Shown here: piece by piece, positions 1 through 64,000 of the stretch
How positions within the stretch are numbered: position 1 is the stretch's first letter
Layout of the letters: each line of letters starts with the position of its first letter
Source of the DNA: a virus
Taxonomy: Duplodnaviria; Caudoviricetes
Length of the DNA: 64,000 nucleotides
Virus record (IMG/VR): IMGVR_UViG_3300025168_000077
Coordinates: 2,131-66,130 of that record
Strand: one strand, 5' to 3'
Notes under the pieces: model-generated
Seen by the model: the letters and a program-made list of their open reading frames with translations, nothing else
Database searches by the model: none
Told to the model about the DNA's origin: nothing
Translations under genes and position numbers: made by a program

Positions 1-155
1 GCGTTGCTACCAACGGTGCACAGCGTGCGGTGTTGAGACGCTCCCGACGGTGGAGGGGCGGGGACGGCCCGACGGAGTGAGCTGTCCACCCGAGCGAGGG
101 CCATGGGGGTGATCAGTGAGCGGATGGCTGTCGTGGTTGCAGTTTGAGTTTGCAT
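1..155 (-). CDS. Partial hypothetical protein running off the left edge (MQTQTATTTAIRSL...)
   Basis: ATG at 155 preceded by GGAAAAACGAC and by a sigma70-like promoter at 208-236; frame stays open to the edge. Preferred over the track ORF 7..204. Confidence 0.5.
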   Translation of the reverse strand, partial: MQTQTATTTAIRSLITPMALARVDSSLRRAVPAPPPSGASQHRTLCTVGSN

Positions 156-207
156 GTCGTTTTTCCAGTGGGCCCGTTGGCCCGGTTGAGCTGAAGTGCT
201 CCACTCC

Positions 208-236
208 GTTTTACCGCAGTGGAATCTCGGGGTCAA
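208..236 (-). promoter_or_regulatory. Sigma70-like promoter containing the operator-like motif
   Basis: Minus strand TTGACC-17 nt-TAAAAC; plus strand shows TTACCGCAGTGGAA. Confidence 0.55.
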
Positions 237-887
237 CCACTTTCTTTTGTTATTTTGCAAGTTAGTTTCTAATCGCTGTACGTCTCTGCATTTGAGAGGT
301 CAGCGCCTCAACCACGCAGCTATCTGGTATTGGTTCCCTTATGGTATGCCTTCCCGCGAGTAAGTAAAAGGCGGACATAAAATGTCCGATTCTCACAGGC
401 TGCGTTCTGACTCGCTTTCTGTGTCATCGCATAGGGTACATATTCCGAAGCGGTATAGACCCCATAGCGAGCGGTCCAGAGCTATAGGCATGTCAAGACT
501 TACGACCGCAGTCTACCGCTTAGTAGGTTAGACAACTTGCAACCTGACGCGACCACTCCCGCGATCCGGTGCCCGATGCTTGGGGGCTTGGGGGCTTGGG
601 GGTTGACGAGCCGAACCGATGGGGAATTGATCGACCCTCCCGCGCGCGGGGAAGAGGGGCCGCCACGCTGACCAGTGGAATCAACCCGCCACGCGTCGCA
701 CGCCTCAGGGCCGGTCCGCCTGTCCGCCATCGTAGAATCATCGAGACACCCCCCACCCCCCCGATTTGGCCGACGTAGGGTCCCAACCGCAGGGACCGTT
801 CTGCGCACGAGAGGTATTTTTCAAAACACCTTACCAGTGCGGAATAACCAATAATGAGTTATGCTGTTCGCGACTACAGGAGAGCGT

Positions 888-1484
888 ATGTCAAAAGATG
901 GAACACTCCGTTTGAATCTCGAACCCGAGCTTCTCAAACGGATCGACAAGTTGATTGAGCCCGTGTCCACATCGGTCGCGGTTCAAGAGTTGGGAACCCG
1001 TGTCAGTCGGCACTTGGTGTCTCGCATTGCGTTGTTGCGTGGGATTCGTCTCATGGAGCAGCAGTACAGCGAAGGCACGGAGATTGTGGCTCACGAGAAA
1101 CCGGTGGTAGCGAAACCAGTGGTGGAGTCTTCGGTGGAGGCAGAGCCCGCTAAGCCGGTAGAGAAGGCGCCGGAGCTAGACGTGGTGTACGACGACAACG
1201 GGTTCATCAAGAAGCCCGATGGTTGGGACTTATGGACAGCAAGTTCTGTCCCTGCGGGACACCAGGAGATGCACAGTTACTACGAGGCTAATGGGTGGGG
1301 TCGGTACACGGGTAAGTCCGGTAAAGAGGTGATCTCGTTTTACTGGTGCAAGGATCCGTCTTTGCACGAGATTCCTGTGTACGACGGTTTAGACAAGGGC
1401 GGTAAGAAGGTGATGATTCAGAAAACGCCTTACGGACCCGGTCACATGATTCCCCACGGATACGGGGCGCAAGGAGCAACATGA
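888..1484 (+). CDS. Protein with N-terminal ribbon-helix-helix-like DNA-binding domain
   Basis: TLRLNLEPELLKRIDKL...SRHLVSRIALLRG strand-helix-helix pattern; AGGAG before ATG 888. Confidence 0.5.
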   Translation: MSKDGTLRLNLEPELLKRIDKLIEPVSTSVAVQELGTRVSRHLVSRIALLRGIRLMEQQYSEGTEIVAHEKPVVAKPVVESSVEAEPAKPVEKAPELDVVYDDNGFIKKPDGWDLWTASSVPAGHQEMHSYYEANGWGRYTGKSGKEVISFYWCKDPSLHEIPVYDGLDKGGKKVMIQKTPYGPGHMIPHGYGAQGAT

Positions 1485-1819
1485 ATAACGACACACACCC
1501 TGACCAGGTAAAAGCCTGGATTCAATCTTGGAACCCTGAAGCGCTGCTCATGGATGGCTTTGATGCTGCTCTTGTTGGCGCGGCATCGCGCCCTGACTTT
1601 GGCATGGTTGCTGTTTATGACCGCGATCTCTGCATTGATGTTCTTGTTGACCAAGGCATGTCCAAGGACGACGCTGTGGAGTACTTTGAGTACACCTGTG
1701 AGCAATCGTACATGGGCCCCGGCACTCCCATTGTTGGTTGCTTTAACTTTGATGACATTAGCCTTTCTGATGCTCGTTCGTTCTTGTCTGAAGCAGCTGA
1801 ACAACGCGGGGAGGAGTAG
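1481..1819 (+). CDS. Conserved phage hypothetical protein
   Basis: LLMDGFDAALVG...AVYD...GMSKDDAVEYFEY...YMGPGTP resembles a common aquatic-phage family; ATGA overlap with upstream gene. Confidence 0.7.
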   Translation: MNNDTHPDQVKAWIQSWNPEALLMDGFDAALVGAASRPDFGMVAVYDRDLCIDVLVDQGMSKDDAVEYFEYTCEQSYMGPGTPIVGCFNFDDISLSDARSFLSEAAEQRGEE

Positions 1820-1821
1820 TC

Positions 1822-2007
1822 ATGCCCTTGTACGTGTACAAATGCGAGGACTGCGGGAAGAGAGTTGAGATACTCCAACCGTTCGATGCCCCGATACCAA
1901 ACTGTGAGCAGTGCCTCTGCCAGATGAAAAAGCAGATTGCGATGACAAGCTTTGCTCTAAAGGGCGGCGGTTGGGCCAAAGACAACTACGGTCTGAAGAA
2001 TGACTAA
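1822..2007 (+). CDS. FmdB-family zinc-ribbon protein
   Basis: MPLYVYKCEDCG...CEQC...FALKGGGWAKDNY. Confidence 0.85.
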   Translation: MPLYVYKCEDCGKRVEILQPFDAPIPNCEQCLCQMKKQIAMTSFALKGGGWAKDNYGLKND

Positions 2008-2102
2008 GGTGATCGAGTTGTTCCGTCGGTGCTGCATTGAATGCTGTCACATGTGGTTCGTTAAACTCGACTGTCCTGAGTGCGGGGCGCCAGGTGAGCC
2101 CA

Positions 2103-2408
2103 TCAACGCATTGCGTCAATCTTGAGTTTGAGGATCTCGTTCTCTCGTTTGACGTAGTCGACTTCTACTTTGAGCCCTGCAACTTCCGTCATCAAGTCGA
2201 TGATTTGTTGCAGGTGCTCGTCTCTTTCTTCTTCGAGCTTCTCGACTCTTTTGATGAGGTCGTCTCGGTAAAGAGCCTGCTCAGCTTTCTCTTCTTTCTG
2301 AACCTCTCGCTTTTGCTTCAGCATGAACTCATAGAACTTAAACGCGCCAGCACTCACCGCGCCTGTAACAACGGCGACAAGTGCGGCAGTGGCAGTTGGT
2401 TTATCCAC
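2103..2408 (-). CDS. Single-TM protein with coiled coil (holin/antiholin-like)
   Basis: Hydrophobic N-terminus followed by a long charged heptad region. Confidence 0.6.
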   Translation of the reverse strand: MDKPTATAALVAVVTGAVSAGAFKFYEFMLKQKREVQKEEKAEQALYRDDLIKRVEKLEEERDEHLQQIIDLMTEVAGLKVEVDYVKRENEILKLKIDAMR

Positions 2409-2820
2409 GGAGATCCTTGTGCATTACTTCCATACGCATTTTAACGTATATCCAAACCCACAGGGTAAAGTAGACGCCTGTAACCACAAGGCTGCGCCCA
2501 ACTTCGCCGGCTGCAAACTCAGGGTCACTGAACACGTTGACCAAGAATCGGGTGGTCGAAAAGATGTACAGCATCAAGTATGTACCAACGAATCGGGAGC
2601 AGGACCGGATGTTGGGAAGACTGAACAACATGCCGAGAGCCACCACAAAGTACAGACAGTACTGAAAGTAGGCCCACTCGTTGCCCCCATCGAGGGCCTC
2701 GCCGTAGCTCATCCAAAGCACACGGTTGTTGGCAAGGTCAGCGATGTTCCAGAACAACAGAAGGGGTCCGTAGTCGTGGTAGACCAGGATGTCTTTGTAT
2801 GCTTTGAAGAAACTTCTCAT
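2401..2820 (-). CDS. Multi-pass (about 4 TM) membrane protein
   Basis: Four hydrophobic segments; overlaps the downstream gene; start ATG 2820 or TTG 2838. Confidence 0.65.
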   Translation of the reverse strand: MRSFFKAYKDILVYHDYGPLLLFWNIADLANNRVLWMSYGEALDGGNEWAYFQYCLYFVVALGMLFSLPNIRSCSRFVGTYLMLYIFSTTRFLVNVFSDPEFAAGEVGRSLVVTGVYFTLWVWIYVKMRMEVMHKDLRG

Positions 2821-2856
2821 TGAACCACCGTTACCCAATCATAACTTGGAGTCAGC

Positions 2857-3351
2857 ATGCCTGATCATTCCTTAGACGACATCGTCCATTCCATCCAATC
2901 AGCTGTCATTGCAGCCACCGACATCGCAGAAAGGCACGAACTCGATTCAATCACCAGCGAGGAGTTTTGGGAGTTAAAGGTAGATGCACAGGGGGACCCA
3001 ATCACCGATGATGACGGAAGACACATATATGCACCTCGCATGGTCGTTATGGAAATCCCAACATGGGAAGATGGAGCACTGGTACCAAAAAGAGTTCCGG
3101 TCCCCCTCCAGTCGCTCACGACGGGTCAAAGCTTGCGTGTGGATACGCTTGAAGTGGAGATGTCTGTTGAGATCTCTGGGCTTACGGCGGATAGCAAAAA
3201 AGGTAAGTTGATGGTGCGTCCCTGCGCCAACACGCCATCGTGGTTCAAAAAAGAAAGCAATGCTGCTAAACTCAAGCTGGTTTTCAAGGGCAGTGAACCG
3301 CCCGAAGGTTATGCAAGAATCGACGACCAGCTAATCAAGCTGCTTCCATAG
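2857..3351 (+). CDS. DUF2589-like protein (short subunit)
   Basis: N-terminal helix SLDDIVHSIQSAVIAA; VPVPLQSL...SLRVDTLEVEMSVEI; C-terminal LVFKGSEPPEG. Confidence 0.75.
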   Translation: MPDHSLDDIVHSIQSAVIAATDIAERHELDSITSEEFWELKVDAQGDPITDDDGRHIYAPRMVVMEIPTWEDGALVPKRVPVPLQSLTTGQSLRVDTLEVEMSVEISGLTADSKKGKLMVRPCANTPSWFKKESNAAKLKLVFKGSEPPEGYARIDDQLIKLLP

Positions 3352-3360
3352 GAGCCACTC

Positions 3361-3966
3361 ATGGCAGATCAACTCGTAAACATGTCATCCCAGTTCGGTG
3401 GTCTCCCCATGGACCAACTGATTGGTGGTCCACTCAAAGCCGCCTGTAGTGCACAGACACTGCTTGCCAAGGCCTCTAGCGACTTCATCATGGATGTCGG
3501 TCTTGATACGGATGCAACAGGTAAGGTGATGTCTGCCCGAACGGTGGACTTCAGTTTCAATAAGCCAGTGCAAGATGCTGATGGAACCACCAAGATGGAG
3601 AAGGTGGACTTGCAAGTTCCACTGCTCGCCATCATCAACACTCCGAGTCTTTCCGTAAAGGAAGCCGAGGTCCGCTTCACCATGGAAGTGAAGTCGTCTA
3701 CTTCCAGCAAGACCACATCAGACAGTAAGGCAGACCTCACAGCTAAGGCCAAGTACAACGCGGGTCTGTTCAGCTGCGAAGTCACTGTTCACGGCTCTGT
3801 GGCCAACCACAGCGAGAACAGCCGCAAGAGCGACAACAGCGCCAAGTACGACGTTAAGGTCGTGGCTCGTGACGATGGACCCCCAGAAGGCCTTATGAAG
3901 GTACTGGACATGCTTAACGATGCAATCGCGCCTACCCAGGGTGTGCCTGCTCCTGCTAAGAAGTAG
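3361..3966 (+). CDS. DUF2589-like protein (long subunit)
   Basis: FGGLPMDQLIGGPLKAACSAQ; VPLLAIINTPSLSVKEAEVRFTMEV; SDNSAKYDVKVVA...PPEGLMKVLDML. Confidence 0.85.
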   Translation: MADQLVNMSSQFGGLPMDQLIGGPLKAACSAQTLLAKASSDFIMDVGLDTDATGKVMSARTVDFSFNKPVQDADGTTKMEKVDLQVPLLAIINTPSLSVKEAEVRFTMEVKSSTSSKTTSDSKADLTAKAKYNAGLFSCEVTVHGSVANHSENSRKSDNSAKYDVKVVARDDGPPEGLMKVLDMLNDAIAPTQGVPAPAKK

Positions 3967-3968
3967 TC

Positions 3969-4481
3969 GTGGCTAAGCCTCAAACAACGCTTGAGCGGAT
4001 GCAGCAAAACGTTGCGCAAATCGCCCAAGAGCGAAGGCAGCTAGCTGAAAATAAGAAGCGTAAGGACGCGATTGCTCTTGATGAGCTAGAGTCTCTGTCG
4101 CCGACAGCAGAACAACAGCAGTATTCTCAGTTGGTGGATTTGATTACGCAGCGTGACTCGAATGCGTCTACTGAGTCTGAGCCTGCTCCGGGTCCACTCG
4201 ATTCGATGGAAGAAAACATAGAATCCATAGGTGAGCAGTTTCTTCCGAAGGGTAAAGGTGCGACTTCTGAAGATCGTAGAGACCGACGGGAAGCTAGAAC
4301 ATTAAACAGGGATTCGCTTAAGGAGCTGGCTGCGGCTGGATTTAAAGGCCGACGGGCTTCTGGGATTCAGTCCGTCATGAAAAACTCATCTGAGATGCCT
4401 GACACAGGACCCTCGGGCGGTGCCGGGATGTCGCTGACAACTAATCCTGGTCGCCCAAGCCGTCCGCGTAAACCCGAGTAG
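3969..4481 (+). CDS. Hypothetical charged protein
   Basis: 170-aa ORF 2 nt after the DUF2589-like pair, followed by a terminator. Confidence 0.6.
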   Translation: MAKPQTTLERMQQNVAQIAQERRQLAENKKRKDAIALDELESLSPTAEQQQYSQLVDLITQRDSNASTESEPAPGPLDSMEENIESIGEQFLPKGKGATSEDRRDRREARTLNRDSLKELAAAGFKGRRASGIQSVMKNSSEMPDTGPSGGAGMSLTTNPGRPSRPRKPE

Positions 4482-4556
4482 GTGTTACAGGTAGCTTGAC
4501 CGCAAGGTCTCGCTATGTGGGGTTGGGGTTTCCCAACGCTCTCTCCTACAAAGTGT

Positions 4557-4595
4557 GGCCCCACTCGGTATGGGTGTACCGGGTGGGGCCTTTTG
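4557..4595 (+). terminator. Intrinsic terminator between convergent operons
   Basis: ggccccactcggta / taccgggtggggcc stem followed by tttt. Confidence 0.75.
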
Positions 4596-4619
4596 TACAG
4601 CGAACGGGGAATAGCTGTA

Positions 4620-5582
4620 CTAGCTCTTAACACCCATTACAGTAGATGCATCCAGTTGTGCAGATCGTCTCATCTGATCCATGATGTCTTCTAGGGAGCG
4701 GTACTCGCCTGTCTCTGTGCCGCCAGTACTTGTCCCCATGTTCATCATGTTCATGCTGTCAGGGACTTCTTCAGCCTCAGGCTCAGGCTCAGGATCCGGT
4801 GCGGGAGGGGCCCCGTACTCTGCCTTGACCATGTTGAGAGCCTTGTGAGGGTCGATCTCTGCAATGCAAAGTGCGCACAACGCGTCAAAGGCGGTTTCGT
4901 TCTCGTAGATTTCAGGGGCTGACTTCTTTACCCAGGTCTCGAACTCTTCGACGGCCTGATCGAGTTCAACCTTCTCAGCAGCAGCGTTTGCTTCTTCGAT
5001 CGCTTGGAACCGTTGACGCAGTTCTTCTCGCTCTTTAATGACTTCTTGCAACTCTGATTGAGTAGCTGTAGACGCTTTTTCGGTGGTGTCTGAGTACTCT
5101 TGTTTGAGAGTTTCGATTGCAGTTTGGTGCATGAGCTTTAGCTCGTCGATTTCTTTCTGCTTTTCTTTGAGAGGGTCGACATCTCCGTTCAACCACTTTT
5201 GCACACGAGTCTCTTGAGTACGCACGTCTTTTTCGCGCATGTCCAGCTTCTTACGTACTTGGGACATTTCAGAAAACTTGTCGGTGTATCCTCGCTGCCA
5301 GTGGTTGTACTTGGTTTGAAAGCCACTCAAAAGAGACTCTTTCAAGTTATCTTCGAGGCCGTTAAACCAGTCGCTGTCTTTGAGGCTGTTGACCTCTCCG
5401 TTCCACTCAAACACGTCGGGTACGGCCATCTCTGCTGGCTCGGACTCGGCGGCCTCTACGGGCTCAGCTGCTTCTACAGGTTCCTCAGAAGCAACCGAGT
5501 CACTAACTTCAACGTCTGCGGTTGTGACTCCGGTATCGGTAGTTGTTTCGGCTGCTTCTGAATCTTCGTGACTGTTGTACAT
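4620..5582 (-). CDS. Putative capsid scaffolding protein
   Basis: Acidic disordered N-terminus, QRGYTDKF motif, long coiled coil; last gene of the TerL-portal block. Confidence 0.55.
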   Translation of the reverse strand: MYNSHEDSEAAETTTDTGVTTADVEVSDSVASEEPVEAAEPVEAAESEPAEMAVPDVFEWNGEVNSLKDSDWFNGLEDNLKESLLSGFQTKYNHWQRGYTDKFSEMSQVRKKLDMREKDVRTQETRVQKWLNGDVDPLKEKQKEIDELKLMHQTAIETLKQEYSDTTEKASTATQSELQEVIKEREELRQRFQAIEEANAAAEKVELDQAVEEFETWVKKSAPEIYENETAFDALCALCIAEIDPHKALNMVKAEYGAPPAPDPEPEPEAEEVPDSMNMMNMGTSTGGTETGEYRSLEDIMDQMRRSAQLDASTVMGVKS

Positions 5583-5608
5583 GTGCTCTCCTACATGGTT
5601 AGTCGTGT

Positions 5609-6154
5609 TTAAGCCATAGGGGCTTCAGGTTCCATCATTGGTGCTTCAGGAGCTTGTGGCTTAGCCATCGAAGCTGCTGCTCGCTCAAGTTCCATAAGTA
5701 CTTGGAAGTCACGCGACAACAAGTCTGCAAGCTCTTGCGCTCCCATTTCTGCGTACTGTGGAATCGATTGGGCGGCCATCATGATCTCTTCGGCCCGCTC
5801 TTGCGACATACCCAAAGTTTCCATGAGTGGCTTCAAGTCATCAGCGCCTGCTGCTTCAGGCATGTCCGCGTCTGCTTCAGGCATGTCACCTTCAGGCATG
5901 TCGCCTTCGGCACCTTTTTCTTTAGCCATCATTTCGTCGGCCTTGTCCATAGCAGGCTTCAGGTCCCGCTCGGGTACGATACCTTCAGCAGGAGCTTCCA
6001 TCATTGCGTCTGCATCCATGGGACCCTCATCTCCGGGCATCTCTCCGCCACCTTCTTCGGCTGCGTAGAGGTCGGGAAACTTCTTCTTAGCGTCTTCGTA
6101 TCCAGGTTCACCCTCGTAGGGCAGGCGGTTACCAGTGTTTGGATCTACAGGCAT
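5609..6154 (-). CDS. Acidic Met/Pro/Glu-rich hypothetical protein
   Basis: 181-aa ORF with AAGGAG RBS; DMPE repeats. Confidence 0.65.
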   Translation of the reverse strand: MPVDPNTGNRLPYEGEPGYEDAKKKFPDLYAAEEGGGEMPGDEGPMDADAMMEAPAEGIVPERDLKPAMDKADEMMAKEKGAEGDMPEGDMPEADADMPEAAGADDLKPLMETLGMSQERAEEIMMAAQSIPQYAEMGAQELADLLSRDFQVLMELERAAASMAKPQAPEAPMMEPEAPMA

Positions 6155-6200
6155 GTGAGTCTCCTTAAGCGACTACGGATACGTAATGTGTTTGTCGACT

Positions 6201-6446
6201 TCAAGTCAACGATTGGTTTGGGTCAAGGGCGACAAGTTCAAACGCTGCTTCCAGTCCGATCGACTTGATAAACTTCTGAGGGACGGAGTGGCGGTCACCA
6301 GAAGACATGTCTTCGTAGAACGCACCGTCTGTTCTTGAGTCGTCTTTTATGTAGCGCAGTGTCCGATCTGAAGATCGAGAAAGCGTCTGCGCGTATTCAA
6401 CAAGCTCAATGTCGTTCAGCTTGTTTCGTAGGGATGGGTCAGGCAC
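6201..6446 (-). CDS. Hypothetical protein
   Basis: Overlaps the upstream gene; fits the operon. Confidence 0.55.
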   Translation of the reverse strand: MPDPSLRNKLNDIELVEYAQTLSRSSDRTLRYIKDDSRTDGAFYEDMSSGDRHSVPQKFIKSIGLEAAFELVALDPNQSLT

Positions 6447-6903
6447 TTTTCACATCCGTTGTTTTACCGACTTTTGCAGCTGCCTTCTTTTCGTTGCGAA
6501 TCGTGCGCCGCTCAGCAGTAAGTTCTTTAACCATCTTAGCGTCATTACCTCGCGCCTTCCGGCGCTCCCACTGTTTGTGGAGTCTCTCGTCGGTACGCAG
6601 TCGGTGCTTTTCCGTAGTGTTACTTTCAATCTCAACTCGATGTCCGGGGAATCGATCTTCGATTGTTTTAATGCAACGATCATAGTCTTCCCTGGTCTCA
6701 GCTTTGCCGAGTACCCCAAAGTCAATCGGTACGAATGATCCTGGCCCTTGTCCGTGAACAGCAAACCTTAAACCGCGAAAGCTCATTTTACGATCACTAC
6801 CGCACTCAGGGCACACAGGTGGTCCATCAGCTCGACGGTACATCACTTCAACTTCAAAGAAGTCGCAGCCTGTGCACTCTACGTTGTTGATCATGAAGCT
6901 CAT
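6439..6903 (-). CDS. Zinc-ribbon (FmdB-like) protein
   Basis: CTGC...CPECG; basic C-terminal tail. Confidence 0.7.
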   Translation of the reverse strand: MSFMINNVECTGCDFFEVEVMYRRADGPPVCPECGSDRKMSFRGLRFAVHGQGPGSFVPIDFGVLGKAETREDYDRCIKTIEDRFPGHRVEIESNTTEKHRLRTDERLHKQWERRKARGNDAKMVKELTAERRTIRNEKKAAAKVGKTTDVKSA

Positions 6904-7244
6904 CGTGATCGAACCTTATCACGCCATTTGGTTACACCGGGCGTTGCGTTCTCTCCAACCATATCAATGATCGAGTCTGGGCAGTCGACGTAGGGGTTTC
7001 CTGCCTCTCCGTACTCGGTGTAGCCCCAAGACTCTTCGCCTTTCTCCATGTGAAAACACAAGATAGAAATCTGGCAACCTGAAATGCGTGGGTTCATTCG
7101 AGTCGGTTTAACAGCAACCCACAACCTCTTACCAAAGTCAGAACTCTTACTGTCGAGGACAATGTGGGTCTTAGCTGCGTCTTCGAGCAGCCAGTCTTTA
7201 AGGTCTTTGCGGGTGTTGGTTCCTACGGGAAACTGGAGTGCCAT
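6900..7244 (-). CDS. DUF6927-like protein
   Basis: WGYTEYGEAGNPYVDCPDSIIDM...KWRDKVR. Confidence 0.55.
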   Translation of the reverse strand: MALQFPVGTNTRKDLKDWLLEDAAKTHIVLDSKSSDFGKRLWVAVKPTRMNPRISGCQISILCFHMEKGEESWGYTEYGEAGNPYVDCPDSIIDMVGENATPGVTKWRDKVRSR

Positions 7245-7311
7245 GATTCACCTCTCTTTCTGATCTTGGCGATTTGTGTATTCGCTAACTATGATAACGC
7301 TTTTTCGTCAA

Positions 7312-8208
7312 CTATTGTCTGTGGTCAGGCGGGAAGAGCATTCCGGTCACCACTTGAAAGCTGCCGTCTGGAGATGCGAGGTACCCTTTCGGAGAGCCTC
7401 CGTCGGGGTTTTTAAAGAAGTAAACGTAACCCTTACCGCCAGGACCTGGCCCTGAGTAGATAGGGTTGCTGTTGTTCACGTCGTTTTGGTAGTCTAAACC
7501 CGCAGCTGTTTGCCGATCGTCATCAGACATGTCGCCGCGCAAGTCTTTTTCGTATTGGTCTAGGATGTCGTAGATGTCGGTCTTATCCGGCGTGTCCACA
7601 TTCTCGAAATCTTCTCCATGATCGTCAGCTACAGCCTCGTTTACTTGAAGGCCCTCTTCGTTAACTGTAAGCGGGGTGTAGTCACCGTCCGTATCTTCCT
7701 TTTCTTCAGGGGGAGGCGGGGGAGGCGGGGGAGGCGGTTTCGGTGGTGAAGACTTCCTTTGTTTTAGCGTAGACGGCTGGGGTTGATTTTCAAACACGTC
7801 TACGTTTGATCGACCTCGACCATCATCTTTAGGGGGGTCAGGAGCAGCTTTCTTTGCCTTAGCTGGCTTCTTGTCGGGGTTAATGAACGCCGAAAACCGC
7901 TTCAAGACTTCTTCTTCTGCGTCCATTCGGTCTGACTGGGGGAACGCAGTCTCACCCAGATCCCCAGGCATGTCGGTCACGCCTGTAGCCGGGTCTGACT
8001 CAGGGAAAGCTTCTCGTGACTCAACACGTTTCAGCAACTGATAGTTGTCCGGGCCCTCTTGTCCGGGTGTGTAGGGCATGTTCTTCTTCTCGCCCACAGG
8101 AGTCACACCCTCTCTGTACATGAGCGTCTCTTTTAGATCCTTCGGATCATCGCTACCTTGGGGCAGCGACTCACGTAGCGTCTGCATCTTTTCGCCGTAA
8201 GAAGCCAT
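7312..8208 (-). CDS. Pro-rich/acidic hypothetical protein
   Basis: 298-aa ORF with a poly-Pro tract; coupled to the upstream small ORF. Confidence 0.65.
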   Translation of the reverse strand: MASYGEKMQTLRESLPQGSDDPKDLKETLMYREGVTPVGEKKNMPYTPGQEGPDNYQLLKRVESREAFPESDPATGVTDMPGDLGETAFPQSDRMDAEEEVLKRFSAFINPDKKPAKAKKAAPDPPKDDGRGRSNVDVFENQPQPSTLKQRKSSPPKPPPPPPPPPPEEKEDTDGDYTPLTVNEEGLQVNEAVADDHGEDFENVDTPDKTDIYDILDQYEKDLRGDMSDDDRQTAAGLDYQNDVNNSNPIYSGPGPGGKGYVYFFKNPDGGSPKGYLASPDGSFQVVTGMLFPPDHRQ

Positions 8209-8300
8209 CAGACCTTCTTCTTAGACTTTTTGTACGCCATGGCAGCTGCTTGCTTAGTGCTGTAGCTCTTCTTCTTTCCGCCTGTGTGGTAACCGGGCAT
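8208..8300 (-). CDS. 30-aa basic peptide (MPGYHTGGKKKSYSTKQAAAMAYKKSKKKV), absent from the ORF track
   Basis: AGGAG RBS; ATG at 8300; TGA overlaps the next ATG. Confidence 0.7.
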   Translation of the reverse strand: MPGYHTGGKKKSYSTKQAAAMAYKKSKKKV

Positions 8301-8309
8301 GTCTGACTC

Positions 8310-8522
8310 CTATGCTTGCGCAGATTTACGTTTAGTTCTTGCAGCCTGGACTGCTTTGACGTTGATGTCTTGGCCACTTCGATATGCTTCGCCTGTAGCG
8401 ATAATCTCTTTAGCCGCCGTATCTTTTGCGCTCTTACCCTTAGCGTGAGCTACATACTTTGACGGTACGCCTTTGCCCTTACTTTCGTCGACATGATGGT
8501 ACTCTTGTTCTCGCTGAGCCAT
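8310..8522 (-). CDS. Small basic protein
   Basis: Lys-rich; VPSKYV motif. Confidence 0.65.
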   Translation of the reverse strand: MAQREQEYHHVDESKGKGVPSKYVAHAKGKSAKDTAAKEIIATGEAYRSGQDINVKAVQAARTKRKSAQA

Positions 8523-8524
8523 GA

Positions 8525-8800
8525 CTACCTCAAGTCCGTGTCGTGTTTCTTAGACCCACCGATGTAGCTGTTGACCCGCCCCATCGCCCATGCTGCCATT
8601 GATACACCACGAGACCCGGAAGACAAATACGCGCCTTGACCTCGACGGTAGACCTTCACGAGTTTCCCGTACGAGATACCAGACTTCTTAGCCTTCTCCC
8701 GAAGAGTTTTCTTGGTGGCTTCACTCAGAGGCTTACGCTTCTTTCGCTGGGCTTTAACGGCGTCTCTCGCCTTATCAGATTTAGACTTGGCCATTACCAC
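8525..8800 (-). CDS. Small basic protein, DUF5824-like
   Basis: LREKAKKSGISYGKLVKVYRRGQGAY...WAMGRVNSYIGG. Confidence 0.6.
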   Translation of the reverse strand: MVMAKSKSDKARDAVKAQRKKRKPLSEATKKTLREKAKKSGISYGKLVKVYRRGQGAYLSSGSRGVSMAAWAMGRVNSYIGGSKKHDTDLR

Positions 8801-9102
8801 TTTACCTTGTCAGCCCAGTAAGCTGCGCTGAGTTTACCCTTAGCAATGTTTTTAGCATGACGAGCCTTGAAGCTTGCCCGCTTCTTCTTCATCTTATCAG
8901 ACTCACCTTTCTTAGGGTCACCTGCGGTACTGGCACCCTGCTCACCAAACCGAATCAGTTTGATCGTGTCGCCTTCCTGGGCCAGAACAATGTGACTCTT
9001 ACTGGGGTGATCAGGAGTCCTCTTGGGTACGTTTACGCCTTTGAGACGGTGCTTCTTGAGAAGCATCGCCTTACGGACTTTATCTCTTTTGGAGAGAGCC
9101 AT
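8794..9102 (-). CDS. Small basic protein, DUF5754-like
   Basis: PKRTPDHPSKSHIV...KLIRFGEQG...SFKARH...SAAYWADKVKW. Confidence 0.6.
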   Translation of the reverse strand: MALSKRDKVRKAMLLKKHRLKGVNVPKRTPDHPSKSHIVLAQEGDTIKLIRFGEQGASTAGDPKKGESDKMKKKRASFKARHAKNIAKGKLSAAYWADKVKW

Positions 9103-10844
9103 TAGGCTTGGCCTTCCCTAATCGGAGCCCCACCTCCAGCTGCGAGAGCTTCTTCTGGGGAGCCAGCCTCTCCTCCCATCAATGCTGCGACTAGTTCGGG
9201 CGGCAAGTCAGACATTGCAGCTTCTGCCTCAGCTTGCTGTTGTGCCTCAATGGCGGGTTGACCCGCAGCCGCTCCTCCGAGTGACTGAGCTTGAGCCGCC
9301 ATCTCAGCGTCTTGCTGCGCGGCCATAACCTCTTCTTCGGGCATCAAGATACGCGCCGGTAGACCGAGCCCTGAAAGGACCTCCTCGGTCAGGCGGCGGG
9401 TGTCGACGTTCGGGTCTTGAGACAAGAACGGAAGCAACTGCATAAGTGTTTCTGCAAGAACGCTTGGGTTTTGTCGGATGGGGTTGTAGCTGACCATCTT
9501 GAACCCAATCTCCAAATCTTGGATGCTCTTGAGGTCAACTTGTGTCCACTTACGGTCGCCAGCAATGCGGACCATCTTCTCTTTCTTCATGTACTTTTGG
9601 CACAGGTAGAAAGATTTGGCCGCGACATCTTCGAGGGCATCGTGTACGTGTCCTTCGCGTGTGGCCAATCGGGTTCGCATCTGAGCATCGATGATTGCCA
9701 TCTCAGTAGCAGTACGTGCCCCTGTGACTTGACCGCGAGCTGCTTCAGCCAAGGCTGAGATAAACGCGGCGTCATCTTCTTGCCGAGCAATAAACTCTTT
9801 GATTCCAACCGGAGTATCGGGCATGGGCATTTCGTAGAACAAGCTACCCAAAGACCGAAGTGCCTCGCTGTTTTGAGGGCTGACACCCACGAAAGAACCT
9901 GCGGAAGCTTCGACGGCTTTGTTCAAGTCTTCTTCAGTCAGTCGACCGGAGTCATACATGATGCGTGGAATCATCAAGTATACGATCTGCTTCATGTGAG
10001 TGAGTAGGTCGTTGACCGTCTCTTGCTGGTCCAGAACCAACTGAACCTCACTAAGGCCCAGGCAATCTACCCCTGAGTGGTTCAGACTGAACATGCTGTA
10101 CGGGATGTAGTCAATCTTGTCTTCAAACAGAACGACATCAGCTTGTTGGTTGTAGTGCTGAACGGTGCCCTTTTCGCGATCGTAGTATTCCCAGATGGTG
10201 ACCCACTGAAACGCGTCCTTTACGTTGGAGCCCTTGTCGTCCTGCATTCCAGTCGACAGCCACTTAGGGTATCGGTCGGGTGTGATTTGAGAGACGTTTT
10301 CGCCTTTGTACCGACCTTGCTTGACCCTGGCTTTGAACTCTGAGTAGGGAACAACCGTGGCTTCCATCCAATAGCGGATGTCTTCTACGTCACGGACGGT
10401 CATGTCAAAGAACACGGCAGAGGGGTCGATAACCCTGGTGACGGGACGGTCTTCTGCTGCGTTCCAGCCAGTCTTAAAGATACCTCGCTTACACAACACG
10501 GCGTCGATCAGAGCCGTAGCAGCGCGTCTACGCATCCTGTTCTTCTCAAAGATGTACTCAAGAAGTCCCGTGACGGATGGGGCTGCTTCATCTGAATGAG
10601 GCGTACGGGGCATGGCCGAGACTTGAGGGTGCGGTCCAATCAACGCAGAGATTGCAGTGTCCGCAATCGCGTAAATCAGGTTCTTGCTACAGAGGTAGTG
10701 GCGAGACGCACCACCCAAGTCAGAGTCAGAAAAACGGAAGAAGTCACCACGGTAAAATCGTCGTGCCTTTTCAAACTGCTTTCGTTCGCTTTGATCGTAA
10801 AACGCACGATGTCGTTTAATCAGCGCACTTAGTTTAGGTGCCAT
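9102..10844 (-). CDS. Portal protein
   Basis: 580 aa just downstream of TerL; DAVLCKRGIFKTGW, IDPSAVFFD, ARTATE motifs typical of podovirus portals. Confidence 0.85.
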   Translation of the reverse strand: MAPKLSALIKRHRAFYDQSERKQFEKARRFYRGDFFRFSDSDLGGASRHYLCSKNLIYAIADTAISALIGPHPQVSAMPRTPHSDEAAPSVTGLLEYIFEKNRMRRRAATALIDAVLCKRGIFKTGWNAAEDRPVTRVIDPSAVFFDMTVRDVEDIRYWMEATVVPYSEFKARVKQGRYKGENVSQITPDRYPKWLSTGMQDDKGSNVKDAFQWVTIWEYYDREKGTVQHYNQQADVVLFEDKIDYIPYSMFSLNHSGVDCLGLSEVQLVLDQQETVNDLLTHMKQIVYLMIPRIMYDSGRLTEEDLNKAVEASAGSFVGVSPQNSEALRSLGSLFYEMPMPDTPVGIKEFIARQEDDAAFISALAEAARGQVTGARTATEMAIIDAQMRTRLATREGHVHDALEDVAAKSFYLCQKYMKKEKMVRIAGDRKWTQVDLKSIQDLEIGFKMVSYNPIRQNPSVLAETLMQLLPFLSQDPNVDTRRLTEEVLSGLGLPARILMPEEEVMAAQQDAEMAAQAQSLGGAAAGQPAIEAQQQAEAEAAMSDLPPELVAALMGGEAGSPEEALAAGGGAPIREGQA

Positions 10845-10873
10845 GATGAGTTCTCCCGCTCATGTGAGTGTAA

Positions 10874-11113
10874 TCAGCCGCTGACTTTGCCGAAGGGCAT
10901 TGGTGTCATAGTGGCTTCCTTAAGCTTTGCGCGCTGTTTTTCCGCCTCTGTTTTTGCTTCCGCGTCTGCATCTGCGATCTTCTTTTTCGCGTCAACATTT
11001 GGCTTGTCATCCGTGGCGTTCTTTTTCGCCTGCTCTACGGTTTTCATTTGGGCAAGCATTGACGCAGCTTGATTTTTCAGATCTGTACCTTCCGTCTTGT
11101 TTGGTTTCGCCAT
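10874..11113 (-). CDS. Hypothetical protein
   Basis: AGGAG RBS; lies between TerL and portal. Confidence 0.6.
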   Translation of the reverse strand: MAKPNKTEGTDLKNQAASMLAQMKTVEQAKKNATDDKPNVDAKKKIADADAEAKTEAEKQRAKLKEATMTPMPFGKVSG

Positions 11114-11115
11114 GT

Positions 11116-12765
11116 TTAACTCCTGTCTCGGGGTATTGGATTAAAGGGACTTTGTGCACGCCGCCGTTGGTGACTTTTGTGCCGGTCAAGATCACCGATG
11201 GTCACTTGACCCGGTGTTCGCGGTAACTGTATCTCGGTTGAGCCTTTCACGAAATGACGACGCGAAAGAATGTCAGCTGCCATAACGGCTGTTCGTGCGC
11301 GGTCAAAGTGGTGAGTCGCTCCGTCTAGCCCTTTTGTGCGTTTCTTTCGGGTGCCGTCGTAGTTCAGTAGTTGGTGCAAAAGACCACGACTACGCATTGT
11401 GATCTCTTCGTGCCGCAGCATTTGAACCAGCAATGCTTCTGCTTCTTGGAGTCTCTTGTTGGTTGCGTACCAACCTGGGTGGTTGTGGTTAGTCCACAAC
11501 AAGTTGCGGGTACCGTTCTCTTTCAAGATGGCAATACACGCAGTGGCGTTTGACTCGACTGCCAGGAGAGCTTCGTTGTAGCGTTTCTGCGCTCGTTGCA
11601 ATCGTTTCGAGAACCGGTCAGGTGCCTCGCGGCCTTCCCAAAAAGCGACCTCTTTTCTCTCGAAAGTGTCCCACACAGTCAGTGCCGACTTGTCACCCGT
11701 AGACCCGAACCCCGCAGGGTCAGCTGTAATCAAGTACTTGACTTCAGGTTTAGGGGGGTCGATTTCGTAAATGCCGCACATCCCCAAAGCGGGGTCAGGA
11801 TTGGCCGCAGCCAACGCGGGTTTGAGTAGCTCAGCAGGCATCACGGGGTTGGTAGAGCCCAGCCACCCGTCGTACGGATCAGACGGGTACTTAGAAGAAA
11901 ACAGGCGGGAGTCTCCAACAAACTCAGTGCCAAGTGCTCTTTGCCTAAAGGCTAAGCTTGCGAGCCCCATGTCTTTGTGGCGTTGTTGGTATTCAACCTC
12001 GTCGGGTTTAAAGTCCAAGTCTTTCGCAATGATTCGGCAACTATCGTCTCGCCACCACTCCAAGAACACCGGAGTGAATCGACTGTTACCTTCTAATGAA
12101 GACTGCCACATTTGCTCGTGGTGAGAGCCGGCTCTGCCGGGTGTCGACTCCAGAACAACTTTAGCGTTGGGCCGTTTGTTTACAGTAGGGAAGATGTTGA
12201 TTGCAGCTTTCTTTTGCCATTGAGCTTCACCGAACTCGGTGATTACAAGGCGGTCGATTGACCTACCGATTGCGGGAGATCGCCCACCAGCGGTCAGTAC
12301 TTTGATTCCGCCTCCGTGAACAAACTGCATCTGAGTGGCGCCTGCTTTACGACCTGGGGCCAATGGCATCCGCACGTCATCTGGAAGTCGCTGGTAGGCA
12401 AACAAGATCCGTTCAAAGATGTCTTCTGCGGTGTCTTGCCGCTCTGCGATCAACAGACCCTTGACGCCTTCTAAGTACATGCAGTCACGCAACAAGAGCA
12501 TCACAGATACGGTCGTAATCTTGGCTTGGCGGAACTTGTTCACCATTATCCATTGATTGTTTTCGTATGCTTCAAGCACACGCCGTTGCGTAAACGTGGG
12601 CTCCATGTACCCGATGGTTTCGTCTTCTCTGACGATCTGGCACATCGACACAAACGCATCTGGTGTGGCGAACAGTGCACGTACTTTACCGGGGTGGATT
12701 CCAGGTGCATCGGCGTACCGGGCCCCCGATTTTCTTTTCGTCGGGTTTACTTGAGGCTCAGACAT
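11116..12765 (-). CDS. terL: Terminase large subunit
   Basis: Walker A-like KFRQAKITT, Walker B LVITE, ESTP coupling motif, nuclease ADPAG / DKSA / VESN; likely start MSEPQ at 12765. Confidence 0.9.
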   Translation of the reverse strand: MSEPQVNPTKRKSGARYADAPGIHPGKVRALFATPDAFVSMCQIVREDETIGYMEPTFTQRRVLEAYENNQWIMVNKFRQAKITTVSVMLLLRDCMYLEGVKGLLIAERQDTAEDIFERILFAYQRLPDDVRMPLAPGRKAGATQMQFVHGGGIKVLTAGGRSPAIGRSIDRLVITEFGEAQWQKKAAINIFPTVNKRPNAKVVLESTPGRAGSHHEQMWQSSLEGNSRFTPVFLEWWRDDSCRIIAKDLDFKPDEVEYQQRHKDMGLASLAFRQRALGTEFVGDSRLFSSKYPSDPYDGWLGSTNPVMPAELLKPALAAANPDPALGMCGIYEIDPPKPEVKYLITADPAGFGSTGDKSALTVWDTFERKEVAFWEGREAPDRFSKRLQRAQKRYNEALLAVESNATACIAILKENGTRNLLWTNHNHPGWYATNKRLQEAEALLVQMLRHEEITMRSRGLLHQLLNYDGTRKKRTKGLDGATHHFDRARTAVMAADILSRRHFVKGSTEIQLPRTPGQVTIGDLDRHKSHQRRRAQSPFNPIPRDRS

Positions 12766-12770
12766 GGTTT

Positions 12771-12844
12771 TTATCGTATCATGTTTAGTCGTATGCGGTA
12801 TGGAACTGCCTGTACTTGCACAGTCATACGTTGTGTTGTATACA
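12771..12844. promoter_or_regulatory. Divergent promoters for terL (left) and MCP (right)
   Basis: Plus strand TTGCAC-17-TATACA (12816-12844); minus strand extended -10 TGATACGAT. Confidence 0.45.
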
Positions 12845-12973
12845 TTAACCACGCACCCACTAAGTGTGTCGGGTAGCCGAAAGGTCCGACGAGGTCACTA
12901 AAGGGCAGGCGACAAACCAACAACCCTCTTTATAGTTTGTGGGTTCTTCGCCCACTCAGCCAAAAGGCACAAA

Positions 12974-14068
12974 ATGTCCATTAGTACCGAACTTTTGAAC
13001 ACTACGTTTGCGGATCTCCGCGGACCTCTGGTGAACTCGTTTGTTCGCAGCAATGAACTGTTCGAGGCCCTGACAACAAAAGCACGTATGCCCATGGAGG
13101 GAGGAACTCGTATCGAACGTTCCTTCGCCGGTGGTGCACCTGCTCGCGGTGTCGGTGTTTACGTCGGTGACGAGCTGCTGAACATGACCCGTCGTCAACA
13201 AATCAACCGGTTCCAAGTTGAACCTCACCGTGTTGTTGTCGCCGTTAACATTCCTAAGCGTGAGTTGAACCAGAACAGCGGAAAGCTGGCTGTCATTCGT
13301 CTCATCGAAGAGTACCCACAAACCACCATGGAAGCGGTGAAGGCAGACTTGAACAAGTACTTCCTCACTGGTGTCAGCCGTGGTCTTGTGTTCACTACTT
13401 CTGAGCTGAAGGGATTCTTGACTCTGAACGGTCTCGTTACTGACGGTATCGGAACCGGTGTGACCAATGGTCTTATCGACTTTCAGTCACCAGCCGATCA
13501 AGCAACTTCCGCTCAAGTTGTTCAAGGTGTAGCTAAGAGCACTTTGATTTCTCACTTCAACCAGTTTGAAGATGTGTCGTCAACCTCCGGCTTCTCCGCG
13601 AACGGTCTTCACCCCCTCCGTCGGATCTACCGTAAGTGTGCTCACTACGCGGGCGGTCCTGGTAAGGGTCCAGACCTTGTGATCATGGACGACGATACGT
13701 ACACTCTGTACGATCAGAACATCCTGCAAAACAACGTCCGAATCAACTTGGTTGACGATAAGACTGACAAGACCAACACCATGGCGCTTACGCTTGGTTT
13801 GGCTAAGGTCCACTCGTCGATTGACCTCGATAAGGATGATTCAGTGTTCGCGTCTACCGTTGCTGCTGAGGGAGTGTCCTACTTCTTGAACACCGACTAC
13901 ATCGAGTTCCCAATGCTCGAAGCTCCGAACATCTCTGAGTTCAAAGAGCGTGTTGGTGATCAAGACGTTGTGACTGCTCTGTTTGCTATGCAAGGCAACA
14001 TGATCTGCACCAAGCTCCCTGCTCAGGGCGCTGTAACTGGTACCGCTGGTACTACCGCAACAGCGTAA
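12974..14068 (+). CDS. Major capsid protein
   Basis: 364 aa; N-terminus LLNTTFADLRGPLVNSF, GGTRIE, GPDLVIMD, YFLNTDY and C-terminal GNMICT...QG resemble HK97-fold MCPs; strongly biased codon use. Confidence 0.85.
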   Translation: MSISTELLNTTFADLRGPLVNSFVRSNELFEALTTKARMPMEGGTRIERSFAGGAPARGVGVYVGDELLNMTRRQQINRFQVEPHRVVVAVNIPKRELNQNSGKLAVIRLIEEYPQTTMEAVKADLNKYFLTGVSRGLVFTTSELKGFLTLNGLVTDGIGTGVTNGLIDFQSPADQATSAQVVQGVAKSTLISHFNQFEDVSSTSGFSANGLHPLRRIYRKCAHYAGGPGKGPDLVIMDDDTYTLYDQNILQNNVRINLVDDKTDKTNTMALTLGLAKVHSSIDLDKDDSVFASTVAAEGVSYFLNTDYIEFPMLEAPNISEFKERVGDQDVVTALFAMQGNMICTKLPAQGAVTGTAGTTATA

Positions 14069-14080
14069 GGAAGGTAAATC

Positions 14081-14638
14081 ATGGGAACGTTCAAATCTGA
14101 TCCGTTGTCTACAACATACGATGATGCAGTTTATGCACTGGGTACTCAATACTCCCAGACCGCAGAGCAAGTTGATTCGTATGGGTCTGGTGTAAACACA
14201 GCCGTCACTCTTACAGCGGCCCAAAAGCTTATGCTTTCGGGTCACCGTACTTGGGTGTTTGTTGAAGCTGCCGCGGCCATCGCGGCGGGTTCTTTGTGTA
14301 AGCGTAATGCTGACACCACTCCATTCAAGGCTGCTGAAGATGCTGCGAGTGAAACGTTGGTCCGAGATCTTGTCGGAGTAGCTGATCACGCGATTGCGTC
14401 TGGCAAGTATGGCTGGATTATCTGCAAAGGCGCTTGCGTTATTGAAGCTGAAGCTGGGGTCGCCGCAGGCGAGTTTCTGGCTTCGGACGGAGACAACGTA
14501 GCCGGTGAAGTGGATACTTTTGCGGGCACAAGCGCTGCTGACACTCAAAAGATCGTTGGTACGGCTCTGGAAACAGAATCTTCCAGCGCAACTTTTGGGG
14601 CTGGCTACGTCATTGCACGGATCGACATTCCTTCCTAA
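14081..14638 (+). CDS. Capsid decoration/cement protein
   Basis: Follows MCP; VGVADHAIASGKYGWIICKG motif; terminator downstream. Confidence 0.7.
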   Translation: MGTFKSDPLSTTYDDAVYALGTQYSQTAEQVDSYGSGVNTAVTLTAAQKLMLSGHRTWVFVEAAAAIAAGSLCKRNADTTPFKAAEDAASETLVRDLVGVADHAIASGKYGWIICKGACVIEAEAGVAAGEFLASDGDNVAGEVDTFAGTSAADTQKIVGTALETESSSATFGAGYVIARIDIPS

Positions 14639-14660
14639 TAGGTAGGTTCGTGATACACTT

Positions 14661-14697
14661 GAGGGGCGTAGCTTTCGGGTTACGCCCCTCTCGTATT
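14661..14697 (+). terminator. Hairpin terminator after the MCP-decoration genes
   Basis: gaggggcgtagc-tttcgg-gttacgcccctc. Confidence 0.7.
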
Positions 14698-14708
14698 TAG
14701 GAGGTCCT

Positions 14709-16532
14709 GTGGACGTATCTCTCGGCGCGCTTCGCCAACGACTGCTTAACTTCCGCTCGTGGGACAGTACGGGTGAGACTTTGGACAACCGCATTCGGGA
14801 GGCGATGAACACCGCACTTGACCGACTAGCGGGTGATGTCCCCGAAGCTTTGATTCCTGATGAGCAGCATGTGGCCTTGCTCCCCGATCAAAAGGGTTCG
14901 ACATACAAGGCTACTGTTCTGGGTGTAACCGACCAACGTGTCCTTCAGTTTTACGACACAAGCGGCACGGCTTTGGGACTGAGTACAGTCAGTACGTGGC
15001 TACCGGAAGTAGACGGCACCTGGGATGGTGTCATGCACATCGAGTTTACGGACACTACGGGCCAGCTGCATCGTCGTCAGTGCCTGGAGTTTTTTACGAC
15101 AACGGTGACGGTAGATAACGTTTCGACAAAGCGGTACTACGTTACGATTGACCGACCCTTTGCTGACCCGTCTTTGAGCAACTCGGTTTCAAATCGCATG
15201 GACTTCAGGCTTCATCAGCCAGAGTTCTTCTTGCGCGATGATGTGATGGAAGTTCTTGAGCCCGCTCGCGTGTTCGACTCCTCGCGTCAACAAGTTTGGG
15301 CAGTAGACACGGCGGGTGCGTACCGTCAGGACATGGTTGACTTTAGGGGCGACAGCACAGGTCGTCCCTACCGTATGTGGAGAGGGCGCCACTTCCAACT
15401 GCCAGCCCCTACAGAAGCGCCTGAAGTAGGCGAGTTGATGGTAGAAGATTCTAAGCTAACAACAGGATCAGTGGACGCGAACACTGAGATTCTTTTGTGG
15501 GCTCACGGAAAGCCCGCCAACGCTTATTCTACGGGGGAGTGGGGTATTTGCTACACCTACGTCATGGGTCGACGGGACAAAGAGTGGCAGCAATCACCTC
15601 TGATAAATCCTGATACTACGGCTACGGTAAATGACAGTTCCCAAAAACTCAACTGGGCATTTGAGTCGTACGGCGGCGCTTTGATTGATGGTGTAAAAGT
15701 AGCTGCTGGGATTCATGATCCGTTGTGGGAAAGCGCCCCCTCTCCGATTACAACCATCAAAAATGTAACTCAGGCATTTGATACAAATTCAAACTCTGCG
15801 TATGACCCAGCGACATCGCTGCCCCCCGGCTCGCTGTACAAACGGGCCATGGTTTTGGCGGCTACCAACATTGACGCTCAGCAAGGATTTCAAAATAAAG
15901 TCCCCGTGGCTGGTTCTACCGCAGACACGCCAGACTTGAGGCAGGGTCGTTCGGGCTACCGGATTCGTTACTACATCGCTCACTTGGGAAGCAACAACGA
16001 TCAAGACTCCTACGACACCGAAACAAACGCCAGGTACTACTTCTTGTGTGAGGTAGAGCCTACGTTTGACCAGCTCCAAGGGACTCTGTACGGCGCCACT
16101 ACGGACATGCTTCGGTCTACGAAGAAGAAGGGTGCCCGGATTGTATGGAATGGCGATCAGCTGTATGACTACCATCGCCCATTGCGCCACTCTACCGGGT
16201 ACTACTCTTACAAAGTTTACCCCCACCAAGACGCTCGGTACGAGCTGGACTTTCGGGTGCTTCGATTGCCCCGTAAATACGTAGACGACCAAGACACGGC
16301 TCCGATTCAAAGAGACGCCGTCCCCGCGTTGATTGAGTTGTCCCTGCACTATTTGTGTTTGATCGATGGGGTAGATCAGCAAGGCGCTCAGATTCACCTT
16401 GACCGGTACGAAGAAGTCGCGCGCAAGTATCGAGAGCGATACGCTAACCCCGGTCGTGTGGTAGAACCGGTACCGTTGTTCGGTTACTCCGCTCGACATC
16501 GCTATGGGACATTTGGCTCAACCAGCGAATAA
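14709..16532 (+). CDS. Head-tail adaptor-like protein with large insertions
   Basis: N-terminal helices (IREAMNTALDRL) and C-terminal VYPHQD...LPRKY...PIQRDAVPALI match podovirus adaptors. Confidence 0.55.
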   Translation: MDVSLGALRQRLLNFRSWDSTGETLDNRIREAMNTALDRLAGDVPEALIPDEQHVALLPDQKGSTYKATVLGVTDQRVLQFYDTSGTALGLSTVSTWLPEVDGTWDGVMHIEFTDTTGQLHRRQCLEFFTTTVTVDNVSTKRYYVTIDRPFADPSLSNSVSNRMDFRLHQPEFFLRDDVMEVLEPARVFDSSRQQVWAVDTAGAYRQDMVDFRGDSTGRPYRMWRGRHFQLPAPTEAPEVGELMVEDSKLTTGSVDANTEILLWAHGKPANAYSTGEWGICYTYVMGRRDKEWQQSPLINPDTTATVNDSSQKLNWAFESYGGALIDGVKVAAGIHDPLWESAPSPITTIKNVTQAFDTNSNSAYDPATSLPPGSLYKRAMVLAATNIDAQQGFQNKVPVAGSTADTPDLRQGRSGYRIRYYIAHLGSNNDQDSYDTETNARYYFLCEVEPTFDQLQGTLYGATTDMLRSTKKKGARIVWNGDQLYDYHRPLRHSTGYYSYKVYPHQDARYELDFRVLRLPRKYVDDQDTAPIQRDAVPALIELSLHYLCLIDGVDQQGAQIHLDRYEEVARKYRERYANPGRVVEPVPLFGYSARHRYGTFGSTSE

Positions 16533-16553
16533 ACACCCACCCATGAGGCTATT

Positions 16554-17063
16554 GTGAAGAAACTAAAGAACTTGACTCAATACAAGTCACCACTGGCGCT
16601 ACCTCGGCTGGAGCTTGGATCTCACGTATCCAGAATCAGCTTGAACGGTCGCTACGAAGAAGCAGTTGTACTGAGTGTCACTTGTGCTGAAAGAGACAGC
16701 ACGAAGAGTTGGTCGGCTACGATTATTGCAAAGAACGGCATTGAGTTTATCTCAGGCGACACGGAGCACCGAGGTAAGTCTGACTGGATGCCTAAAGATT
16801 GGATTTACCACGTTGAGACCGGTTCTTGGTACGGGCCATCGCAGCCCGAAGTTGTCGAAGAACAAGAGATGGCAAAGCCTCCAGAAGACACCAACCCCGA
16901 CGTTATTGTCGAGGTTCCAGAGCCTTGGGAAAACGAGAAGTACTTCTCTTGGCGGTCACGGGTTCTTAAGTCAGACGTTCGCTTGAAGGCTCTGCCTGAT
17001 GTTCAGGCACTGCTCTCTCAAGTGTGGAAAGACAAGTCGTTTGATGAAGGCATCCAACTGTAG
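16554..17063 (+). CDS. Hypothetical protein
   Basis: 169-aa ORF with GAGG RBS. Confidence 0.6.
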   Translation: MKKLKNLTQYKSPLALPRLELGSHVSRISLNGRYEEAVVLSVTCAERDSTKSWSATIIAKNGIEFISGDTEHRGKSDWMPKDWIYHVETGSWYGPSQPEVVEEQEMAKPPEDTNPDVIVEVPEPWENEKYFSWRSRVLKSDVRLKALPDVQALLSQVWKDKSFDEGIQL

Positions 17064-17082
17064 AGATACTTGAGGTGCGTAC

Positions 17083-19323
17083 ATGTCGGGGCCGACAAGA
17101 CAAGAAATAGATTCGTTCGTAATCCCCCCAGGGGAAGACTTGGTTCAGTACTCGCCCAGTGATCTGGCGCAAAAAGTACAAAACCTTGAGCTTACTCCCG
17201 AGGGGACGCTGAAGTCTCTTGTCGGTCCTTGCGCATTTGCAAAGGGGCCTCAAAGTTACTTGTTCAGTAACCACCTACCGTTCTCGGTGTTTCACGCGTC
17301 TTTGTTGAGTGGGTCGGCTCCGACTATCTACGCGAGGACGGGGAGTGAGGTTTTCAGGTACGAAGGCTGGCATGGAACAGACGAAACGTACCCCTTCTAC
17401 GCGGGGGGTCAGTGGCGTTCGCAGCTATCCGGCCTTTCGTCAAATCCGTCACCTCGATTCCCTGATCAATGGATCGTGTTGAATGACAGGATTGTCTGGT
17501 CGAACGGTGTAGATAAGCCAAGGGTCTTTACTTACGATGGCATGGTCACCCCCCTGGGGTTTGACACCCGGCCTACAGCCCCGCTGGCGCTGGGTCCGAT
17601 TCAGTCAGGGTACCAAAAATCGGCCAACAGCTACCCCAACACTAAGGGGTATTCGTGGCAGGGTGACATCGGTACATCAATCGAGTCTTTGACGGGGGAA
17701 GCCGGTTCTGTAAGGGGCGGCACTTGGTACTACTATCTCCAGTACGAAGACATTCACGGCAACCTCTCTGAGTTTTCTGTGTCAAGCAACCCCGTTCAAA
17801 CAAGCACAGCAAACGCCGACCCGTTTGATCCTGGGGGAGACAGTAAAGAGACGGGTGTAGAGATCACCAACTTGCTCCGCCAGTTTCATGTCTCTCTAGG
17901 AAGCGAAGCACCCGATCACTGCGTTGCTGTCCGTTTGTACCGCACAGCTGACACTAAGAACGTAGGTGGAGAGCCTCAGTTGTTGGCGAGGCTACCGGGA
18001 ACAGGAGCCGCTGAGTACGCAGACAACACACCTGACTCGGGCTTGGGTTCGATTTGGGAAGAGACCGTTTCTGTGCCCGTATTCAAGTTGATGTGCACAC
18101 ACCAAGGAAGGCTTGTAATCGCCAACACTGAGGATGAGCCTGGCATTGTTCGGCGTTCTCAGCCGGGCTTTGCGGGGACGTTCAACAAACTGGACTTTAT
18201 CTTCCCTGATAGCGGTGGTAGTGAAGTTACTGGTATTGCTTCTCACGCTGGCGTTCTTTTGGCTTTTACTGAAAGCAGCGTCTACTCTTTGGAAGACTTC
18301 GGCCTTCCTAGACCTTTGGCGCAAGGTATTGGCTGCGTGGCGCCCAATAGCATTCAGGCATTACCGAATGGCCTTCTTGTTTGGCTGGGCCGGGACGGTT
18401 TTTACGGGATGTCTCCGTCAGGCCAGGTTCAACGACTCAGTAAATCGATTGATCGGTTGATGAGAAACTCGTTGAATCGGGGTCGACTGTCCTTGGCTAC
18501 AGCTGCTGTGGACGCCCACACCAATGAGTACCGTTGTGCCGTGTCAAAAGCTGGGTCTCCGTTTAACAACTTGATCCTCTGTTTCGACGGACAAAACTGG
18601 CGTCGTCATGAGTTAAATGTGCACATCGCAGACATGTGTCGGACAGACGACTTTAGTCAGCATCTTTTGGCTCTTGTTTTAGACTACACCGCAAAAGTAG
18701 ATAGTCAGGGCAACGTAGGGTTACGTGAAACTCGGTCTCCTGTGATTGACGATACGTACGGTTATGTCAACCCTTCGGTGTATGACTTAGATGGTTCGAT
18801 GTCTGAGCCTATGACTCATTTGTTAGTTTTGGATCGAGAGACCGGTGACACTGTTTACACACCACCGCCACGCACTGTTGTTTATCGATCAGGTTGGTTT
18901 AGGGCGGACGTGTCGGGCTTGGTGCCCGTAAATGTGCGGTCATTATTTGTGGGAATGGTTGACGCTTGGGACGGTGACGCGACTGTGCGTATCTTTAAGA
19001 ATGGGTCTGAAAAACCTGTACACGAGATAACTGACTTACGGTTGATTGGTGTTGACAACGAATCTGACGTAGTCAAAGACCTCGTAGGTCAGGCTATTAA
19101 CAGAGACTCTAAGTTTCATTCTCCCAGGTTCTTTTGGCGTCAGGTACCTGTGGGCCTTGAAAACGTGAACACTTGGTGCTTTGAAATAGAGATTGAACAA
19201 ACTCCTTCTTTTGTTGAGTCCGACAACGTACCTCGAATGGAGTTGGCGTCTTTTGCCTTCGAGACCAGTGTAGCGAGTTCTGGTAGTCCTCGTGGCCGCA
19301 TTCCCCTTAAGTCGGACAGGTAA
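17083..19323 (+). CDS. Tail nozzle / packaged-DNA stabilisation protein (P22 gp10-like)
   Basis: Beta-propeller features: HQGRLVIA, VTGIASH, GIGCVAPNSI, LVWLGRDGFY. Confidence 0.75.
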   Translation: MSGPTRQEIDSFVIPPGEDLVQYSPSDLAQKVQNLELTPEGTLKSLVGPCAFAKGPQSYLFSNHLPFSVFHASLLSGSAPTIYARTGSEVFRYEGWHGTDETYPFYAGGQWRSQLSGLSSNPSPRFPDQWIVLNDRIVWSNGVDKPRVFTYDGMVTPLGFDTRPTAPLALGPIQSGYQKSANSYPNTKGYSWQGDIGTSIESLTGEAGSVRGGTWYYYLQYEDIHGNLSEFSVSSNPVQTSTANADPFDPGGDSKETGVEITNLLRQFHVSLGSEAPDHCVAVRLYRTADTKNVGGEPQLLARLPGTGAAEYADNTPDSGLGSIWEETVSVPVFKLMCTHQGRLVIANTEDEPGIVRRSQPGFAGTFNKLDFIFPDSGGSEVTGIASHAGVLLAFTESSVYSLEDFGLPRPLAQGIGCVAPNSIQALPNGLLVWLGRDGFYGMSPSGQVQRLSKSIDRLMRNSLNRGRLSLATAAVDAHTNEYRCAVSKAGSPFNNLILCFDGQNWRRHELNVHIADMCRTDDFSQHLLALVLDYTAKVDSQGNVGLRETRSPVIDDTYGYVNPSVYDLDGSMSEPMTHLLVLDRETGDTVYTPPPRTVVYRSGWFRADVSGLVPVNVRSLFVGMVDAWDGDATVRIFKNGSEKPVHEITDLRLIGVDNESDVVKDLVGQAINRDSKFHSPRFFWRQVPVGLENVNTWCFEIEIEQTPSFVESDNVPRMELASFAFETSVASSGSPRGRIPLKSDR

Positions 19324-19328
19324 GCAGT

Positions 19329-21608
19329 ATGCCCTCTATCTTTCGTAAACGATTTCTTCGTACGGGTGATGTACTTGACCCAAACGAAATGAACCAAGAC
19401 TTTCAGCCGTGGATGGGGCTTCTTTCGGGAAACTTAACGGCGGACAACTTGAACGCATCTGCTTTTGCAGACCAGGCAACTGTTTCATCTGAAGCTCACT
19501 TGAAACACCAGTACATCGAAGTCATGTGCGCACTCCCCTTTTTGACGGGAGTCACCGCAGATCGTCAACCTAACTTTTTGAAGAAGATGATCAATGATGG
19601 TTACGGTTCTCCCACGGATGAAAGTGCCGCAGCCGCGTACGAGTTTGAAGATCATAACGACACGGGGAGTCCGATCACGTTTGACTACCATCCGTCTAAT
19701 GTGCAGGTCATTGGTAAGGGTGGGGGCTGGACTCCACTTAAAGACGGAATCAAGCTGTCAGACTTCACCGTTACAGACGGGTCTACGTATGAAACCGCCC
19801 CAGGGTCAGTCACGACAAGCTCGGACGGAGAAGTTGACCTTTGGATCAACGCGTTTGTTCAATACGTCCGTAACGGCTTTGGGCGCACATTTGATTCGTT
19901 TCTTGACCCTGCGATGTCTGCTGTGTCACCATCAGCGTATTTGACGGGCAATCCACCTTTAGATGATTACGGAGGTGACACCAGTCCCCTTGATTACGGT
20001 ATTCGATTTGTTCCTCCTACTGACATGGAAATAGTCAACCCGTCGAGGGCTGCGTGCTCTCACATATCAATGGGCTACAGTCCCGCGGATGTTCAGTTTG
20101 CTATTAGGGTAGACGGTCAAATACTCGAAGAAACAATCACGGGTAAAAGAAACACTCATGAGCGTACTCCTCTTGGAATGCGCAATGTTGAAACCCGCGC
20201 TGTAGACAACGATGCTGTTCACACAGATAAACCTGGTACGGGGAAATCCAAGGCGACGGGGGGTAAGCTGAACCAAAAAATGCCGGGTAATCGATCGCCC
20301 ACAGTTCGGTCAGCGGGTCTTGGACCCGAAGTTTTTGGTACACGATTGAGTACCGTTGTACGAGTGGGCGCGGGTAGCCACAAAATCGAGATTGTCGCAC
20401 GAAGATTGAACAATGTTGATGGCATCTACAACCTCCCTAATGACGCTGTTGGTGTTCTTAATCGTCAGTTGTCTGTGACTTCAATCTCTCGTGATCGTCA
20501 TGTCAGCCAGTCGATGGCCCCCTCGAACCTACCGGCGTTTGATACAGAAGATCCATTGCAGTTGATTGCACCGACTCAGACTTTAGAAAAACTGCTAAAC
20601 AACATCCCACCTAGCGCAGTTAAATCGAACTCTCTGAGGCATCAGCACTTAAAGAGCATCGTTCGTAACTGGTCACGTAAGTCGATTAATCCCATTGGTT
20701 TAAGGTCGAAGTCACTGCCCCGAGCTGAAGACGGTAGATCTTGGCTTACGTTGAGTTCTTTGCACTCACGCGACTACGGCGGACTCCACGAAACTGAGTC
20801 AGACAGTTTGCTCGCGGGCACGGGTTGGCAAGCGCTGTCGTCGTCTACTTTTGGTGAGTACTTGATGGTGTCAAACACCGACGGTACGTCTACGTCAGGG
20901 ACGATTGAGCCAAACGATTTGATTTACGTGTTTGCAGATCTGGTTTGTAACATCAGCCCTGATGGCGACATGCCCATGAGAGAGCGATTGCTGGACACGT
21001 TCGCTCATTTTTGCATCGGTCATCGTGAGTACAACTCAAAAATCGGAGACGAATCCAAATCTAAAGTGTGGAGGTTTGACCGAGCTTCTCGTGTAACAGT
21101 CAACTTAAACAACTGGATTGGTAGAGACATCAACTACAACATGACTATTTCAGGGTCGGGCGATGGCGATCATCCCGGTACAATCGAATCAGACAATCCT
21201 ACCTACTCGACTACTTCGACTGATCGGCGAGTGATGTATGACAATCTTGAAGACATGCCTGATTCGATTCACGTCAGTTTGATGTTTGTGCTTGACGGTA
21301 AAAATCAACGGACTCCGCCAGGTACAAGTGCGTGGGAAATCGGCGACATTGCTGTGTTTGGTGCGGGTACTCAAAGTGGTGGTCGCGAAGACGGAACCAT
21401 TCATGGGTCTGGGTCCAACAACTGGAACGATGTGTTTTGGGAGAGAGCGGGTACTGAAGTCTCAGATCCTAAGTACAGAACTTCAGGGGGCTACGAGTTT
21501 CAGACCGGCGGTGGGTGGACCGATTTCACTTGCCGGCAGCCCATCATTACGTTTAATCAAGGGATGGCAAGCATCTCGCTTCTCCGCCTTAATCGATCAC
21601 CTGAATAG
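19329..21608 (+). CDS. Virion structural protein (two-module tail appendage)
   Basis: Position after nozzle; GDVLDPNEMNQDF anchor-like start. Confidence 0.55.
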   Translation: MPSIFRKRFLRTGDVLDPNEMNQDFQPWMGLLSGNLTADNLNASAFADQATVSSEAHLKHQYIEVMCALPFLTGVTADRQPNFLKKMINDGYGSPTDESAAAAYEFEDHNDTGSPITFDYHPSNVQVIGKGGGWTPLKDGIKLSDFTVTDGSTYETAPGSVTTSSDGEVDLWINAFVQYVRNGFGRTFDSFLDPAMSAVSPSAYLTGNPPLDDYGGDTSPLDYGIRFVPPTDMEIVNPSRAACSHISMGYSPADVQFAIRVDGQILEETITGKRNTHERTPLGMRNVETRAVDNDAVHTDKPGTGKSKATGGKLNQKMPGNRSPTVRSAGLGPEVFGTRLSTVVRVGAGSHKIEIVARRLNNVDGIYNLPNDAVGVLNRQLSVTSISRDRHVSQSMAPSNLPAFDTEDPLQLIAPTQTLEKLLNNIPPSAVKSNSLRHQHLKSIVRNWSRKSINPIGLRSKSLPRAEDGRSWLTLSSLHSRDYGGLHETESDSLLAGTGWQALSSSTFGEYLMVSNTDGTSTSGTIEPNDLIYVFADLVCNISPDGDMPMRERLLDTFAHFCIGHREYNSKIGDESKSKVWRFDRASRVTVNLNNWIGRDINYNMTISGSGDGDHPGTIESDNPTYSTTSTDRRVMYDNLEDMPDSIHVSLMFVLDGKNQRTPPGTSAWEIGDIAVFGAGTQSGGREDGTIHGSGSNNWNDVFWERAGTEVSDPKYRTSGGYEFQTGGGWTDFTCRQPIITFNQGMASISLLRLNRSPE

Positions 21609-21619
21609 TAGGTACCTCT

Positions 21620-22468
21620 GTGACTCTATCACTCAGCTACAGTTATCCTGATGGGTCTGCGTTTGACGTTAAGGCGCACAATGAAAACATTATTCATGTG
21701 CAAAAGAGTTTAAACGCAGGTGGGATTGACCCCGCCATGATGAGCAGCTTTGAGATTAAGCGTCACATGATCATGCCTGACCAAGCGGTATTGACCAGGG
21801 GTGATTTTGCCCTTGAATCTACCGCCTTGTACGGTGACGCTTTTGGGCTGCCCAACTCACGTATCTCTGATACCTCAACTTACCGTGTAGTAGCAGGAGC
21901 AGGTATTCGTTGGTACCAGCCCTACGATGTTACTGTGGGTATCCTACAGTGGTCGTTTTTTATGGCTCACAACAGCTGGGCGATTCGTGAATCATCACTC
22001 GCCTCTTTTCGTGACACATCCGTCCAAGATGAAATATACATAAGGACGGCGGCTGTTTTCGACGGTAAGTTTATCTCAAACAGTCACAGGCAACACTCTA
22101 TTAACTGTCAATGGCCGGCATGCTCTAAGCTGGGCGTGGCTACGAGTAAACCCGGTGAGTTCTTTGAAGTTGGTCTGTACCACAAGCCTTATAGGCGTCA
22201 TGTTGAAACTGAAGCTCATTCAGCAAAGCAGTACCACCAACATTTGATGCTGTGCCCCGGCCTGTCCTACACGGACACTGAGTTTGGCATTAAGAAAGGT
22301 TGGCACGAGCTTACCATCAACATCTTTATGACTCGCCCCTCAGACTACGTAGCGGAAGCACGCTATGCTTACTTCAAGTACTCGAAGAGTCTTAGGCGAC
22401 ATAAGATGATGCTGAACGCTAAAGCGGACTTTGGTGTTCGTGGCGCTCGTGTCGTGACCTTTTTGTAG
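21620..22468 (+). CDS. Virion structural protein
   Basis: Position; module resembles the preceding gene. Confidence 0.5.
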   Translation: MTLSLSYSYPDGSAFDVKAHNENIIHVQKSLNAGGIDPAMMSSFEIKRHMIMPDQAVLTRGDFALESTALYGDAFGLPNSRISDTSTYRVVAGAGIRWYQPYDVTVGILQWSFFMAHNSWAIRESSLASFRDTSVQDEIYIRTAAVFDGKFISNSHRQHSINCQWPACSKLGVATSKPGEFFEVGLYHKPYRRHVETEAHSAKQYHQHLMLCPGLSYTDTEFGIKKGWHELTINIFMTRPSDYVAEARYAYFKYSKSLRRHKMMLNAKADFGVRGARVVTFL

Positions 22469-22498
22469 TTAAACGCTATACTCTGAACGGAGAATACC

Positions 22499-23068
22499 AT
22501 GGCCTTACCCGTGATTTTAGCCGCTGCTCAAGTAGCCAAAGCAGGCGTTCAGTACGCCCAAGACAGAAAGACGGCGGCTAAAGAAGCTAAGCAGTTTAGA
22601 CGCGACAAAAAGATCCAAAACAAGGGTCTGGCCATGATGCAAAACCCGCAGGGCCTTACTAAGGGTGCTGCTGAGGCTAAGCGTGCGGGTGCGTCTCAGT
22701 CGATTATGGGAGCCACGAGGGGACTGGAAGCAGAGAGTCGGAGGGCGGCTGCGGGTGCCCGAGGCGGTTCTGCATTGGCGACACAAGCTATGATCTCAAA
22801 GGCAAGAGGTGAGTCGACCCGATCGGTAGAACAGGCTCTTTCAGACGCCAACTTGGCCACTCAAAAGTTCAATGTTTCTCGTGGCGCCCAGCTGGTTGAC
22901 AGTGTCGACCCCAAAGAGCCCACGACGACTAAGTTCGACGCCGGTGTGAACTTGGCGGGCGGCCTGCTGGGAGCAGGTGCCCAGTTTGCTGACACAAAGA
23001 GAAAGGCGAATCTAGCAAAAGCTGCATTGGCGGCTAAGGGCCTCAAGCAAACTGGAGAGGATAACTAA
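22499..23068 (+). CDS. Internal virion (ejection) protein
   Basis: Ala/Gly/Gln-rich with hydrophobic MALPVILAAA start; first of the ejection cluster. Confidence 0.6.
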   Translation: MALPVILAAAQVAKAGVQYAQDRKTAAKEAKQFRRDKKIQNKGLAMMQNPQGLTKGAAEAKRAGASQSIMGATRGLEAESRRAAAGARGGSALATQAMISKARGESTRSVEQALSDANLATQKFNVSRGAQLVDSVDPKEPTTTKFDAGVNLAGGLLGAGAQFADTKRKANLAKAALAAKGLKQTGEDN

Positions 23069-25647
23069 TGGCGGTTTTACAGAGCCTTTGGGAAGGTTGG
23101 TCGGGTCAAAACCTGTCGTCCCCTCAGCAAGGTCAATCAATCGACAACAGGACCGAGACGCGTCAGCTTTTGAACGTCATCTTGGACTACATCAACTCGG
23201 CTGAAAACACCAACAAAAGAGTTCGATCCAAAGAGCGGATTGCGGGGATCAAAGCGGATCTGAATCGTCAGCAAGATCTGCTTGACCTGCAAGTTACACT
23301 GGCAGGGGTTGAAGGGAAAGCCAATGAGGCCAAGCTTAGGGCTTTGACGAGACTCACTGAGGCATCGCTGACGTCTTGGACAAAGTACCTCACTGACACG
23401 TCACAGGCTTATTCTCGGGCACTTATGGTGTTTGACAATGAAAGGCGTAAGTTTGACGGCGACCCTGCGAGAGCGTGGGGAACCGTGTTCGGTGAGATCG
23501 GCAAAGACGCTACGATTGCCATGGACCGAACGTCTCCTAAGTTCCAGACTACATTCCTTGAGATGAACCAGAAGCAGCCCGTCATTGAGATGGACGCTCA
23601 AAACAACGTTGTCTTTAAGAATGGCCGCCCCGTAATCATTGCAGCGGGTCTTGGTAATGCAACGCAGCGGGAGATCATATCAGCGGCAAACGACTATCAG
23701 AGCGTCAAGAATGCCACTGGCGCAGCTTTGGACCGCTTCAACGCGATTCAACCTCTCATCGATGAAGCTGCAAACTCATTGATGGGTAACACTCCAGGGG
23801 CAGCTCAAAAGCAGTTTGACGCTGCCATCTTGGCGTTGAAGAAAGCCGACACTGAGGCGGAAGGCGCGATTGGTAAGCTGGATGCTGAGTCTCTCCAAGC
23901 AGAACTCAACGTCTTAGAGCAGGGCGACGCAGTCTTGCAGGACATTAAGTCTCAAGTTCCCGATTTGCTGAAGCAGCTTTCAACCGAAGATGGCGGTTGG
24001 ACTCGAATGGTGACCACCGAAAAGTTTCAGCAATGGGCCGCCGATAGGGGCATTGTTGTTGGTTACAAAGGTGACAATGGTAACTACATACCTGGCCCTA
24101 ATGACGAGTTAGCTGTTGCTCGTTGGGCAAATGAGTCGTCTAAAAACCCAGGCAACTATGGGCTTTTGGCCAACCGGTTTACCGACGAGATTGTCCAGGT
24201 CGTGGATGGCCAGGGCAACATTGTGGCAAAGGGGTTCCGTCAACCCGTTCACGCAAACGACCGAGAAGGTACTGTTCGCATAATGACGAAGGGCGGTCAG
24301 AGCCAAGAGTTTACCAAGCAGCAAATCGGCGATGGTGAAGTACAAGTCTTGATGACGTACCCTGGCGGAGTGCGTCGTTTGGGATCGCCCATGCGGCGGC
24401 TCAAGATGCAAGATGCTTTTGAGTACCTTGAGGCTTATGGGGACACGACGGCCACCCGCGCGTCCGAAGAAGTAGAGCCTGGCCAATATGCTACCCGTAA
24501 GGGGATTGACGGCGAAGAGTACCTGACCAAAGAGCAGTACGACCGGGCTCGGGCTCAATCTGACGTTGAAGTTGGCCGCATGGTGATCGACCAGGACGAG
24601 AAGAAAGCCTACCTTCGATTCGGAGACTCCGTCTTTGATTTCAACTTTGCTGACGGAGCCATCTCTAAAGTTAACGATGATGCTGTTGTAGAGCGGGTCA
24701 AAGGGCTACCTTCGTCCATCGCCGTCAAGGACGACGAAGCGCTGTTGTACAAGGACATCATTGAGGGAGACGGCTTTGTCGCTACGCTCGGTAAGATTGG
24801 GCGCACGACAAGCGACGAGGAAACAAAGACTTACTTGGATAGCGGTCGACGTAAGTTTCTTACCGGCCAGGGCGTGGCGCTCACGACTAAACCTCGTGAG
24901 TTGATTAGCGGCGCCACTAAAGACGTAATGGGAGTGACTTTTAGGCAAGCGAAGTTGCCGCAGAGACCCGAGTCTCGTGAAGACGCCACCGTAAAGCCTG
25001 GCGACGACCCCCTGGATGACACACCAAAAGAAAGCGGTGCTCCCCCTGTAAGCGCCGTACGCAACAGAAAAAGTGACTCTGAGTTGATTCGCGACATGCT
25101 GAATCGAGAAAGGAGCGACGCAGGCGAACCATCGGCTCCCGCAAATGCAGCTAAAGCCGCGTCGTTTATTCGCCCAGAGTTAGCCAACTATAAGCGAGAC
25201 CCGAATGCTCGATTGGATGACGACCCCGATGATGAGTTCAGTCAGTTTGAGAATCGTAAAGAAGCGAAAGCTGCACGTAGGCAACGTAAAAGGGACAGGC
25301 TTAAAGGTAAAGTAGACGAGGCAATGGACGTTCTCACTACACGATCGCAGAGAAGTCAAACCACGGGTAGATTCGATCCATCAGATACTGAAGCCATCAA
25401 GGCACTCAAAAAGAAACGCAGGGCTGAACGTAAACTTAGTCGAATGGGCGCCCCCGATTCACCCACACCCGAGAACGCTCAGGGCCAAACAGATTTGAAC
25501 ACTGAGAGTGAAGTGTCAGCTGCTTCGAGTGGCCCTACTAAAATAAAAGTAGATCCCGGTATGAAGGACGAGTTGGATGCGGCACGCGAAACACGCAAAA
25601 GACAAGCTGAAAGAGACGCGGCTAAACGCGGCGAGGACGACGAGTAA
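23068..25647 (+). CDS. Internal virion protein
   Basis: 859-aa helical protein; TAATG coupling at both ends. Confidence 0.55.
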   Translation: MAVLQSLWEGWSGQNLSSPQQGQSIDNRTETRQLLNVILDYINSAENTNKRVRSKERIAGIKADLNRQQDLLDLQVTLAGVEGKANEAKLRALTRLTEASLTSWTKYLTDTSQAYSRALMVFDNERRKFDGDPARAWGTVFGEIGKDATIAMDRTSPKFQTTFLEMNQKQPVIEMDAQNNVVFKNGRPVIIAAGLGNATQREIISAANDYQSVKNATGAALDRFNAIQPLIDEAANSLMGNTPGAAQKQFDAAILALKKADTEAEGAIGKLDAESLQAELNVLEQGDAVLQDIKSQVPDLLKQLSTEDGGWTRMVTTEKFQQWAADRGIVVGYKGDNGNYIPGPNDELAVARWANESSKNPGNYGLLANRFTDEIVQVVDGQGNIVAKGFRQPVHANDREGTVRIMTKGGQSQEFTKQQIGDGEVQVLMTYPGGVRRLGSPMRRLKMQDAFEYLEAYGDTTATRASEEVEPGQYATRKGIDGEEYLTKEQYDRARAQSDVEVGRMVIDQDEKKAYLRFGDSVFDFNFADGAISKVNDDAVVERVKGLPSSIAVKDDEALLYKDIIEGDGFVATLGKIGRTTSDEETKTYLDSGRRKFLTGQGVALTTKPRELISGATKDVMGVTFRQAKLPQRPESREDATVKPGDDPLDDTPKESGAPPVSAVRNRKSDSELIRDMLNRERSDAGEPSAPANAAKAASFIRPELANYKRDPNARLDDDPDDEFSQFENRKEAKAARRQRKRDRLKGKVDEAMDVLTTRSQRSQTTGRFDPSDTEAIKALKKKRRAERKLSRMGAPDSPTPENAQGQTDLNTESEVSAASSGPTKIKVDPGMKDELDAARETRKRQAERDAAKRGEDDE

Positions 25648-26762
25648 TGGTTGATTTTAACGATCCGTTCGCGCCTGCACCTGCACCTGCACCTGCGCCT
25701 GCGCCTGCTGCTGCGCCTAAGCCTAAGCCTGCTGCTGTTCCTGCTGCTGTTGCTGTCGCCCCTACTCCTGCGCCTTCACCTGCGCCTGCGCCTGCGCCCG
25801 CTGCTGTTACTAATAGCCCTTCCGACGACCCCCCACCCGGCCCTGTTGCTGCCACCACCGAAGACGAGGCGTTTGAGCAAGTAAGGCAAGAGAGATCCAA
25901 TCGATTTGCTCGTGAGTGGCGGCAAAAAACGGGGCGAAACTGGGTCGAAAGCGAGCAGGGTAGGCGGGGAATGAAAGAGTTTCTTGGCGATGAGGTTGAG
26001 CCAGTGGCTCCCAAACCTGTTGTACCCAAGATGACGGATGAGCAGAGAGCGGCTTACCAAGAGAAGTTGAAGCGGAATCGAGGCGCTAAGAAGCAGATAC
26101 AGGGCAGGCGCGTTGACACACTAACGGGTCAAGTTTTTTCTTCCGATGAAAGGCCCTCAACCCCCCGCCTTGATGCGGGTTACGGTGGTCTCGGAGAAAC
26201 TGGTAGGGGTAGACGGCTTCAACCCGCGACACCTTCATCTTTGTTCCCTTCGATAAAAGACAGCCCGGTAACAACTCGAACGGGTGAAACCCGAACAAAA
26301 GAAGCCGCGCGTAAAAGACTGTTGGACCAGAAAGAAACTTTGCTTGCGTCTCAAAAAGAGCGCTCAATCGCTTCAGACAAACTTATTAAACAGCTCAGAA
26401 CGACATCAGCGGAGTTTAAAAAAGTACCCGTCGACGCTCTCCGTAACACAGAGACGGGGGAGTTGGTTCAGCGGCGTACAGCTGGATCCGAAGACGCGGG
26501 AAACTTTCGTCCCATTTTTCAGTTAGGTGGAAGCGTGCAGCCTCTGATACCGAAGTTTATGGAACCTGCGCTTGGTTACGATCAGACGAAAGGGTTTGAC
26601 TCTGAGTTCGGTAAAGCTCAAGAGCTGGACCGCAAAGCTCGTGACCTTCAGTCACAACTTGATGCCTCAAGAAATGAAGAGAGTGACTCTGATAAACGAC
26701 TCAGAGCAATAAACCAGGCGCTGAAGATTACTGAAACACCGCTACCACCGAAGACAAAGTAA
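25647..26762 (+). CDS. Pro/Ala-rich internal virion protein
   Basis: (AP)n N-terminus, coiled-coil C-terminus; coupled. Confidence 0.55.
   Translation: MVDFNDPFAPAPAPAPAPAPAAAPKPKPAAVPAAVAVAPTPAPSPAPAPAPAAVTNSPSDDPPPGPVAATTEDEAFEQVRQERSNRFAREWRQKTGRNWVESEQGRRGMKEFLGDEVEPVAPKPVVPKMTDEQRAAYQEKLKRNRGAKKQIQGRRVDTLTGQVFSSDERPSTPRLDAGYGGLGETGRGRRLQPATPSSLFPSIKDSPVTTRTGETRTKEAARKRLLDQKETLLASQKERSIASDKLIKQLRTTSAEFKKVPVDALRNTETGELVQRRTAGSEDAGNFRPIFQLGGSVQPLIPKFMEPALGYDQTKGFDSEFGKAQELDRKARDLQSQLDASRNEESDSDKRLRAINQALKITETPLPPKTK
25671..25803 (+). repeat. Hexamer tandem repeats (gcRcct) encoding Ala-Pro
   Basis: gcgcctgcacctgcacctgcacctgcgcct... Confidence 0.8.
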
Positions 26763-29700
26763 TGGCTGAAACAGAAGTTGAATCAACCACCCCTGAAGAG
26801 CCTAAGACTGAAACTCCTTCGTCTGATATTCCTTTGGAGTTTTTGAAAAACCCTGATCCAAAAGCTGTGGATGCTTTTGTTAAATCAAAAAAGAAGCTGA
26901 CAGACGACATCGATGTAGACGACTTTGTTTACGAACTTGACAGCCAAGTCAAGCAGCTAGGTGAAGACAAGACTCGACTTGACACAGCCGTGCAAGAAGC
27001 CATCAATCGCTACAGTACTGCTCGCGGGATGGACAGCGCTGACTTTGAGCAGCAGATGTTCAAGCAAGATGTCAATCCTCTGGTCATGGCAAGCGATCTT
27101 TCCCAGGGTAAGCAGCGGGTTGATGTCATTGAAGGCATCAAGTCTCGGACACTGGCGGGCCTGACCAAAGAAGAACGAAAGCGAGACGTTCGTAAGTCAT
27201 CTATTCTCGACATTGCACGGCAACGGGGCAAAGCCAAGATAGGCCGCACGATTGAAGAGACGGGCGAGATGGCGGTCGAGTTGATGTTTGATGACGACCA
27301 AGCTCGATTCGATGAAACAAAAGACGCAGGTTTGTTCGGTACGTCTCTTGAGGGCGCGGATAGGCCGAAGATTATCCCCAAGAAGGGGGACATTGCATAC
27401 CAAGAGTTCAGTCAAATCAACGAGATGATGGAGAGACTTGCGGCTGAGGGTGACGAGAACACTCGCAAGATGGTTGAGCTTCGTGACAAGTACAAAGACG
27501 CTGAGCAAGGAGCCAGTGACTACGTAGAGAAAAGAATCGACTCGATCCTGAGGGCCCGTGGCATTTTTCGTCCCCGCGCACTCGGAGGAAACGAAGCTGA
27601 CGAGTTTATAAAGCAGGGTCGGCAAGATGAGCTGACTCAACTAAACAAGAAAGCAGAAAGGTACGATACTGCCAGGTCTTTGGCAACCAAGCAGGCCATC
27701 AAAGAAATCGCAACGTGGAAGACGCTGGGGTTGTGGACGGCGCCTTCTTTCTACCGGTACTCAGATGTTGACTTCAACGATCCCAATAAGGAGGTGTCTT
27801 TCAGTGAGGCACTCTCCCCTACGGTTGAGATCGTCGGACTTGATCGAAATGGAAAGCCTGTTCTGCGCGGCCAGGGAGCGATGCAGTGGGGCTTTGAAAT
27901 CAATGACTTCATCCAGTCAGCACTTGTGGGCGCTTTCAACGAGGATCACGCGGACTTGGGTCAGCGAATGCTCAAGGGTATTGCTAAACGCAGAAACTTC
28001 TTTGAGCTGGCGTTGGATTCCGAAGCAGCGAAAACAAACACGGGGGCAAAGATTGCTTTGGGTGGAGCGGGGTTTTTGGCGGCTGTTCTGATACCCGACC
28101 TTACGTTTGGCGCGGCCTCGGTGGGAAAGGCCAGTAAGCTGAAGCTCGGTAAGTTTATCAAAAAGGGCAAGCTGCTCGACATCGCAAACCAGCACGAAGA
28201 AGCTGCGGTGATGTTTGCTAAGGCGCTACAGAGCGGTGACCGAGAGCAGATGCGCATAGCCGGTCAACTGGGTGCGTCTCTTCGTGGTCGATTTAAGGTC
28301 GTAATGGACCGGGTGGATCAGTCTGACTTTGACGCAGCTCGTCGATTGGCTCGAAACAACCCAGACATCTTGGGGAGCAAGGGTAGAGAGCTTGCTGACA
28401 AACTGCCGGGTCGACTCGGCGACGAAAAGATGAACCTTCACCCTTCCATGCGTAGACGCCTAGCACGAGAAGGTGGCGGAGAGACGGTAACAGACTTAGC
28501 CGAAACGGGTATGAAAGAAGCGGGGGAGGAGCTTTCTAGCGCTTTACCGCGCCGTGTGGATTTGGGTCCACAAGGTCCGCAAAGAGCTGGGGGTATTGGG
28601 TACGACGAAGTTTACAAGTTTGACGACCTGCTTGATGAAGTCGACAAGATGCGTGCCCTTGTGGATGCTCAAGACGGATCGATCTATTCTCGGTTCATAC
28701 GCGACCGCGTGATGGGTGGCGGCACGGGGCCGTATAGTCGATTGTTTAAGCTCACCAACGAAGCGGCTGAAATCGTGGGTGAAGAAAGCGCCGGGCAGTT
28801 GATTAAAGCTTTCAAAGACTTCGACTTGATGGGTCGTGACCGCGACGCCTACATTATAAAGACGGGCAAGCTGATAAGGTCCACGCTTAAGGGCAAGGGC
28901 AAGAAAGCAGATGAACTACTTGAGAAGTTTATCGAGCCTCAAGAAGGCGATCGGTTTGGGGCGTTTGGTCAGCTTACGAAAGCGGCACAAGACGCCATAA
29001 AAGAAGCGGGTGACTTTGATGAGATGGGTAAGCTCATTGATCGCGCGGAAGAAGCCATCAACACCAACATTGAATCTCGTGCCATCGCGCACGCGTTCGA
29101 CCGGTCTTTGATTCACGGGGAGTTGGGCTCAAAGAGTTCTCCGATCATTGTTGACTCAGTGGCTAAGGTCAAAGAAATCAAAGAGCTGTCTGATGAAGGC
29201 ATTGCCTTTATGGACCAAGCCATCGACCTGTTCAAAGTCTCTAAAGACGAAGCGATTGAAGCATCTCGTATCTTTGACTTAGCCTCAGTTCGATGGGCGA
29301 ATAAGACGGGCCGGGATCCTTCTGAGTGGTGGAGTACTCGTCTCAAAGGTCTCAAGACTAAAGACGACTTCATGAAGCAGTTCGGAATCACCGACTCGGA
29401 AAGTGTGTTTTCTAGCGTCTATCACCCGGCTTACCAGGCACAAGCAGCGCTGCCTGCTGGTTACAGACTTGTAGGTGTAGGTAAGACAGCAGCCAGGCTT
29501 GTCGGCAACCCAAGTGCGGTACGCCGCGATCTCATTAACTGGCTGACTAAAAACTACCCTGAAGTAAACTTAGGCGATCGCCCCTTCGGCAACGCAGACG
29601 TAAGAGTTACCATCGATGATGATGTCATCATCCCTCTTACTGAAGGACCGCTTAGACCCGCCCCAGATAAAGAGGTAATTTTTCGTCTACTAAACACAAA

Positions 29701-32700
29701 CTCTAACGCTTCGTTAATTGAAAGAGTGGGTGAAGGTTTATTCAGACAAAAAAGTTACGGGTACAAAAAGGGATCTCACGGGATATACGAGTTTAATCCA
29801 GATGTATTGTCAGATTTTATTGAGGGGGAAGATGCAGCCTTTTTGTCTGGGTTCTTTGATGAGCTACGAGAAGCTGGACTCTTGGTACAAGAGCCAAGTA
29901 GCTGGAAGATAATCGACGAAGCTACCGGTGAGGCTATCTCTGAGGGAGGCGGTCTATCAAGTGTGACGGGCACCGCGCTTCAAAAGTTAGTCGATGATGG
30001 CGTCATCGTACGCTCAGCTGAAGACATAGAGATTGGTCACGCGCTCCAAGTAGGTCCTATCCGCTTTGGTATGGACGCCGACTCAGTCGATCAGGCTATT
30101 GGCGGCTACAACTTTGAGTATGGTGCGGGTTGGATTGATGGTGTTTCTTTCTTCCGATCGGAGGGAAAGAAGACGTCAGTACCGTTCACGGATGATGAGT
30201 TTAGGGTACTTTCTTTAGGCAAGTTCACCCAGTTTACGCATAACCACCCGAACTACTCTTGGTTTTCAGGCGGCACAGGTGACTTAGGGTTTATGCCGTA
30301 CAACAACCTCAACGAGATGCGTGTTGTTTGGCCTGACGGAACGGTGATTAAAATCGAAGCCCCTGACGGCTGGGGCGAGTTAGCTATCAATACCAAGCTC
30401 AACATGACCGACGATTTAGTTGACAGCTTAGACCAGTCTGGTAGAATAAGAAACGCTAGTTTTGAAAAAACCGGGCCTTGGAAGCGACACATCGGTAGTT
30501 TTGTACTCGGACCCTCAAAAAGGAAAGCAAACAGTGCCAGAATCCAAGCAGCCAAAGACAAAACAAGTTTCACAGATCGAGACTGGGCAGTCGTCTACAC
30601 CGAAGAAGCCAACCGACGACTTATCGAGCTTGCCGCCCGAGAAGATTATGGAGTTACTCTACGAATCAGCGTACGACAGCCAGAAGAAAGTCGTAAACTT
30701 GGACTCAGTCGGTCCCGACCTTCCACCGAGCGACTTACCTCGGCATTAGCCCGTGACCAAATAGACATAACAGGTGAAGGCGCAGAGGTATTCTTCCAGG
30801 GCGTTCAGCGTCAACCGGGTGCAGAGTTTAAAGAACTTAGTGACGGTCTAATCGAGCTTACTACCCAGGCTGTTCGCGATGCTGGTGGCGATGGCCTTAC
30901 CTTTAAGATTGCGGATGACGTTCTTTCCATTGACGCTGTCAGCATTCCTTTGGAGCTAAGAGGACGCGGTATTGGCTCTGACCTTTATCGGAACGCCTTG
31001 GAGTTTGCGCGCACTAGAGGCATTGGTTTTGCCAGCGACGTATCTCCTAGCCGAGAAGCTGTTGCTGTTTATGAGCGTTTGATTTCCGAGGGCGTCCCGC
31101 TTACCCGCAAGATTGTTCGCGCTGCGGATGGTGTGATGGTTCGTCAGTACGTAGCTGACGCAGGCGATCTTCGACGAGTAAGCAGACCTGCAACTGATGC
31201 ATCTGATTTCCTGTCTCCAGTCCAGGCTCGGGAGCGCCTTGACGCGGTTAGCGACACCCCACAGTTTAAACAGTGGTTTGGTGATTCAAAAGCCGTTCAT
31301 AGTGATCCAGCTTTTGCAGGGGAGCCGCTGATAGTTTTCCACGGTACCGATCGTACGTTTGATTCTTTCGATTTTAGTCGAACAGGAAACATGGGAAACT
31401 ACTTGGGCAAGGGTGCCTATTTTACGACGGATCAAGATACGGCTAAGCGGTTTGCGAAGGCCTCGGCAGACGAGTTTTTGCCTGACCTCGGCAAGCCTTT
31501 TGAACCCGCCAACAACGTCATTTTAAACAGTGTCTTAAGTGTCCGTAACCCATTTGAGTGGCCTGGCGGTAAGCTTGGCGATGCGGGGACGCTCAGTGGT
31601 TTTATGAGCGGAAAGGGATTGTTACCGGACGAAATCTCAAAAGACGTTTTGGCTAAGCTAAAGATGGGCCCTAATGGGACTTACAAACAGTATGAAACTC
31701 GACTGTTTAATAGTCCAGATGGAAACTGGTATGACGCTGAGCGTAACCTCTATGAAGCTGTGCAAGACGTACTAAAAGAGAAGGGCTACGACGGAGTCAA
31801 GAGAGTGGATCCAGAAACCGGCTCTATAGAGTGGGTTGTGTTTGAGCCGACTCAGATCAAGTTGGTGGAAAACATTGGTACCTTTGACCCGACCGATCCT
31901 CGAATGATGTACCAGACAAGTTTAGAGGGTGCGGCTAAGGGTGCTACTGAGTTCTTGGAAGATGGTAAGGCCATTATCTACGCGCTTGAGCAGCCTGACT
32001 TCACCACACTTGTTCATGAGATGGGCCACATCTTGCGTCGTGACCTCGGTGTAGACGACTTCGAGAAAGTTGGTGGGTGGGTTCAGTCTTTGGGAGCCAA
32101 CGTCCAAATGCGTGCAGGTCGCTTTATCGGAGACCCCGAAGAAGTGCGTAAGGCGGAAGAGTTCTTTGCCGAGGCATTTGAGCAGTACATTAAAAATGGC
32201 GAACCTCCCGTCGAGGAGCTGAGAACCGCGTTTGAGAGAATGGCTGACTTTATGACGCAGGCAGTTCAGTACTTGCTGCCCAACGCTAAAGTGACCCCTG
32301 AAATGAAACAAGTCTTCGATGACCTGTTGATCAACGCTAAACCAGACGAGTCTTTGCTGCCTCGTGTTGCCCGCATGGTCAAAGAAACCATTCTGGGAGG
32401 TGCATCTGGTGCAGAGTTTGACACCGTCAAAGCCATCTCGGACGAGGCTCTAAGACTGGGTATTGACAATGCTGATTACGACACGTTGATCAAGCAGCTC
32501 GAAGACACAGGTAAGATTAAACTGGACGGTAAGATCTTTGCGGATCGATACCAGTCAGCGGAAGAAGGTGTGTCTGCGGGTATGGACGAGTTCTCTTCGG
32601 CTGAGCTTGCCCAGCTTCGTAAGAACATGCAGGCTGAAATAGAGACGGCTCGGATCTCAAAGATGGAAGTGGGTACTTCAGCGGCAACAAGCTCGTTTTC

Positions 32701-35700
32701 TCAGGCGATCAAAGAGAAAAACCCATCAGACACAATCGATCAGCTGCTTAGTGGAGATGGTGGGGCGGCTCGCCTGGGGGCCATCGTCAAGTCTTCGTTC
32801 ATTGGCGGCAACGTCACTAAAGATAAAGGTCTGTCCAACCTCCCACCGACTGTACGGCAGCGTATTGAAACAGCCACTCGTCAAGTAAAACAAGGCACCG
32901 CCGAGGGTATTCGATTGGTTGGTGAGGCTACTAACGAAGCCGGAAGAAAGAACCTGGTTGACTTCTTGACGGGAGAAAACGTCGCGTATTTGAAGGGAGG
33001 CCGAACCGTACTTACGTCAGGTCACAACTCTGTTGCAAGTGTGATGAGTGGTGTCCGCAAGTACATTCAGTCTGAGTTGGATCGGGGCGACAACATGAAA
33101 GATTTGGAGGGCTTAGCCAACCACATCGGAGACGGGGGTAAACTCGAATCGTACAGTTTTGGTACTGTTCTTGACGACGTGGGAAAACCGTTTTCAAAAG
33201 GTGCGGGCGAGCTGGCTTGGGAAGCCATGTTTATGTCTAAGAGCGCTCCCAAGTTCTTACAGAACCTGCTTGAGTCAGTGGCCCCGGTCACAAAAAGTGG
33301 GGCTAATGCCCGGCCTAAGGATTGGGCTGACTTTACTGAGATCGTAATGTACTACTCAGGTGCCTCAAAACGAGGCGGTCAAAAGTTTGCAGGCGACGAT
33401 AAGGTACTTGTTGACTCTTTGATGAAAGAAATCGAGGAGTTGTACGACAAGCCATCTTCAATGCGAGTAGCTGTTCTGTTCTCTACTTTTGGTCATGCCG
33501 AACGAGCCCGCATGCTTTGGTCTGAGTTGGGGTTGGCGGTTGACAAGAAGGCGTTTGGGCATTTGACGCGCTGGCTAAACGGGGAAGACATCCCCGCTGA
33601 GAGTGTGCCTGCTGTTAAAAAGCTGGTGGCTCGGTTTGGTCTGAGGACATCTTTCGTCGAAGAGAAACTTCTCGACACGACTTTTTATGTGCCTGCGGCT
33701 GCGCGAAGCCGTCTTAGTGATGCCCTTATGCGAGGGCTGGACCCTGACCTTAAAAAGCAAATGGGCGGAAAAGGGGGCATCCTTAAATCAGAGAATGACA
33801 TAGCCGGAGTTAGCGGCGCTCTTTTGAGGTACAACAAACTTCGTATGACTCGCGGTGGGGTTGCGTTGAGGCAGCGCTACTTCTTGATGAACACCATCGA
33901 CCACTTTGCTCAGATGTTGATGATCAACGGGTTGGGTCCTGCGGTCGGTTCGACACTTCGAGTTATCACTCAAGATGTGCTGGTGCTTCCTGGTGTAGCT
34001 AGAACAATCGACACGCTTTCCAGAACAGGCGCGATTTCACCTGAAGCAGCTGAGAAAGTCCGTAAGGGTCTTCAGAAGGGAGGCGACAAGCTCGCTAAGT
34101 GGTTCTCCGGGGCGAAGTACAACATCAACATCAACCCCATCTTGGAGGGTGACACAGGGTTCGTTACTTTGGGCGGAAACGTTTACACGAATAAAGAGCT
34201 TCGTGACATCGCCGTCGAGGAAGGAATCTTTGCAAGCTTTGACACAACTCAGTTGAGCAACTCAGTTCAACGAGCTGGCCGCACGATGATAAATGATCGT
34301 GGTCAAGAGTTGAGTAAGCTGGGTAAGGGTAAAAGTGTCGCATCTCATTACGCGTCTCAAACAAGCGACTTTCTGACTCAGGTTGTAGCGGACACATCCG
34401 AGGCGTGGGGAGAACGTGAGCGCCTGGGAGCCATGATTTCTTTGATGGAAACGGGCATGGCACCTCGAACTGCGGCACGTTTAACCATTGACGCTCTCTA
34501 CGACTACGCGGGTAGTATGAGTAAGATGGACAGGGCTTGGTTTGTCAGCTTGGCTCTACCTTTCTGGGCGTTCCAAAAGAATGCAAACCGTCAGTTTCTC
34601 GACACTTTGTTCAGCCCCTCGGGCGTTTACCGGATGGGAGTGATCCGCAGAGGGACAGAGCGAAGCGCCGATGCGTTGACTGAAATCATGTGGTCTTCAG
34701 TGTCAGACGAATACGGTGTCGATCAACGAGCCATGGAAGAGAACGCGCCTGAGTTGTACCAAGATTACATGTTCTTGAAAAAGCAAATTGAGGATGGCTA
34801 CAAAGGTAACGTCCCCGAGGACGTAAGAATCGGCATGAACCAATGGCTCAGGGGAGAATCTTCATCTCTTGTAGACGGCGGGCTGTACGAGCCAACTATG
34901 GCGGCTGCGCCCGATGAGATGTCTCTTGGGGGCATACCTAAACGTTACGCTGATTTTGTTCGACCCCTACCCTCTCGTTCTTCAAGAGCCCACTACATGA
35001 GGGACAGAGCCGGTGTGTTGGTTCCTTTTTCCCTTAAAGAAAAAGCTACTCGCGAGTACTACAACGCAATCCGAAACAGTAAGAAAGATCACGGATACGC
35101 TGAAGTGTTCTTTCCTGACTCTACAATCAACGCCGGAATGCGCCACATGTCTAACATGGCCGCTTTCTACATATTGGCGGGTACCAAGGGCTTAAATCTA
35201 CTGACTGACTTTGACGAAGGTCTGAGTGAAGTGACTCTGCGAGAGCAACTGTTTCGGGTTGCGGATCTTGAAAGAGCCCCTCTCATTGGAGACACCGCCA
35301 AGGCTATTACAGGCATCGACGGCTACCCTCGAAGAGTACACCCATTCTTGAAAGACATTTTCGAGAACACGTTTGCGGGCGCTGACATGCTCCAGTTTGA
35401 AGCGAAAGATGACATCTACAGCCCGATTGATATGAGGGAAGGTGTCGAGTACCAAGAGAAGCGGGCTTACATGTTTCCCGGTGCGTTTTCGATTGCTTTC
35501 GAGAACACCCTGGGCGAACTCAACAACTTGCTGTACGACATGGATCCGGCTCTCAGCCTAGTAGGAGGAGAAGGTCGCGGTAGGACGAGTCCCGCAGAGA
35601 GAGCCGCTCAGGTTAGGCTTCTTCAGTGGGCACGAAGTATTGTCGGGGCTCAGATTGTAGAATCTTCCCCTGATCAAACGGCATCACGAGAAAGTACGAA

Positions 35701-35731
35701 GCGCCTAATCGAAACGGATAAACCCGACTAA
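26762..35731 (+). CDS. Giant polyvalent ejection protein (JAB-like, GNAT, ADP-ribosyltransferase, zincin metallopeptidase)
   Basis: THNHP...FSGGTGD; ELRGRGIGSDLY; FKQWFGDSK...HGT...GAYFT...GYDG...EWVVFEPTQIK; LVHEMGH...EEFFAEAFE. Confidence 0.85.
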   Translation: MAETEVESTTPEEPKTETPSSDIPLEFLKNPDPKAVDAFVKSKKKLTDDIDVDDFVYELDSQVKQLGEDKTRLDTAVQEAINRYSTARGMDSADFEQQMFKQDVNPLVMASDLSQGKQRVDVIEGIKSRTLAGLTKEERKRDVRKSSILDIARQRGKAKIGRTIEETGEMAVELMFDDDQARFDETKDAGLFGTSLEGADRPKIIPKKGDIAYQEFSQINEMMERLAAEGDENTRKMVELRDKYKDAEQGASDYVEKRIDSILRARGIFRPRALGGNEADEFIKQGRQDELTQLNKKAERYDTARSLATKQAIKEIATWKTLGLWTAPSFYRYSDVDFNDPNKEVSFSEALSPTVEIVGLDRNGKPVLRGQGAMQWGFEINDFIQSALVGAFNEDHADLGQRMLKGIAKRRNFFELALDSEAAKTNTGAKIALGGAGFLAAVLIPDLTFGAASVGKASKLKLGKFIKKGKLLDIANQHEEAAVMFAKALQSGDREQMRIAGQLGASLRGRFKVVMDRVDQSDFDAARRLARNNPDILGSKGRELADKLPGRLGDEKMNLHPSMRRRLAREGGGETVTDLAETGMKEAGEELSSALPRRVDLGPQGPQRAGGIGYDEVYKFDDLLDEVDKMRALVDAQDGSIYSRFIRDRVMGGGTGPYSRLFKLTNEAAEIVGEESAGQLIKAFKDFDLMGRDRDAYIIKTGKLIRSTLKGKGKKADELLEKFIEPQEGDRFGAFGQLTKAAQDAIKEAGDFDEMGKLIDRAEEAINTNIESRAIAHAFDRSLIHGELGSKSSPIIVDSVAKVKEIKELSDEGIAFMDQAIDLFKVSKDEAIEASRIFDLASVRWANKTGRDPSEWWSTRLKGLKTKDDFMKQFGITDSESVFSSVYHPAYQAQAALPAGYRLVGVGKTAARLVGNPSAVRRDLINWLTKNYPEVNLGDRPFGNADVRVTIDDDVIIPLTEGPLRPAPDKEVIFRLLNTNSNASLIERVGEGLFRQKSYGYKKGSHGIYEFNPDVLSDFIEGEDAAFLSGFFDELREAGLLVQEPSSWKIIDEATGEAISEGGGLSSVTGTALQKLVDDGVIVRSAEDIEIGHALQVGPIRFGMDADSVDQAIGGYNFEYGAGWIDGVSFFRSEGKKTSVPFTDDEFRVLSLGKFTQFTHNHPNYSWFSGGTGDLGFMPYNNLNEMRVVWPDGTVIKIEAPDGWGELAINTKLNMTDDLVDSLDQSGRIRNASFEKTGPWKRHIGSFVLGPSKRKANSARIQAAKDKTSFTDRDWAVVYTEEANRRLIELAAREDYGVTLRISVRQPEESRKLGLSRSRPSTERLTSALARDQIDITGEGAEVFFQGVQRQPGAEFKELSDGLIELTTQAVRDAGGDGLTFKIADDVLSIDAVSIPLELRGRGIGSDLYRNALEFARTRGIGFASDVSPSREAVAVYERLISEGVPLTRKIVRAADGVMVRQYVADAGDLRRVSRPATDASDFLSPVQARERLDAVSDTPQFKQWFGDSKAVHSDPAFAGEPLIVFHGTDRTFDSFDFSRTGNMGNYLGKGAYFTTDQDTAKRFAKASADEFLPDLGKPFEPANNVILNSVLSVRNPFEWPGGKLGDAGTLSGFMSGKGLLPDEISKDVLAKLKMGPNGTYKQYETRLFNSPDGNWYDAERNLYEAVQDVLKEKGYDGVKRVDPETGSIEWVVFEPTQIKLVENIGTFDPTDPRMMYQTSLEGAAKGATEFLEDGKAIIYALEQPDFTTLVHEMGHILRRDLGVDDFEKVGGWVQSLGANVQMRAGRFIGDPEEVRKAEEFFAEAFEQYIKNGEPPVEELRTAFERMADFMTQAVQYLLPNAKVTPEMKQVFDDLLINAKPDESLLPRVARMVKETILGGASGAEFDTVKAISDEALRLGIDNADYDTLIKQLEDTGKIKLDGKIFADRYQSAEEGVSAGMDEFSSAELAQLRKNMQAEIETARISKMEVGTSAATSSFSQAIKEKNPSDTIDQLLSGDGGAARLGAIVKSSFIGGNVTKDKGLSNLPPTVRQRIETATRQVKQGTAEGIRLVGEATNEAGRKNLVDFLTGENVAYLKGGRTVLTSGHNSVASVMSGVRKYIQSELDRGDNMKDLEGLANHIGDGGKLESYSFGTVLDDVGKPFSKGAGELAWEAMFMSKSAPKFLQNLLESVAPVTKSGANARPKDWADFTEIVMYYSGASKRGGQKFAGDDKVLVDSLMKEIEELYDKPSSMRVAVLFSTFGHAERARMLWSELGLAVDKKAFGHLTRWLNGEDIPAESVPAVKKLVARFGLRTSFVEEKLLDTTFYVPAAARSRLSDALMRGLDPDLKKQMGGKGGILKSENDIAGVSGALLRYNKLRMTRGGVALRQRYFLMNTIDHFAQMLMINGLGPAVGSTLRVITQDVLVLPGVARTIDTLSRTGAISPEAAEKVRKGLQKGGDKLAKWFSGAKYNININPILEGDTGFVTLGGNVYTNKELRDIAVEEGIFASFDTTQLSNSVQRAGRTMINDRGQELSKLGKGKSVASHYASQTSDFLTQVVADTSEAWGERERLGAMISLMETGMAPRTAARLTIDALYDYAGSMSKMDRAWFVSLALPFWAFQKNANRQFLDTLFSPSGVYRMGVIRRGTERSADALTEIMWSSVSDEYGVDQRAMEENAPELYQDYMFLKKQIEDGYKGNVPEDVRIGMNQWLRGESSSLVDGGLYEPTMAAAPDEMSLGGIPKRYADFVRPLPSRSSRAHYMRDRAGVLVPFSLKEKATREYYNAIRNSKKDHGYAEVFFPDSTINAGMRHMSNMAAFYILAGTKGLNLLTDFDEGLSEVTLREQLFRVADLERAPLIGDTAKAITGIDGYPRRVHPFLKDIFENTFAGADMLQFEAKDDIYSPIDMREGVEYQEKRAYMFPGAFSIAFENTLGELNNLLYDMDPALSLVGGEGRGRTSPAERAAQVRLLQWARSIVGAQIVESSPDQTASRESTKRLIETDKPD

Positions 35732-36228
35732 TGTCACGACCCGACAAATCACTGAAAGTAAGTCGGCCATCACTGGTGACCAACGGACTATTGCGATTTG
35801 ACGGAACCGGTTTGTCTTGCCCCGCAAAGAACACACCGACTTTGGACGCAGAGGGAAACTTAACAATCAACGGTCGATTGAATCAACGATCGTCTTCCGT
35901 CAAAGTTACCGATCGTCACTCTCACCAGATGCTGCCTGACTACACGTTGGTGTTGGTTGACAGTAGTAAAGGCGATGTCACTTTGACTTTGCCCGCTGTC
36001 CACGAAGCTCAACTAAACACTGAGTACACCATTAAAGATTCTGGGGGACGCGCAGCTGCGTGCCCCATCGTTGTCCAAACCGCGTCTCAACGAGACATGA
36101 TTCAGACTGGTCACTCGTTTAAGATCACGCGCGACTATGGTATGGTCAAACTACTCAGCGATGGGTCTCAATGGCTGATTATGTCTGAGGTGACTCAACT
36201 CCGACCATGGCGTGTCCGGTTCGTCTAA
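35731..36228 (+). CDS. Fibre-associated small beta protein
   Basis: VDSSKGDVTLTLP...YTIKDSGG...SDGSQW, typical of fibre C-terminal domains. Confidence 0.55.
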   Translation: MSRPDKSLKVSRPSLVTNGLLRFDGTGLSCPAKNTPTLDAEGNLTINGRLNQRSSSVKVTDRHSHQMLPDYTLVLVDSSKGDVTLTLPAVHEAQLNTEYTIKDSGGRAAACPIVVQTASQRDMIQTGHSFKITRDYGMVKLLSDGSQWLIMSEVTQLRPWRVRFV

Positions 36229-36288
36229 GTTTAGCGCCGGCAACTTCTAACTAACCTTGTTACTCTTCAAACATCTTCGAGGTAAATC

Positions 36289-36792
36289 ATGAGCCAAGTA
36301 GCACGCTATGGCGGGTTTCAAACTTCAGGCATTGCGACCGTTGTCACTTCCCTTCCCGCAGCAATCGACACCACCCCAACTGCGGCGGAGATGATTGCTT
36401 TTAAAGTACCCGCACTCACCACGTTTATTAGTAGCATTGAAGTACAAGTAGACTCCATCGCTTCCTCTGCGGCCAGCCTTAAGATTGCTGTCTTTCGGGA
36501 TGCTGCTGGCGATGAGCCTGTGATTGGCAATGGTCCTTCTGACGCTACTCAGACGCTGACGACGGGACTTACTGAATCCACTGATGGCGGCTGTGCCTGG
36601 TCTGTAGGCGTTGACGTACACGGCCTTCCCGCTGGCGCTGCCGGAAGCACTACTGCTGGTAGTGTGATTACACGTCCTGGTGTTGAATCCTCGGTAGGAC
36701 CTACACACAACGATCAGACTTTGTACTTGTCTTTGGCGACTAACACTGGAACATGCCGAGTTTCGCGTCTTGTAGTTAACTGGCGAGCTTAG
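36289..36792 (+). CDS. Small virion beta-sandwich protein
   Basis: Thr/Ala/Ser-rich; GAGGT RBS. Confidence 0.55.
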   Translation: MSQVARYGGFQTSGIATVVTSLPAAIDTTPTAAEMIAFKVPALTTFISSIEVQVDSIASSAASLKIAVFRDAAGDEPVIGNGPSDATQTLTTGLTESTDGGCAWSVGVDVHGLPAGAAGSTTAGSVITRPGVESSVGPTHNDQTLYLSLATNTGTCRVSRLVVNWRA

Positions 36793-36801
36793 GGAGCAAT
36801 C

Positions 36802-39624
36802 ATGGGTGGATCAATCTACGGTAACAGCACAGTCCTCATCGACCTTGAGGTTGACGGTGACACCCTAACCATTGATGCGACTAACGATCGAGTCGGTATC
36901 AATACGGCATCGCCATCAACAACGCTTGATGTAACGGGCGCCGCTACCATCTCGGGTGTGCTCGACCTCAACGATACTACTGACTCAAGTAGTAAAACTA
37001 CAGGCGCAGTTAAGGTTGCCGGTGGTGTCGGTATTGAGAAGAAGTTGTTTGTCGGTACCGATCTTGCTGTTGATGGAGTTTCAAACCTCGACAACACCGA
37101 CATCGATGGAAGTCTGACCGTAGACGGAGCCATCGACCTAAACGCGACTACACTCGATATTGATGCGTCCGCAGCAGTCACTATTGACGGTGCAGGAGTC
37201 TCAATCGACTCCGCAGGTGTTGCCGCAAACTTCACAGTAGCTTCCGATGGCGCGGGTGAAGATCTTACAATCGCCGTTACCGGTGCAACAGACTCCAGTG
37301 TTGTGATCAGTTCGACGGGTACGGGTGCCGATGCGATTAACATCGACACAACCGCTGGAAGTATCGACATCGATTCAGCCGACAACATTACCGTTGGTGC
37401 TGCTGATGAGATTTCCCTGACGACTACATCGGCTGATGGTCACATTACTCTGGCATCAGCTCATACAGCGGGTGTTGCGCTTCATATCGACGCAGACGCG
37501 AACGCTGGCTCCATCGTAGACGTTGACGCGGGTATTCTCGATGTCGATGTAACGGGTGTTGCGAGCATCGATTCTGGTGGAACCCTGAGCTTGGCTACAG
37601 CCAACAGCGGTGTAGCGGTCTCTATCGGTCACACAACGTCAGAGACCACGGTCAACGACAACCTGACTGTGACTGGCGACCTGACCGTTAATGGTACAAC
37701 GACCACGATCAACTCCACGACGCTTACTGTGGACGATAAAGTTGTCGTTATCGCTTCTGGTGCTGGGGATTCTGCTGCCGCTGACGGGGCCGGAATCTCG
37801 GTTGATGGCGCAAGTGCTACGTTCCTGTACGACCACACTGGCACTCAGTGGGAAATGAACAAGCCTCTTGAGGTAACGGGTGCGATTGCGTCTACGAGCA
37901 CTGTTACGGCTACTGGCTTTACTATTGGCAGCGCAGTCATTGCTGAAGCTGAACTGGAACAGATCGATGGTATTACTGCGGGAACGGTTGCCGCAAGCAA
38001 AGCCGTCGTCGTTGATTCGGACAAAGACGCTTCAGGCTTCCGAAACATCACACTGACGGGGGAGTTGGACGCTGGGTCACTGGACATCAGTGGTGACGCT
38101 GACATCGATGGTACGCTTGAGGCTGACGCGATTACGGTCAACGGAACTGCCTTGGCCACAGTTATTGCTGGTACAACGGTGAATACTGCGACCAACTGCA
38201 CCAACGCTACCAATGCAACCAACGCAACAAACGCGGTTCACGTTTCAGTTGCTGACAATGAAAGCACCGACGAAAACAACCTGATCACATTCATTGAAGA
38301 TGCATCGGCTACGGGCAACGTCGGGCTTGAGTCAGATGGAGACTTCCACTACAACCCAAGTTCCGGTACAGTTACGGCCACAGTCTTCAAGGGAAACATT
38401 GATGCCGTAGACGGTGACTTCGACGGGACTCTGGAAGCCGATGCCATCACTGTAGGTGGAACTGCGCTCAACACGGTGATTGCAGGTGTCACAGTTACCA
38501 ACGCAACAAACGCGGTAAACTCTACGCACGTCACGGTTGCTGACAACGAAAGCACCAACGAGGAAAACCTCATCCCGTTTATCGAGGATGCTTCTGCCAC
38601 TGGTAACGTTGGGCTTGAGTCAGACGGTGATTTCGCGTACAACCCAAGTACAGGGACCGTCACGGCCACCATTTTTAAGGGCAACATCGACGCTGTAGAT
38701 GGAGACTTTGATGGCACACTTGAGGCTGACGCAATCACGGTTGGTGGTACAAACCTCCTGACTGGTGGCGTGGTTACATCGCTCGGTACGATTACTCAAG
38801 ACACCGTTACGTTTACATCTACCAACGCCAACGACCCTCAAGTGTTCATCAAGAACACCACCAACGATGCCAGTGGTCCTGTACTCGTGCTTGAGAAAGA
38901 TCGTGGCGGCAACAACGGCGCTGACAACGACATCTGCGGAATCATCGAGTTCAAAGGAACTGATGACGCTTCAGCCCAGACCACTTTTGCGCTGGTGTCA
39001 GCCACCGTAAAGGATGCAAGCAACGGTGCCGAAGGTGGTGAGTTCGGGGTTGAAGTTGCCACTCACGATGGCGAGATGCAGTTTGGTCTGAAGATTACTG
39101 ACGGAGACGCCGAAGACGAACTTGATGTTGAGATTGGTAGCGGCATTGACTCTGTGACAACTGCTGCGGGATACCTCAAGGGAGCCAACGGACTGTTGGT
39201 TCCAGAAGGTAAGTCGATGCACATCGAAACACCGATGTTGGCATCGAACGACCATTCTGCTACCGGCATCACTACTTTGATGACCACAAGTGAAGCCATT
39301 GCTCAGTTCGATCTGGTTTACGTTTCAGGTGATGGAACAATCGGCAAGGCAGACTCAGACGGAGTCGCTAAAATGCCTGCAATCGGAATTGCAGTTGCGG
39401 CGATTAACTCAGGGCAACCCGGAGTTATCTTGCTTCGAGGCATGCTTCGAGATGACAGCTTTGGCTTTACAGCAGGGAACAGGGTGTTTGTCTCTGGTTC
39501 AAGTACTCTGACGGCTACTGCACCAAGTGCCAACAATGCCGTAGCTCAAGCAGTCGGTGTGGCCCTTGAGCCAGACGTTATCTACTTCAGCCCTGACATG
39601 ACTTTGGTGGAGATCACTGCCTAA
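36802..39624 (+). CDS. Long fibre protein with C-terminal decoration-like domain
   Basis: G/T/D/A-rich beta repeats (GAVKVAGGVGIEKKLFVG, NLTVTGDLTVNGTTTT); C-terminal EAIAQFDLVYV...PAIGIA. Confidence 0.8.
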   Translation: MGGSIYGNSTVLIDLEVDGDTLTIDATNDRVGINTASPSTTLDVTGAATISGVLDLNDTTDSSSKTTGAVKVAGGVGIEKKLFVGTDLAVDGVSNLDNTDIDGSLTVDGAIDLNATTLDIDASAAVTIDGAGVSIDSAGVAANFTVASDGAGEDLTIAVTGATDSSVVISSTGTGADAINIDTTAGSIDIDSADNITVGAADEISLTTTSADGHITLASAHTAGVALHIDADANAGSIVDVDAGILDVDVTGVASIDSGGTLSLATANSGVAVSIGHTTSETTVNDNLTVTGDLTVNGTTTTINSTTLTVDDKVVVIASGAGDSAAADGAGISVDGASATFLYDHTGTQWEMNKPLEVTGAIASTSTVTATGFTIGSAVIAEAELEQIDGITAGTVAASKAVVVDSDKDASGFRNITLTGELDAGSLDISGDADIDGTLEADAITVNGTALATVIAGTTVNTATNCTNATNATNATNAVHVSVADNESTDENNLITFIEDASATGNVGLESDGDFHYNPSSGTVTATVFKGNIDAVDGDFDGTLEADAITVGGTALNTVIAGVTVTNATNAVNSTHVTVADNESTNEENLIPFIEDASATGNVGLESDGDFAYNPSTGTVTATIFKGNIDAVDGDFDGTLEADAITVGGTNLLTGGVVTSLGTITQDTVTFTSTNANDPQVFIKNTTNDASGPVLVLEKDRGGNNGADNDICGIIEFKGTDDASAQTTFALVSATVKDASNGAEGGEFGVEVATHDGEMQFGLKITDGDAEDELDVEIGSGIDSVTTAAGYLKGANGLLVPEGKSMHIETPMLASNDHSATGITTLMTTSEAIAQFDLVYVSGDGTIGKADSDGVAKMPAIGIAVAAINSGQPGVILLRGMLRDDSFGFTAGNRVFVSGSSTLTATAPSANNAVAQAVGVALEPDVIYFSPDMTLVEITA
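38221..38750 (+). repeat. Tandem duplication of about 280 bp inside the fibre gene
   Basis: VADNEST.E.NLI.FIEDASATGNVGLESDGDF.YNPS.GTVTAT.FKGNIDAVDGDFDGTLEADAITVGG occurs twice. Confidence 0.9.
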
Positions 39625-40811
39625 TGGGTGACATCAATCAAATAAACGATGTCCCTGCGGCAAACCTATCGCAGGTCAATGATGTCCCATACGCGAACAT
39701 TAGCGAGGTAAACGACCAAGGCGTGGCCGCTTCGGGCGCTACTCAATGGGCCTTGACAGCCTACGATGGGTACTTTGCCTACGCAGCCAACAGTGATCTT
39801 ACATCGTGGACAGCATACGATGCATACGCCGAAGCCACGAATGCGCAAAACGCGGGTGACGGCGAGATTATTGCCTACGGTAAAAATGCTCAGGGCGCAG
39901 GCATTTACGTTGCAACAAGATCGAGCGATGACCAAGGCGGTAACTCTCTCAGAGAGCTTCACGCATCGACTACCGACATCACTGATGGCAACGAGTGGAC
40001 CAACATCAACCTTGATAGCGACGACGCTGGTAACAAAAGGCACATGCAGTGCTTGATGTGGGGCGCTCGCGCCAATGGAGCAACAGCAGGCACTTGGATG
40101 GCAGCCGGTAAGCAAAACACTGGAGCAGTTTTTCGGTCGATAGACGGCGCTGCTACTTGGTCGCTCATTGACATTTCGGGACTGGCCGGTCACTCAGACG
40201 GAAGCAACAGCTCCCACTACATCCAAGGGATAGCGTCGGATGGAGCCGGCAATTGGATGTTTACGCAGGGGCCAAGAATTTACTATTCGACCGATGATGG
40301 TGCGAGCTTTGCAGTCTCGACGCCATTCTCGACGAACGCACCGGGCAGAGCGCAAGGCATCACGTTCACGAACAACTCTTGGGTTGTAGTGTATTCTCGA
40401 TCTTCTGCAATCCGGTTCCGCAGTTGCGCCGCGTCTGACATTACCGATTGGGGCGACGAGGTAGACGGGATCAGCATGTCGAGCCCATCAAACAACAGCA
40501 CCAACGTGAAGATTGCATCAGCGAATGGCAACGTCGTTGCGTGCAGCGAAAACAACCTTCAGATCAACCGGTTCACGGTAGATGGAAAAACGATCGGTAC
40601 GGTATCAAAAACCACCCAAACCGGGCACGGTACCTGCGGAGGACTCGCAACAGATGGCACGACTTGGGTCATGGCGTGCGAGGATGGGGATTTGATAACC
40701 TCAACCGACAATGGCGCGAACTGGACCCAACGGCTGAACGCATTCCAAGCAAACGGCAGCAGCGCCATCGACCTCGCCGGTATTGCCGGAAACGTATTTT
40801 ACCCTCTCTAA
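39624..40811 (+). CDS. BNR/Asp-box beta-propeller receptor-binding protein
   Basis: Asp boxes SIDGAATW, STDDGASF, STDNGANW; coupled to the fibre gene. Confidence 0.7.
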   Translation: MGDINQINDVPAANLSQVNDVPYANISEVNDQGVAASGATQWALTAYDGYFAYAANSDLTSWTAYDAYAEATNAQNAGDGEIIAYGKNAQGAGIYVATRSSDDQGGNSLRELHASTTDITDGNEWTNINLDSDDAGNKRHMQCLMWGARANGATAGTWMAAGKQNTGAVFRSIDGAATWSLIDISGLAGHSDGSNSSHYIQGIASDGAGNWMFTQGPRIYYSTDDGASFAVSTPFSTNAPGRAQGITFTNNSWVVVYSRSSAIRFRSCAASDITDWGDEVDGISMSSPSNNSTNVKIASANGNVVACSENNLQINRFTVDGKTIGTVSKTTQTGHGTCGGLATDGTTWVMACEDGDLITSTDNGANWTQRLNAFQANGSSAIDLAGIAGNVFYPL

Positions 40812-40823
40812 GGAGAAATCAAG

Positions 40824-41201
40824 ATGGCACTTTCAGCCGCTCAGTTTGATGCTTCGGTCTTGAACTACAAGATTGTTAAGCAAACAGTCACTAACTCGAC
40901 GCCTAACATTGACGTGACTTCAGAGGCCGGAAGTCTTTACTCGATTAAAATGGCCAACCTTTCAAGCTCAAACGCCTACGTTAAGCTAACGATCTCCGAG
41001 TCGGCAGTTACGGTCGGTACTACCGTACCCGAAATGATGATTCGAGTTAACTCAAGTGAGACAAAGCAATGGGCGATACCCGAAGGCTTACCTTTTACTA
41101 AGCTGAGCTTCTGGTGTGTCACTGGTCCTACCGATGCGAACACTACCTCACCCACACTTAGCAACAGCGCAGGTGTGACTGTTACTCTTCTCACTTCATA
41201 G
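40824..41201 (+). CDS. Small beta-sandwich virion protein, paralog A
   Basis: AYVKL...P...GLPF..LSFW. Confidence 0.7.
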   Translation: MALSAAQFDASVLNYKIVKQTVTNSTPNIDVTSEAGSLYSIKMANLSSSNAYVKLTISESAVTVGTTVPEMMIRVNSSETKQWAIPEGLPFTKLSFWCVTGPTDANTTSPTLSNSAGVTVTLLTS

Positions 41202-41210
41202 GAGATCATC

Positions 41211-41579
41211 ATGGCTGTTACGATCGGAACTATCGCAGCTGCACTGGCCGACACTCTGGTGTCAGATAGCGCAGTCACTGACGCAAGTGGTACGCAAGCC
41301 AACTCAGGCGCAACTACTTGGTACTGCCTTCGTGCAGATGGTACATCCGCTACCTCAAACTCGTTCATTAAAGTGTGGGATGCCACTTCAGGGTCACCTG
41401 ATTCAAACAATCCCGACTACGTGTTCCCCGTACCTACAGGCACAAACATTGAGTACGTGTCGTCTGATGGGAACGCGCTCGCGGGAGGACTCCGTTACTG
41501 GGGTACATCAACCCGAGCTAACGGATCCACTCAAGCAGCTGTGTCGGGTACTCTGACCGCTAAGTTTCTTCTCTCGTAG
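41211..41579 (+). CDS. Small beta-sandwich virion protein, paralog B
   Basis: FIKVWD...PDYVF...GLRYW. Confidence 0.7.
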   Translation: MAVTIGTIAAALADTLVSDSAVTDASGTQANSGATTWYCLRADGTSATSNSFIKVWDATSGSPDSNNPDYVFPVPTGTNIEYVSSDGNALAGGLRYWGTSTRANGSTQAAVSGTLTAKFLLS

Positions 41580-41587
41580 GTGACAAC

Positions 41588-41785
41588 ATGAAAGCGTTTA
41601 TCGATTCTCTTTTTTGCTCTCAGAAACGCGTCTCTTGGCGTCGGCTTGCTGTTCTGGCTCTTGGTACTGCCCTTCTTACTGCTGACTTGCTTGCTTCAGA
41701 GCAATGGCTGTACTTAGCTTTGGCCTACATTGCTGGCGATAGCGCTGAAAAAGTTATGGCCGCCATTGGCCTGGCAAAGAAGTAA
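41588..41785 (+). CDS. Holin-like 2-TM protein
   Basis: SWRRLAV, two hydrophobic helices, AYIAG, basic tail. Confidence 0.6.
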   Translation: MKAFIDSLFCSQKRVSWRRLAVLALGTALLTADLLASEQWLYLALAYIAGDSAEKVMAAIGLAKK

Positions 41786-41788
41786 TGA

Positions 41789-42157
41789 ATGACGGTAGTG
41801 TCCACCAAGTTTAGGCACTCGGTACGGTTTAGAGTCGTAGTTGACGCTGCCGTTACCTCGTCTGCTTTGATTGAGAACGTCGACGACGGTTCTGGTCGGC
41901 TTTTTCTTGCGCGTGTTGACAACACAAAAGACGCAAGCAACGCTGTATATCTAAAGGTGTACGACGTGATTGGGCCTACTTTAACAACGACATACCCATG
42001 CCTTGTTCTAAAGGTCGATGCCGGTTTGAGTGAAACCTTTCACTTTCCATACGGACTTGAGTATGAGTCTCTTTCTTTTGGGTTGACCACCGACGCTAAC
42101 CCTGTATCCAACACGGCACCGCAAACGTCTACTGCCGTTTACTTGACCTGCGGTTGA
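41789..42157 (+). CDS. Small beta-sandwich virion protein, paralog C
   Basis: DNTK...VYLKVYD...P...GLEY.SLSF. Confidence 0.7.
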   Translation: MTVVSTKFRHSVRFRVVVDAAVTSSALIENVDDGSGRLFLARVDNTKDASNAVYLKVYDVIGPTLTTTYPCLVLKVDAGLSETFHFPYGLEYESLSFGLTTDANPVSNTAPQTSTAVYLTCG

Positions 42158-42164
42158 GGTAACT

Positions 42165-42533
42165 ATGGGTGTTTCCACACGAGCATCAGTAACTGAGATT
42201 GGCGGAATCCTTGTTTCAGCCGACAACCTGGACAGCGATGGCGCCGCCAACGTCACCGGAGAAAGCTCGGGCAGCATCTACGTAATCGACATCGACAACA
42301 CAAAGAACACAGCAGATGTCTACCTCAAAGTAAAAGACCACGCGACCAGCGTAGGCTCAGGGCAAACGCCTGATTGGATGTTCAAAGGCAAAGCGGGCGT
42401 CGTCAGCTCATATGTCTTCAACACAGGAATCGCGTACTCAGCCGGAGTAAGCATTTGGTGTACCCCGACAGCCGTCGTTGCTGACACAACCGACCCGACA
42501 CTGTCGGTTCGAGTTGACATGGTCGCATCGTGA
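42165..42533 (+). CDS. Small beta-sandwich virion protein, paralog D
   Basis: DNTK...VYLKVKD...PDWMF...GIAYSAGVSIW. Confidence 0.7.
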   Translation: MGVSTRASVTEIGGILVSADNLDSDGAANVTGESSGSIYVIDIDNTKNTADVYLKVKDHATSVGSGQTPDWMFKGKAGVVSSYVFNTGIAYSAGVSIWCTPTAVVADTTDPTLSVRVDMVAS

Positions 42534-42550
42534 TAGGATTAGGTAAGCTC

Positions 42551-42940
42551 ATGGAACCAGTAACTCTGACAACTCTCGCTGTTCTTGCCGCACTGGGCAC
42601 AGGCTTTGGTGCGGGTTGGGGATTGAAGCCTGACGCCAGCGTCAAAGCCCTTGAAGCTCAGACGGAAGCGATTGAAGCCATGAATAATGGCAACCAGGCA
42701 CTCGTCGATACGGTGCAAGAAGTTGCGGTGGAAGGAGCTAAACGAGAAACTGAGATTGCAGCTAAGCTCACTGACCTGCCCCCGCCGTGCATTAAAGAAG
42801 TGGGCGGTGACCCCATGTCGCTACAGTGCATGTGGGCTCTCTGCATCCGTACGGGTGAGACGGATCGGCAACGATGTGAGCCTGCTAAGTTGACGGACAA
42901 GTTGCTGGGTGCTTATAGTTGCCCTGAGCCACAACCATAG
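42551..42940 (+). CDS. Spanin-like membrane-anchored protein
   Basis: N-terminal TM, coiled coil, Cys/Pro-rich C-terminus; lies in the lysis region. Confidence 0.4.
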   Translation: MEPVTLTTLAVLAALGTGFGAGWGLKPDASVKALEAQTEAIEAMNNGNQALVDTVQEVAVEGAKRETEIAAKLTDLPPPCIKEVGGDPMSLQCMWALCIRTGETDRQRCEPAKLTDKLLGAYSCPEPQP

Positions 42941-42949
42941 GGGTGATTC

Positions 42950-43258
42950 ATGGACATCAAAGAGTTTGCTCTTCCCATTGCCACTCTGGTGTTTGCCTCG
43001 GGTATTTCGTTTGCTTCTCTTGAATCTTCTGCGCAAGACGTAGAAGACATGGATGTACGACTGACTGTGCTTGAATCCAAGAAAGCCGTCACCAACACTC
43101 GGCAAGAGGTGGTTGATGTCAAGATTGAAGGTGTGGAGCAGCGTCTTGATAAGATGGAAGACATTGTTCAAAAGATGCTGGAAAACCAACAGAAGCAGGC
43201 GGTTAATATCGCTCAAATCTGCCAAGCAACCAACGCCAACTGTAGTAGTGGTAACTGA
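42950..43258 (+). CDS. Single-TM coiled-coil lysis-region protein
   Basis: Hydrophobic N-terminus plus heptads. Confidence 0.55.
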   Translation: MDIKEFALPIATLVFASGISFASLESSAQDVEDMDVRLTVLESKKAVTNTRQEVVDVKIEGVEQRLDKMEDIVQKMLENQQKQAVNIAQICQATNANCSSGN

Positions 43259-43259
43259 A

Positions 43260-43835
43260 ATGCGTCCATTGATTTTGGACTACATCGAATCTCTGGGTCA
43301 CACCGTCTTTGAGTCGGGTGAGTACAACCTCAACATCATTGGGATCCGAAGTCGGAGCCACAAGCCAAACAGCTTTGACGATCGAATCTGCGTAGTGTTT
43401 AAGGACGAGCAAGGCTGGGTGACGCGCACCTGGGAGTGCACGACTGAGCCCGGTAAGTATTGGTTGGAGAACCCCACTAACGTAAAAGGTACAGCCATTT
43501 TGGTACCTGGTCAGTACCGATCTGTGTGGAAGATCGACAAGCACCAAGGAAAGTATGACGCGCTCTGCCAAAGGAACGGTAACGTCAAGACTTACCGTGA
43601 TAGCAATAAAGACGATGTTGTTGACCTTGATGTACAGTCTATTACTGAAGGCATGTATGGAATCAATATCCACAAGGCTGGGTCGGACTCGACGCAAGTA
43701 GACCGCTGGTCCGCAGGGTGTCAGGTATTCAGCCGCAGCGCCGACTTCGCAGAGTTCATGTCGATTTGCTACGCGGCTAAAAACAAGTGGGGAAACTCAT
43801 TTAGCTACACCTTGATTGACGAACCGGAGTTCTAA
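43260..43835 (+). CDS. Putative endolysin with L,D-transpeptidase(YkuD)-like catalytic motif
   Basis: NIIGIR...FDD...TTEPG...GINIHKAG...WSAGCQV; flanked by membrane genes. Confidence 0.65.
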   Translation: MRPLILDYIESLGHTVFESGEYNLNIIGIRSRSHKPNSFDDRICVVFKDEQGWVTRTWECTTEPGKYWLENPTNVKGTAILVPGQYRSVWKIDKHQGKYDALCQRNGNVKTYRDSNKDDVVDLDVQSITEGMYGINIHKAGSDSTQVDRWSAGCQVFSRSADFAEFMSICYAAKNKWGNSFSYTLIDEPEF

Positions 43836-44140
43836 TGGAAGCGTTGGTCGATTCACTGTTAGCGGACGGCCACCTCGGAGTTTTTGCCGCGTTTCTTATG
43901 TTTCAGTTCTTCACCATGCAGAAACGACTGGACAAACTTGTAGAGGGGTTCCAAGAGCAACTCGATCAGCTCCGCAAAGAATACGGAGATCGATCTGAGA
44001 AGATGCGTGAACGGTACGACAAAGTAATCGATGAATACCGCGACACAGCAGACAGCCAGTCTAAAGACTTTCTCATTACGCGCACCAAAGTGCACAATGA
44101 CATTGTCTCTAAGCTTGATCGGATCTTAGAAAGGAAGTAG
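43835..44140 (+). CDS. Holin-like (BhlA/UviB-like) protein
   Basis: GHLGVFAAFLMF TM then charged helix; coupled to the endolysin. Confidence 0.5.
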   Translation: MEALVDSLLADGHLGVFAAFLMFQFFTMQKRLDKLVEGFQEQLDQLRKEYGDRSEKMRERYDKVIDEYRDTADSQSKDFLITRTKVHNDIVSKLDRILERK

Positions 44141-44143
44141 CCG

Positions 44144-44464
44144 TTAAGCCACTTCTTCTTTTTTTGGTCGTTTTGCCCACCGACCAGGACCCACTCGTGC
44201 AGCTTGCCGCGCTCTTTCTGCCATGTCTACCAGTCGCACCAGCCAGTCAGCGTAGTCTTTGGGCTCATGCGCACCTTGCACAGGCGCCTGCGAAAACGCT
44301 TCCGCTACTCCCTTTACGTGACGGATAGTCGGCAACCTTTTACCTGACTCAATGCGACTGACTTCAGGCTGAGACAAACCCGATCGACGGGCCATCTCTG
44401 AGATAGACCAGTTACGTGAAGTCCGGTGTTGAAATAGAAAACGAATGAATGCACTGTCTGACAT
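44144..44464 (-). CDS. XRE-family HTH transcriptional regulator
   Basis: WSISEMARRSGLSQPEVSRIESGKRLPT. Confidence 0.9.
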   Translation of the reverse strand: MSDSAFIRFLFQHRTSRNWSISEMARRSGLSQPEVSRIESGKRLPTIRHVKGVAEAFSQAPVQGAHEPKDYADWLVRLVDMAERARQAARVGPGRWAKRPKKEEVA

Positions 44465-44483
44465 GGTTGCTCCTTAGACCACA

Positions 44484-44549
44484 ACGGTAGCCTATCTTTC
44501 GACATTGTGCAAGTATATACTTGACGCAGTGGTAGACCTCCTATAGTCT
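44484..44549. promoter_or_regulatory. Back-to-back sigma70-like promoters around a 14-bp palindrome
   Basis: Minus TTGCAC-17-TACCGT; plus TTGACG-17-TAGTCT; CAAGTATATACTTG at 44510-44523. Confidence 0.7.
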
Positions 44550-44572
44550 ATGGGCCAGGAGAAAACGACACC

Positions 44573-46513
44573 ATGAGAATCCAGCCTCATTACAAGTTTA
44601 CAGTGAGCACGAATAGCGACCTTGGTTTGGCCACGTCGTTGTTGTCAATCGAAATGACGATACCTGGTACTCTCGTTTACGGGCGGACTGAAAGTAACCG
44701 CCGTGTTCGTCTTTCCAAACTAATCGAGCAGGGTAACGCGGAGGTTTCTGAATGTGTGGTCATGTCCCCTATTCATGGAGCGTGGCTTACAGAGCGCGCA
44801 ATACTCTCTTTAGGTGCAAGCTACGAGTTCTCGCCGCATTACACCGACGGCTATGATCTGACTGGATGGTCGGACGAAGAGGAGTCTCGAACTCGCCTAC
44901 ACGAGATGGGCAAGCTGGCGGCAATGTACAGCGTGTCCAGCGGCGAACTCAAGAGCCATGTGATTGAGATGGCGACTCCCTACCAGTTTATGAATGTCGC
45001 ATGGTGCGGCTCTCGGCCCGCATCGATGAATGTTTGGGCCTGTGGTAGCGGCAAAACGCTGGGTGCAATCATGTCAGCACTGGCTAAATCAGGGCCAGTT
45101 CTTGTCGTAGCTCCGGCCAAGGCTCGTCACGTATGGTGGTCTCAGGTGCAAGAGTACACCAACATCATGCCGTTTCGCATCCGACCGGCGTCAGGGCGCC
45201 GGAAGAAGGGCGGTACACTGGATGAGTACTTGCTCAAGTGCCGCCTTGAAAACACCCGACCCTTTGTCATTATCGGGGCAGAGTCACTGGCAGACAACAT
45301 GAACGCGGCGCGGAGCGTAGAGCCGACGACGCTGATCCTTGACGAGATACACACTCACGGCAGTCGTAAAAGATGGACCGCTATCCAAGAAGCTGACGGC
45401 AGTGTCTCTTTTGAAAGGAAGCGTACAGCTGCGAGCAGCCGGGTCAACTCTAAAGTCAGCCGGGAAACCCGCGCTGTTGCTGTGATGGACATCAGTAGAC
45501 TTCCGTCTTTGCAGAGACGCATCGGGCTTACGGCGACGCCCTTGGACGATGGCAGGCCACGCAGACTTTGGAGTCAGCTTGACCTTCTCTCTCCTGGGGG
45601 CTTTAGCCATAGCTATTCGCGCTTTGCTTTGCGTTATTGTGATGCCCGCCCTGGGCAATACGGTGGCCTTGACGACTCTGGTAGCAGTCGCATTGATGAA
45701 CTAAAAGCTCGCTGTTCTTTTCTCGTACACGAAGTGCCTTACTCTGAGAGCCATGCGGCCTTGCCAGATACACGGGTGCAGGTCGTTTACTTGAGCAACT
45801 CTCAGCTCAACAGGGCAGAGCGTTGGAGTGATGACCAAACGTTTGGTCAAGCAATCAAGGGCATAGCAAAGCAAGTAAAGTCAGAAGGAGCGTCTGCAAA
45901 AGAGCGCGTTGTGGAAGCGCGACTGGCGGAAGCATGCTCAAAAAAGAGGCGCTACGTCACAGACGAAGTTCTCGAAGGTTTGAAGGGAGGAGGTAAGGTT
46001 GTTGTGTTCACAGCAAGGCGTCGGGAGACCGAGCTTTGGGCACACGCCGTCCGTCGTGAGGTCACCCGTGGAGATGAGGCGCAAGGGAAGGTGCCTGTCT
46101 GGGTGGCCCACGGCGGCATTCCTGAATCAGAAAGGGACGCCATGGTGGATTCTTTTAGAGAGTCGACTGGTCCATGCTGCTTGATCGCGACAGGTCAAAG
46201 TGTCGGCACCGGTGTCGATGGTATGCAGACCGCAGACCTTGCCATCTTTGCGATGCTTCCGTGGAAGCCGGGTGACTTTGTTCAGTGGAAGGGTCGCTTC
46301 GACCGTCTCGGAGGTAGCCCTACTCTTCTCAAGGTGATCGTTGCCGAGGGTACGTATGACACTCGTGTGGTTGACATCTTGGTCGACAAGTTCGGTCCCA
46401 TTGAATCTTTTCTGAAAGCCGACGAGCTTGACGGCCTGGGAGAGAAGCTTCGGGGAACGGAAGACAAAGGGTCCATCTTGGACTCAATCATTACAAAACT
46501 GGGAGACAACTAA
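44573..46513 (+). CDS. SNF2-family helicase/ATPase
   Basis: GSGKT, ILDEIH, LTATP, LWSQL, GTGVDG, QWKGRFDR. Confidence 0.9.
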   Translation: MRIQPHYKFTVSTNSDLGLATSLLSIEMTIPGTLVYGRTESNRRVRLSKLIEQGNAEVSECVVMSPIHGAWLTERAILSLGASYEFSPHYTDGYDLTGWSDEEESRTRLHEMGKLAAMYSVSSGELKSHVIEMATPYQFMNVAWCGSRPASMNVWACGSGKTLGAIMSALAKSGPVLVVAPAKARHVWWSQVQEYTNIMPFRIRPASGRRKKGGTLDEYLLKCRLENTRPFVIIGAESLADNMNAARSVEPTTLILDEIHTHGSRKRWTAIQEADGSVSFERKRTAASSRVNSKVSRETRAVAVMDISRLPSLQRRIGLTATPLDDGRPRRLWSQLDLLSPGGFSHSYSRFALRYCDARPGQYGGLDDSGSSRIDELKARCSFLVHEVPYSESHAALPDTRVQVVYLSNSQLNRAERWSDDQTFGQAIKGIAKQVKSEGASAKERVVEARLAEACSKKRRYVTDEVLEGLKGGGKVVVFTARRRETELWAHAVRREVTRGDEAQGKVPVWVAHGGIPESERDAMVDSFRESTGPCCLIATGQSVGTGVDGMQTADLAIFAMLPWKPGDFVQWKGRFDRLGGSPTLLKVIVAEGTYDTRVVDILVDKFGPIESFLKADELDGLGEKLRGTEDKGSILDSIITKLGDN

Positions 46514-46683
46514 TGGACTTGACGGATGAACGATTCCACCGCCGCAAGGTGCCGTGGGCTTCTCTTGTTAAAGAGGGCATTGAACCTCAATCGGTTGTGA
46601 TTGAAGCACAACGACAAGGTTTGTGGAAGCTGGCTGAGAGTGCGGCTACTCGTATTCGCAACTGCAAGAATGGGTCTGCTTGA
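46513..46683 (+). CDS. 56-aa hypothetical protein (MDLTDERFHRRK...), absent from the track
   Basis: Fills the gap exactly, with TAATG and TGATG coupling. Confidence 0.7.
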   Translation: MDLTDERFHRRKVPWASLVKEGIEPQSVVIEAQRQGLWKLAESAATRIRNCKNGSA

Positions 46684-47666
46684 TGGATGGCATCTTGATT
46701 GACGCAGGTCGCTCCTCTCGTGGGTGGTCTCGGATTGGGACCTTCTTTCGTTGCCCTCAGCTCTTCGCTTATGGGGAACGCTTGAACTTAGAGATGATTC
46801 CTGCCGACGCACTTACGCGTGGGAGTATGGGGCATGTCATGCAGGCTCACCTGCACGCTATCTACGGCGCCAAGCAGGGGGGCTGCTGGGTAGACGACAA
46901 GTGGATCGATGACCCTGACATGCTCATGAAGCCCGAAGACGCGTTGTATGCGTACTGCGAGGCGAATGGGGGGCATGACTTTATTGATCGAATGCTTGAG
47001 ACATTCAGACGCTACCTCTACCAGTTCCCTGAATCACCGGGCCGCATCTTGTCGGTTGAGCATCAAGTAACTGCGGTGCTGGGTGAGAAGAACGGAGAGT
47101 GGGGGATGTGGGTAGTTCACCCGAAGGACCAAGACTTCCCACGAGACGCTGCAAAGATTCGAGCCTGTGATGAAGGCATCATCAAGCCGTCACCCCTCAA
47201 TGTACCTGGTCACCCCGATCACGGTAAGGCGGTGTCCCTTACTCGCAGAATGGACATGTCAACAAGGGACAGGTCCGGTAGGTCGTATGTCTGGGATCAC
47301 AAGCATCAGGCGAGGGTACAACCAGGCCGAAGCGTGGACGCTTACGCAATCGACGGAGGGTTTGCAGCTTTCCGCATCATGGGTCGTCAGTTGTACGGAG
47401 CAGACTTCGGAGGCGTGTCGTTGAACTTGATCCAAACGACTGCCCCTTGGCGAGTTGCTCGCCCCATGGTACCGACTACTCCTCATCGTGATCGACACTT
47501 TGCAGAGATGCTCTGGCGAGCGGAGCACCAACTCGCACGGCTCGATGTGGATACGCCCGACCACTGGTCCTGGCCAAAGGTTCAGCACGAAACGGCTTGT
47601 GTTGGCCGGTACGGATCGTGTGCTGGGATCAAGCTTTGCTTCTACGGAGAAGCTGGTAAGTACTGA
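46683..47666 (+). CDS. Cas4-like PD-(D/E)XK exonuclease
   Basis: CPQLF..., RGSMGH, SVE, RMD, WDHK and three C-terminal Cys (Fe-S staple pattern). Confidence 0.75.
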   Translation: MDGILIDAGRSSRGWSRIGTFFRCPQLFAYGERLNLEMIPADALTRGSMGHVMQAHLHAIYGAKQGGCWVDDKWIDDPDMLMKPEDALYAYCEANGGHDFIDRMLETFRRYLYQFPESPGRILSVEHQVTAVLGEKNGEWGMWVVHPKDQDFPRDAAKIRACDEGIIKPSPLNVPGHPDHGKAVSLTRRMDMSTRDRSGRSYVWDHKHQARVQPGRSVDAYAIDGGFAAFRIMGRQLYGADFGGVSLNLIQTTAPWRVARPMVPTTPHRDRHFAEMLWRAEHQLARLDVDTPDHWSWPKVQHETACVGRYGSCAGIKLCFYGEAGKY

Positions 47667-47719
47667 GCCACTTTGTTATTTTGATTTCTGACTGTTCGAG
47701 AACCCACTACGGAGAAACC

Positions 47720-48703
47720 ATGACCCAAGAAGATGGGCTGCCTACTGTTATGATTACAGTGTATGGCCAGCCAAAGAAACGAAAGACAAGCGACATGCTG
47801 GCAGCGTTCCCCAACGCACTGTTCATTGGGGTGCCATCTGCACTTTCTTTAGTCGCTCAAAACGAACTCGGCTTTTCGCCGTCTGTCTACCCAGACCCGC
47901 CTCAGGGGTTACCAGAGTTGGTGGCTTTGCTCACTCAGCTGAGCGAACAAGACCTGGCGTCTCAGTGTGGGGCCGTTGTCATTGATGACGCAAGCCACTT
48001 GTGCAAGCTATCAATGCTGCGGTGGGAAGAAGAAGCGCCGACGGGTCGATCAGGAAAGAAGGATCGCTTTTACCAGTACCAACAACTGGACCGCCACCTT
48101 CTTCAACTTGCAGGATTAGCGAGACACTTAGGTGTACACATGGCCATGAACTTCCACGAACGGATGCCTGGCTCGAATGCGGACGGTCACTTCTGCCCTG
48201 GCGGACCCGACGTTCCATCTCGTAACCAGGTGAAGACACTTCCCTCCTGGTGTGACATCAACGTGCGCGCAATGATTGATCCTTCGTACCCTGATCCGTG
48301 GTTTGCGGGCTCATACTACTGCGACCCCACCGACCCTGAGTGGATCACTGGAGATCGCACTGGGGTTTGCAAGAGCAAGACTCCCGGTAACCTTCGTGAG
48401 ATCCTTCGGGCGAGCAAGTCAAACTACCATCTTGGTAGAGTTCAGGGGCTTGAGTGGCAGGACGAAGTTGCCGACTCTGTTGCGTCGGCCTTAACGCAGG
48501 ACGTACCTGTGAAAGAGGCCATCGAACAAGCCGTTTCGGGTAGAAAAAATGAACCTCTTCACTTGCGTTGGGCTTGCCAAGACGGTATTGCAAGGGGTAT
48601 ACTCGCTAAGCAGCAATCTCGAAGCCTCTTTGACTTCGACCCGGAGCCTGAAGAACCCACCACAAACGGTGTGTCTTTGCCGCCTCCACCACCATCTTCC
48701 TGA
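47720..48703 (+). CDS. Sak4-like AAA ATPase/recombinase
   Basis: ITVYGQPKKRKTS, VVIDDAS, FHER; sits between exonuclease and SSB. Confidence 0.7.
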   Translation: MTQEDGLPTVMITVYGQPKKRKTSDMLAAFPNALFIGVPSALSLVAQNELGFSPSVYPDPPQGLPELVALLTQLSEQDLASQCGAVVIDDASHLCKLSMLRWEEEAPTGRSGKKDRFYQYQQLDRHLLQLAGLARHLGVHMAMNFHERMPGSNADGHFCPGGPDVPSRNQVKTLPSWCDINVRAMIDPSYPDPWFAGSYYCDPTDPEWITGDRTGVCKSKTPGNLREILRASKSNYHLGRVQGLEWQDEVADSVASALTQDVPVKEAIEQAVSGRKNEPLHLRWACQDGIARGILAKQQSRSLFDFDPEPEEPTTNGVSLPPPPPSS

Positions 48704-48759
48704 CGGTTTCCGTCTGGACCTCGGGCCTGACGCCCACCACTACAACAATGGAGCCAACA

Positions 48760-49341
48760 ATGGCTATCAACATTCCTCCCGGTGCATTTAAAGACATCCG
48801 TAGTTTCGGAGCTGGCGCACCTGACGCTGGCGTTTACGCAGTAAAGATCTTGCGGATTGAATCCAATCCCAATGACAAGCCTGGTAAGCGTCGGTTCCAC
48901 TTGCAGTTCGACAATGGGTTCACCATGTTCACATTTGTGAATGTTCCCTTCGAGAACGGCCAAGCAATCGCGGGTCTCTCTGAGAACCAAACTCGCGGTC
49001 AACTGGCTAACCTGCGAACAATCCTTGAGTCTCTCGGATACGACGGGTCGACTCTTGACTCGGGTAACGTGACCGATGATTGGTTCCTTCACGCCAACAA
49101 CCACGGTCGCCAAGGCTACGTTGACTTCGTTCCTTCTCAGAAGGGCGTGACCGGATCTTACAACGAGGTCAAGGGTTGGCTTAACCAGTCCGCCTACGAA
49201 GCTCGTAAAGACAACGGTGCTACCGCACAAAGCGCACCTGCCAGTGCTCCTGTGCCTTCCGCCGCGACTAACGGAGTTGCACCCTCCGCTGGTGCTGTCC
49301 TGCCCCCTCCACCAAGTGTGGCTCAGGGCATCATCAGCTAA
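48760..49341 (+). CDS. Putative ssDNA-binding protein (DUF669-like)
   Basis: PDAGVYAVKI, YNEVKGW, flexible tail; position in the module. Confidence 0.6.
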   Translation: MAINIPPGAFKDIRSFGAGAPDAGVYAVKILRIESNPNDKPGKRRFHLQFDNGFTMFTFVNVPFENGQAIAGLSENQTRGQLANLRTILESLGYDGSTLDSGNVTDDWFLHANNHGRQGYVDFVPSQKGVTGSYNEVKGWLNQSAYEARKDNGATAQSAPASAPVPSAATNGVAPSAGAVLPPPPSVAQGIIS

Positions 49342-49353
49342 AGTTGCGGCTTG

Positions 49354-49395
49354 AGTCGTCACTACCACGAGGTCCGGTGGTGGCGGCTTTTATTT
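49354..49395 (+). terminator. Intrinsic terminator after the SSB gene
   Basis: agtcgtcactacc / ggtggtggcggct stem with G-U pairs, then ttttattt. Confidence 0.65.
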
Positions 49396-49498
49396 AGACC
49401 AGGGGAGTTGTCCTTTACTTCCCGGAAAGTCCAGCAGGAAGGCATGTGGATGGTCGAATAGATGCCTTGACCTCAACCCTTACCTTTTAGGAGAAAAA

Positions 49499-49723
49499 AT
49501 GTTTTTAGAGTTTAAACGAAAGCAGCGTTCAATACAGCCCCTAAATACAGACGAGCGAGTGGCCATTAATACTAAGGCAATTGCTTATGTACTTCCCCTT
49601 AAGGGCGAAGGGACTTGCATTGTACTGATGGCTGCGCACCCAGAAGATCCCTCGGTTCTGGTTCAAGAATCCTACGATTATGTTTTAGACAGACTTTTTG
49701 TTGACGCAGACGAGTCGTCTTGA
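49499..49723 (+). CDS. Small FlbD-like protein
   Basis: AINTKAIAYV...GTCIVL...VQESYDYV pattern; AGGAG RBS. Confidence 0.5.
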   Translation: MFLEFKRKQRSIQPLNTDERVAINTKAIAYVLPLKGEGTCIVLMAAHPEDPSVLVQESYDYVLDRLFVDADESS

Positions 49724-49735
49724 GAGTAGAAGATC

Positions 49736-52480
49736 ATGCCCTTTGACCCGACAACACTTGGAGCACGATGTGACGTGTGCCCGTTGGGCCCTAAGGGCGA
49801 TCTTCGTAAAGGTGACTGGAAACCTGTAGGGTGCGAAGTCCACAAGGGAGCCACTGTGCTTGCTGTGGCTGAAAGCCCCGACCCCGAAGAAGTGCAGCAC
49901 GGTCGGCCCTTGGTGGGTCGGTCAGGTGGTGAATGGAATCGAGCTTTAGCTGCTTGTGGTAGGCGGCGGATTGACGTAGACCTCGATCATGTGATCGCTT
50001 GCAAGCTCCCAGGTCAAGCCTCTGGGGCCATGCGTAGACTCGGCAAAGCTGTAGACAAGCTAAACAAGAAGCGAGCTAAGGAAGGTCTTGAGGCGGTACC
50101 TCACCCTCTGACTTGCTGTAGGCCAAGGCTTCTCAACGTAGCATCTCGCTACCCGTCTTTGATTACACTGGGCAAGGTTGCAACCACGGCTCTTACTGGT
50201 GTCGGTAGCAGCATTCAAGCCACCCGTGGCGGACCAATGCGCATCACCAGTGACTGGGGTGTAACCACTGATCCAGACGAAACCGCCCACCGACTCTTAC
50301 CGTCACTCCACCCATCTTTTATTCTACGGTCGCCGAGTTGGCGCCGAGTGCTGCATTGCGACATCGGTAAGGCATTCCGCTGGTTCACTGATACCCTTGA
50401 GTGGACTGACCCCGATGTGCTGTGGCGACCTGAACCAAGCGAGCTTGAAGAATGGTTGAAGCAATCCGCTCCCTTCTGGGCTTACGATGTGGAGACGGAT
50501 GGCATTGAACCCATGGAGTGCAAGCTCCGTACGATTGCGATTGCAACCCCGGACCTGGATGAGAACGGGCGGGTCACCGACAAAGCAGCTGCGACTAAAT
50601 CTAAGGCGGTTGGCGTTAGCATCCTGAGCGCTGATGGCAGGACACACTTTTACTTACCGGAAGAAGAGTGGCGAATCAAAGACATCTTACGCGCTGCTTT
50701 TACAGACGGTCGTGTATGGGTGGGGCACAACGCTGGAAGCTACGACAGGATGGTGATTGAGAACTACCTGGGCATTACACCTGCACCTTTGGTTGACACT
50801 TTGTTCCCTGCACGATTCAGGGCACCTGACCTTCCCAAGGGGTTGAAGACCATCGGCTCTATCTTGACTGACGTGGAACGTTGGGAGACGACGGAGAAGG
50901 GTTCAAGCATTGCAACGGGTAGCACTGACGATGACGAGCTTCTTAGCTACAACATCATTGATACAGTAGTAAACGCTCGGATTACCCTACCGCTGATCAA
51001 GGCGGCCACTAACGCAGGTGCCTTCATACCGATTAGCGAAGGCATTAAACCCAACTCTTGGCCCTCCAATCGCTCATGGAATCTCAACGAGGTTGACCAC
51101 GAGACACAAGTCATGTGCGTGGAGATGCACAAGAACGGCGTCTGGGTAGACCAAAAGCGTAGGTTTGAGCTTGAGACTCGGTTCACTGCGTCTGTTAAGC
51201 AAAGAGAGAAACGACTGGACGACTTCGCTTCGGGGATCAATCCGGGTAGCTACGACCAGATCCGTGACTTGTTCTACAACAAGTGGAAGCTCGGCATTCC
51301 TCCGCAGATGGACGCCAAGGACTTTTACACTGACACGGGCGCACCTGGTACTGGTGACGCTGTGTTGCGCGCTCACATTGCAAGTGGGAACCTGTCAGAA
51401 GAACAGGACGCCTTTATCCGTGAGCTTAGGTTGTACCGCAGAGAGAAGAATAAGATCTTAGGTACGGTGCTCATCCCCTTGAATCGAAGAGACATCGACC
51501 CGAAGAAAGGTGTGGTTTGGGAAGACGGTAGGGTTCGTCCATCGTGGAACGCCCACGTCACCAGTGTGGCCCGCCTGTCTTGCTCGGGCCCTAACCTCCA
51601 GAACATTGGGAACCGTAAGGGGCAGGGGCCATTGAAGACTATCTTCGCCGCTCCTCCTGGGCACATCCTGGTGGGGGCGGACCTCGACCAGGCGCACCTA
51701 CGCATCATTGCCAACTACTGGAAGATCCCTCTCTTGATGGAATGCTTTGAAGAAGGCAAGGATCCTCACAACACACTTGCTCAGAATGTTTTTGGTGAGC
51801 GCTTTGAGAAAGCCAGCGGCTGGGGAGACGACGGCTTTAGCCTTTACAGTAAGCCAGCAGGCGGTGACGCTAAGTCGATGCGCGACGTGTGTAAGACACT
51901 TCGATACGCATCAGCCTACGCTGCGGATCCTGCCACTGTATGGCAAGTACTCACCTCCACTGAGACGGACGACGCCAAGCTACCGTACGTGGGAATGACT
52001 TTGAGAGAAGTCCGCGTCATGCACGAGACCTGGAAGTCCACTGAGCCTGAATGGGCTCAAGCCTGGGACTCCATGAAGAGTGTGTACGAACAACAGGGCT
52101 ACATGGAAGAGCCCATCATGGGTAGGCGAAGCGGCCCCCTTAGTGACGGCAAGCTTCAAGAGGTTGTTAACTTCCCCATCCTTGCGGCTGAAGGATCGAC
52201 CATGCGGTTGGCTGAAGCTCAAGTACGGGAGGCTTACCCCTTTGAGTTTGCGGGACCGGGCACTGGGATGATTCATCAATGCCACGATTCTATATGCGTG
52301 CAGATACCCCTGCCCAAAGGATTCGATCCGATGTGGGCACCCACTAAAGGCGAACCTCTACCACCTGAGATCGAAAAGATGAGACGCACCGTAGAGGAAG
52401 CAATGACTATTAAGATACCGGGTTGGCCCGTTGCGATGACCGCAGAAGCCGACGTGGGTCGAACACTGAAGGACGTATGA
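49736..52480 (+). CDS. polA: Family A DNA polymerase with N-terminal family-4 UDG-like domain and 3'-5' exonuclease
   Basis: UDG: CDVCPL, AESP, GRPLVGRSG, HPSFILR; exo: YDVET, HNAGSYD, YNIID; pol: RLSCSGPNLQN, DLDQAHLR, RDVCKTLRY, CHDS. Confidence 0.9.
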   Translation: MPFDPTTLGARCDVCPLGPKGDLRKGDWKPVGCEVHKGATVLAVAESPDPEEVQHGRPLVGRSGGEWNRALAACGRRRIDVDLDHVIACKLPGQASGAMRRLGKAVDKLNKKRAKEGLEAVPHPLTCCRPRLLNVASRYPSLITLGKVATTALTGVGSSIQATRGGPMRITSDWGVTTDPDETAHRLLPSLHPSFILRSPSWRRVLHCDIGKAFRWFTDTLEWTDPDVLWRPEPSELEEWLKQSAPFWAYDVETDGIEPMECKLRTIAIATPDLDENGRVTDKAAATKSKAVGVSILSADGRTHFYLPEEEWRIKDILRAAFTDGRVWVGHNAGSYDRMVIENYLGITPAPLVDTLFPARFRAPDLPKGLKTIGSILTDVERWETTEKGSSIATGSTDDDELLSYNIIDTVVNARITLPLIKAATNAGAFIPISEGIKPNSWPSNRSWNLNEVDHETQVMCVEMHKNGVWVDQKRRFELETRFTASVKQREKRLDDFASGINPGSYDQIRDLFYNKWKLGIPPQMDAKDFYTDTGAPGTGDAVLRAHIASGNLSEEQDAFIRELRLYRREKNKILGTVLIPLNRRDIDPKKGVVWEDGRVRPSWNAHVTSVARLSCSGPNLQNIGNRKGQGPLKTIFAAPPGHILVGADLDQAHLRIIANYWKIPLLMECFEEGKDPHNTLAQNVFGERFEKASGWGDDGFSLYSKPAGGDAKSMRDVCKTLRYASAYAADPATVWQVLTSTETDDAKLPYVGMTLREVRVMHETWKSTEPEWAQAWDSMKSVYEQQGYMEEPIMGRRSGPLSDGKLQEVVNFPILAAEGSTMRLAEAQVREAYPFEFAGPGTGMIHQCHDSICVQIPLPKGFDPMWAPTKGEPLPPEIEKMRRTVEEAMTIKIPGWPVAMTAEADVGRTLKDV

Positions 52481-52911
52481 ACAAGTCACGCTGGTTCTTG
52501 GCTCACTCGAAGAATGATGAAGACAGTAACATTGACGCATGGTGCGCCGAGGTGCGTGATCTTATGTCAGATGATCTCTGGCAAGCTGAGGTGACTTCGG
52601 GTCGAGACGACTACAAGTCCCGCGCTTCAGCTCTTGGCGGCTGGTCAGCTTGGTGCAGAGACGTATCGATAGGCGAATCATACACCGGTGACCCGATGTT
52701 CCACGGCATCGTTGTACCTGTAAATATGAGTGAGCAAGTCTCTGTGGGTAAGGCTACTGCTCAACTCGTTGAGGGATTCATCAGTCGGAAGAAGCACGCC
52801 TTTGCTTGGTGCGTCTGCGACAAGGTGTTCAAGATTATACTCGGCGTACAACCTATTGAATCAGACGACTGGGTAAGCTGGTCGGTACTTATTCTTGAGG
52901 ACCCAACTTGA
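52477..52911 (+). CDS. Hypothetical protein, possibly NDT/TIR-like flavodoxin fold
   Basis: WFLAHSKND start, GIVVPV, VGKATAQLVE...KKHAFAW; ATGA overlap with polA. Confidence 0.4.
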   Translation: MNKSRWFLAHSKNDEDSNIDAWCAEVRDLMSDDLWQAEVTSGRDDYKSRASALGGWSAWCRDVSIGESYTGDPMFHGIVVPVNMSEQVSVGKATAQLVEGFISRKKHAFAWCVCDKVFKIILGVQPIESDDWVSWSVLILEDPT

Positions 52912-52936
52912 CGCAGCGGTATTAGTACCATACGAT
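52908..52936 (+). promoter_or_regulatory. Sigma70-like promoter with operator-like motif
   Basis: TTGACG-17-TACGAT containing ACGCAGCGGTA. Confidence 0.7.
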
Positions 52937-52989
52937 CCACATTCCATCAGGTGACTGACTCTTGGTGGCACTTACAACTCGGAGACACA

Positions 52990-55008
52990 ATGTCCAAAAA
53001 ACCCGTACGTCCGTACGTCAAATCTGTTTTCAGTAATCTAAAATCACCCCTCCCTTCCGGTGCACCTTGGTCCATCGAGCTTGGTCGGTACACGTTGTTG
53101 GTAGGTTCAAACACCAGCCACAAGAGCAGCGTCATCCAAGCTGTGGAGCTTGCCGCTTCAGGGTCCGTCGATGATGTCGTCGGGCGAAGCGACGTAAAAG
53201 ACTCTGGTCTTCTCATGTCTTTGATCGCCGATGGTCTGGATGAGTTGCACGCCAACGTGTCTCTCTCGGATGATGACAACGGTAGCTTTCGACTCCAAAG
53301 AGATCTTGAGACAGGTAAGAACAAACGACCTCAACACAACGGCCTGGGTGACAATGTACTGACACACCGTGCTGTTCGAGCTGCGTTGTCGGGCTCTGTT
53401 GCAACTCGACGCAAAGCATTCCTGGGATGGATCGGTGGTGGTGTCTCGCAAGAAGACATCTATGCCTGCATTCCTTCTGACCTGCACGCTAAGTTCGACG
53501 ACCTGTGGGGGCACATTGGTCGTGGCCTTTCTCCCATGGACTCATTGATTGCCATCGGTGACTACACAGCCAAGCAGAGTCGAGACCTCTCAAAGCAACG
53601 AAAGAATGCTGAGTCGGTAGTCAGCGAGTTGATTGACGTGAACTTGGATGCTGCCCCTAATGACGATGACATTGAGCGACTTAACCAAGCAGTTAAAAAC
53701 GCTCAGAGTCTACTCGAAGCAGCCGCTGCATGCTCCAACGGGATGCCAGAGTCACTGAGACAAAGCCAGATGGCTGAGTGCGAAGAGGAAATGAATCGCC
53801 TCAAGAACGATATGACTCAGATCAATCATCAAGTGGAGTCACTTCAAAGCCAAGTCGTTTCAGTTCCAGACTACGTGAAGTCGGGCCTTGAGTCATTGAC
53901 CTGGGCGATTGAAAACGAAATCGATCAATGCCCCACATGCAGTAGTCAAGTAGGCTCCGATCACTTGGTCAACTGCCGCGACTTCTTCTCTAAACAAGTA
54001 GACGACGCGTCCGCTGCGAGCACCAGTGTGGTCACCACCATGGCTCAACTTGAATCAGAGATGCAGTCTCGTCGACGAAGCTACGCCGACGTTGAAAGAA
54101 AGCTGACTGACTTGTCCAACACAGCATCAAGCACAGACGCTGGGTTGTCTCTTGAAGATGCACGCGACCGGTTGAACGCAGCGTCTCTTGCGCTGAACAA
54201 CACCATGATTGTTAAGTCAAAGTGGGATCAGATTGTCGCTTCAAAAGAACTGATCGCAAACTTGGAGACAGACACTGAGCGTTACAAGATGCTCAGTTCA
54301 ACGTGCAGCGACGCCATGAAGTCGATCTTGGGTAGTCAGTCAGAGCGATTCACCAAGATGGTGAACAGTCATCTACCCGGTGACTGGTTGTTTGATGTTG
54401 TCCTTAAAGACGAGCGCCTAACCGACACGTTTAAGATCGGCCTTGTGCGAGACGGCAACCTTCACGAGGCTTTGTCTGGAGCAGAGTGGGCCACCGTGAC
54501 CACCGCAATATCGATGGCGGTAATCCAGCTGGGCCTCTCATCGAAGCAACCAGCTATCCTCATCCCTGAAGATCGTGCGTGGGACGGCAAGACACTAAGC
54601 TCTGTCATGCGCAGCTTCCGAAACTTTGATGGCCAGGTCATTATGGCAAGCACAATCCGACCCACGGGGAGAGCGCCTGCTGGGTGGACCATCATCGATA
54701 TGGACAAGAAGTCTTCCTCCTGGTTGGGATCGGGAGAAGAACCTGAGCCCGAAGTTCGTAATGAAGATGTGATCCGTCGGCCAAAGGCATCAACTAAGAA
54801 CGTCGTCACTACCGCCAGTGCGGTTGCTGTATCCATGATGGGGTTCAGCGAGGATGACGTGAAGCTGATGACACGAAAGACGGCAGCCGACATCATCAAG
54901 AAGAACCTGTCACCCGGTGACATCACGGTCTTGGAAGACGGTAGCTACTCATTGAAGAATGGCGGTAAGGTTCTCAACCTCCCCCAACCTCCGAGTCGTC
55001 AATCGTGA
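52990..55008 (+). CDS. Rad50/SbcC-like coiled-coil ATPase with zinc hook
   Basis: GSNTSHKSS (deviant Walker A), central CPTC, LSGAE signature, ILIPED. Confidence 0.75.
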   Translation: MSKKPVRPYVKSVFSNLKSPLPSGAPWSIELGRYTLLVGSNTSHKSSVIQAVELAASGSVDDVVGRSDVKDSGLLMSLIADGLDELHANVSLSDDDNGSFRLQRDLETGKNKRPQHNGLGDNVLTHRAVRAALSGSVATRRKAFLGWIGGGVSQEDIYACIPSDLHAKFDDLWGHIGRGLSPMDSLIAIGDYTAKQSRDLSKQRKNAESVVSELIDVNLDAAPNDDDIERLNQAVKNAQSLLEAAAACSNGMPESLRQSQMAECEEEMNRLKNDMTQINHQVESLQSQVVSVPDYVKSGLESLTWAIENEIDQCPTCSSQVGSDHLVNCRDFFSKQVDDASAASTSVVTTMAQLESEMQSRRRSYADVERKLTDLSNTASSTDAGLSLEDARDRLNAASLALNNTMIVKSKWDQIVASKELIANLETDTERYKMLSSTCSDAMKSILGSQSERFTKMVNSHLPGDWLFDVVLKDERLTDTFKIGLVRDGNLHEALSGAEWATVTTAISMAVIQLGLSSKQPAILIPEDRAWDGKTLSSVMRSFRNFDGQVIMASTIRPTGRAPAGWTIIDMDKKSSSWLGSGEEPEPEVRNEDVIRRPKASTKNVVTTASAVAVSMMGFSEDDVKLMTRKTAADIIKKNLSPGDITVLEDGSYSLKNGGKVLNLPQPPSRQS

Positions 55009-55232
55009 AGTGTTTTACCTGCGGGATAAACACGAAAGTTATAACGACACGAACAGCAGACTCAGCGCCGGGATCAAACCCGTCGTTGATTCGTCGAGGC
55101 AACGAGATTGCAGGTTGGTACACGTCCGAGTGGGTAATCCGCATACGCAAATGCACTCCCTGCAAGAAGACGTGGCAAACGATTGAGATACCCGTGGAAG
55201 ATTTAACTCAGGGCTGGGCCCCTCAGGAATGA
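55005..55232 (+). CDS. NrdR-like zinc-ribbon protein
   Basis: MKCFTCG..TKVITTR...IRIRKCTPC...WQTIE. Confidence 0.7.
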   Translation: MKCFTCGINTKVITTRTADSAPGSNPSLIRRGNEIAGWYTSEWVIRIRKCTPCKKTWQTIEIPVEDLTQGWAPQE

Positions 55233-55286
55233 TGATACGGGCGGCATGATCGAAAGAAACGATTGTGCTGCCCTTTAATCTTCGGT

Positions 55287-55316
55287 TTGACACGCATTGC
55301 GGCGGGTCGATAGATT
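55287..55316 (+). promoter_or_regulatory. Sigma70-like promoter upstream of the DUF927 helicase
   Basis: TTGACA-18-TAGATT. Confidence 0.6.
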
Positions 55317-55438
55317 AACTGAACCGGACCTCGGTTACTTCAGTCACGCTTGCGGGAACGACCAACGGCGATGACTAAGTGTGCGGGGTTGGTAACTGAC
55401 AAGACTATTCAACAAATGACTTTTACAATGGCGGCACA

Positions 55439-57547
55439 ATGGACAACGACAACTCGGTTGAAGAACGATCAACCGGGTCAGCAGCGCAGCAGCAGAACCC
55501 CGGAATCGACACACTACAAACGCTCTTAGCATCCCTTCGGGAAGGTGATGCGGCAACGCAGAGAGCAGCATGGATCAGCGTACAAGATCCAAACGTAATG
55601 ACCAGCCTCGCAGAGAGCTGGCAGTCTGACAACGACACAGCTGAAACACTTCTGATCACAATCGGATCTATCCGTGGCCAAGCCACACGGGCACGCAACC
55701 TTCGGTCTGCCGTCCGCAACTTGTCAGAGTCTCTCGTTCGGCGACGATCAGATGAGATGTTGGATGAACTCGAAGAGAGTCTGTCGGCCAACATGTCTTT
55801 GTCTGTTTGCTTTGGCGAAGCTGGGCCTCCGCCTTCGATTGTATCCTCCGACATCCTTTCTGTTCTTGTTGCTCCTCGTGGCTTTGCTGTTGATGCTGTT
55901 GGCGTTTACCGCCTTTCTGCTTCTCCCGAAGGCGATCTGGTGCGCACTCGCATTGCTGCTGCTCCCTTCTTTATTGTGGGCAGGACCAGCGATGTTCTTA
56001 CTGGCGAGGCCAAGCTGCAAGCTGTGTGGCGTGGTCCTGCTGGATGGTGCAGTCGTGTTGTTAACCGACGCACTTTGATGGACACGAGCAAACTCATCGG
56101 CCTGGCAGACCTGGAAGCTCCGGTCAGCAGCATGAACTTGGCAAACCTTGTCGCCTACCTGGCTGACTTCGAGGCAGAGAATCGCCATCGGTTGTCGGCT
56201 CTTCGGTCTACACCGCGCATGGGCTGGCAGCCTGGGGGAGGGTTCCTTCTTCCAGAAAGCTACTACGCAACGGCAGACGAGTCTGACGAACAACTGGTGC
56301 TGACTCCACCACCTGGCTTTGAGTCTATGTCGAAGGGGTGGACAACTTCGGGGACCTGGGAGGAGTGGCTTGAAGCTGCCTCACTGATCAGTCCTTACCC
56401 ACACATGCACGTTGCCATCTACGCGAGTGTAGCTGCACCTCTCATGAAGGTACTACGGTTGCCTGGTTTCGTGGTTGACTTCAGCGGCGAGACAAGTGGA
56501 GGAAAGACTACTGCACTAAGGTTCGCTGCTTCAGTATGGGGCAAGCCCAGTGAGAACTACCCGACGGCCATGTACTCTTGGGATGCGACCAAGGTTTGGA
56601 TCGAACGGACTGCCGGGTATCTTCAGAATCTCCCGCTGCTTCTGGACGAAACCAAAAGGGCGAAGCACAACGGCATCGTTCGCGATGTCATCTACGACTT
56701 CTGCCAGGGCCAAGGTCGAGGGCGCGGATCAGTGGACGGCACACGCTACACAGATTCATGGCAGTCCATCCTCATCAGCACAGGAGAGGGCGCAGCCACA
56801 GACTTTAGCGAAGACGCAGGAACAAGAGCGCGCGTTCTCTCGCTCAAAGGAAAGCCCCTGGGCGCAGACCCAGACGTTGGCGGTCAAGTCAGCGAGGAAA
56901 CACAGGCGCTGCTCAGCAACAACTACGGCCATCTCGGGCGTAAGGTCATCGAGTATCTGGTCGCGAACCAGCCAAGGCACAACGAGATTCGTGCGGTGTT
57001 CAAGGAAGCACGGGACAAGTACTCTCAGATTGCGAAGACGGCAGTGGCCAGGCGTCACGCTGCTCACCTCGCTGCGCTTGAGATTGCTGCGGGAATCACG
57101 CGTCAACTTGGTGTACCTCCCTGCCAGGAGGATCCGTTTGCCTTCTTGATCGAGTGCCAGGAATCAGCTGGCCGGGATGCAGACCGACCCCTGGCTGCTT
57201 TCCAAGACATGCTCTCCTGGTGCACAGCCAACTCCGTGCGCTTCCATGGACGACACGAGGTGACTGGGCATGGGCACAGCCGTGTTCCTTCTACGGGATG
57301 GGCCGGTCAGTGGAGCAAGGACCAGGACTGGACTGAGCTAAAGATCACAACTCTCACAGTCAGAGAGGTACTCAAGAACCTGGGCCACCATCCTGCTGAG
57401 ATCCTCAACCGGTGGGCAGAGCGGCAGTGGATAGTCGTAGCCCCCGACGGCAAGAACAAACGGAGTCGTCCTGTGCGCATCGAGGGTGCGATCATGCGGT
57501 GCTATTTCGTTAGCCGAGAAGCGATGGAAGCCTGCTTGGGGGACTAA
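55439..57547 (+). CDS. DUF927/Cch-like replicative helicase without a primase domain
   Basis: RMGW, GTWEEW, GETSGGKTT, PLLLDE, GQGRGRG, ISTGE, GTRAR, NYGHLG. Confidence 0.85.
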   Translation: MDNDNSVEERSTGSAAQQQNPGIDTLQTLLASLREGDAATQRAAWISVQDPNVMTSLAESWQSDNDTAETLLITIGSIRGQATRARNLRSAVRNLSESLVRRRSDEMLDELEESLSANMSLSVCFGEAGPPPSIVSSDILSVLVAPRGFAVDAVGVYRLSASPEGDLVRTRIAAAPFFIVGRTSDVLTGEAKLQAVWRGPAGWCSRVVNRRTLMDTSKLIGLADLEAPVSSMNLANLVAYLADFEAENRHRLSALRSTPRMGWQPGGGFLLPESYYATADESDEQLVLTPPPGFESMSKGWTTSGTWEEWLEAASLISPYPHMHVAIYASVAAPLMKVLRLPGFVVDFSGETSGGKTTALRFAASVWGKPSENYPTAMYSWDATKVWIERTAGYLQNLPLLLDETKRAKHNGIVRDVIYDFCQGQGRGRGSVDGTRYTDSWQSILISTGEGAATDFSEDAGTRARVLSLKGKPLGADPDVGGQVSEETQALLSNNYGHLGRKVIEYLVANQPRHNEIRAVFKEARDKYSQIAKTAVARRHAAHLAALEIAAGITRQLGVPPCQEDPFAFLIECQESAGRDADRPLAAFQDMLSWCTANSVRFHGRHEVTGHGHSRVPSTGWAGQWSKDQDWTELKITTLTVREVLKNLGHHPAEILNRWAERQWIVVAPDGKNKRSRPVRIEGAIMRCYFVSREAMEACLGD

Positions 57548-57710
57548 CTTCGGTTGCCCCACTCGCAGGTAGTGCACATCTTGTCACTCGCGAGGTTCTT
57601 CTTCGCCTTCTTCTTGCAGCGCCAGGGACCAACTCTGGTGCTGCACTGAGGGCAACGCGTCCAGTAAAGAGGGAACGACACGCCGTTTGAGTAGTCAACG
57701 TACAGCATGG

Positions 57711-58034
57711 CTAAGCCCTCGCTGGTTCGGGAAGTTCCAACTTCTTGTTGTGACTGCCGCAGCTAATGATCAAGTGACGTATGGCCCAGATTGAAACCAG
57801 GTCCACCACGTCAATGGCAGACTCATCGGTGAAGCTAACAAGCTCAACGTCTTCCACGTACATGACGGCTACGTACTCGTCGTACGATTGCTCGGGGTCA
57901 ACGAGTGTGCCGTCGTCGGTCTTGAATACGATCACGCTTACTGGCTTCTCCAGCCAGTCAGTCATCTTTTCTTCCAACTCCTCCACGGTAATCTTGAGGT
58001 AGTCCAGTTGGCATTGGCTAAGTTCATTGTTCAC
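57711..58034 (-). CDS. Hypothetical acidic protein
   Basis: AAGGAGG RBS; last gene of a leftward operon. Confidence 0.55.
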   Translation of the reverse strand: MNNELSQCQLDYLKITVEELEEKMTDWLEKPVSVIVFKTDDGTLVDPEQSYDEYVAVMYVEDVELVSFTDESAIDVVDLVSIWAIRHLIISCGSHNKKLELPEPARA

Positions 58035-58605
58035 TTTGCCCCTCCTTGTTTTGTGCTTTCACAATCATTGTACTAACACTATCTGCTTGAGTCACTTCGT
58101 TGCCCCAAGAGTCCCAACCATCTCGCGTGTTCCGTGCGAACATCTCCAGGTAGGGGCCTGTGCTGCGAGCTTCGATGAGGTCGTAGAACGCAGGGGGTTT
58201 GGTGCTGTGTGGCCCACGCACGGCGTGTACCCAGCTTCTGAGCGTGCGGTCATCAGTCTTCACCTTGAACCCGCTGCCCCTGACTCCGAAGAGCAGAAGC
58301 TCGTGCTGCCCACGGAAGTACTGACCCAGCCCGATGCGGTCCTTGGTCCATACGACGTTGGTCTTGTACTTGAACCCCATCGCACCCATGAGCCAGATGG
58401 CGTCAGCCAGGAAGCTGTTGGTCGCCCACATGTACAGGTGACAGTCAGTCGCAGGGTACCATACCCCTGACTGGTAGATCACAGAGGGCATGTCTTCGGT
58501 CTTGACCAACGGGTAGTGCTTGTCAGCACCACGTTTGATCTTGCCTCCACCTCGTTCGTTCCATGGTGGATCCATCAGGATTGTGGGGTATTTCTTTCTA
58601 ATCAC
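58024..58605 (-). CDS. MT-A70-family N6-adenine methyltransferase
   Basis: MDPPW, LYMWATN, WTK..IGLGQYFR..HE, HSTKP, LEMFAR, GWDSWGNE. Confidence 0.92.
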   Translation of the reverse strand: MIRKKYPTILMDPPWNERGGGKIKRGADKHYPLVKTEDMPSVIYQSGVWYPATDCHLYMWATNSFLADAIWLMGAMGFKYKTNVVWTKDRIGLGQYFRGQHELLLFGVRGSGFKVKTDDRTLRSWVHAVRGPHSTKPPAFYDLIEARSTGPYLEMFARNTRDGWDSWGNEVTQADSVSTMIVKAQNKEGQSEQ

Positions 58606-58805
58606 ATCGCCCCCATCTTCTTAAGCAGAATGTCAGCGAACACTTCGCAGTGATCGTTGAACAGGTTGTTGTCCTTGGACCAGGCGCTCTTGAGCAGAGT
58701 CTCGCACAGCTCCATGATCTCTGACGGACCAAGGTTCTCCACGAGTGTGGCTGCGATCAATCGCCTTGACCTTTCGTTGTTGGGTACAGCGGTGGCTTCC
58801 ATCAT
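58602..58805 (-). CDS. Hypothetical protein
   Basis: Coupled within the operon. Confidence 0.55.
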   Translation of the reverse strand: MMEATAVPNNERSRRLIAATLVENLGPSEIMELCETLLKSAWSKDNNLFNDHCEVFADILLKKMGAM

Positions 58806-59059
58806 GCGTCTCCTACAGGGTTCAGTGCCGTGGACAGTTCGTCCATGGCGTGGGTGGTTTCTTCGTATCGAATGGCTTCTTGGTGTTCACGACACCCATC
58901 GCAGGTGCCTTCTTCGTTGTCGGGACCAACGGCGTCGTCGCAGTTGACGGATATGCAAGGGCGGCAAGCGCACTCAACGGTCCCGCTCAAGTGGTACTCC
59001 TGGTCGCACGTTTCGCACACGCGGTAGTACATGCCCCAGTCTGCTGGCAATCCACTCAT
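58802..59059 (-). CDS. Cys-rich hypothetical protein
   Basis: CETC, CAC..C, CDGC; coupled. Confidence 0.55.
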   Translation of the reverse strand: MSGLPADWGMYYRVCETCDQEYHLSGTVECACRPCISVNCDDAVGPDNEEGTCDGCREHQEAIRYEETTHAMDELSTALNPVGDA

Positions 59060-59601
59060 CGCGCACCTCCTTTGAACTTGGCCCCTCTTTTCCCTCGACG
59101 AATGTCCCTTCCCTCACGACGCAATCGATATGCGGTCATTGATGCTGCTTGCAAAGACCTCTTGGTGACGGGCACACCGATGGCTGTAAGGAAGTCGCGG
59201 GGGCCATCGCCCTGGTTCCAGATGTGAGCGAACGTGTGTATGGTCAAGGGCTTGATCGATCTGAACACCAACGCAAGATTATGGATCGTCACGCCTTTAT
59301 CATCCACCGCCTCCAAATAGTTACCGCCAGGAGCAAGGGTGTATCCAGGAGGTATCTCGCCAGGAGGTATGTAGGCGGGTGCGGGGGTAACGACTGGCTC
59401 TACCTCATTGGCTTTCGCCGAGGACTTCTCGCGAACAGAGTCGTCAAGCCAACTCACGCATTGCTTCTTGGCTGCCTCGTTGATGATCCATGCTGCGGCA
59501 GGGGGGTCAGGTTGCTTCACCGATTCCATGGCCCAGCGTACAACGCACGCCATCTCGTCTCGGGTCAGTGTCAGTGTCAGTGGTTTCTTCTCAGCCATCA
59601 T
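59056..59601 (-). CDS. Hypothetical protein
   Basis: AGGAGG RBS; coupled. Confidence 0.6.
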   Translation of the reverse strand: MMAEKKPLTLTLTRDEMACVVRWAMESVKQPDPPAAAWIINEAAKKQCVSWLDDSVREKSSAKANEVEPVVTPAPAYIPPGEIPPGYTLAPGGNYLEAVDDKGVTIHNLALVFRSIKPLTIHTFAHIWNQGDGPRDFLTAIGVPVTKRSLQAASMTAYRLRREGRDIRRGKRGAKFKGGAR

Positions 59602-59672
59602 GCACCTCCTGTACGCACGGGGCGTCGTGAGAGAGAGCGGTAGGTCGGTCGGGGTTGCTTGAAGTAAAGCAT
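59598..59672 (-). CDS. 24-aa leader-like peptide (MLYFKQPRPTYRSLSRRPVRTGGA)
   Basis: AAGGAAACGACA-ATG; stop overlaps the next start (ATGA). Confidence 0.5.
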   Translation of the reverse strand: MLYFKQPRPTYRSLSRRPVRTGGA

Positions 59673-59715
59673 TGTCGTTTCCTTCTGAGGGCGGGAAGTG
59701 TGTACCCTCGTAGAG

Positions 59716-59852
59716 TGCTTATGGCAGCCATACCTCATCGTCAACAACCACATGTTGTTTTTATTGAGAAACCTTGTAAGTGTTTGATATTGTTGGGTTG
59801 CGTAAAAGAGGCCACATTATGTCCTTGACGCACTGTTCTATTCCGTTAAGGC
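59716..59852. promoter_or_regulatory. Divergent promoters
   Basis: Minus TTGACG-17-TAAGCA; plus TTGACG-16-TAAGGC; both -10 boxes weak. Confidence 0.45.
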
Positions 59853-59872
59853 ATAGCCACAAGGAGCAAATC

Positions 59873-60076
59873 ATGGACACTTTTTCAATCTACTGGACTG
59901 ACCTCTCGGGCACTCAACACACGGAGATGAAGTACAAACCAATGGACGACATCAAGCCTGCGCTGGGTCGCCTGCTGCGTGGGCCAGGTCGCGCTGTGGT
60001 TAAGGAACTCATCGTTGTTGATGCGCTGGACTGCACTGTACTCAAGGCCGTTGATGGCAAGTTGGTATTCCCATGA
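59873..60076 (+). CDS. Hypothetical protein
   Basis: AAGGAG RBS before ATG 59873. Confidence 0.6.
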   Translation: MDTFSIYWTDLSGTQHTEMKYKPMDDIKPALGRLLRGPGRAVVKELIVVDALDCTVLKAVDGKLVFP

Positions 60077-60507
60077 GCTACACAATCGTTGACATGAGCA
60101 ATGACTCTGATGGTTACTTCGCTGAGATCAGATGGAACGATGAGTTTGTGGTTGGGTTCTTCCACCCATGGATGACGACGATGGCACTGCGTGAGCTTGA
60201 GAAGATGGGCGGTCCTTGTGACCAGCGCAATGGCATCTTCTCCCAGGAGGTTTCACGTAGGGTCAACAGGCTGCACCGTGCGGTGCCTTGCCATGGCCCC
60301 TCGGCTCTCGGGGAGCCAGGCTGTAACGCTGGCGTGGGTCAGCCTTGCAAGCGCCCCTCGGGGCACGAGACCTACTTGGGCGTACCCCATGCACCAAGGG
60401 TGGAGGCGTTTGATCGGTGGCTGGTTGAGTTGGCCAATGAGATGGGGTTTAAGAACAACTTCCCCTCGTTGGATGACTTGGGTGTAACGCACCATTACCC
60501 AGTTTGA
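60073..60507 (+). CDS. Protein with phage zinc-finger-like motif
   Basis: VPC...CNAGVGQPCKRPSG...PHAPR. Confidence 0.6.
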   Translation: MSYTIVDMSNDSDGYFAEIRWNDEFVVGFFHPWMTTMALRELEKMGGPCDQRNGIFSQEVSRRVNRLHRAVPCHGPSALGEPGCNAGVGQPCKRPSGHETYLGVPHAPRVEAFDRWLVELANEMGFKNNFPSLDDLGVTHHYPV

Positions 60508-60801
60508 ACCTTGCTTATTGTCATAATCACAGTGAATGTAACGCGGTGTAACGAACGTGCGTTACGGAATAGTGCAGGTTGAACGCCCACTTTCAAAAGT
60601 GTAACAATGTAACGCAGTTTGGAGAGGGTGTATATGTGGGGAAAAAACTACGGCCTATGCTTAATACGTAACGATGGGCTCTCACCCGCGCATATGGTAC
60701 TATGTTGAAAGAGCGTTACATTGTTACACTGTTTAATAAGTAAGTTTGTACCTTGGTTTTTGTGTAACGCAGCAGTGTTACAAGGGTGTAACAGCGTTAC
60801 A
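60483..60801. repeat. GTAAC/GTTAC iteron-like array, candidate replication origin
   Basis: About 13 copies in both orientations; perfect 18-bp inverted repeat at 60598-60615 and 60713-60730. Confidence 0.7.
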
Positions 60802-60838
60802 AGTTGGACTTGGCATGAGTTGAATGGTAAGCTGGGGT

Positions 60839-61366
60839 ATGGATAATGATGAGCCTAATGAACAGATGGTTTCTCCAGCGAGTGCTGACTTGCATGTTGT
60901 TTCGACCACTGTAGTTCCAGCAGGTGAAGCCGAAGTAGCTGCAATGTTGGCTGAGCAAGTACGATTCTCAGATGAACCAGAGACTCAAGCACTTGCGTAC
61001 AGACTTCTGGAAGCAGGTCACACCGTACGATCCACCGCCAGGCGCCTCGGCGTTAGGCCGACCACCGTGTGGAGTTGGTCCACTGACCCGGAAGGGCAAG
61101 AGGCCATCCAAGCAGGGCAGGCCCGCCGTCGATCCGTCTTGGGCGAGGGGATGGAGGAGGCAGCTGAAGCCGCACTGAGTTCCCTGCTCGAAGTGGCAAC
61201 CGACCTTGCGGCAGCACCGAGAGACCGGGTCAAAGCATCCGAGGCAATCCTTGACCGATGCGGTATTACTCCCCACCAATCAACTGATCAAACCACCGTG
61301 GCCGTCACTGTTGATGTAGACTTTGACGAGAGACTGGCTCGCATCGTGGCCGGGGCTCAGTCATAA
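60839..61366 (+). CDS. HTH protein, putative terminase small subunit
   Basis: HTH TVRSTARRLGVRPTTVWSW; RDRVKASEAILDRCG. Confidence 0.6.
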   Translation: MDNDEPNEQMVSPASADLHVVSTTVVPAGEAEVAAMLAEQVRFSDEPETQALAYRLLEAGHTVRSTARRLGVRPTTVWSWSTDPEGQEAIQAGQARRRSVLGEGMEEAAEAALSSLLEVATDLAAAPRDRVKASEAILDRCGITPHQSTDQTTVAVTVDVDFDERLARIVAGAQS

Positions 61367-61397
61367 GTTAAGTAGTCCATTCATTAGGAGACTCATC

Positions 61398-61745
61398 ATG
61401 TACGACGACCAACCAACTCTCATCATGGTTAAGCGATCTATCGCCGGCCCCGACATCATCACTCCCGGCATGGGATTCCAGAAGGCGCGCAAGGCGATGC
61501 TCCATGCCGAAGGTCTGGACGCCGGTGCCCCGTGCCCACATCCCGGCAAGTCCGAACCGGCTGAATCCCCCGGCAAGTCCGAAGCTCAACCCGGCGACCA
61601 CCAGGCCGAGATGAAACAGATTGCAGAGGAGTTGTACAAGGCATCTAAGATGCACAAGGGTCAAGCCGATAGGCTCATGGGCTACGTCAAAGGTGAATCG
61701 AAAGATGAGTCAGACAGCTACGGAGACAAGAAGGAGCTGGACTAA
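61398..61745 (+). CDS. Hypothetical protein
   Basis: AGGAG RBS; ELYKASKMHKGQADRL. Confidence 0.6.
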   Translation: MYDDQPTLIMVKRSIAGPDIITPGMGFQKARKAMLHAEGLDAGAPCPHPGKSEPAESPGKSEAQPGDHQAEMKQIAEELYKASKMHKGQADRLMGYVKGESKDESDSYGDKKELD

Positions 61746-62005
61746 TGTCGAAGAACCCGTACACCGGCGAGTTCCTTACGCAGCGGCGCACCCGCTTCCT
61801 GCCCAAGTCGTTCCCCCCGGTCATCCCCACCGGCGAGCGCAACACCTACGTGGTGGGCTCCAAGAAGACCATCGAAGAAGCGGCGGCGGCCCAAGGTACC
61901 GAAGTTGAATCTCAATCTGGTACTGCAAGTATCAAGGTACTGAGTGACTCAACCCCTGAGTCAGCTAAGTTTAAAGTCTATAGCCGCACCGTCAGCACCC
62001 GCTAA
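61745..62005 (+). CDS. Hypothetical protein
   Basis: TAATG coupling. Confidence 0.6.
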   Translation: MSKNPYTGEFLTQRRTRFLPKSFPPVIPTGERNTYVVGSKKTIEEAAAAQGTEVESQSGTASIKVLSDSTPESAKFKVYSRTVSTR

Positions 62006-62010
62006 ACAAG

Positions 62011-62056
62011 AACGCCCGGCAAGTAGGGAAAACGACTAACCTACTTACCGGGCGTT
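62011..62056. terminator. Long hairpin terminator between convergent operons
   Basis: aacgcccggcaagtagg-12 nt loop-cctacttaccgggcgtt; U-rich tail on the minus strand. Confidence 0.75.
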
Positions 62057-62121
62057 GACCTTGCGGCCATTAACTGACTATTCAAATGACCCGGAGCACG
62101 GAGTCAATGACAGACTAACCG

Positions 62122-62430
62122 CTATCGTACCAGTACGTCAACCCGGCGCAGCACCTGCACCAATAGGTCAAGCTCACTGGCCCGGCACGGATCGCTTCGC
62201 ACCTCCGGCGGCAGGTCATCCAACATCCGAAGCACCGCCGGCAACTCCCGCATGACGAACACCTCGTCCATTCCAACTGAACTAATGGGTGGGTCATTAC
62301 GTGTCATCGATTGCAACTCGTACAGTTGATCTTCAAGTTCCTCGATCGTCGCACCCGCCTGTTCGATGCGTCGCAGCATCCCGGCCACGACCTCGTCGAG
62401 CGTGTTCTCTTCGGTAGGGTCGCGGGTCAT
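62122..62430 (-). CDS. Hypothetical protein
   Basis: GGAGG RBS; ATGA coupling. Confidence 0.5.
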   Translation of the reverse strand: MTRDPTEENTLDEVVAGMLRRIEQAGATIEELEDQLYELQSMTRNDPPISSVGMDEVFVMRELPAVLRMLDDLPPEVRSDPCRASELDLLVQVLRRVDVLVR

Positions 62431-62774
62431 GACGCCTCCCGCTTAGGCCAGGGCGCCGGCTCCCCGTCTACCATGGTCAAGTAGGTCGGAGACCCGTACG
62501 GATCGAACTTCACCCACCCACCCGCGATGGCGACCTTGATAACCGCCGACGGCGCGTCGTCCACATCGCGGCATGTAGGCCATTCGCGGATGTCGAACGT
62601 GTATTGCGGGCGTTCCCTCACATCCAACGTGAAGAACCAAGCGGACGGTAAGCCCGCGTCATCGTCGAGGTAGGTGTGGTACACCTTTACTTGTCGAATG
62701 GTTGTGGTGGTTGGGTCGAGTTGCTCGACGACGAAGGCCACTTCGGGGGAGACGTACTTATGTTGCCAAGGCAT
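62427..62774 (-). CDS. Hypothetical protein
   Basis: VYHTYLDDD...FDIRE; fits the operon. Confidence 0.55.
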   Translation of the reverse strand: MPWQHKYVSPEVAFVVEQLDPTTTTIRQVKVYHTYLDDDAGLPSAWFFTLDVRERPQYTFDIREWPTCRDVDDAPSAVIKVAIAGGWVKFDPYGSPTYLTMVDGEPAPWPKREAS

Positions 62775-62809
62775 GGGGTATCCGATGGGGCACGGGGCCC
62801 CGTTAGGGT

Positions 62810-63493
62810 TCAGTGTTGGAGGAATACGATCAAAGGGGCGCGCTCACCGTTGACGTGCTGAGCGTCGCACAACCCGCACGAGTTACAGTCGACGGCTTTG
62901 TGCTGCGCTGGGCAGACGATACCGTCGCGTCCGTCGGGCGTGGTGAACTTCTCACCGTTCCATTCGGGCAGGTGCTTAAGCGTCGCGCGCTTGGATCCCG
63001 GTGCCCGGAAGTCGGCTACCATAGCGGCCCGCCACCCCTCGCGGATCCTATCGTCCGCCTCATCGAGCGAGTGAACCGAGGCCATAGCCAAGCCCTTAAG
63101 GTGGGCGCCCTTGTCCGCAGCAAAGTGCGTATAAAGCAGTAGGCCCTTGAGCCCTGCATCTTTCAACTGGCTCGCCCATCCTGCGACTTCCTCGCGCGGA
63201 AATACCCAAGGGTCACCGCCGACAGCGCCGCGTCCGTATCGGGCCGTGCGCCTTGACTCACCGATGGCGTGCTCAAGTGAATACCGCTCGGGCTTATTGA
63301 CATAGGCACGCTGCATGCTGGCCTGAGCGCGTCGGGCTCCGAGCCAGTGATAGCACCCGTCCTTCCGCATGGGGCAATCTTCGCAGCTCTTCTCGGTCTG
63401 CTCCTTGTCTTCTCCCACGTACCCTTGGGGAATGTCGCCGGTCTTATCGTTCTTGGATCGCCCAACCCACAACATTTTGAATTGCTTTTTCAT
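62810..63493 (-). CDS. Cys-rich GP88/DUF7227-like (radical-SAM-like) protein
   Basis: SKNDKTGDIP, SCEDCP....GCY, GGDP, YTH, ASV, VCPAQ...CNSCGLC. Confidence 0.55.
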   Translation of the reverse strand: MKKQFKMLWVGRSKNDKTGDIPQGYVGEDKEQTEKSCEDCPMRKDGCYHWLGARRAQASMQRAYVNKPERYSLEHAIGESRRTARYGRGAVGGDPWVFPREEVAGWASQLKDAGLKGLLLYTHFAADKGAHLKGLAMASVHSLDEADDRIREGWRAAMVADFRAPGSKRATLKHLPEWNGEKFTTPDGRDGIVCPAQHKAVDCNSCGLCDAQHVNGERAPLIVFLQH

Positions 63494-63714
63494 TGGTCGT
63501 CTCCTTCGTAGCAGTCTCCACACATGATCTCGTCATCCATTGGTGGCTTTGCTTCGCACATGAAACATTGCTCTGGATACATGCAGTCACTGCACAAAGC
63601 ACCGTCTGCGGCGATGAATCGGTTGACCCAAAGGCCAGAGCCGGGGCTGGTGTCTTTCCCACATTCCTTACACAGGTTGGCGGGGTCAAGGGTTTGGATG
63701 GATGCTTCGGTCAT
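63490..63714 (-). CDS. Zinc-finger-like protein
   Basis: Four CxxC pairs; AAGGAAAAAACGAC before the ATG. Confidence 0.6.
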   Translation of the reverse strand: MTEASIQTLDPANLCKECGKDTSPGSGLWVNRFIAADGALCSDCMYPEQCFMCEAKPPMDDEIMCGDCYEGDDQ

Positions 63715-63752
63715 GTCGTTTTTTCCTTCGTGGGGTTGTGTTCCACGCTTAG

Positions 63753-63781
63753 AGTATACCGCAGCGGTGGAGGTATTGCAA
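63753..63781 (-). promoter_or_regulatory. Sigma70-like promoter with palindromic operator
   Basis: TTGCAA-17-TATACT; ACCGCAGCGGT palindrome abuts the -10 box. Confidence 0.75.
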
Positions 63782-63816
63782 GTAAATCCGACAAGAAAGA
63801 TCAGATAGATCAACCA

Positions 63817-64000
63817 TCCGGCTACCTGCCTCCGCCATTCCCGCCTTCCCTCCCGGCATATCGCCGACGCCTGCGGTCCTGCCTTCCTGCCGTCCGGCTC
63901 TGCCGATCTGCCGTTCTGCCGCCCTGCCGCTCTGCCGTTCTGCCTCCCGTCCTTCCTCCCGGCTCCGGCTCCGGCTATGCCTTCCCGCCTTCCCGCCTTC
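63817..64000. repeat. Strand-asymmetric C/T-rich short tandem repeats
   Basis: (NNctgccg) x6, (ccggct) x3, (gccttccc)n. Confidence 0.75.

Follow-up and report, generated by a model that had tools for sequence, protein, structure and literature searches.

Organization of the replication module

The window, by which we mean the whole stretch of 64,000 nucleotides analysed from a 66-kb viral record, carries on its forward strand (+) a block of replication and recombination genes that includes a family A DNA polymerase. The module opens with a SNF2-family helicase gene (44573-46513; Pfam SNF2-rel_dom and Helicase_C, phrog_62 DNA helicase), which is followed by a PD-(D/E)XK nuclease (46680-47666; PDDEXK_1 at E 0.0011, under the cut-off, and phrog_1218 exonuclease) and by a Sak4-like AAA_24 ATPase, a single-strand annealing protein (47681-48703; AAA_24 at 24.1 bits for a cut-off of 27, phrog_124). 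Two small genes precede polA: P0274 (48748-49341; 197 amino acids), which matches no Pfam or PHROGs family, and P0005 (49499-49723), a translated ORF of 74 amino acids just 5′ of polA that likewise has no family match in Pfam or PHROGs. The polymerase, P0001 (49736-52480; 914 amino acids), is recognized by both Pfam and PHROGs, and its stop codon overlaps the start of P0004 (ATGA; 52477-52911, 144 amino acids when read from this ATG), for which PDB, Pfam, PHROGs and Atlas gave no lead. Downstream lie P0002 (52951-55008), an SMC/SbcC-like ABC-type ATPase of 685 amino acids with a coiled coil (phrog_77 SbcC-like, E 1.2e-9) whose relatives match AAA_23 and SMC_N; P0276 (55005-55232), a CxxC...CxxC zinc-ribbon protein of 75 amino acids whose GTG start overlaps the P0002 stop and whose Pfam match to Zn_ribbon_NrdR (E 4e-4) falls under the cut-off; and P0003 (55439-57547), a DUF927 self-loading helicase of 702 amino acids identified through Pfam and the PDB as being of the SaPI Rep/SCCmec Cch type.

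A polymerase with histidine at the steric gate

P0001 joins a UDG-like domain, a 3′-5′ exonuclease domain and a family A polymerase domain (DNA_pol_A, amino acids 478-858, E 2.3e-25, 89.8 bits for a cut-off of 34.3; phrog_17 DNA polymerase, E 3.5e-64). Its motifs are those that the initial annotation had read from the translation. Motif A, DLDQAHLR, occupies 51680-51703 (+) by direct reading of the DNA, by HMMER and by alignment; nucleotides 51674-51709, GADLDQAHLRII, encode the motif A region, and the CAC codon at 51695-51697 specifies His654 at the steric-gate position. HMMER aligns ‘vgadldqahlriia' of P0001 with ‘vsadysqielrima' of Klenow, matching the catalytic D649 to D705 and His654 to Glu710, and the gate is therefore substituted, as had been claimed. 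The gate residue touches the sugar of the incoming nucleotide, a role established for Klenow E710. Motif B, RDVCKTLRYASAYA (51881-51922, +; amino acids 716-729), includes R716, K720, R723, Y724 and Y728, and comparison by eye, guided by motif spacing, equates R716/K720/Y724/Y728 with Klenow R754/K758/F762/Y766. Motif C, QCHDS (52277-52291, +; amino acids 848-852, with H850, D851 and S852), places Ser852 where Klenow has a glutamate (E883). P0001 thus has the DNA_pol_A score, the catalytic Asp and His-Asp and the motif B Arg/Lys/Tyr of a family A polymerase, and departs from the family at the glutamate steric gate and at the motif C glutamate. In an alignment of 45 homologues that share 59-90% identity with it, G647-L655, R716, K720, Y724, Y728 and Q848-S852 are invariant, with GADLDQAHL and QCHDS unchanged in 45 of 45 family members; these motif residues are conserved and are not due to chance.

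The family-4 UDG-like domain (amino acids 38-202; 49847-50341, +; Pfam UDG at 29.5 bits for a cut-off of 24.3) matches the family-4 UDGs 1l9g, 1vk2 and 1ui0 in the PDB (E 6e-6 to 1.2e-5), and its four Fe-S cysteines (C12, C15, C89 and C128) are invariant in the 45-homologue alignment. By its domains P0001 belongs to the UDG-PolA class, in which a family-4 UDG is fused to PolA. The pocket, however, is partly replaced: for what we take to be the residues of uracil excision, namely GEAPG, a stacking Phe, a pocket Asn and the His of an HPS motif, P0001 has AESPD, Leu59, Gln94 and His192. The exonuclease domain (50441-50995, +) scores 20.1 bits with DNA_pol_A_exo1 (amino acids 236-378), under the cut-off of 23.6, and has intact Exo motifs (D251/E253, N332/D337 and Y405/D409) whose residues fall in invariant columns of the same alignment. 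Judged from these motifs, the exonuclease fits a proofreading replicase and would fit a primase poorly, because a primase must retain dinucleotides.

An old division between histidine and glutamate gates

We compared P0001 with its 150 nearest cluster representatives at 50% identity. The gate residue is histidine in 71 and glutamate in 76, and the DQxHLR clade whose existence had been raised as a question is real, with 81 loci in the viral collection. A tree built from 145 polymerase domains needs just two to three changes of gate state; the histidine is therefore an old and stable lineage trait, not an ad hoc adaptation. Of 143 scorable representatives, 141 lack a glutamate in motif C and 2 have it. 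Tyrosine at the F762 position (57/67 histidine-gate rows, 60/67 glutamate-gate rows) and alanine at the G763 position (44/67 and 56/67) occur on both sides, while the N761 position holds arginine in 46 of 67 histidine-gate rows and glutamine in 29 of 67 glutamate-gate rows. From these alignments, the unusual residues of P0001 are mostly common to its relatives and not specific to this enzyme. The ExoI D..E pair is kept in 62 of 63 histidine-gate and 76 of 76 glutamate-gate representatives. The UDG N89 position holds asparagine in 8 of 72 histidine-gate rows versus 43 of 76 glutamate-gate rows and, as far as such alignments tell, the histidine-gate clade departs much further from the canonical uracil pocket.

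A second histidine-gate lineage (GADADQIHLRI) adjoins DUF3987 proteins, not DUF927, so the histidine gate is not tied to a Cch2-like helicase. A degenerate motif pattern aimed at other such lineages returned 6 viral and 27 metagenome loci, 11 of them with a UDG-PolA; scans with two smaller alignments returned mostly glutamate-gate loci. PHROGs names the DUF3987-protein families ‘DNA primase', with phrog_3022 matched only in the later stretch of its model. Pfam sees only DUF3987 in the proteins beside the GADADQIHLRI polymerases, which had no relative in the PDB and, by hhalign, no similarity to the AEP profile.

A Rep/Cch-type helicase of the histidine-gate family

The set of recombination genes surrounds polA in both clades. 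The SNF2 helicase cluster is present at 51 histidine-gate and 46 glutamate-gate loci; the clusters of the PD-(D/E)XK nuclease, the Sak4-like ATPase and P0002 are also common to both, and P0004 is kept directly 3′ of polA in both (50 and 38 loci). The clusters of P0274 (58 histidine-gate and 0 glutamate-gate loci) and P0276 (21 and 0) were seen in the histidine-gate family only. Language-model neighbours of P0274 include DUF669-carrying clusters (score 0.94), and the protein is possibly SSB-like, which we offer as a lead only. The DUF927 helicase divides the clades in the same way: among loci with at least 5.5 kb of downstream sequence, it is present at 32 of 33 histidine-gate and 0 of 38 glutamate-gate loci, and it occurs in all 14 near-complete records of the histidine-gate family.

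P0003 consists of a helical N-domain (amino acids 1-150), DUF927 (amino acids 151-435; Pfam, 138.5 bits) and a putative Cch-type HTH (amino acids 586-691), the last scoring 23.8 bits with HTH_56, below its cut-off of 26.2. The protein matches 8tch (E 6.4e-30, residues 180-694, an alignment that runs through the HTH) and 5dgk (E 1.6e-15) in the PDB, and positions 153-703 of its family profile align with the same 8tch at E 3.1e-54. Homology to SaPI Rep and SCCmec Cch therefore extends along its length and includes the AAA+ core, with a Walker A motif GETSGGKT at 56486-56509, and probably the C-terminal Cch-type HTH. It differs from both in its additional helical N-terminal domain of ~150 residues, which has no clear structural relative, and from SaPI Rep in that no AEP primase (SaPI Pri) adjoins it. 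The helical N terminus that had been read from the sequence corresponds to a confident helical bundle over the first ~120 residues of the predicted structure (pLDDT >90 at amino acids 21-100). The N-domain profile found no match among PDB sequences; the closest Foldseek match to its model had E 0.87, the highest VIA Z was 7.4, no better than noise for helical bundles, and no DnaG or DnaB structure was among its top 50 fold matches. A DnaG/DnaB-like assignment of this domain (DnaG_DnaB_bind, weak in 6 of 29 family members, best E 0.0038) was dropped; Pfam ABATE matched the domain in 8 of 29 members. The repeats detected between 54900 and 58100 are short and occur no more than twice, and none beside P0003 qualifies as an iteron; origins can lie elsewhere.

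No recognizable primase in the family

The initial annotation had found no TOPRIM or AEP primase in the window and had called for primase HMMs across the full record. We searched the 66-kb record, estimated to be 93% complete, and 13 near-complete relatives, and the 7 relatives with a completeness rating of 100% are as negative as the rest. Pfam recognized no TOPRIM or AEP primase among 14 + 36 + 33 ORFs, nor did PHROGs recognize any primase among 69 (27 + 42), although it did detect the primase of the sister clade. Six-frame scans with PF09250, PF13155, PF13662, PF01807 and PF01896 were negative in all 14 records; with PF08708 the record and 12 relatives were negative and one relative gave a sub-threshold 15.2 bits. 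The positive controls matched. Run on every one of the record's 855 stop-free frames, the AEP profile of the sister clade reached a best E of 0.95. No recognizable primase is thus present in 14 of 14 genomes of the DQxHLR family, at the level of HMM detection.

Many of the glutamate-gate sister phages instead encode an AEP primase-SF3 helicase, an assignment borne out by its fold. Among the 10 glutamate-gate records with a completeness of 90% or more, the AEP primase profile is strong in 6 and weak in 1. Pfam missed this AEP domain entirely and only PHROGs and fold recognized it; absence at the Pfam level is weak evidence because of this miss.

Probable replication by a variant replicase, and alternatives

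We consider it probable, at somewhat better than an even chance, that P0001 is an ordinary replicase that varies at its gate and takes its primers from host primase, from transcripts or from recombination. It would be the family A enzyme that copies, with proofreading, the ~65-74-kb genomes of an uncultured family of marine podophages, within a very large uncultured superfamily of UDG-fused PolAs that have HDS or HDA at motif C and tyrosine at the F762 position and of which one deep branch seems to have swapped the gate glutamate for histidine. Like the histidine of PolD and probably that of Pol III alpha, the imidazole of His654 most likely still blocks the 2′-OH, and P0001 would then stay a primer-dependent dNTP polymerase. 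Homology suggests that replication starts when P0003 loads itself at the origin. The primers would come from something other than a recognizable phage primase, most likely host DnaG, transcripts or recombination intermediates, the last of which could be supplied by the Sak4-like annealase, the PD-(D/E)XK nuclease, the SNF2 helicase and the SbcC-like ATPase; Rep-type helicases can work with host priming. The domains, conserved motifs, clades, neighbourhoods and HMM-level absence of a primase on which this account is built are observed. Against the replicase reading, the lack of a primase in 14 of 14 histidine-gate genomes, set beside strong AEP primase matches in 6 of the 10 glutamate-gate records and a weak one in 1, is the pattern that self-priming predicts. 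The weakness of the DnaG_DnaB_bind matches in the helicase N-domain and the iteron-free surroundings of P0003 also weigh against it.

The closest model for self-priming is the CCPol-MP-Cch2 module of SCCmec (Bebel et al. 2020, PMC7581432), which like ours groups a PolA gene with that of a DUF927/Cch-type 3′-5′ helicase, has small ORFs in the interval and contains no classical primase. CCPol, the only A-family primase known, is a single precedent. By analogy, P0001 might start chains itself with a small partner (P0004, P0005 or P0276), coupled to the Cch2-like helicase, with the His gate and Arg723 as part of the adaptation. The operon-like block, the P0004 start that overlaps the polA stop, the primase-negative genomes, the AEP-SF3 primase-helicase of the glutamate-gate relatives and the restriction of DUF927 to the histidine-gate side would all agree. 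We nevertheless regard this as very unlikely. CCPol (PMC7581432, PMC10201439) keeps E710 and F762, has lost most of its exonuclease domain and depends for priming on MP, a beta-barrel of five strands that binds what is left of that domain; it is without a UDG domain. P0001, by contrast, has a UDG-like domain, a complete and conserved exonuclease and a histidine gate; the adjacent DUF927 helicase is shared with the SCCmec module and the truncated exonuclease is not, and a 685-amino-acid SMC-like ATPase separates polymerase from helicase. No MP homologue was recognized: P0004, P0005 and P0276 are unmatched in PDB, Pfam and PHROGs, save for the sub-cut-off Zn_ribbon_NrdR of P0276. P0004 occurs equally in glutamate-gate genomes that have AEP primases, and a predicted complex of P0004 with PolA residues 225-914 (UDG left out) scored 0.02 against a mark of 0.32, which says nothing about binding either way. 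The pairing of this gate with this helicase amounts to essentially one evolutionary event, and another histidine-gate lineage has DUF3987 in its place. Slimmer still is the chance of a wider form, in which P0001, with its His gate and arginine at the N761 position, primes at origins opened by the Cch2-like helicase, helped by either the zinc-ribbon protein or a small partner translationally coupled to it. Were this form true, A-family primase-polymerases would have arisen a second time, independently, and would for the first time be known from a lytic phage replisome, and a globally distributed marine phage family would do without a dedicated primase; priming by P0001 in any form would bring to phage replication what only SCCmec exemplifies so far.

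A phage primase too divergent for current HMMs would also account for the negative searches, and we rate it as unlikely, if less so than self-priming. The failure of Pfam on the sister AEP domain, the lack of annotation for most small ORFs of the record and its estimated completeness leave room for one, with candidates at 4620-5582 (-), 7312-8208 (-) and 59056-59601 (-) and in a DUF932-like ORF within the 2.1 kb upstream of the window; yet PHROGs, which found the sister primase, found none here, the sister profile matched no frame, and the fully complete relatives are just as negative. The histidine gate and the degenerate UDG pocket might instead be an adaptation to ribonucleotides or modified dNTPs, the phage DNA being modified. 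The contact of the gate residue with the incoming sugar and the loss of the pocket asparagine in the histidine-gate clade point this way, as does the copying of hydroxymethyluracil DNA by SPO1-type UDG-PolAs (PMC10201439). We give this a low probability: SPO1 itself has a glutamate gate, no dUTPase, thymidylate-synthase-like or hydroxymethylase gene was found in the record, its sole recognized nucleotide-modification gene being an MT-A70 methyltransferase, and histidine is bulky enough to serve as a gate. It is the proven steric gate of PolD (H931) and the modelled or presumed one of Pol III alpha (H760).

Both comparative expectations of the initial annotation, a histidine-gate clade and the absence of recognizable primases from its genomes, were borne out for this phage family. 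Its mechanism, in which histidine together with N-to-R, G-to-A and E-to-S changes would enable self-priming or rNTP use, found no support. Three of these four changes run through the whole superfamily, where they also accompany a glutamate gate in genomes that have primases; the comparison with CCPol, the proofreading motifs of P0001, the histidine gates of PolD and Pol III alpha and the DUF3987 neighbours of another histidine-gate lineage tell against it too.

Relation to known polymerases and phages

Family A polymerases are commonly regarded as having an unvarying glutamate gate; as ‘position A2' it is among the highly conserved PolA residues in the 2023 reclassification (Czernecki et al. 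2023, PMC10201439). Our literature search, conducted partly by title, found no natural or engineered family A polymerase with a histidine gate, and the supplements of PMC10201439 may list such UDG-PolAs. P0001 resembles PolD and Pol III alpha in placing a histidine at the 2′ contact, and the folds of those enzymes (families D and C) are unrelated to its own. A large natural clade with an invariant histidine is a ready-made test of sugar selection in the family A fold and a source of polymerase variants for biotechnology. A primase-negative family with a Rep/Cch-type helicase, set against its AEP-bearing sister clade, is also a clean system in which to study primer supply in phages.

Among cultured phages, none of 491 matching records in the phage collection covered at least 80% of P0001, and the best identities were 20-26%. 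The CRP-810 roseophage family uses a Prim-Pol, has no PolA and is unrelated (PMC11288001). In joining UDG-like, exonuclease and PolA domains in one chain, P0001 is like the UDG-PolAs of N4-like cluster #17 and of the unclassified SPO1 type (PMC10201439). It falls outside cluster #17, which is reported to have Phe at the B3 position where P0001 has Tyr724, and it is 28% identical to N4 gp39 over 227 residues, with the UDG and exonuclease parts unaligned. The SPO1 genome is annotated with primases, and its characterized replicase combines a glutamate gate (FDYSQLELRI) with a motif C, VHDS, like the HDS of P0001. N4 reads GLDFASLEDRI at the gate, and its module resembles that of P0001 in carrying Sak4-like and exonuclease genes.

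A His-gate branch of UDG-PolA polymerases

The window encodes a 914-residue polymerase (P0001; 49736–52480, plus strand) that combines, in Pfam searches, a family-4 UDG-like domain (residues 38–202) with a 3'-5' exonuclease and a polymerase domain of the DNA_pol_A family. Translation of 51674–51709 gives GADLDQAHLRII, which contains motif A; its Klenow counterpart in the HMMER alignment is SADYSQIELRIM, so that His654 falls on the steric-gate residue Glu710. Motif B reads RDVCKTLRYASAYA and motif C is QCHDS. Our re-reading of the DNA and the alignment to Klenow confirm the motif assignments and gate substitution reported in the initial annotation. The motif residues, including His654, are invariant across 45 homologues (59–90% identity), as are exonuclease residues D251, E253, N332, D337, Y405 and D409 and four cysteines in the UDG-like domain.

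An exhaustive HMMER search returned 474 cluster representatives at E ≤ 1e-30, and we tallied residues in the best 150 of these. At the gate, 71 of them carry His, 76 Glu and 1 Asp, with 2 unscorable, which answers in the affirmative the earlier question of whether a DQxHLR-type clade exists. For the third residue of motif C, the same best 150 of 474 include 78 with Ser, 47 with Ala, 10 with Gln, only 2 with Glu and 7 that could not be scored. Tyr occupies the F762 position in 57 of 67 His-gate and 60 of 67 Glu-gate rows, and Ala the G763 position in 44 and 56 of 67, respectively. At the N761 position, 46/67 His-gate rows have Arg and 29/67 Glu-gate rows have Gln, with Asn absent from the common residues of both groups (67 rows each). 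Since Glu-gate enzymes also carry HDS, Tyr and Ala, these are superfamily-wide traits, and it is the His and, in part, the Arg that mark the lineage. By comparison, the SPO1 replicase, also a UDG-PolA, has the motifs FDYSQLELRI, RTASKKIQFGIVYQ and VHDS, and motif A of the N4 polymerase is GLDFASLEDRI.

Two further variations were observed among the homologues. Motif C is NYDS in seven His-gate representatives (P0169, P0179, P0218, P0221, P0226, P0249 and P0266; locus L167), placing Tyr where the His of the His-Asp pair is otherwise universal. Many homologues are 1200–2000 residues long (P0109, P0114, P0117, P0126, P0201, P0205, P0210, P0217, P0238 and others), with the alignment interrupted within motif B (aligned segment '------FVHN..') and, in some, an HNH domain (PF13392); from their sequences, these insertions look like inteins.

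We placed the gate residue on a FastTree phylogeny of 145 polymerase domains, built with the gate column masked after removing 6 of 151 starting rows with fewer than 70% of columns filled. Two to three changes of gate state suffice: the topology comprises a single deep His/Glu split and a small His clade (P0179, P0221 and P0218) nested among Glu sequences. Built without an outgroup, the tree is unrooted and so shows the gate changes without their direction. In both clades the UDG-like domain (49847–50341 in the window, and its counterparts in relatives) retains the four Fe-S cysteines. Canonical pocket residues occur mainly in the Glu-gate clade (Gly in 60, Glu in 56, Phe in 56, Asn in 43 and His in 63 of 76 rows); the His-gate clade has a degenerate pocket (Glu in 33, Phe in 25, Asn in 8 and His in 42 of 72 rows). 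Decay of the UDG pocket and the gate change travel together.

UDG-PolAs have been described before, as the N4-like cluster #17 and in SPO1, SP-10 and SP-15; the 2023 reclassification counts the gate (position A2) among the conserved residues and states that the other UDG-PolAs are not yet a cluster (PMC10201439). The phage collection held no close homologue from a cultured phage, as none of 491 matching records covers at least 80% of P0001 and the best identities are 20–26%. In the literature, supplements aside, we found no family A polymerase with His at the gate position. What is new is a large, uncultured His-gate branch of UDG-PolAs.

Genomic setting of the polymerase

The window covers positions 2131–66130 of a virus record (66,130 bp; CheckV completeness 93%) from a podovirus-like phage. 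Pfam and PHROGs identify a P22/SU10-type portal (9102–10844, minus strand), large terminase (11116–12852, minus strand), major head protein (12974–14068) and small terminase (60824–61366). A polyvalent protein of 2989 residues (26762–35731) contains an ART-PolyVal ADP-ribosyltransferase domain (residues 1520–1705) and a GNAT-like segment (residues ~1380–1440); it is probably a virion-delivered multi-effector.

The polymerase gene sits inside a plus-strand replication and recombination block (44573–57547). Upstream of it lie genes for an SNF2 helicase (44573–46513), a PD-(D/E)XK nuclease (46680–47666), a Sak4-like ATPase (47681–48703), a 197-residue protein (P0274; 48748–49341) and a 74-residue ORF (P0005; 49499–49723). 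Downstream are a 144-residue protein (P0004; 52477–52911), whose ATG start shares an ATGA with the polymerase stop, an SMC/SbcC-like ATPase (52951–55008), a 75-residue zinc-ribbon ORF (P0276; CxxC...CxxC; 55005–55232) with a GTGA start/stop overlap, and the DUF927 helicase (P0003; 55439–57547), all on the plus strand.

Elsewhere, a tandem DUF2589 gene pair (2857–3351 and 3361–3966) has homologues in related contigs (L038 and L045). Downstream of the replication block, the minus strand carries genes for a DNA methyltransferase of the MT-A70 type and for a DUF7227 protein, at 58024–58605 and 62810–63523. The left end of the record, in the 2.1 kb upstream of the window, encodes a protein of 351 residues that matches DUF932 (E 2.6e-5; L002:1335–2390, minus strand).

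Primases in the His-gate and Glu-gate phages

No primase domain was found in the record by Pfam (83 ORFs, including 33 scanned at E ≤ 1) or by PHROGs (69 ORFs); the PHROG names 'DNA primase/helicase' and 'DNA primase' attached to P0003 cover its helicase part only. We also ran six-frame scans on the record and 13 relatives (91–100% complete), with control genomes scoring positive. None of these 14 records contained PF09250, PF13155, PF13662, PF01807 or PF01896, and PF08708 gave a single sub-threshold match (15.2 bits) in one relative. DUF927 was detected in 14/14, indicating that the method works on these records. The suggestion that the replication module shows no primase therefore holds at the HMM level for this record and its 13 relatives. 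This phage family pairs a His-gate UDG-PolA with a Rep/Cch-type helicase and no recognizable primase.

We compared neighbourhoods by clustering the flanking ORFs of loci drawn from the viral collection (81 His-gate, 80 Glu-gate). The polymerase, Sak4, SMC-like ATPase, nuclease and SNF2 clusters are common to both groups, and the P0004 family occurs in 50 His-gate and 38 Glu-gate loci. The 197-residue protein (58 loci), the DUF927 helicase (38) and the zinc-ribbon ORF (21) occur in His-gate loci and in 0 Glu-gate loci. By HMM, among loci with at least 5.5 kb downstream, DUF927 is present in 32/33 His-gate versus 0/38 Glu-gate loci.

In 20 Glu-gate loci, a protein of ~737 residues takes the place of DUF927. 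An SF3 helicase of the DUF5906/VapE type makes up its C-terminal half and is related to the helicase domain of the NrS-1 'Primase' (6k9c, E 1.4e-19). The predicted structure of its N-terminal 380 residues (mean pLDDT 82.7) matches AEP primases, including S-2L PrimPol (6zp9, E 1.2e-6), poxvirus E5/D5 primase-helicases, the LigD polymerase domain and CAPP Prim-Pol, and PHROGs labels residues 43–175 'DNA primase'. The AEP profile matched 7 of 10 Glu-gate records at least 90% complete, six strongly and the seventh (E 4e-7) in the zinc-finger part only; against the window it gave no match (best E 0.95 over 855 frames). Of 20 Glu-gate loci in which each flank extends for 8 kb or more, 11 lack both the ~737-residue protein and any DUF3987 protein within 10 kb. 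In three Glu-gate phages (G022, G024 and G026), the six-frame AEP primase-helicase match contains one in-frame TAG, which may reflect extension of the match upstream of the true start.

The association of the His gate with primase loss is suggestive but thin, as it rests on essentially one lineage. The collections searched contain few sequences from the other His-gate lineages. One of these, GADADQIHLRI (L181, L184, L189, L193 and L211), has no DUF927 and encodes a DUF3987 protein nearby; PHROGs gives the matching families the name 'DNA primase', and Pfam recognizes the DUF3987 domain only. A DUF3987 protein also lies near the polymerase gene in some Glu-gate loci and in N4, where gp43, annotated as a DNA primase, combines DUF3987 with PriCT_1.

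Possible routes to priming

The initial annotation proposed that the substituted gate may permit self-priming or rNTP use. The only known A-family primase is CCPol-MP, which conserves E710 and F762, uses dNTPs only, is missing most of the exonuclease and primes only with MP bound (PMC7581432; PMC10201439). Given this conservation, the restriction to dNTPs and the need for MP, CCPol-MP does not serve as a precedent for priming through an altered gate, and the intact exonuclease of P0001 points the opposite way; the self-priming proposal is not supported. His steric gates are described for PolD (H931, experimentally established) and Pol III alpha (H760, modelled). The simplest reading is that His654 would still exclude rNTPs.

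P0003 is homologous over its full length to SaPI Rep and SCCmec Cch, helicases that load themselves. The introduction of Bebel et al. states that SaPIs can dispense with their primase in vivo (PMC7581432), and this, together with the homology, makes it plausible that the host would supply primers for replication with a helicase of this type. Recombination-dependent initiation would also be possible with the Sak4-like, nuclease, SNF2 and SbcC-like genes on either side of the polymerase gene.

Small proteins beside the polymerase

The only lead for the 197-residue P0274 is language-model similarity to DUF669. The zinc ribbon of P0276, whose ORF separates the SMC-like ATPase gene from the helicase gene, is weakly NrdR-ribbon-like and confined to the His-gate family. 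The P0004 family (alignment A11; ~145 residues) lies outside known families and always directly follows the polymerase gene in both clades. It conserves the pattern F.AH ... SGRDD ... W..W ... FVVP ... G[KR]ATA..L, which by eye looks more like an alpha/beta nucleotide-binding fold than a beta-barrel.
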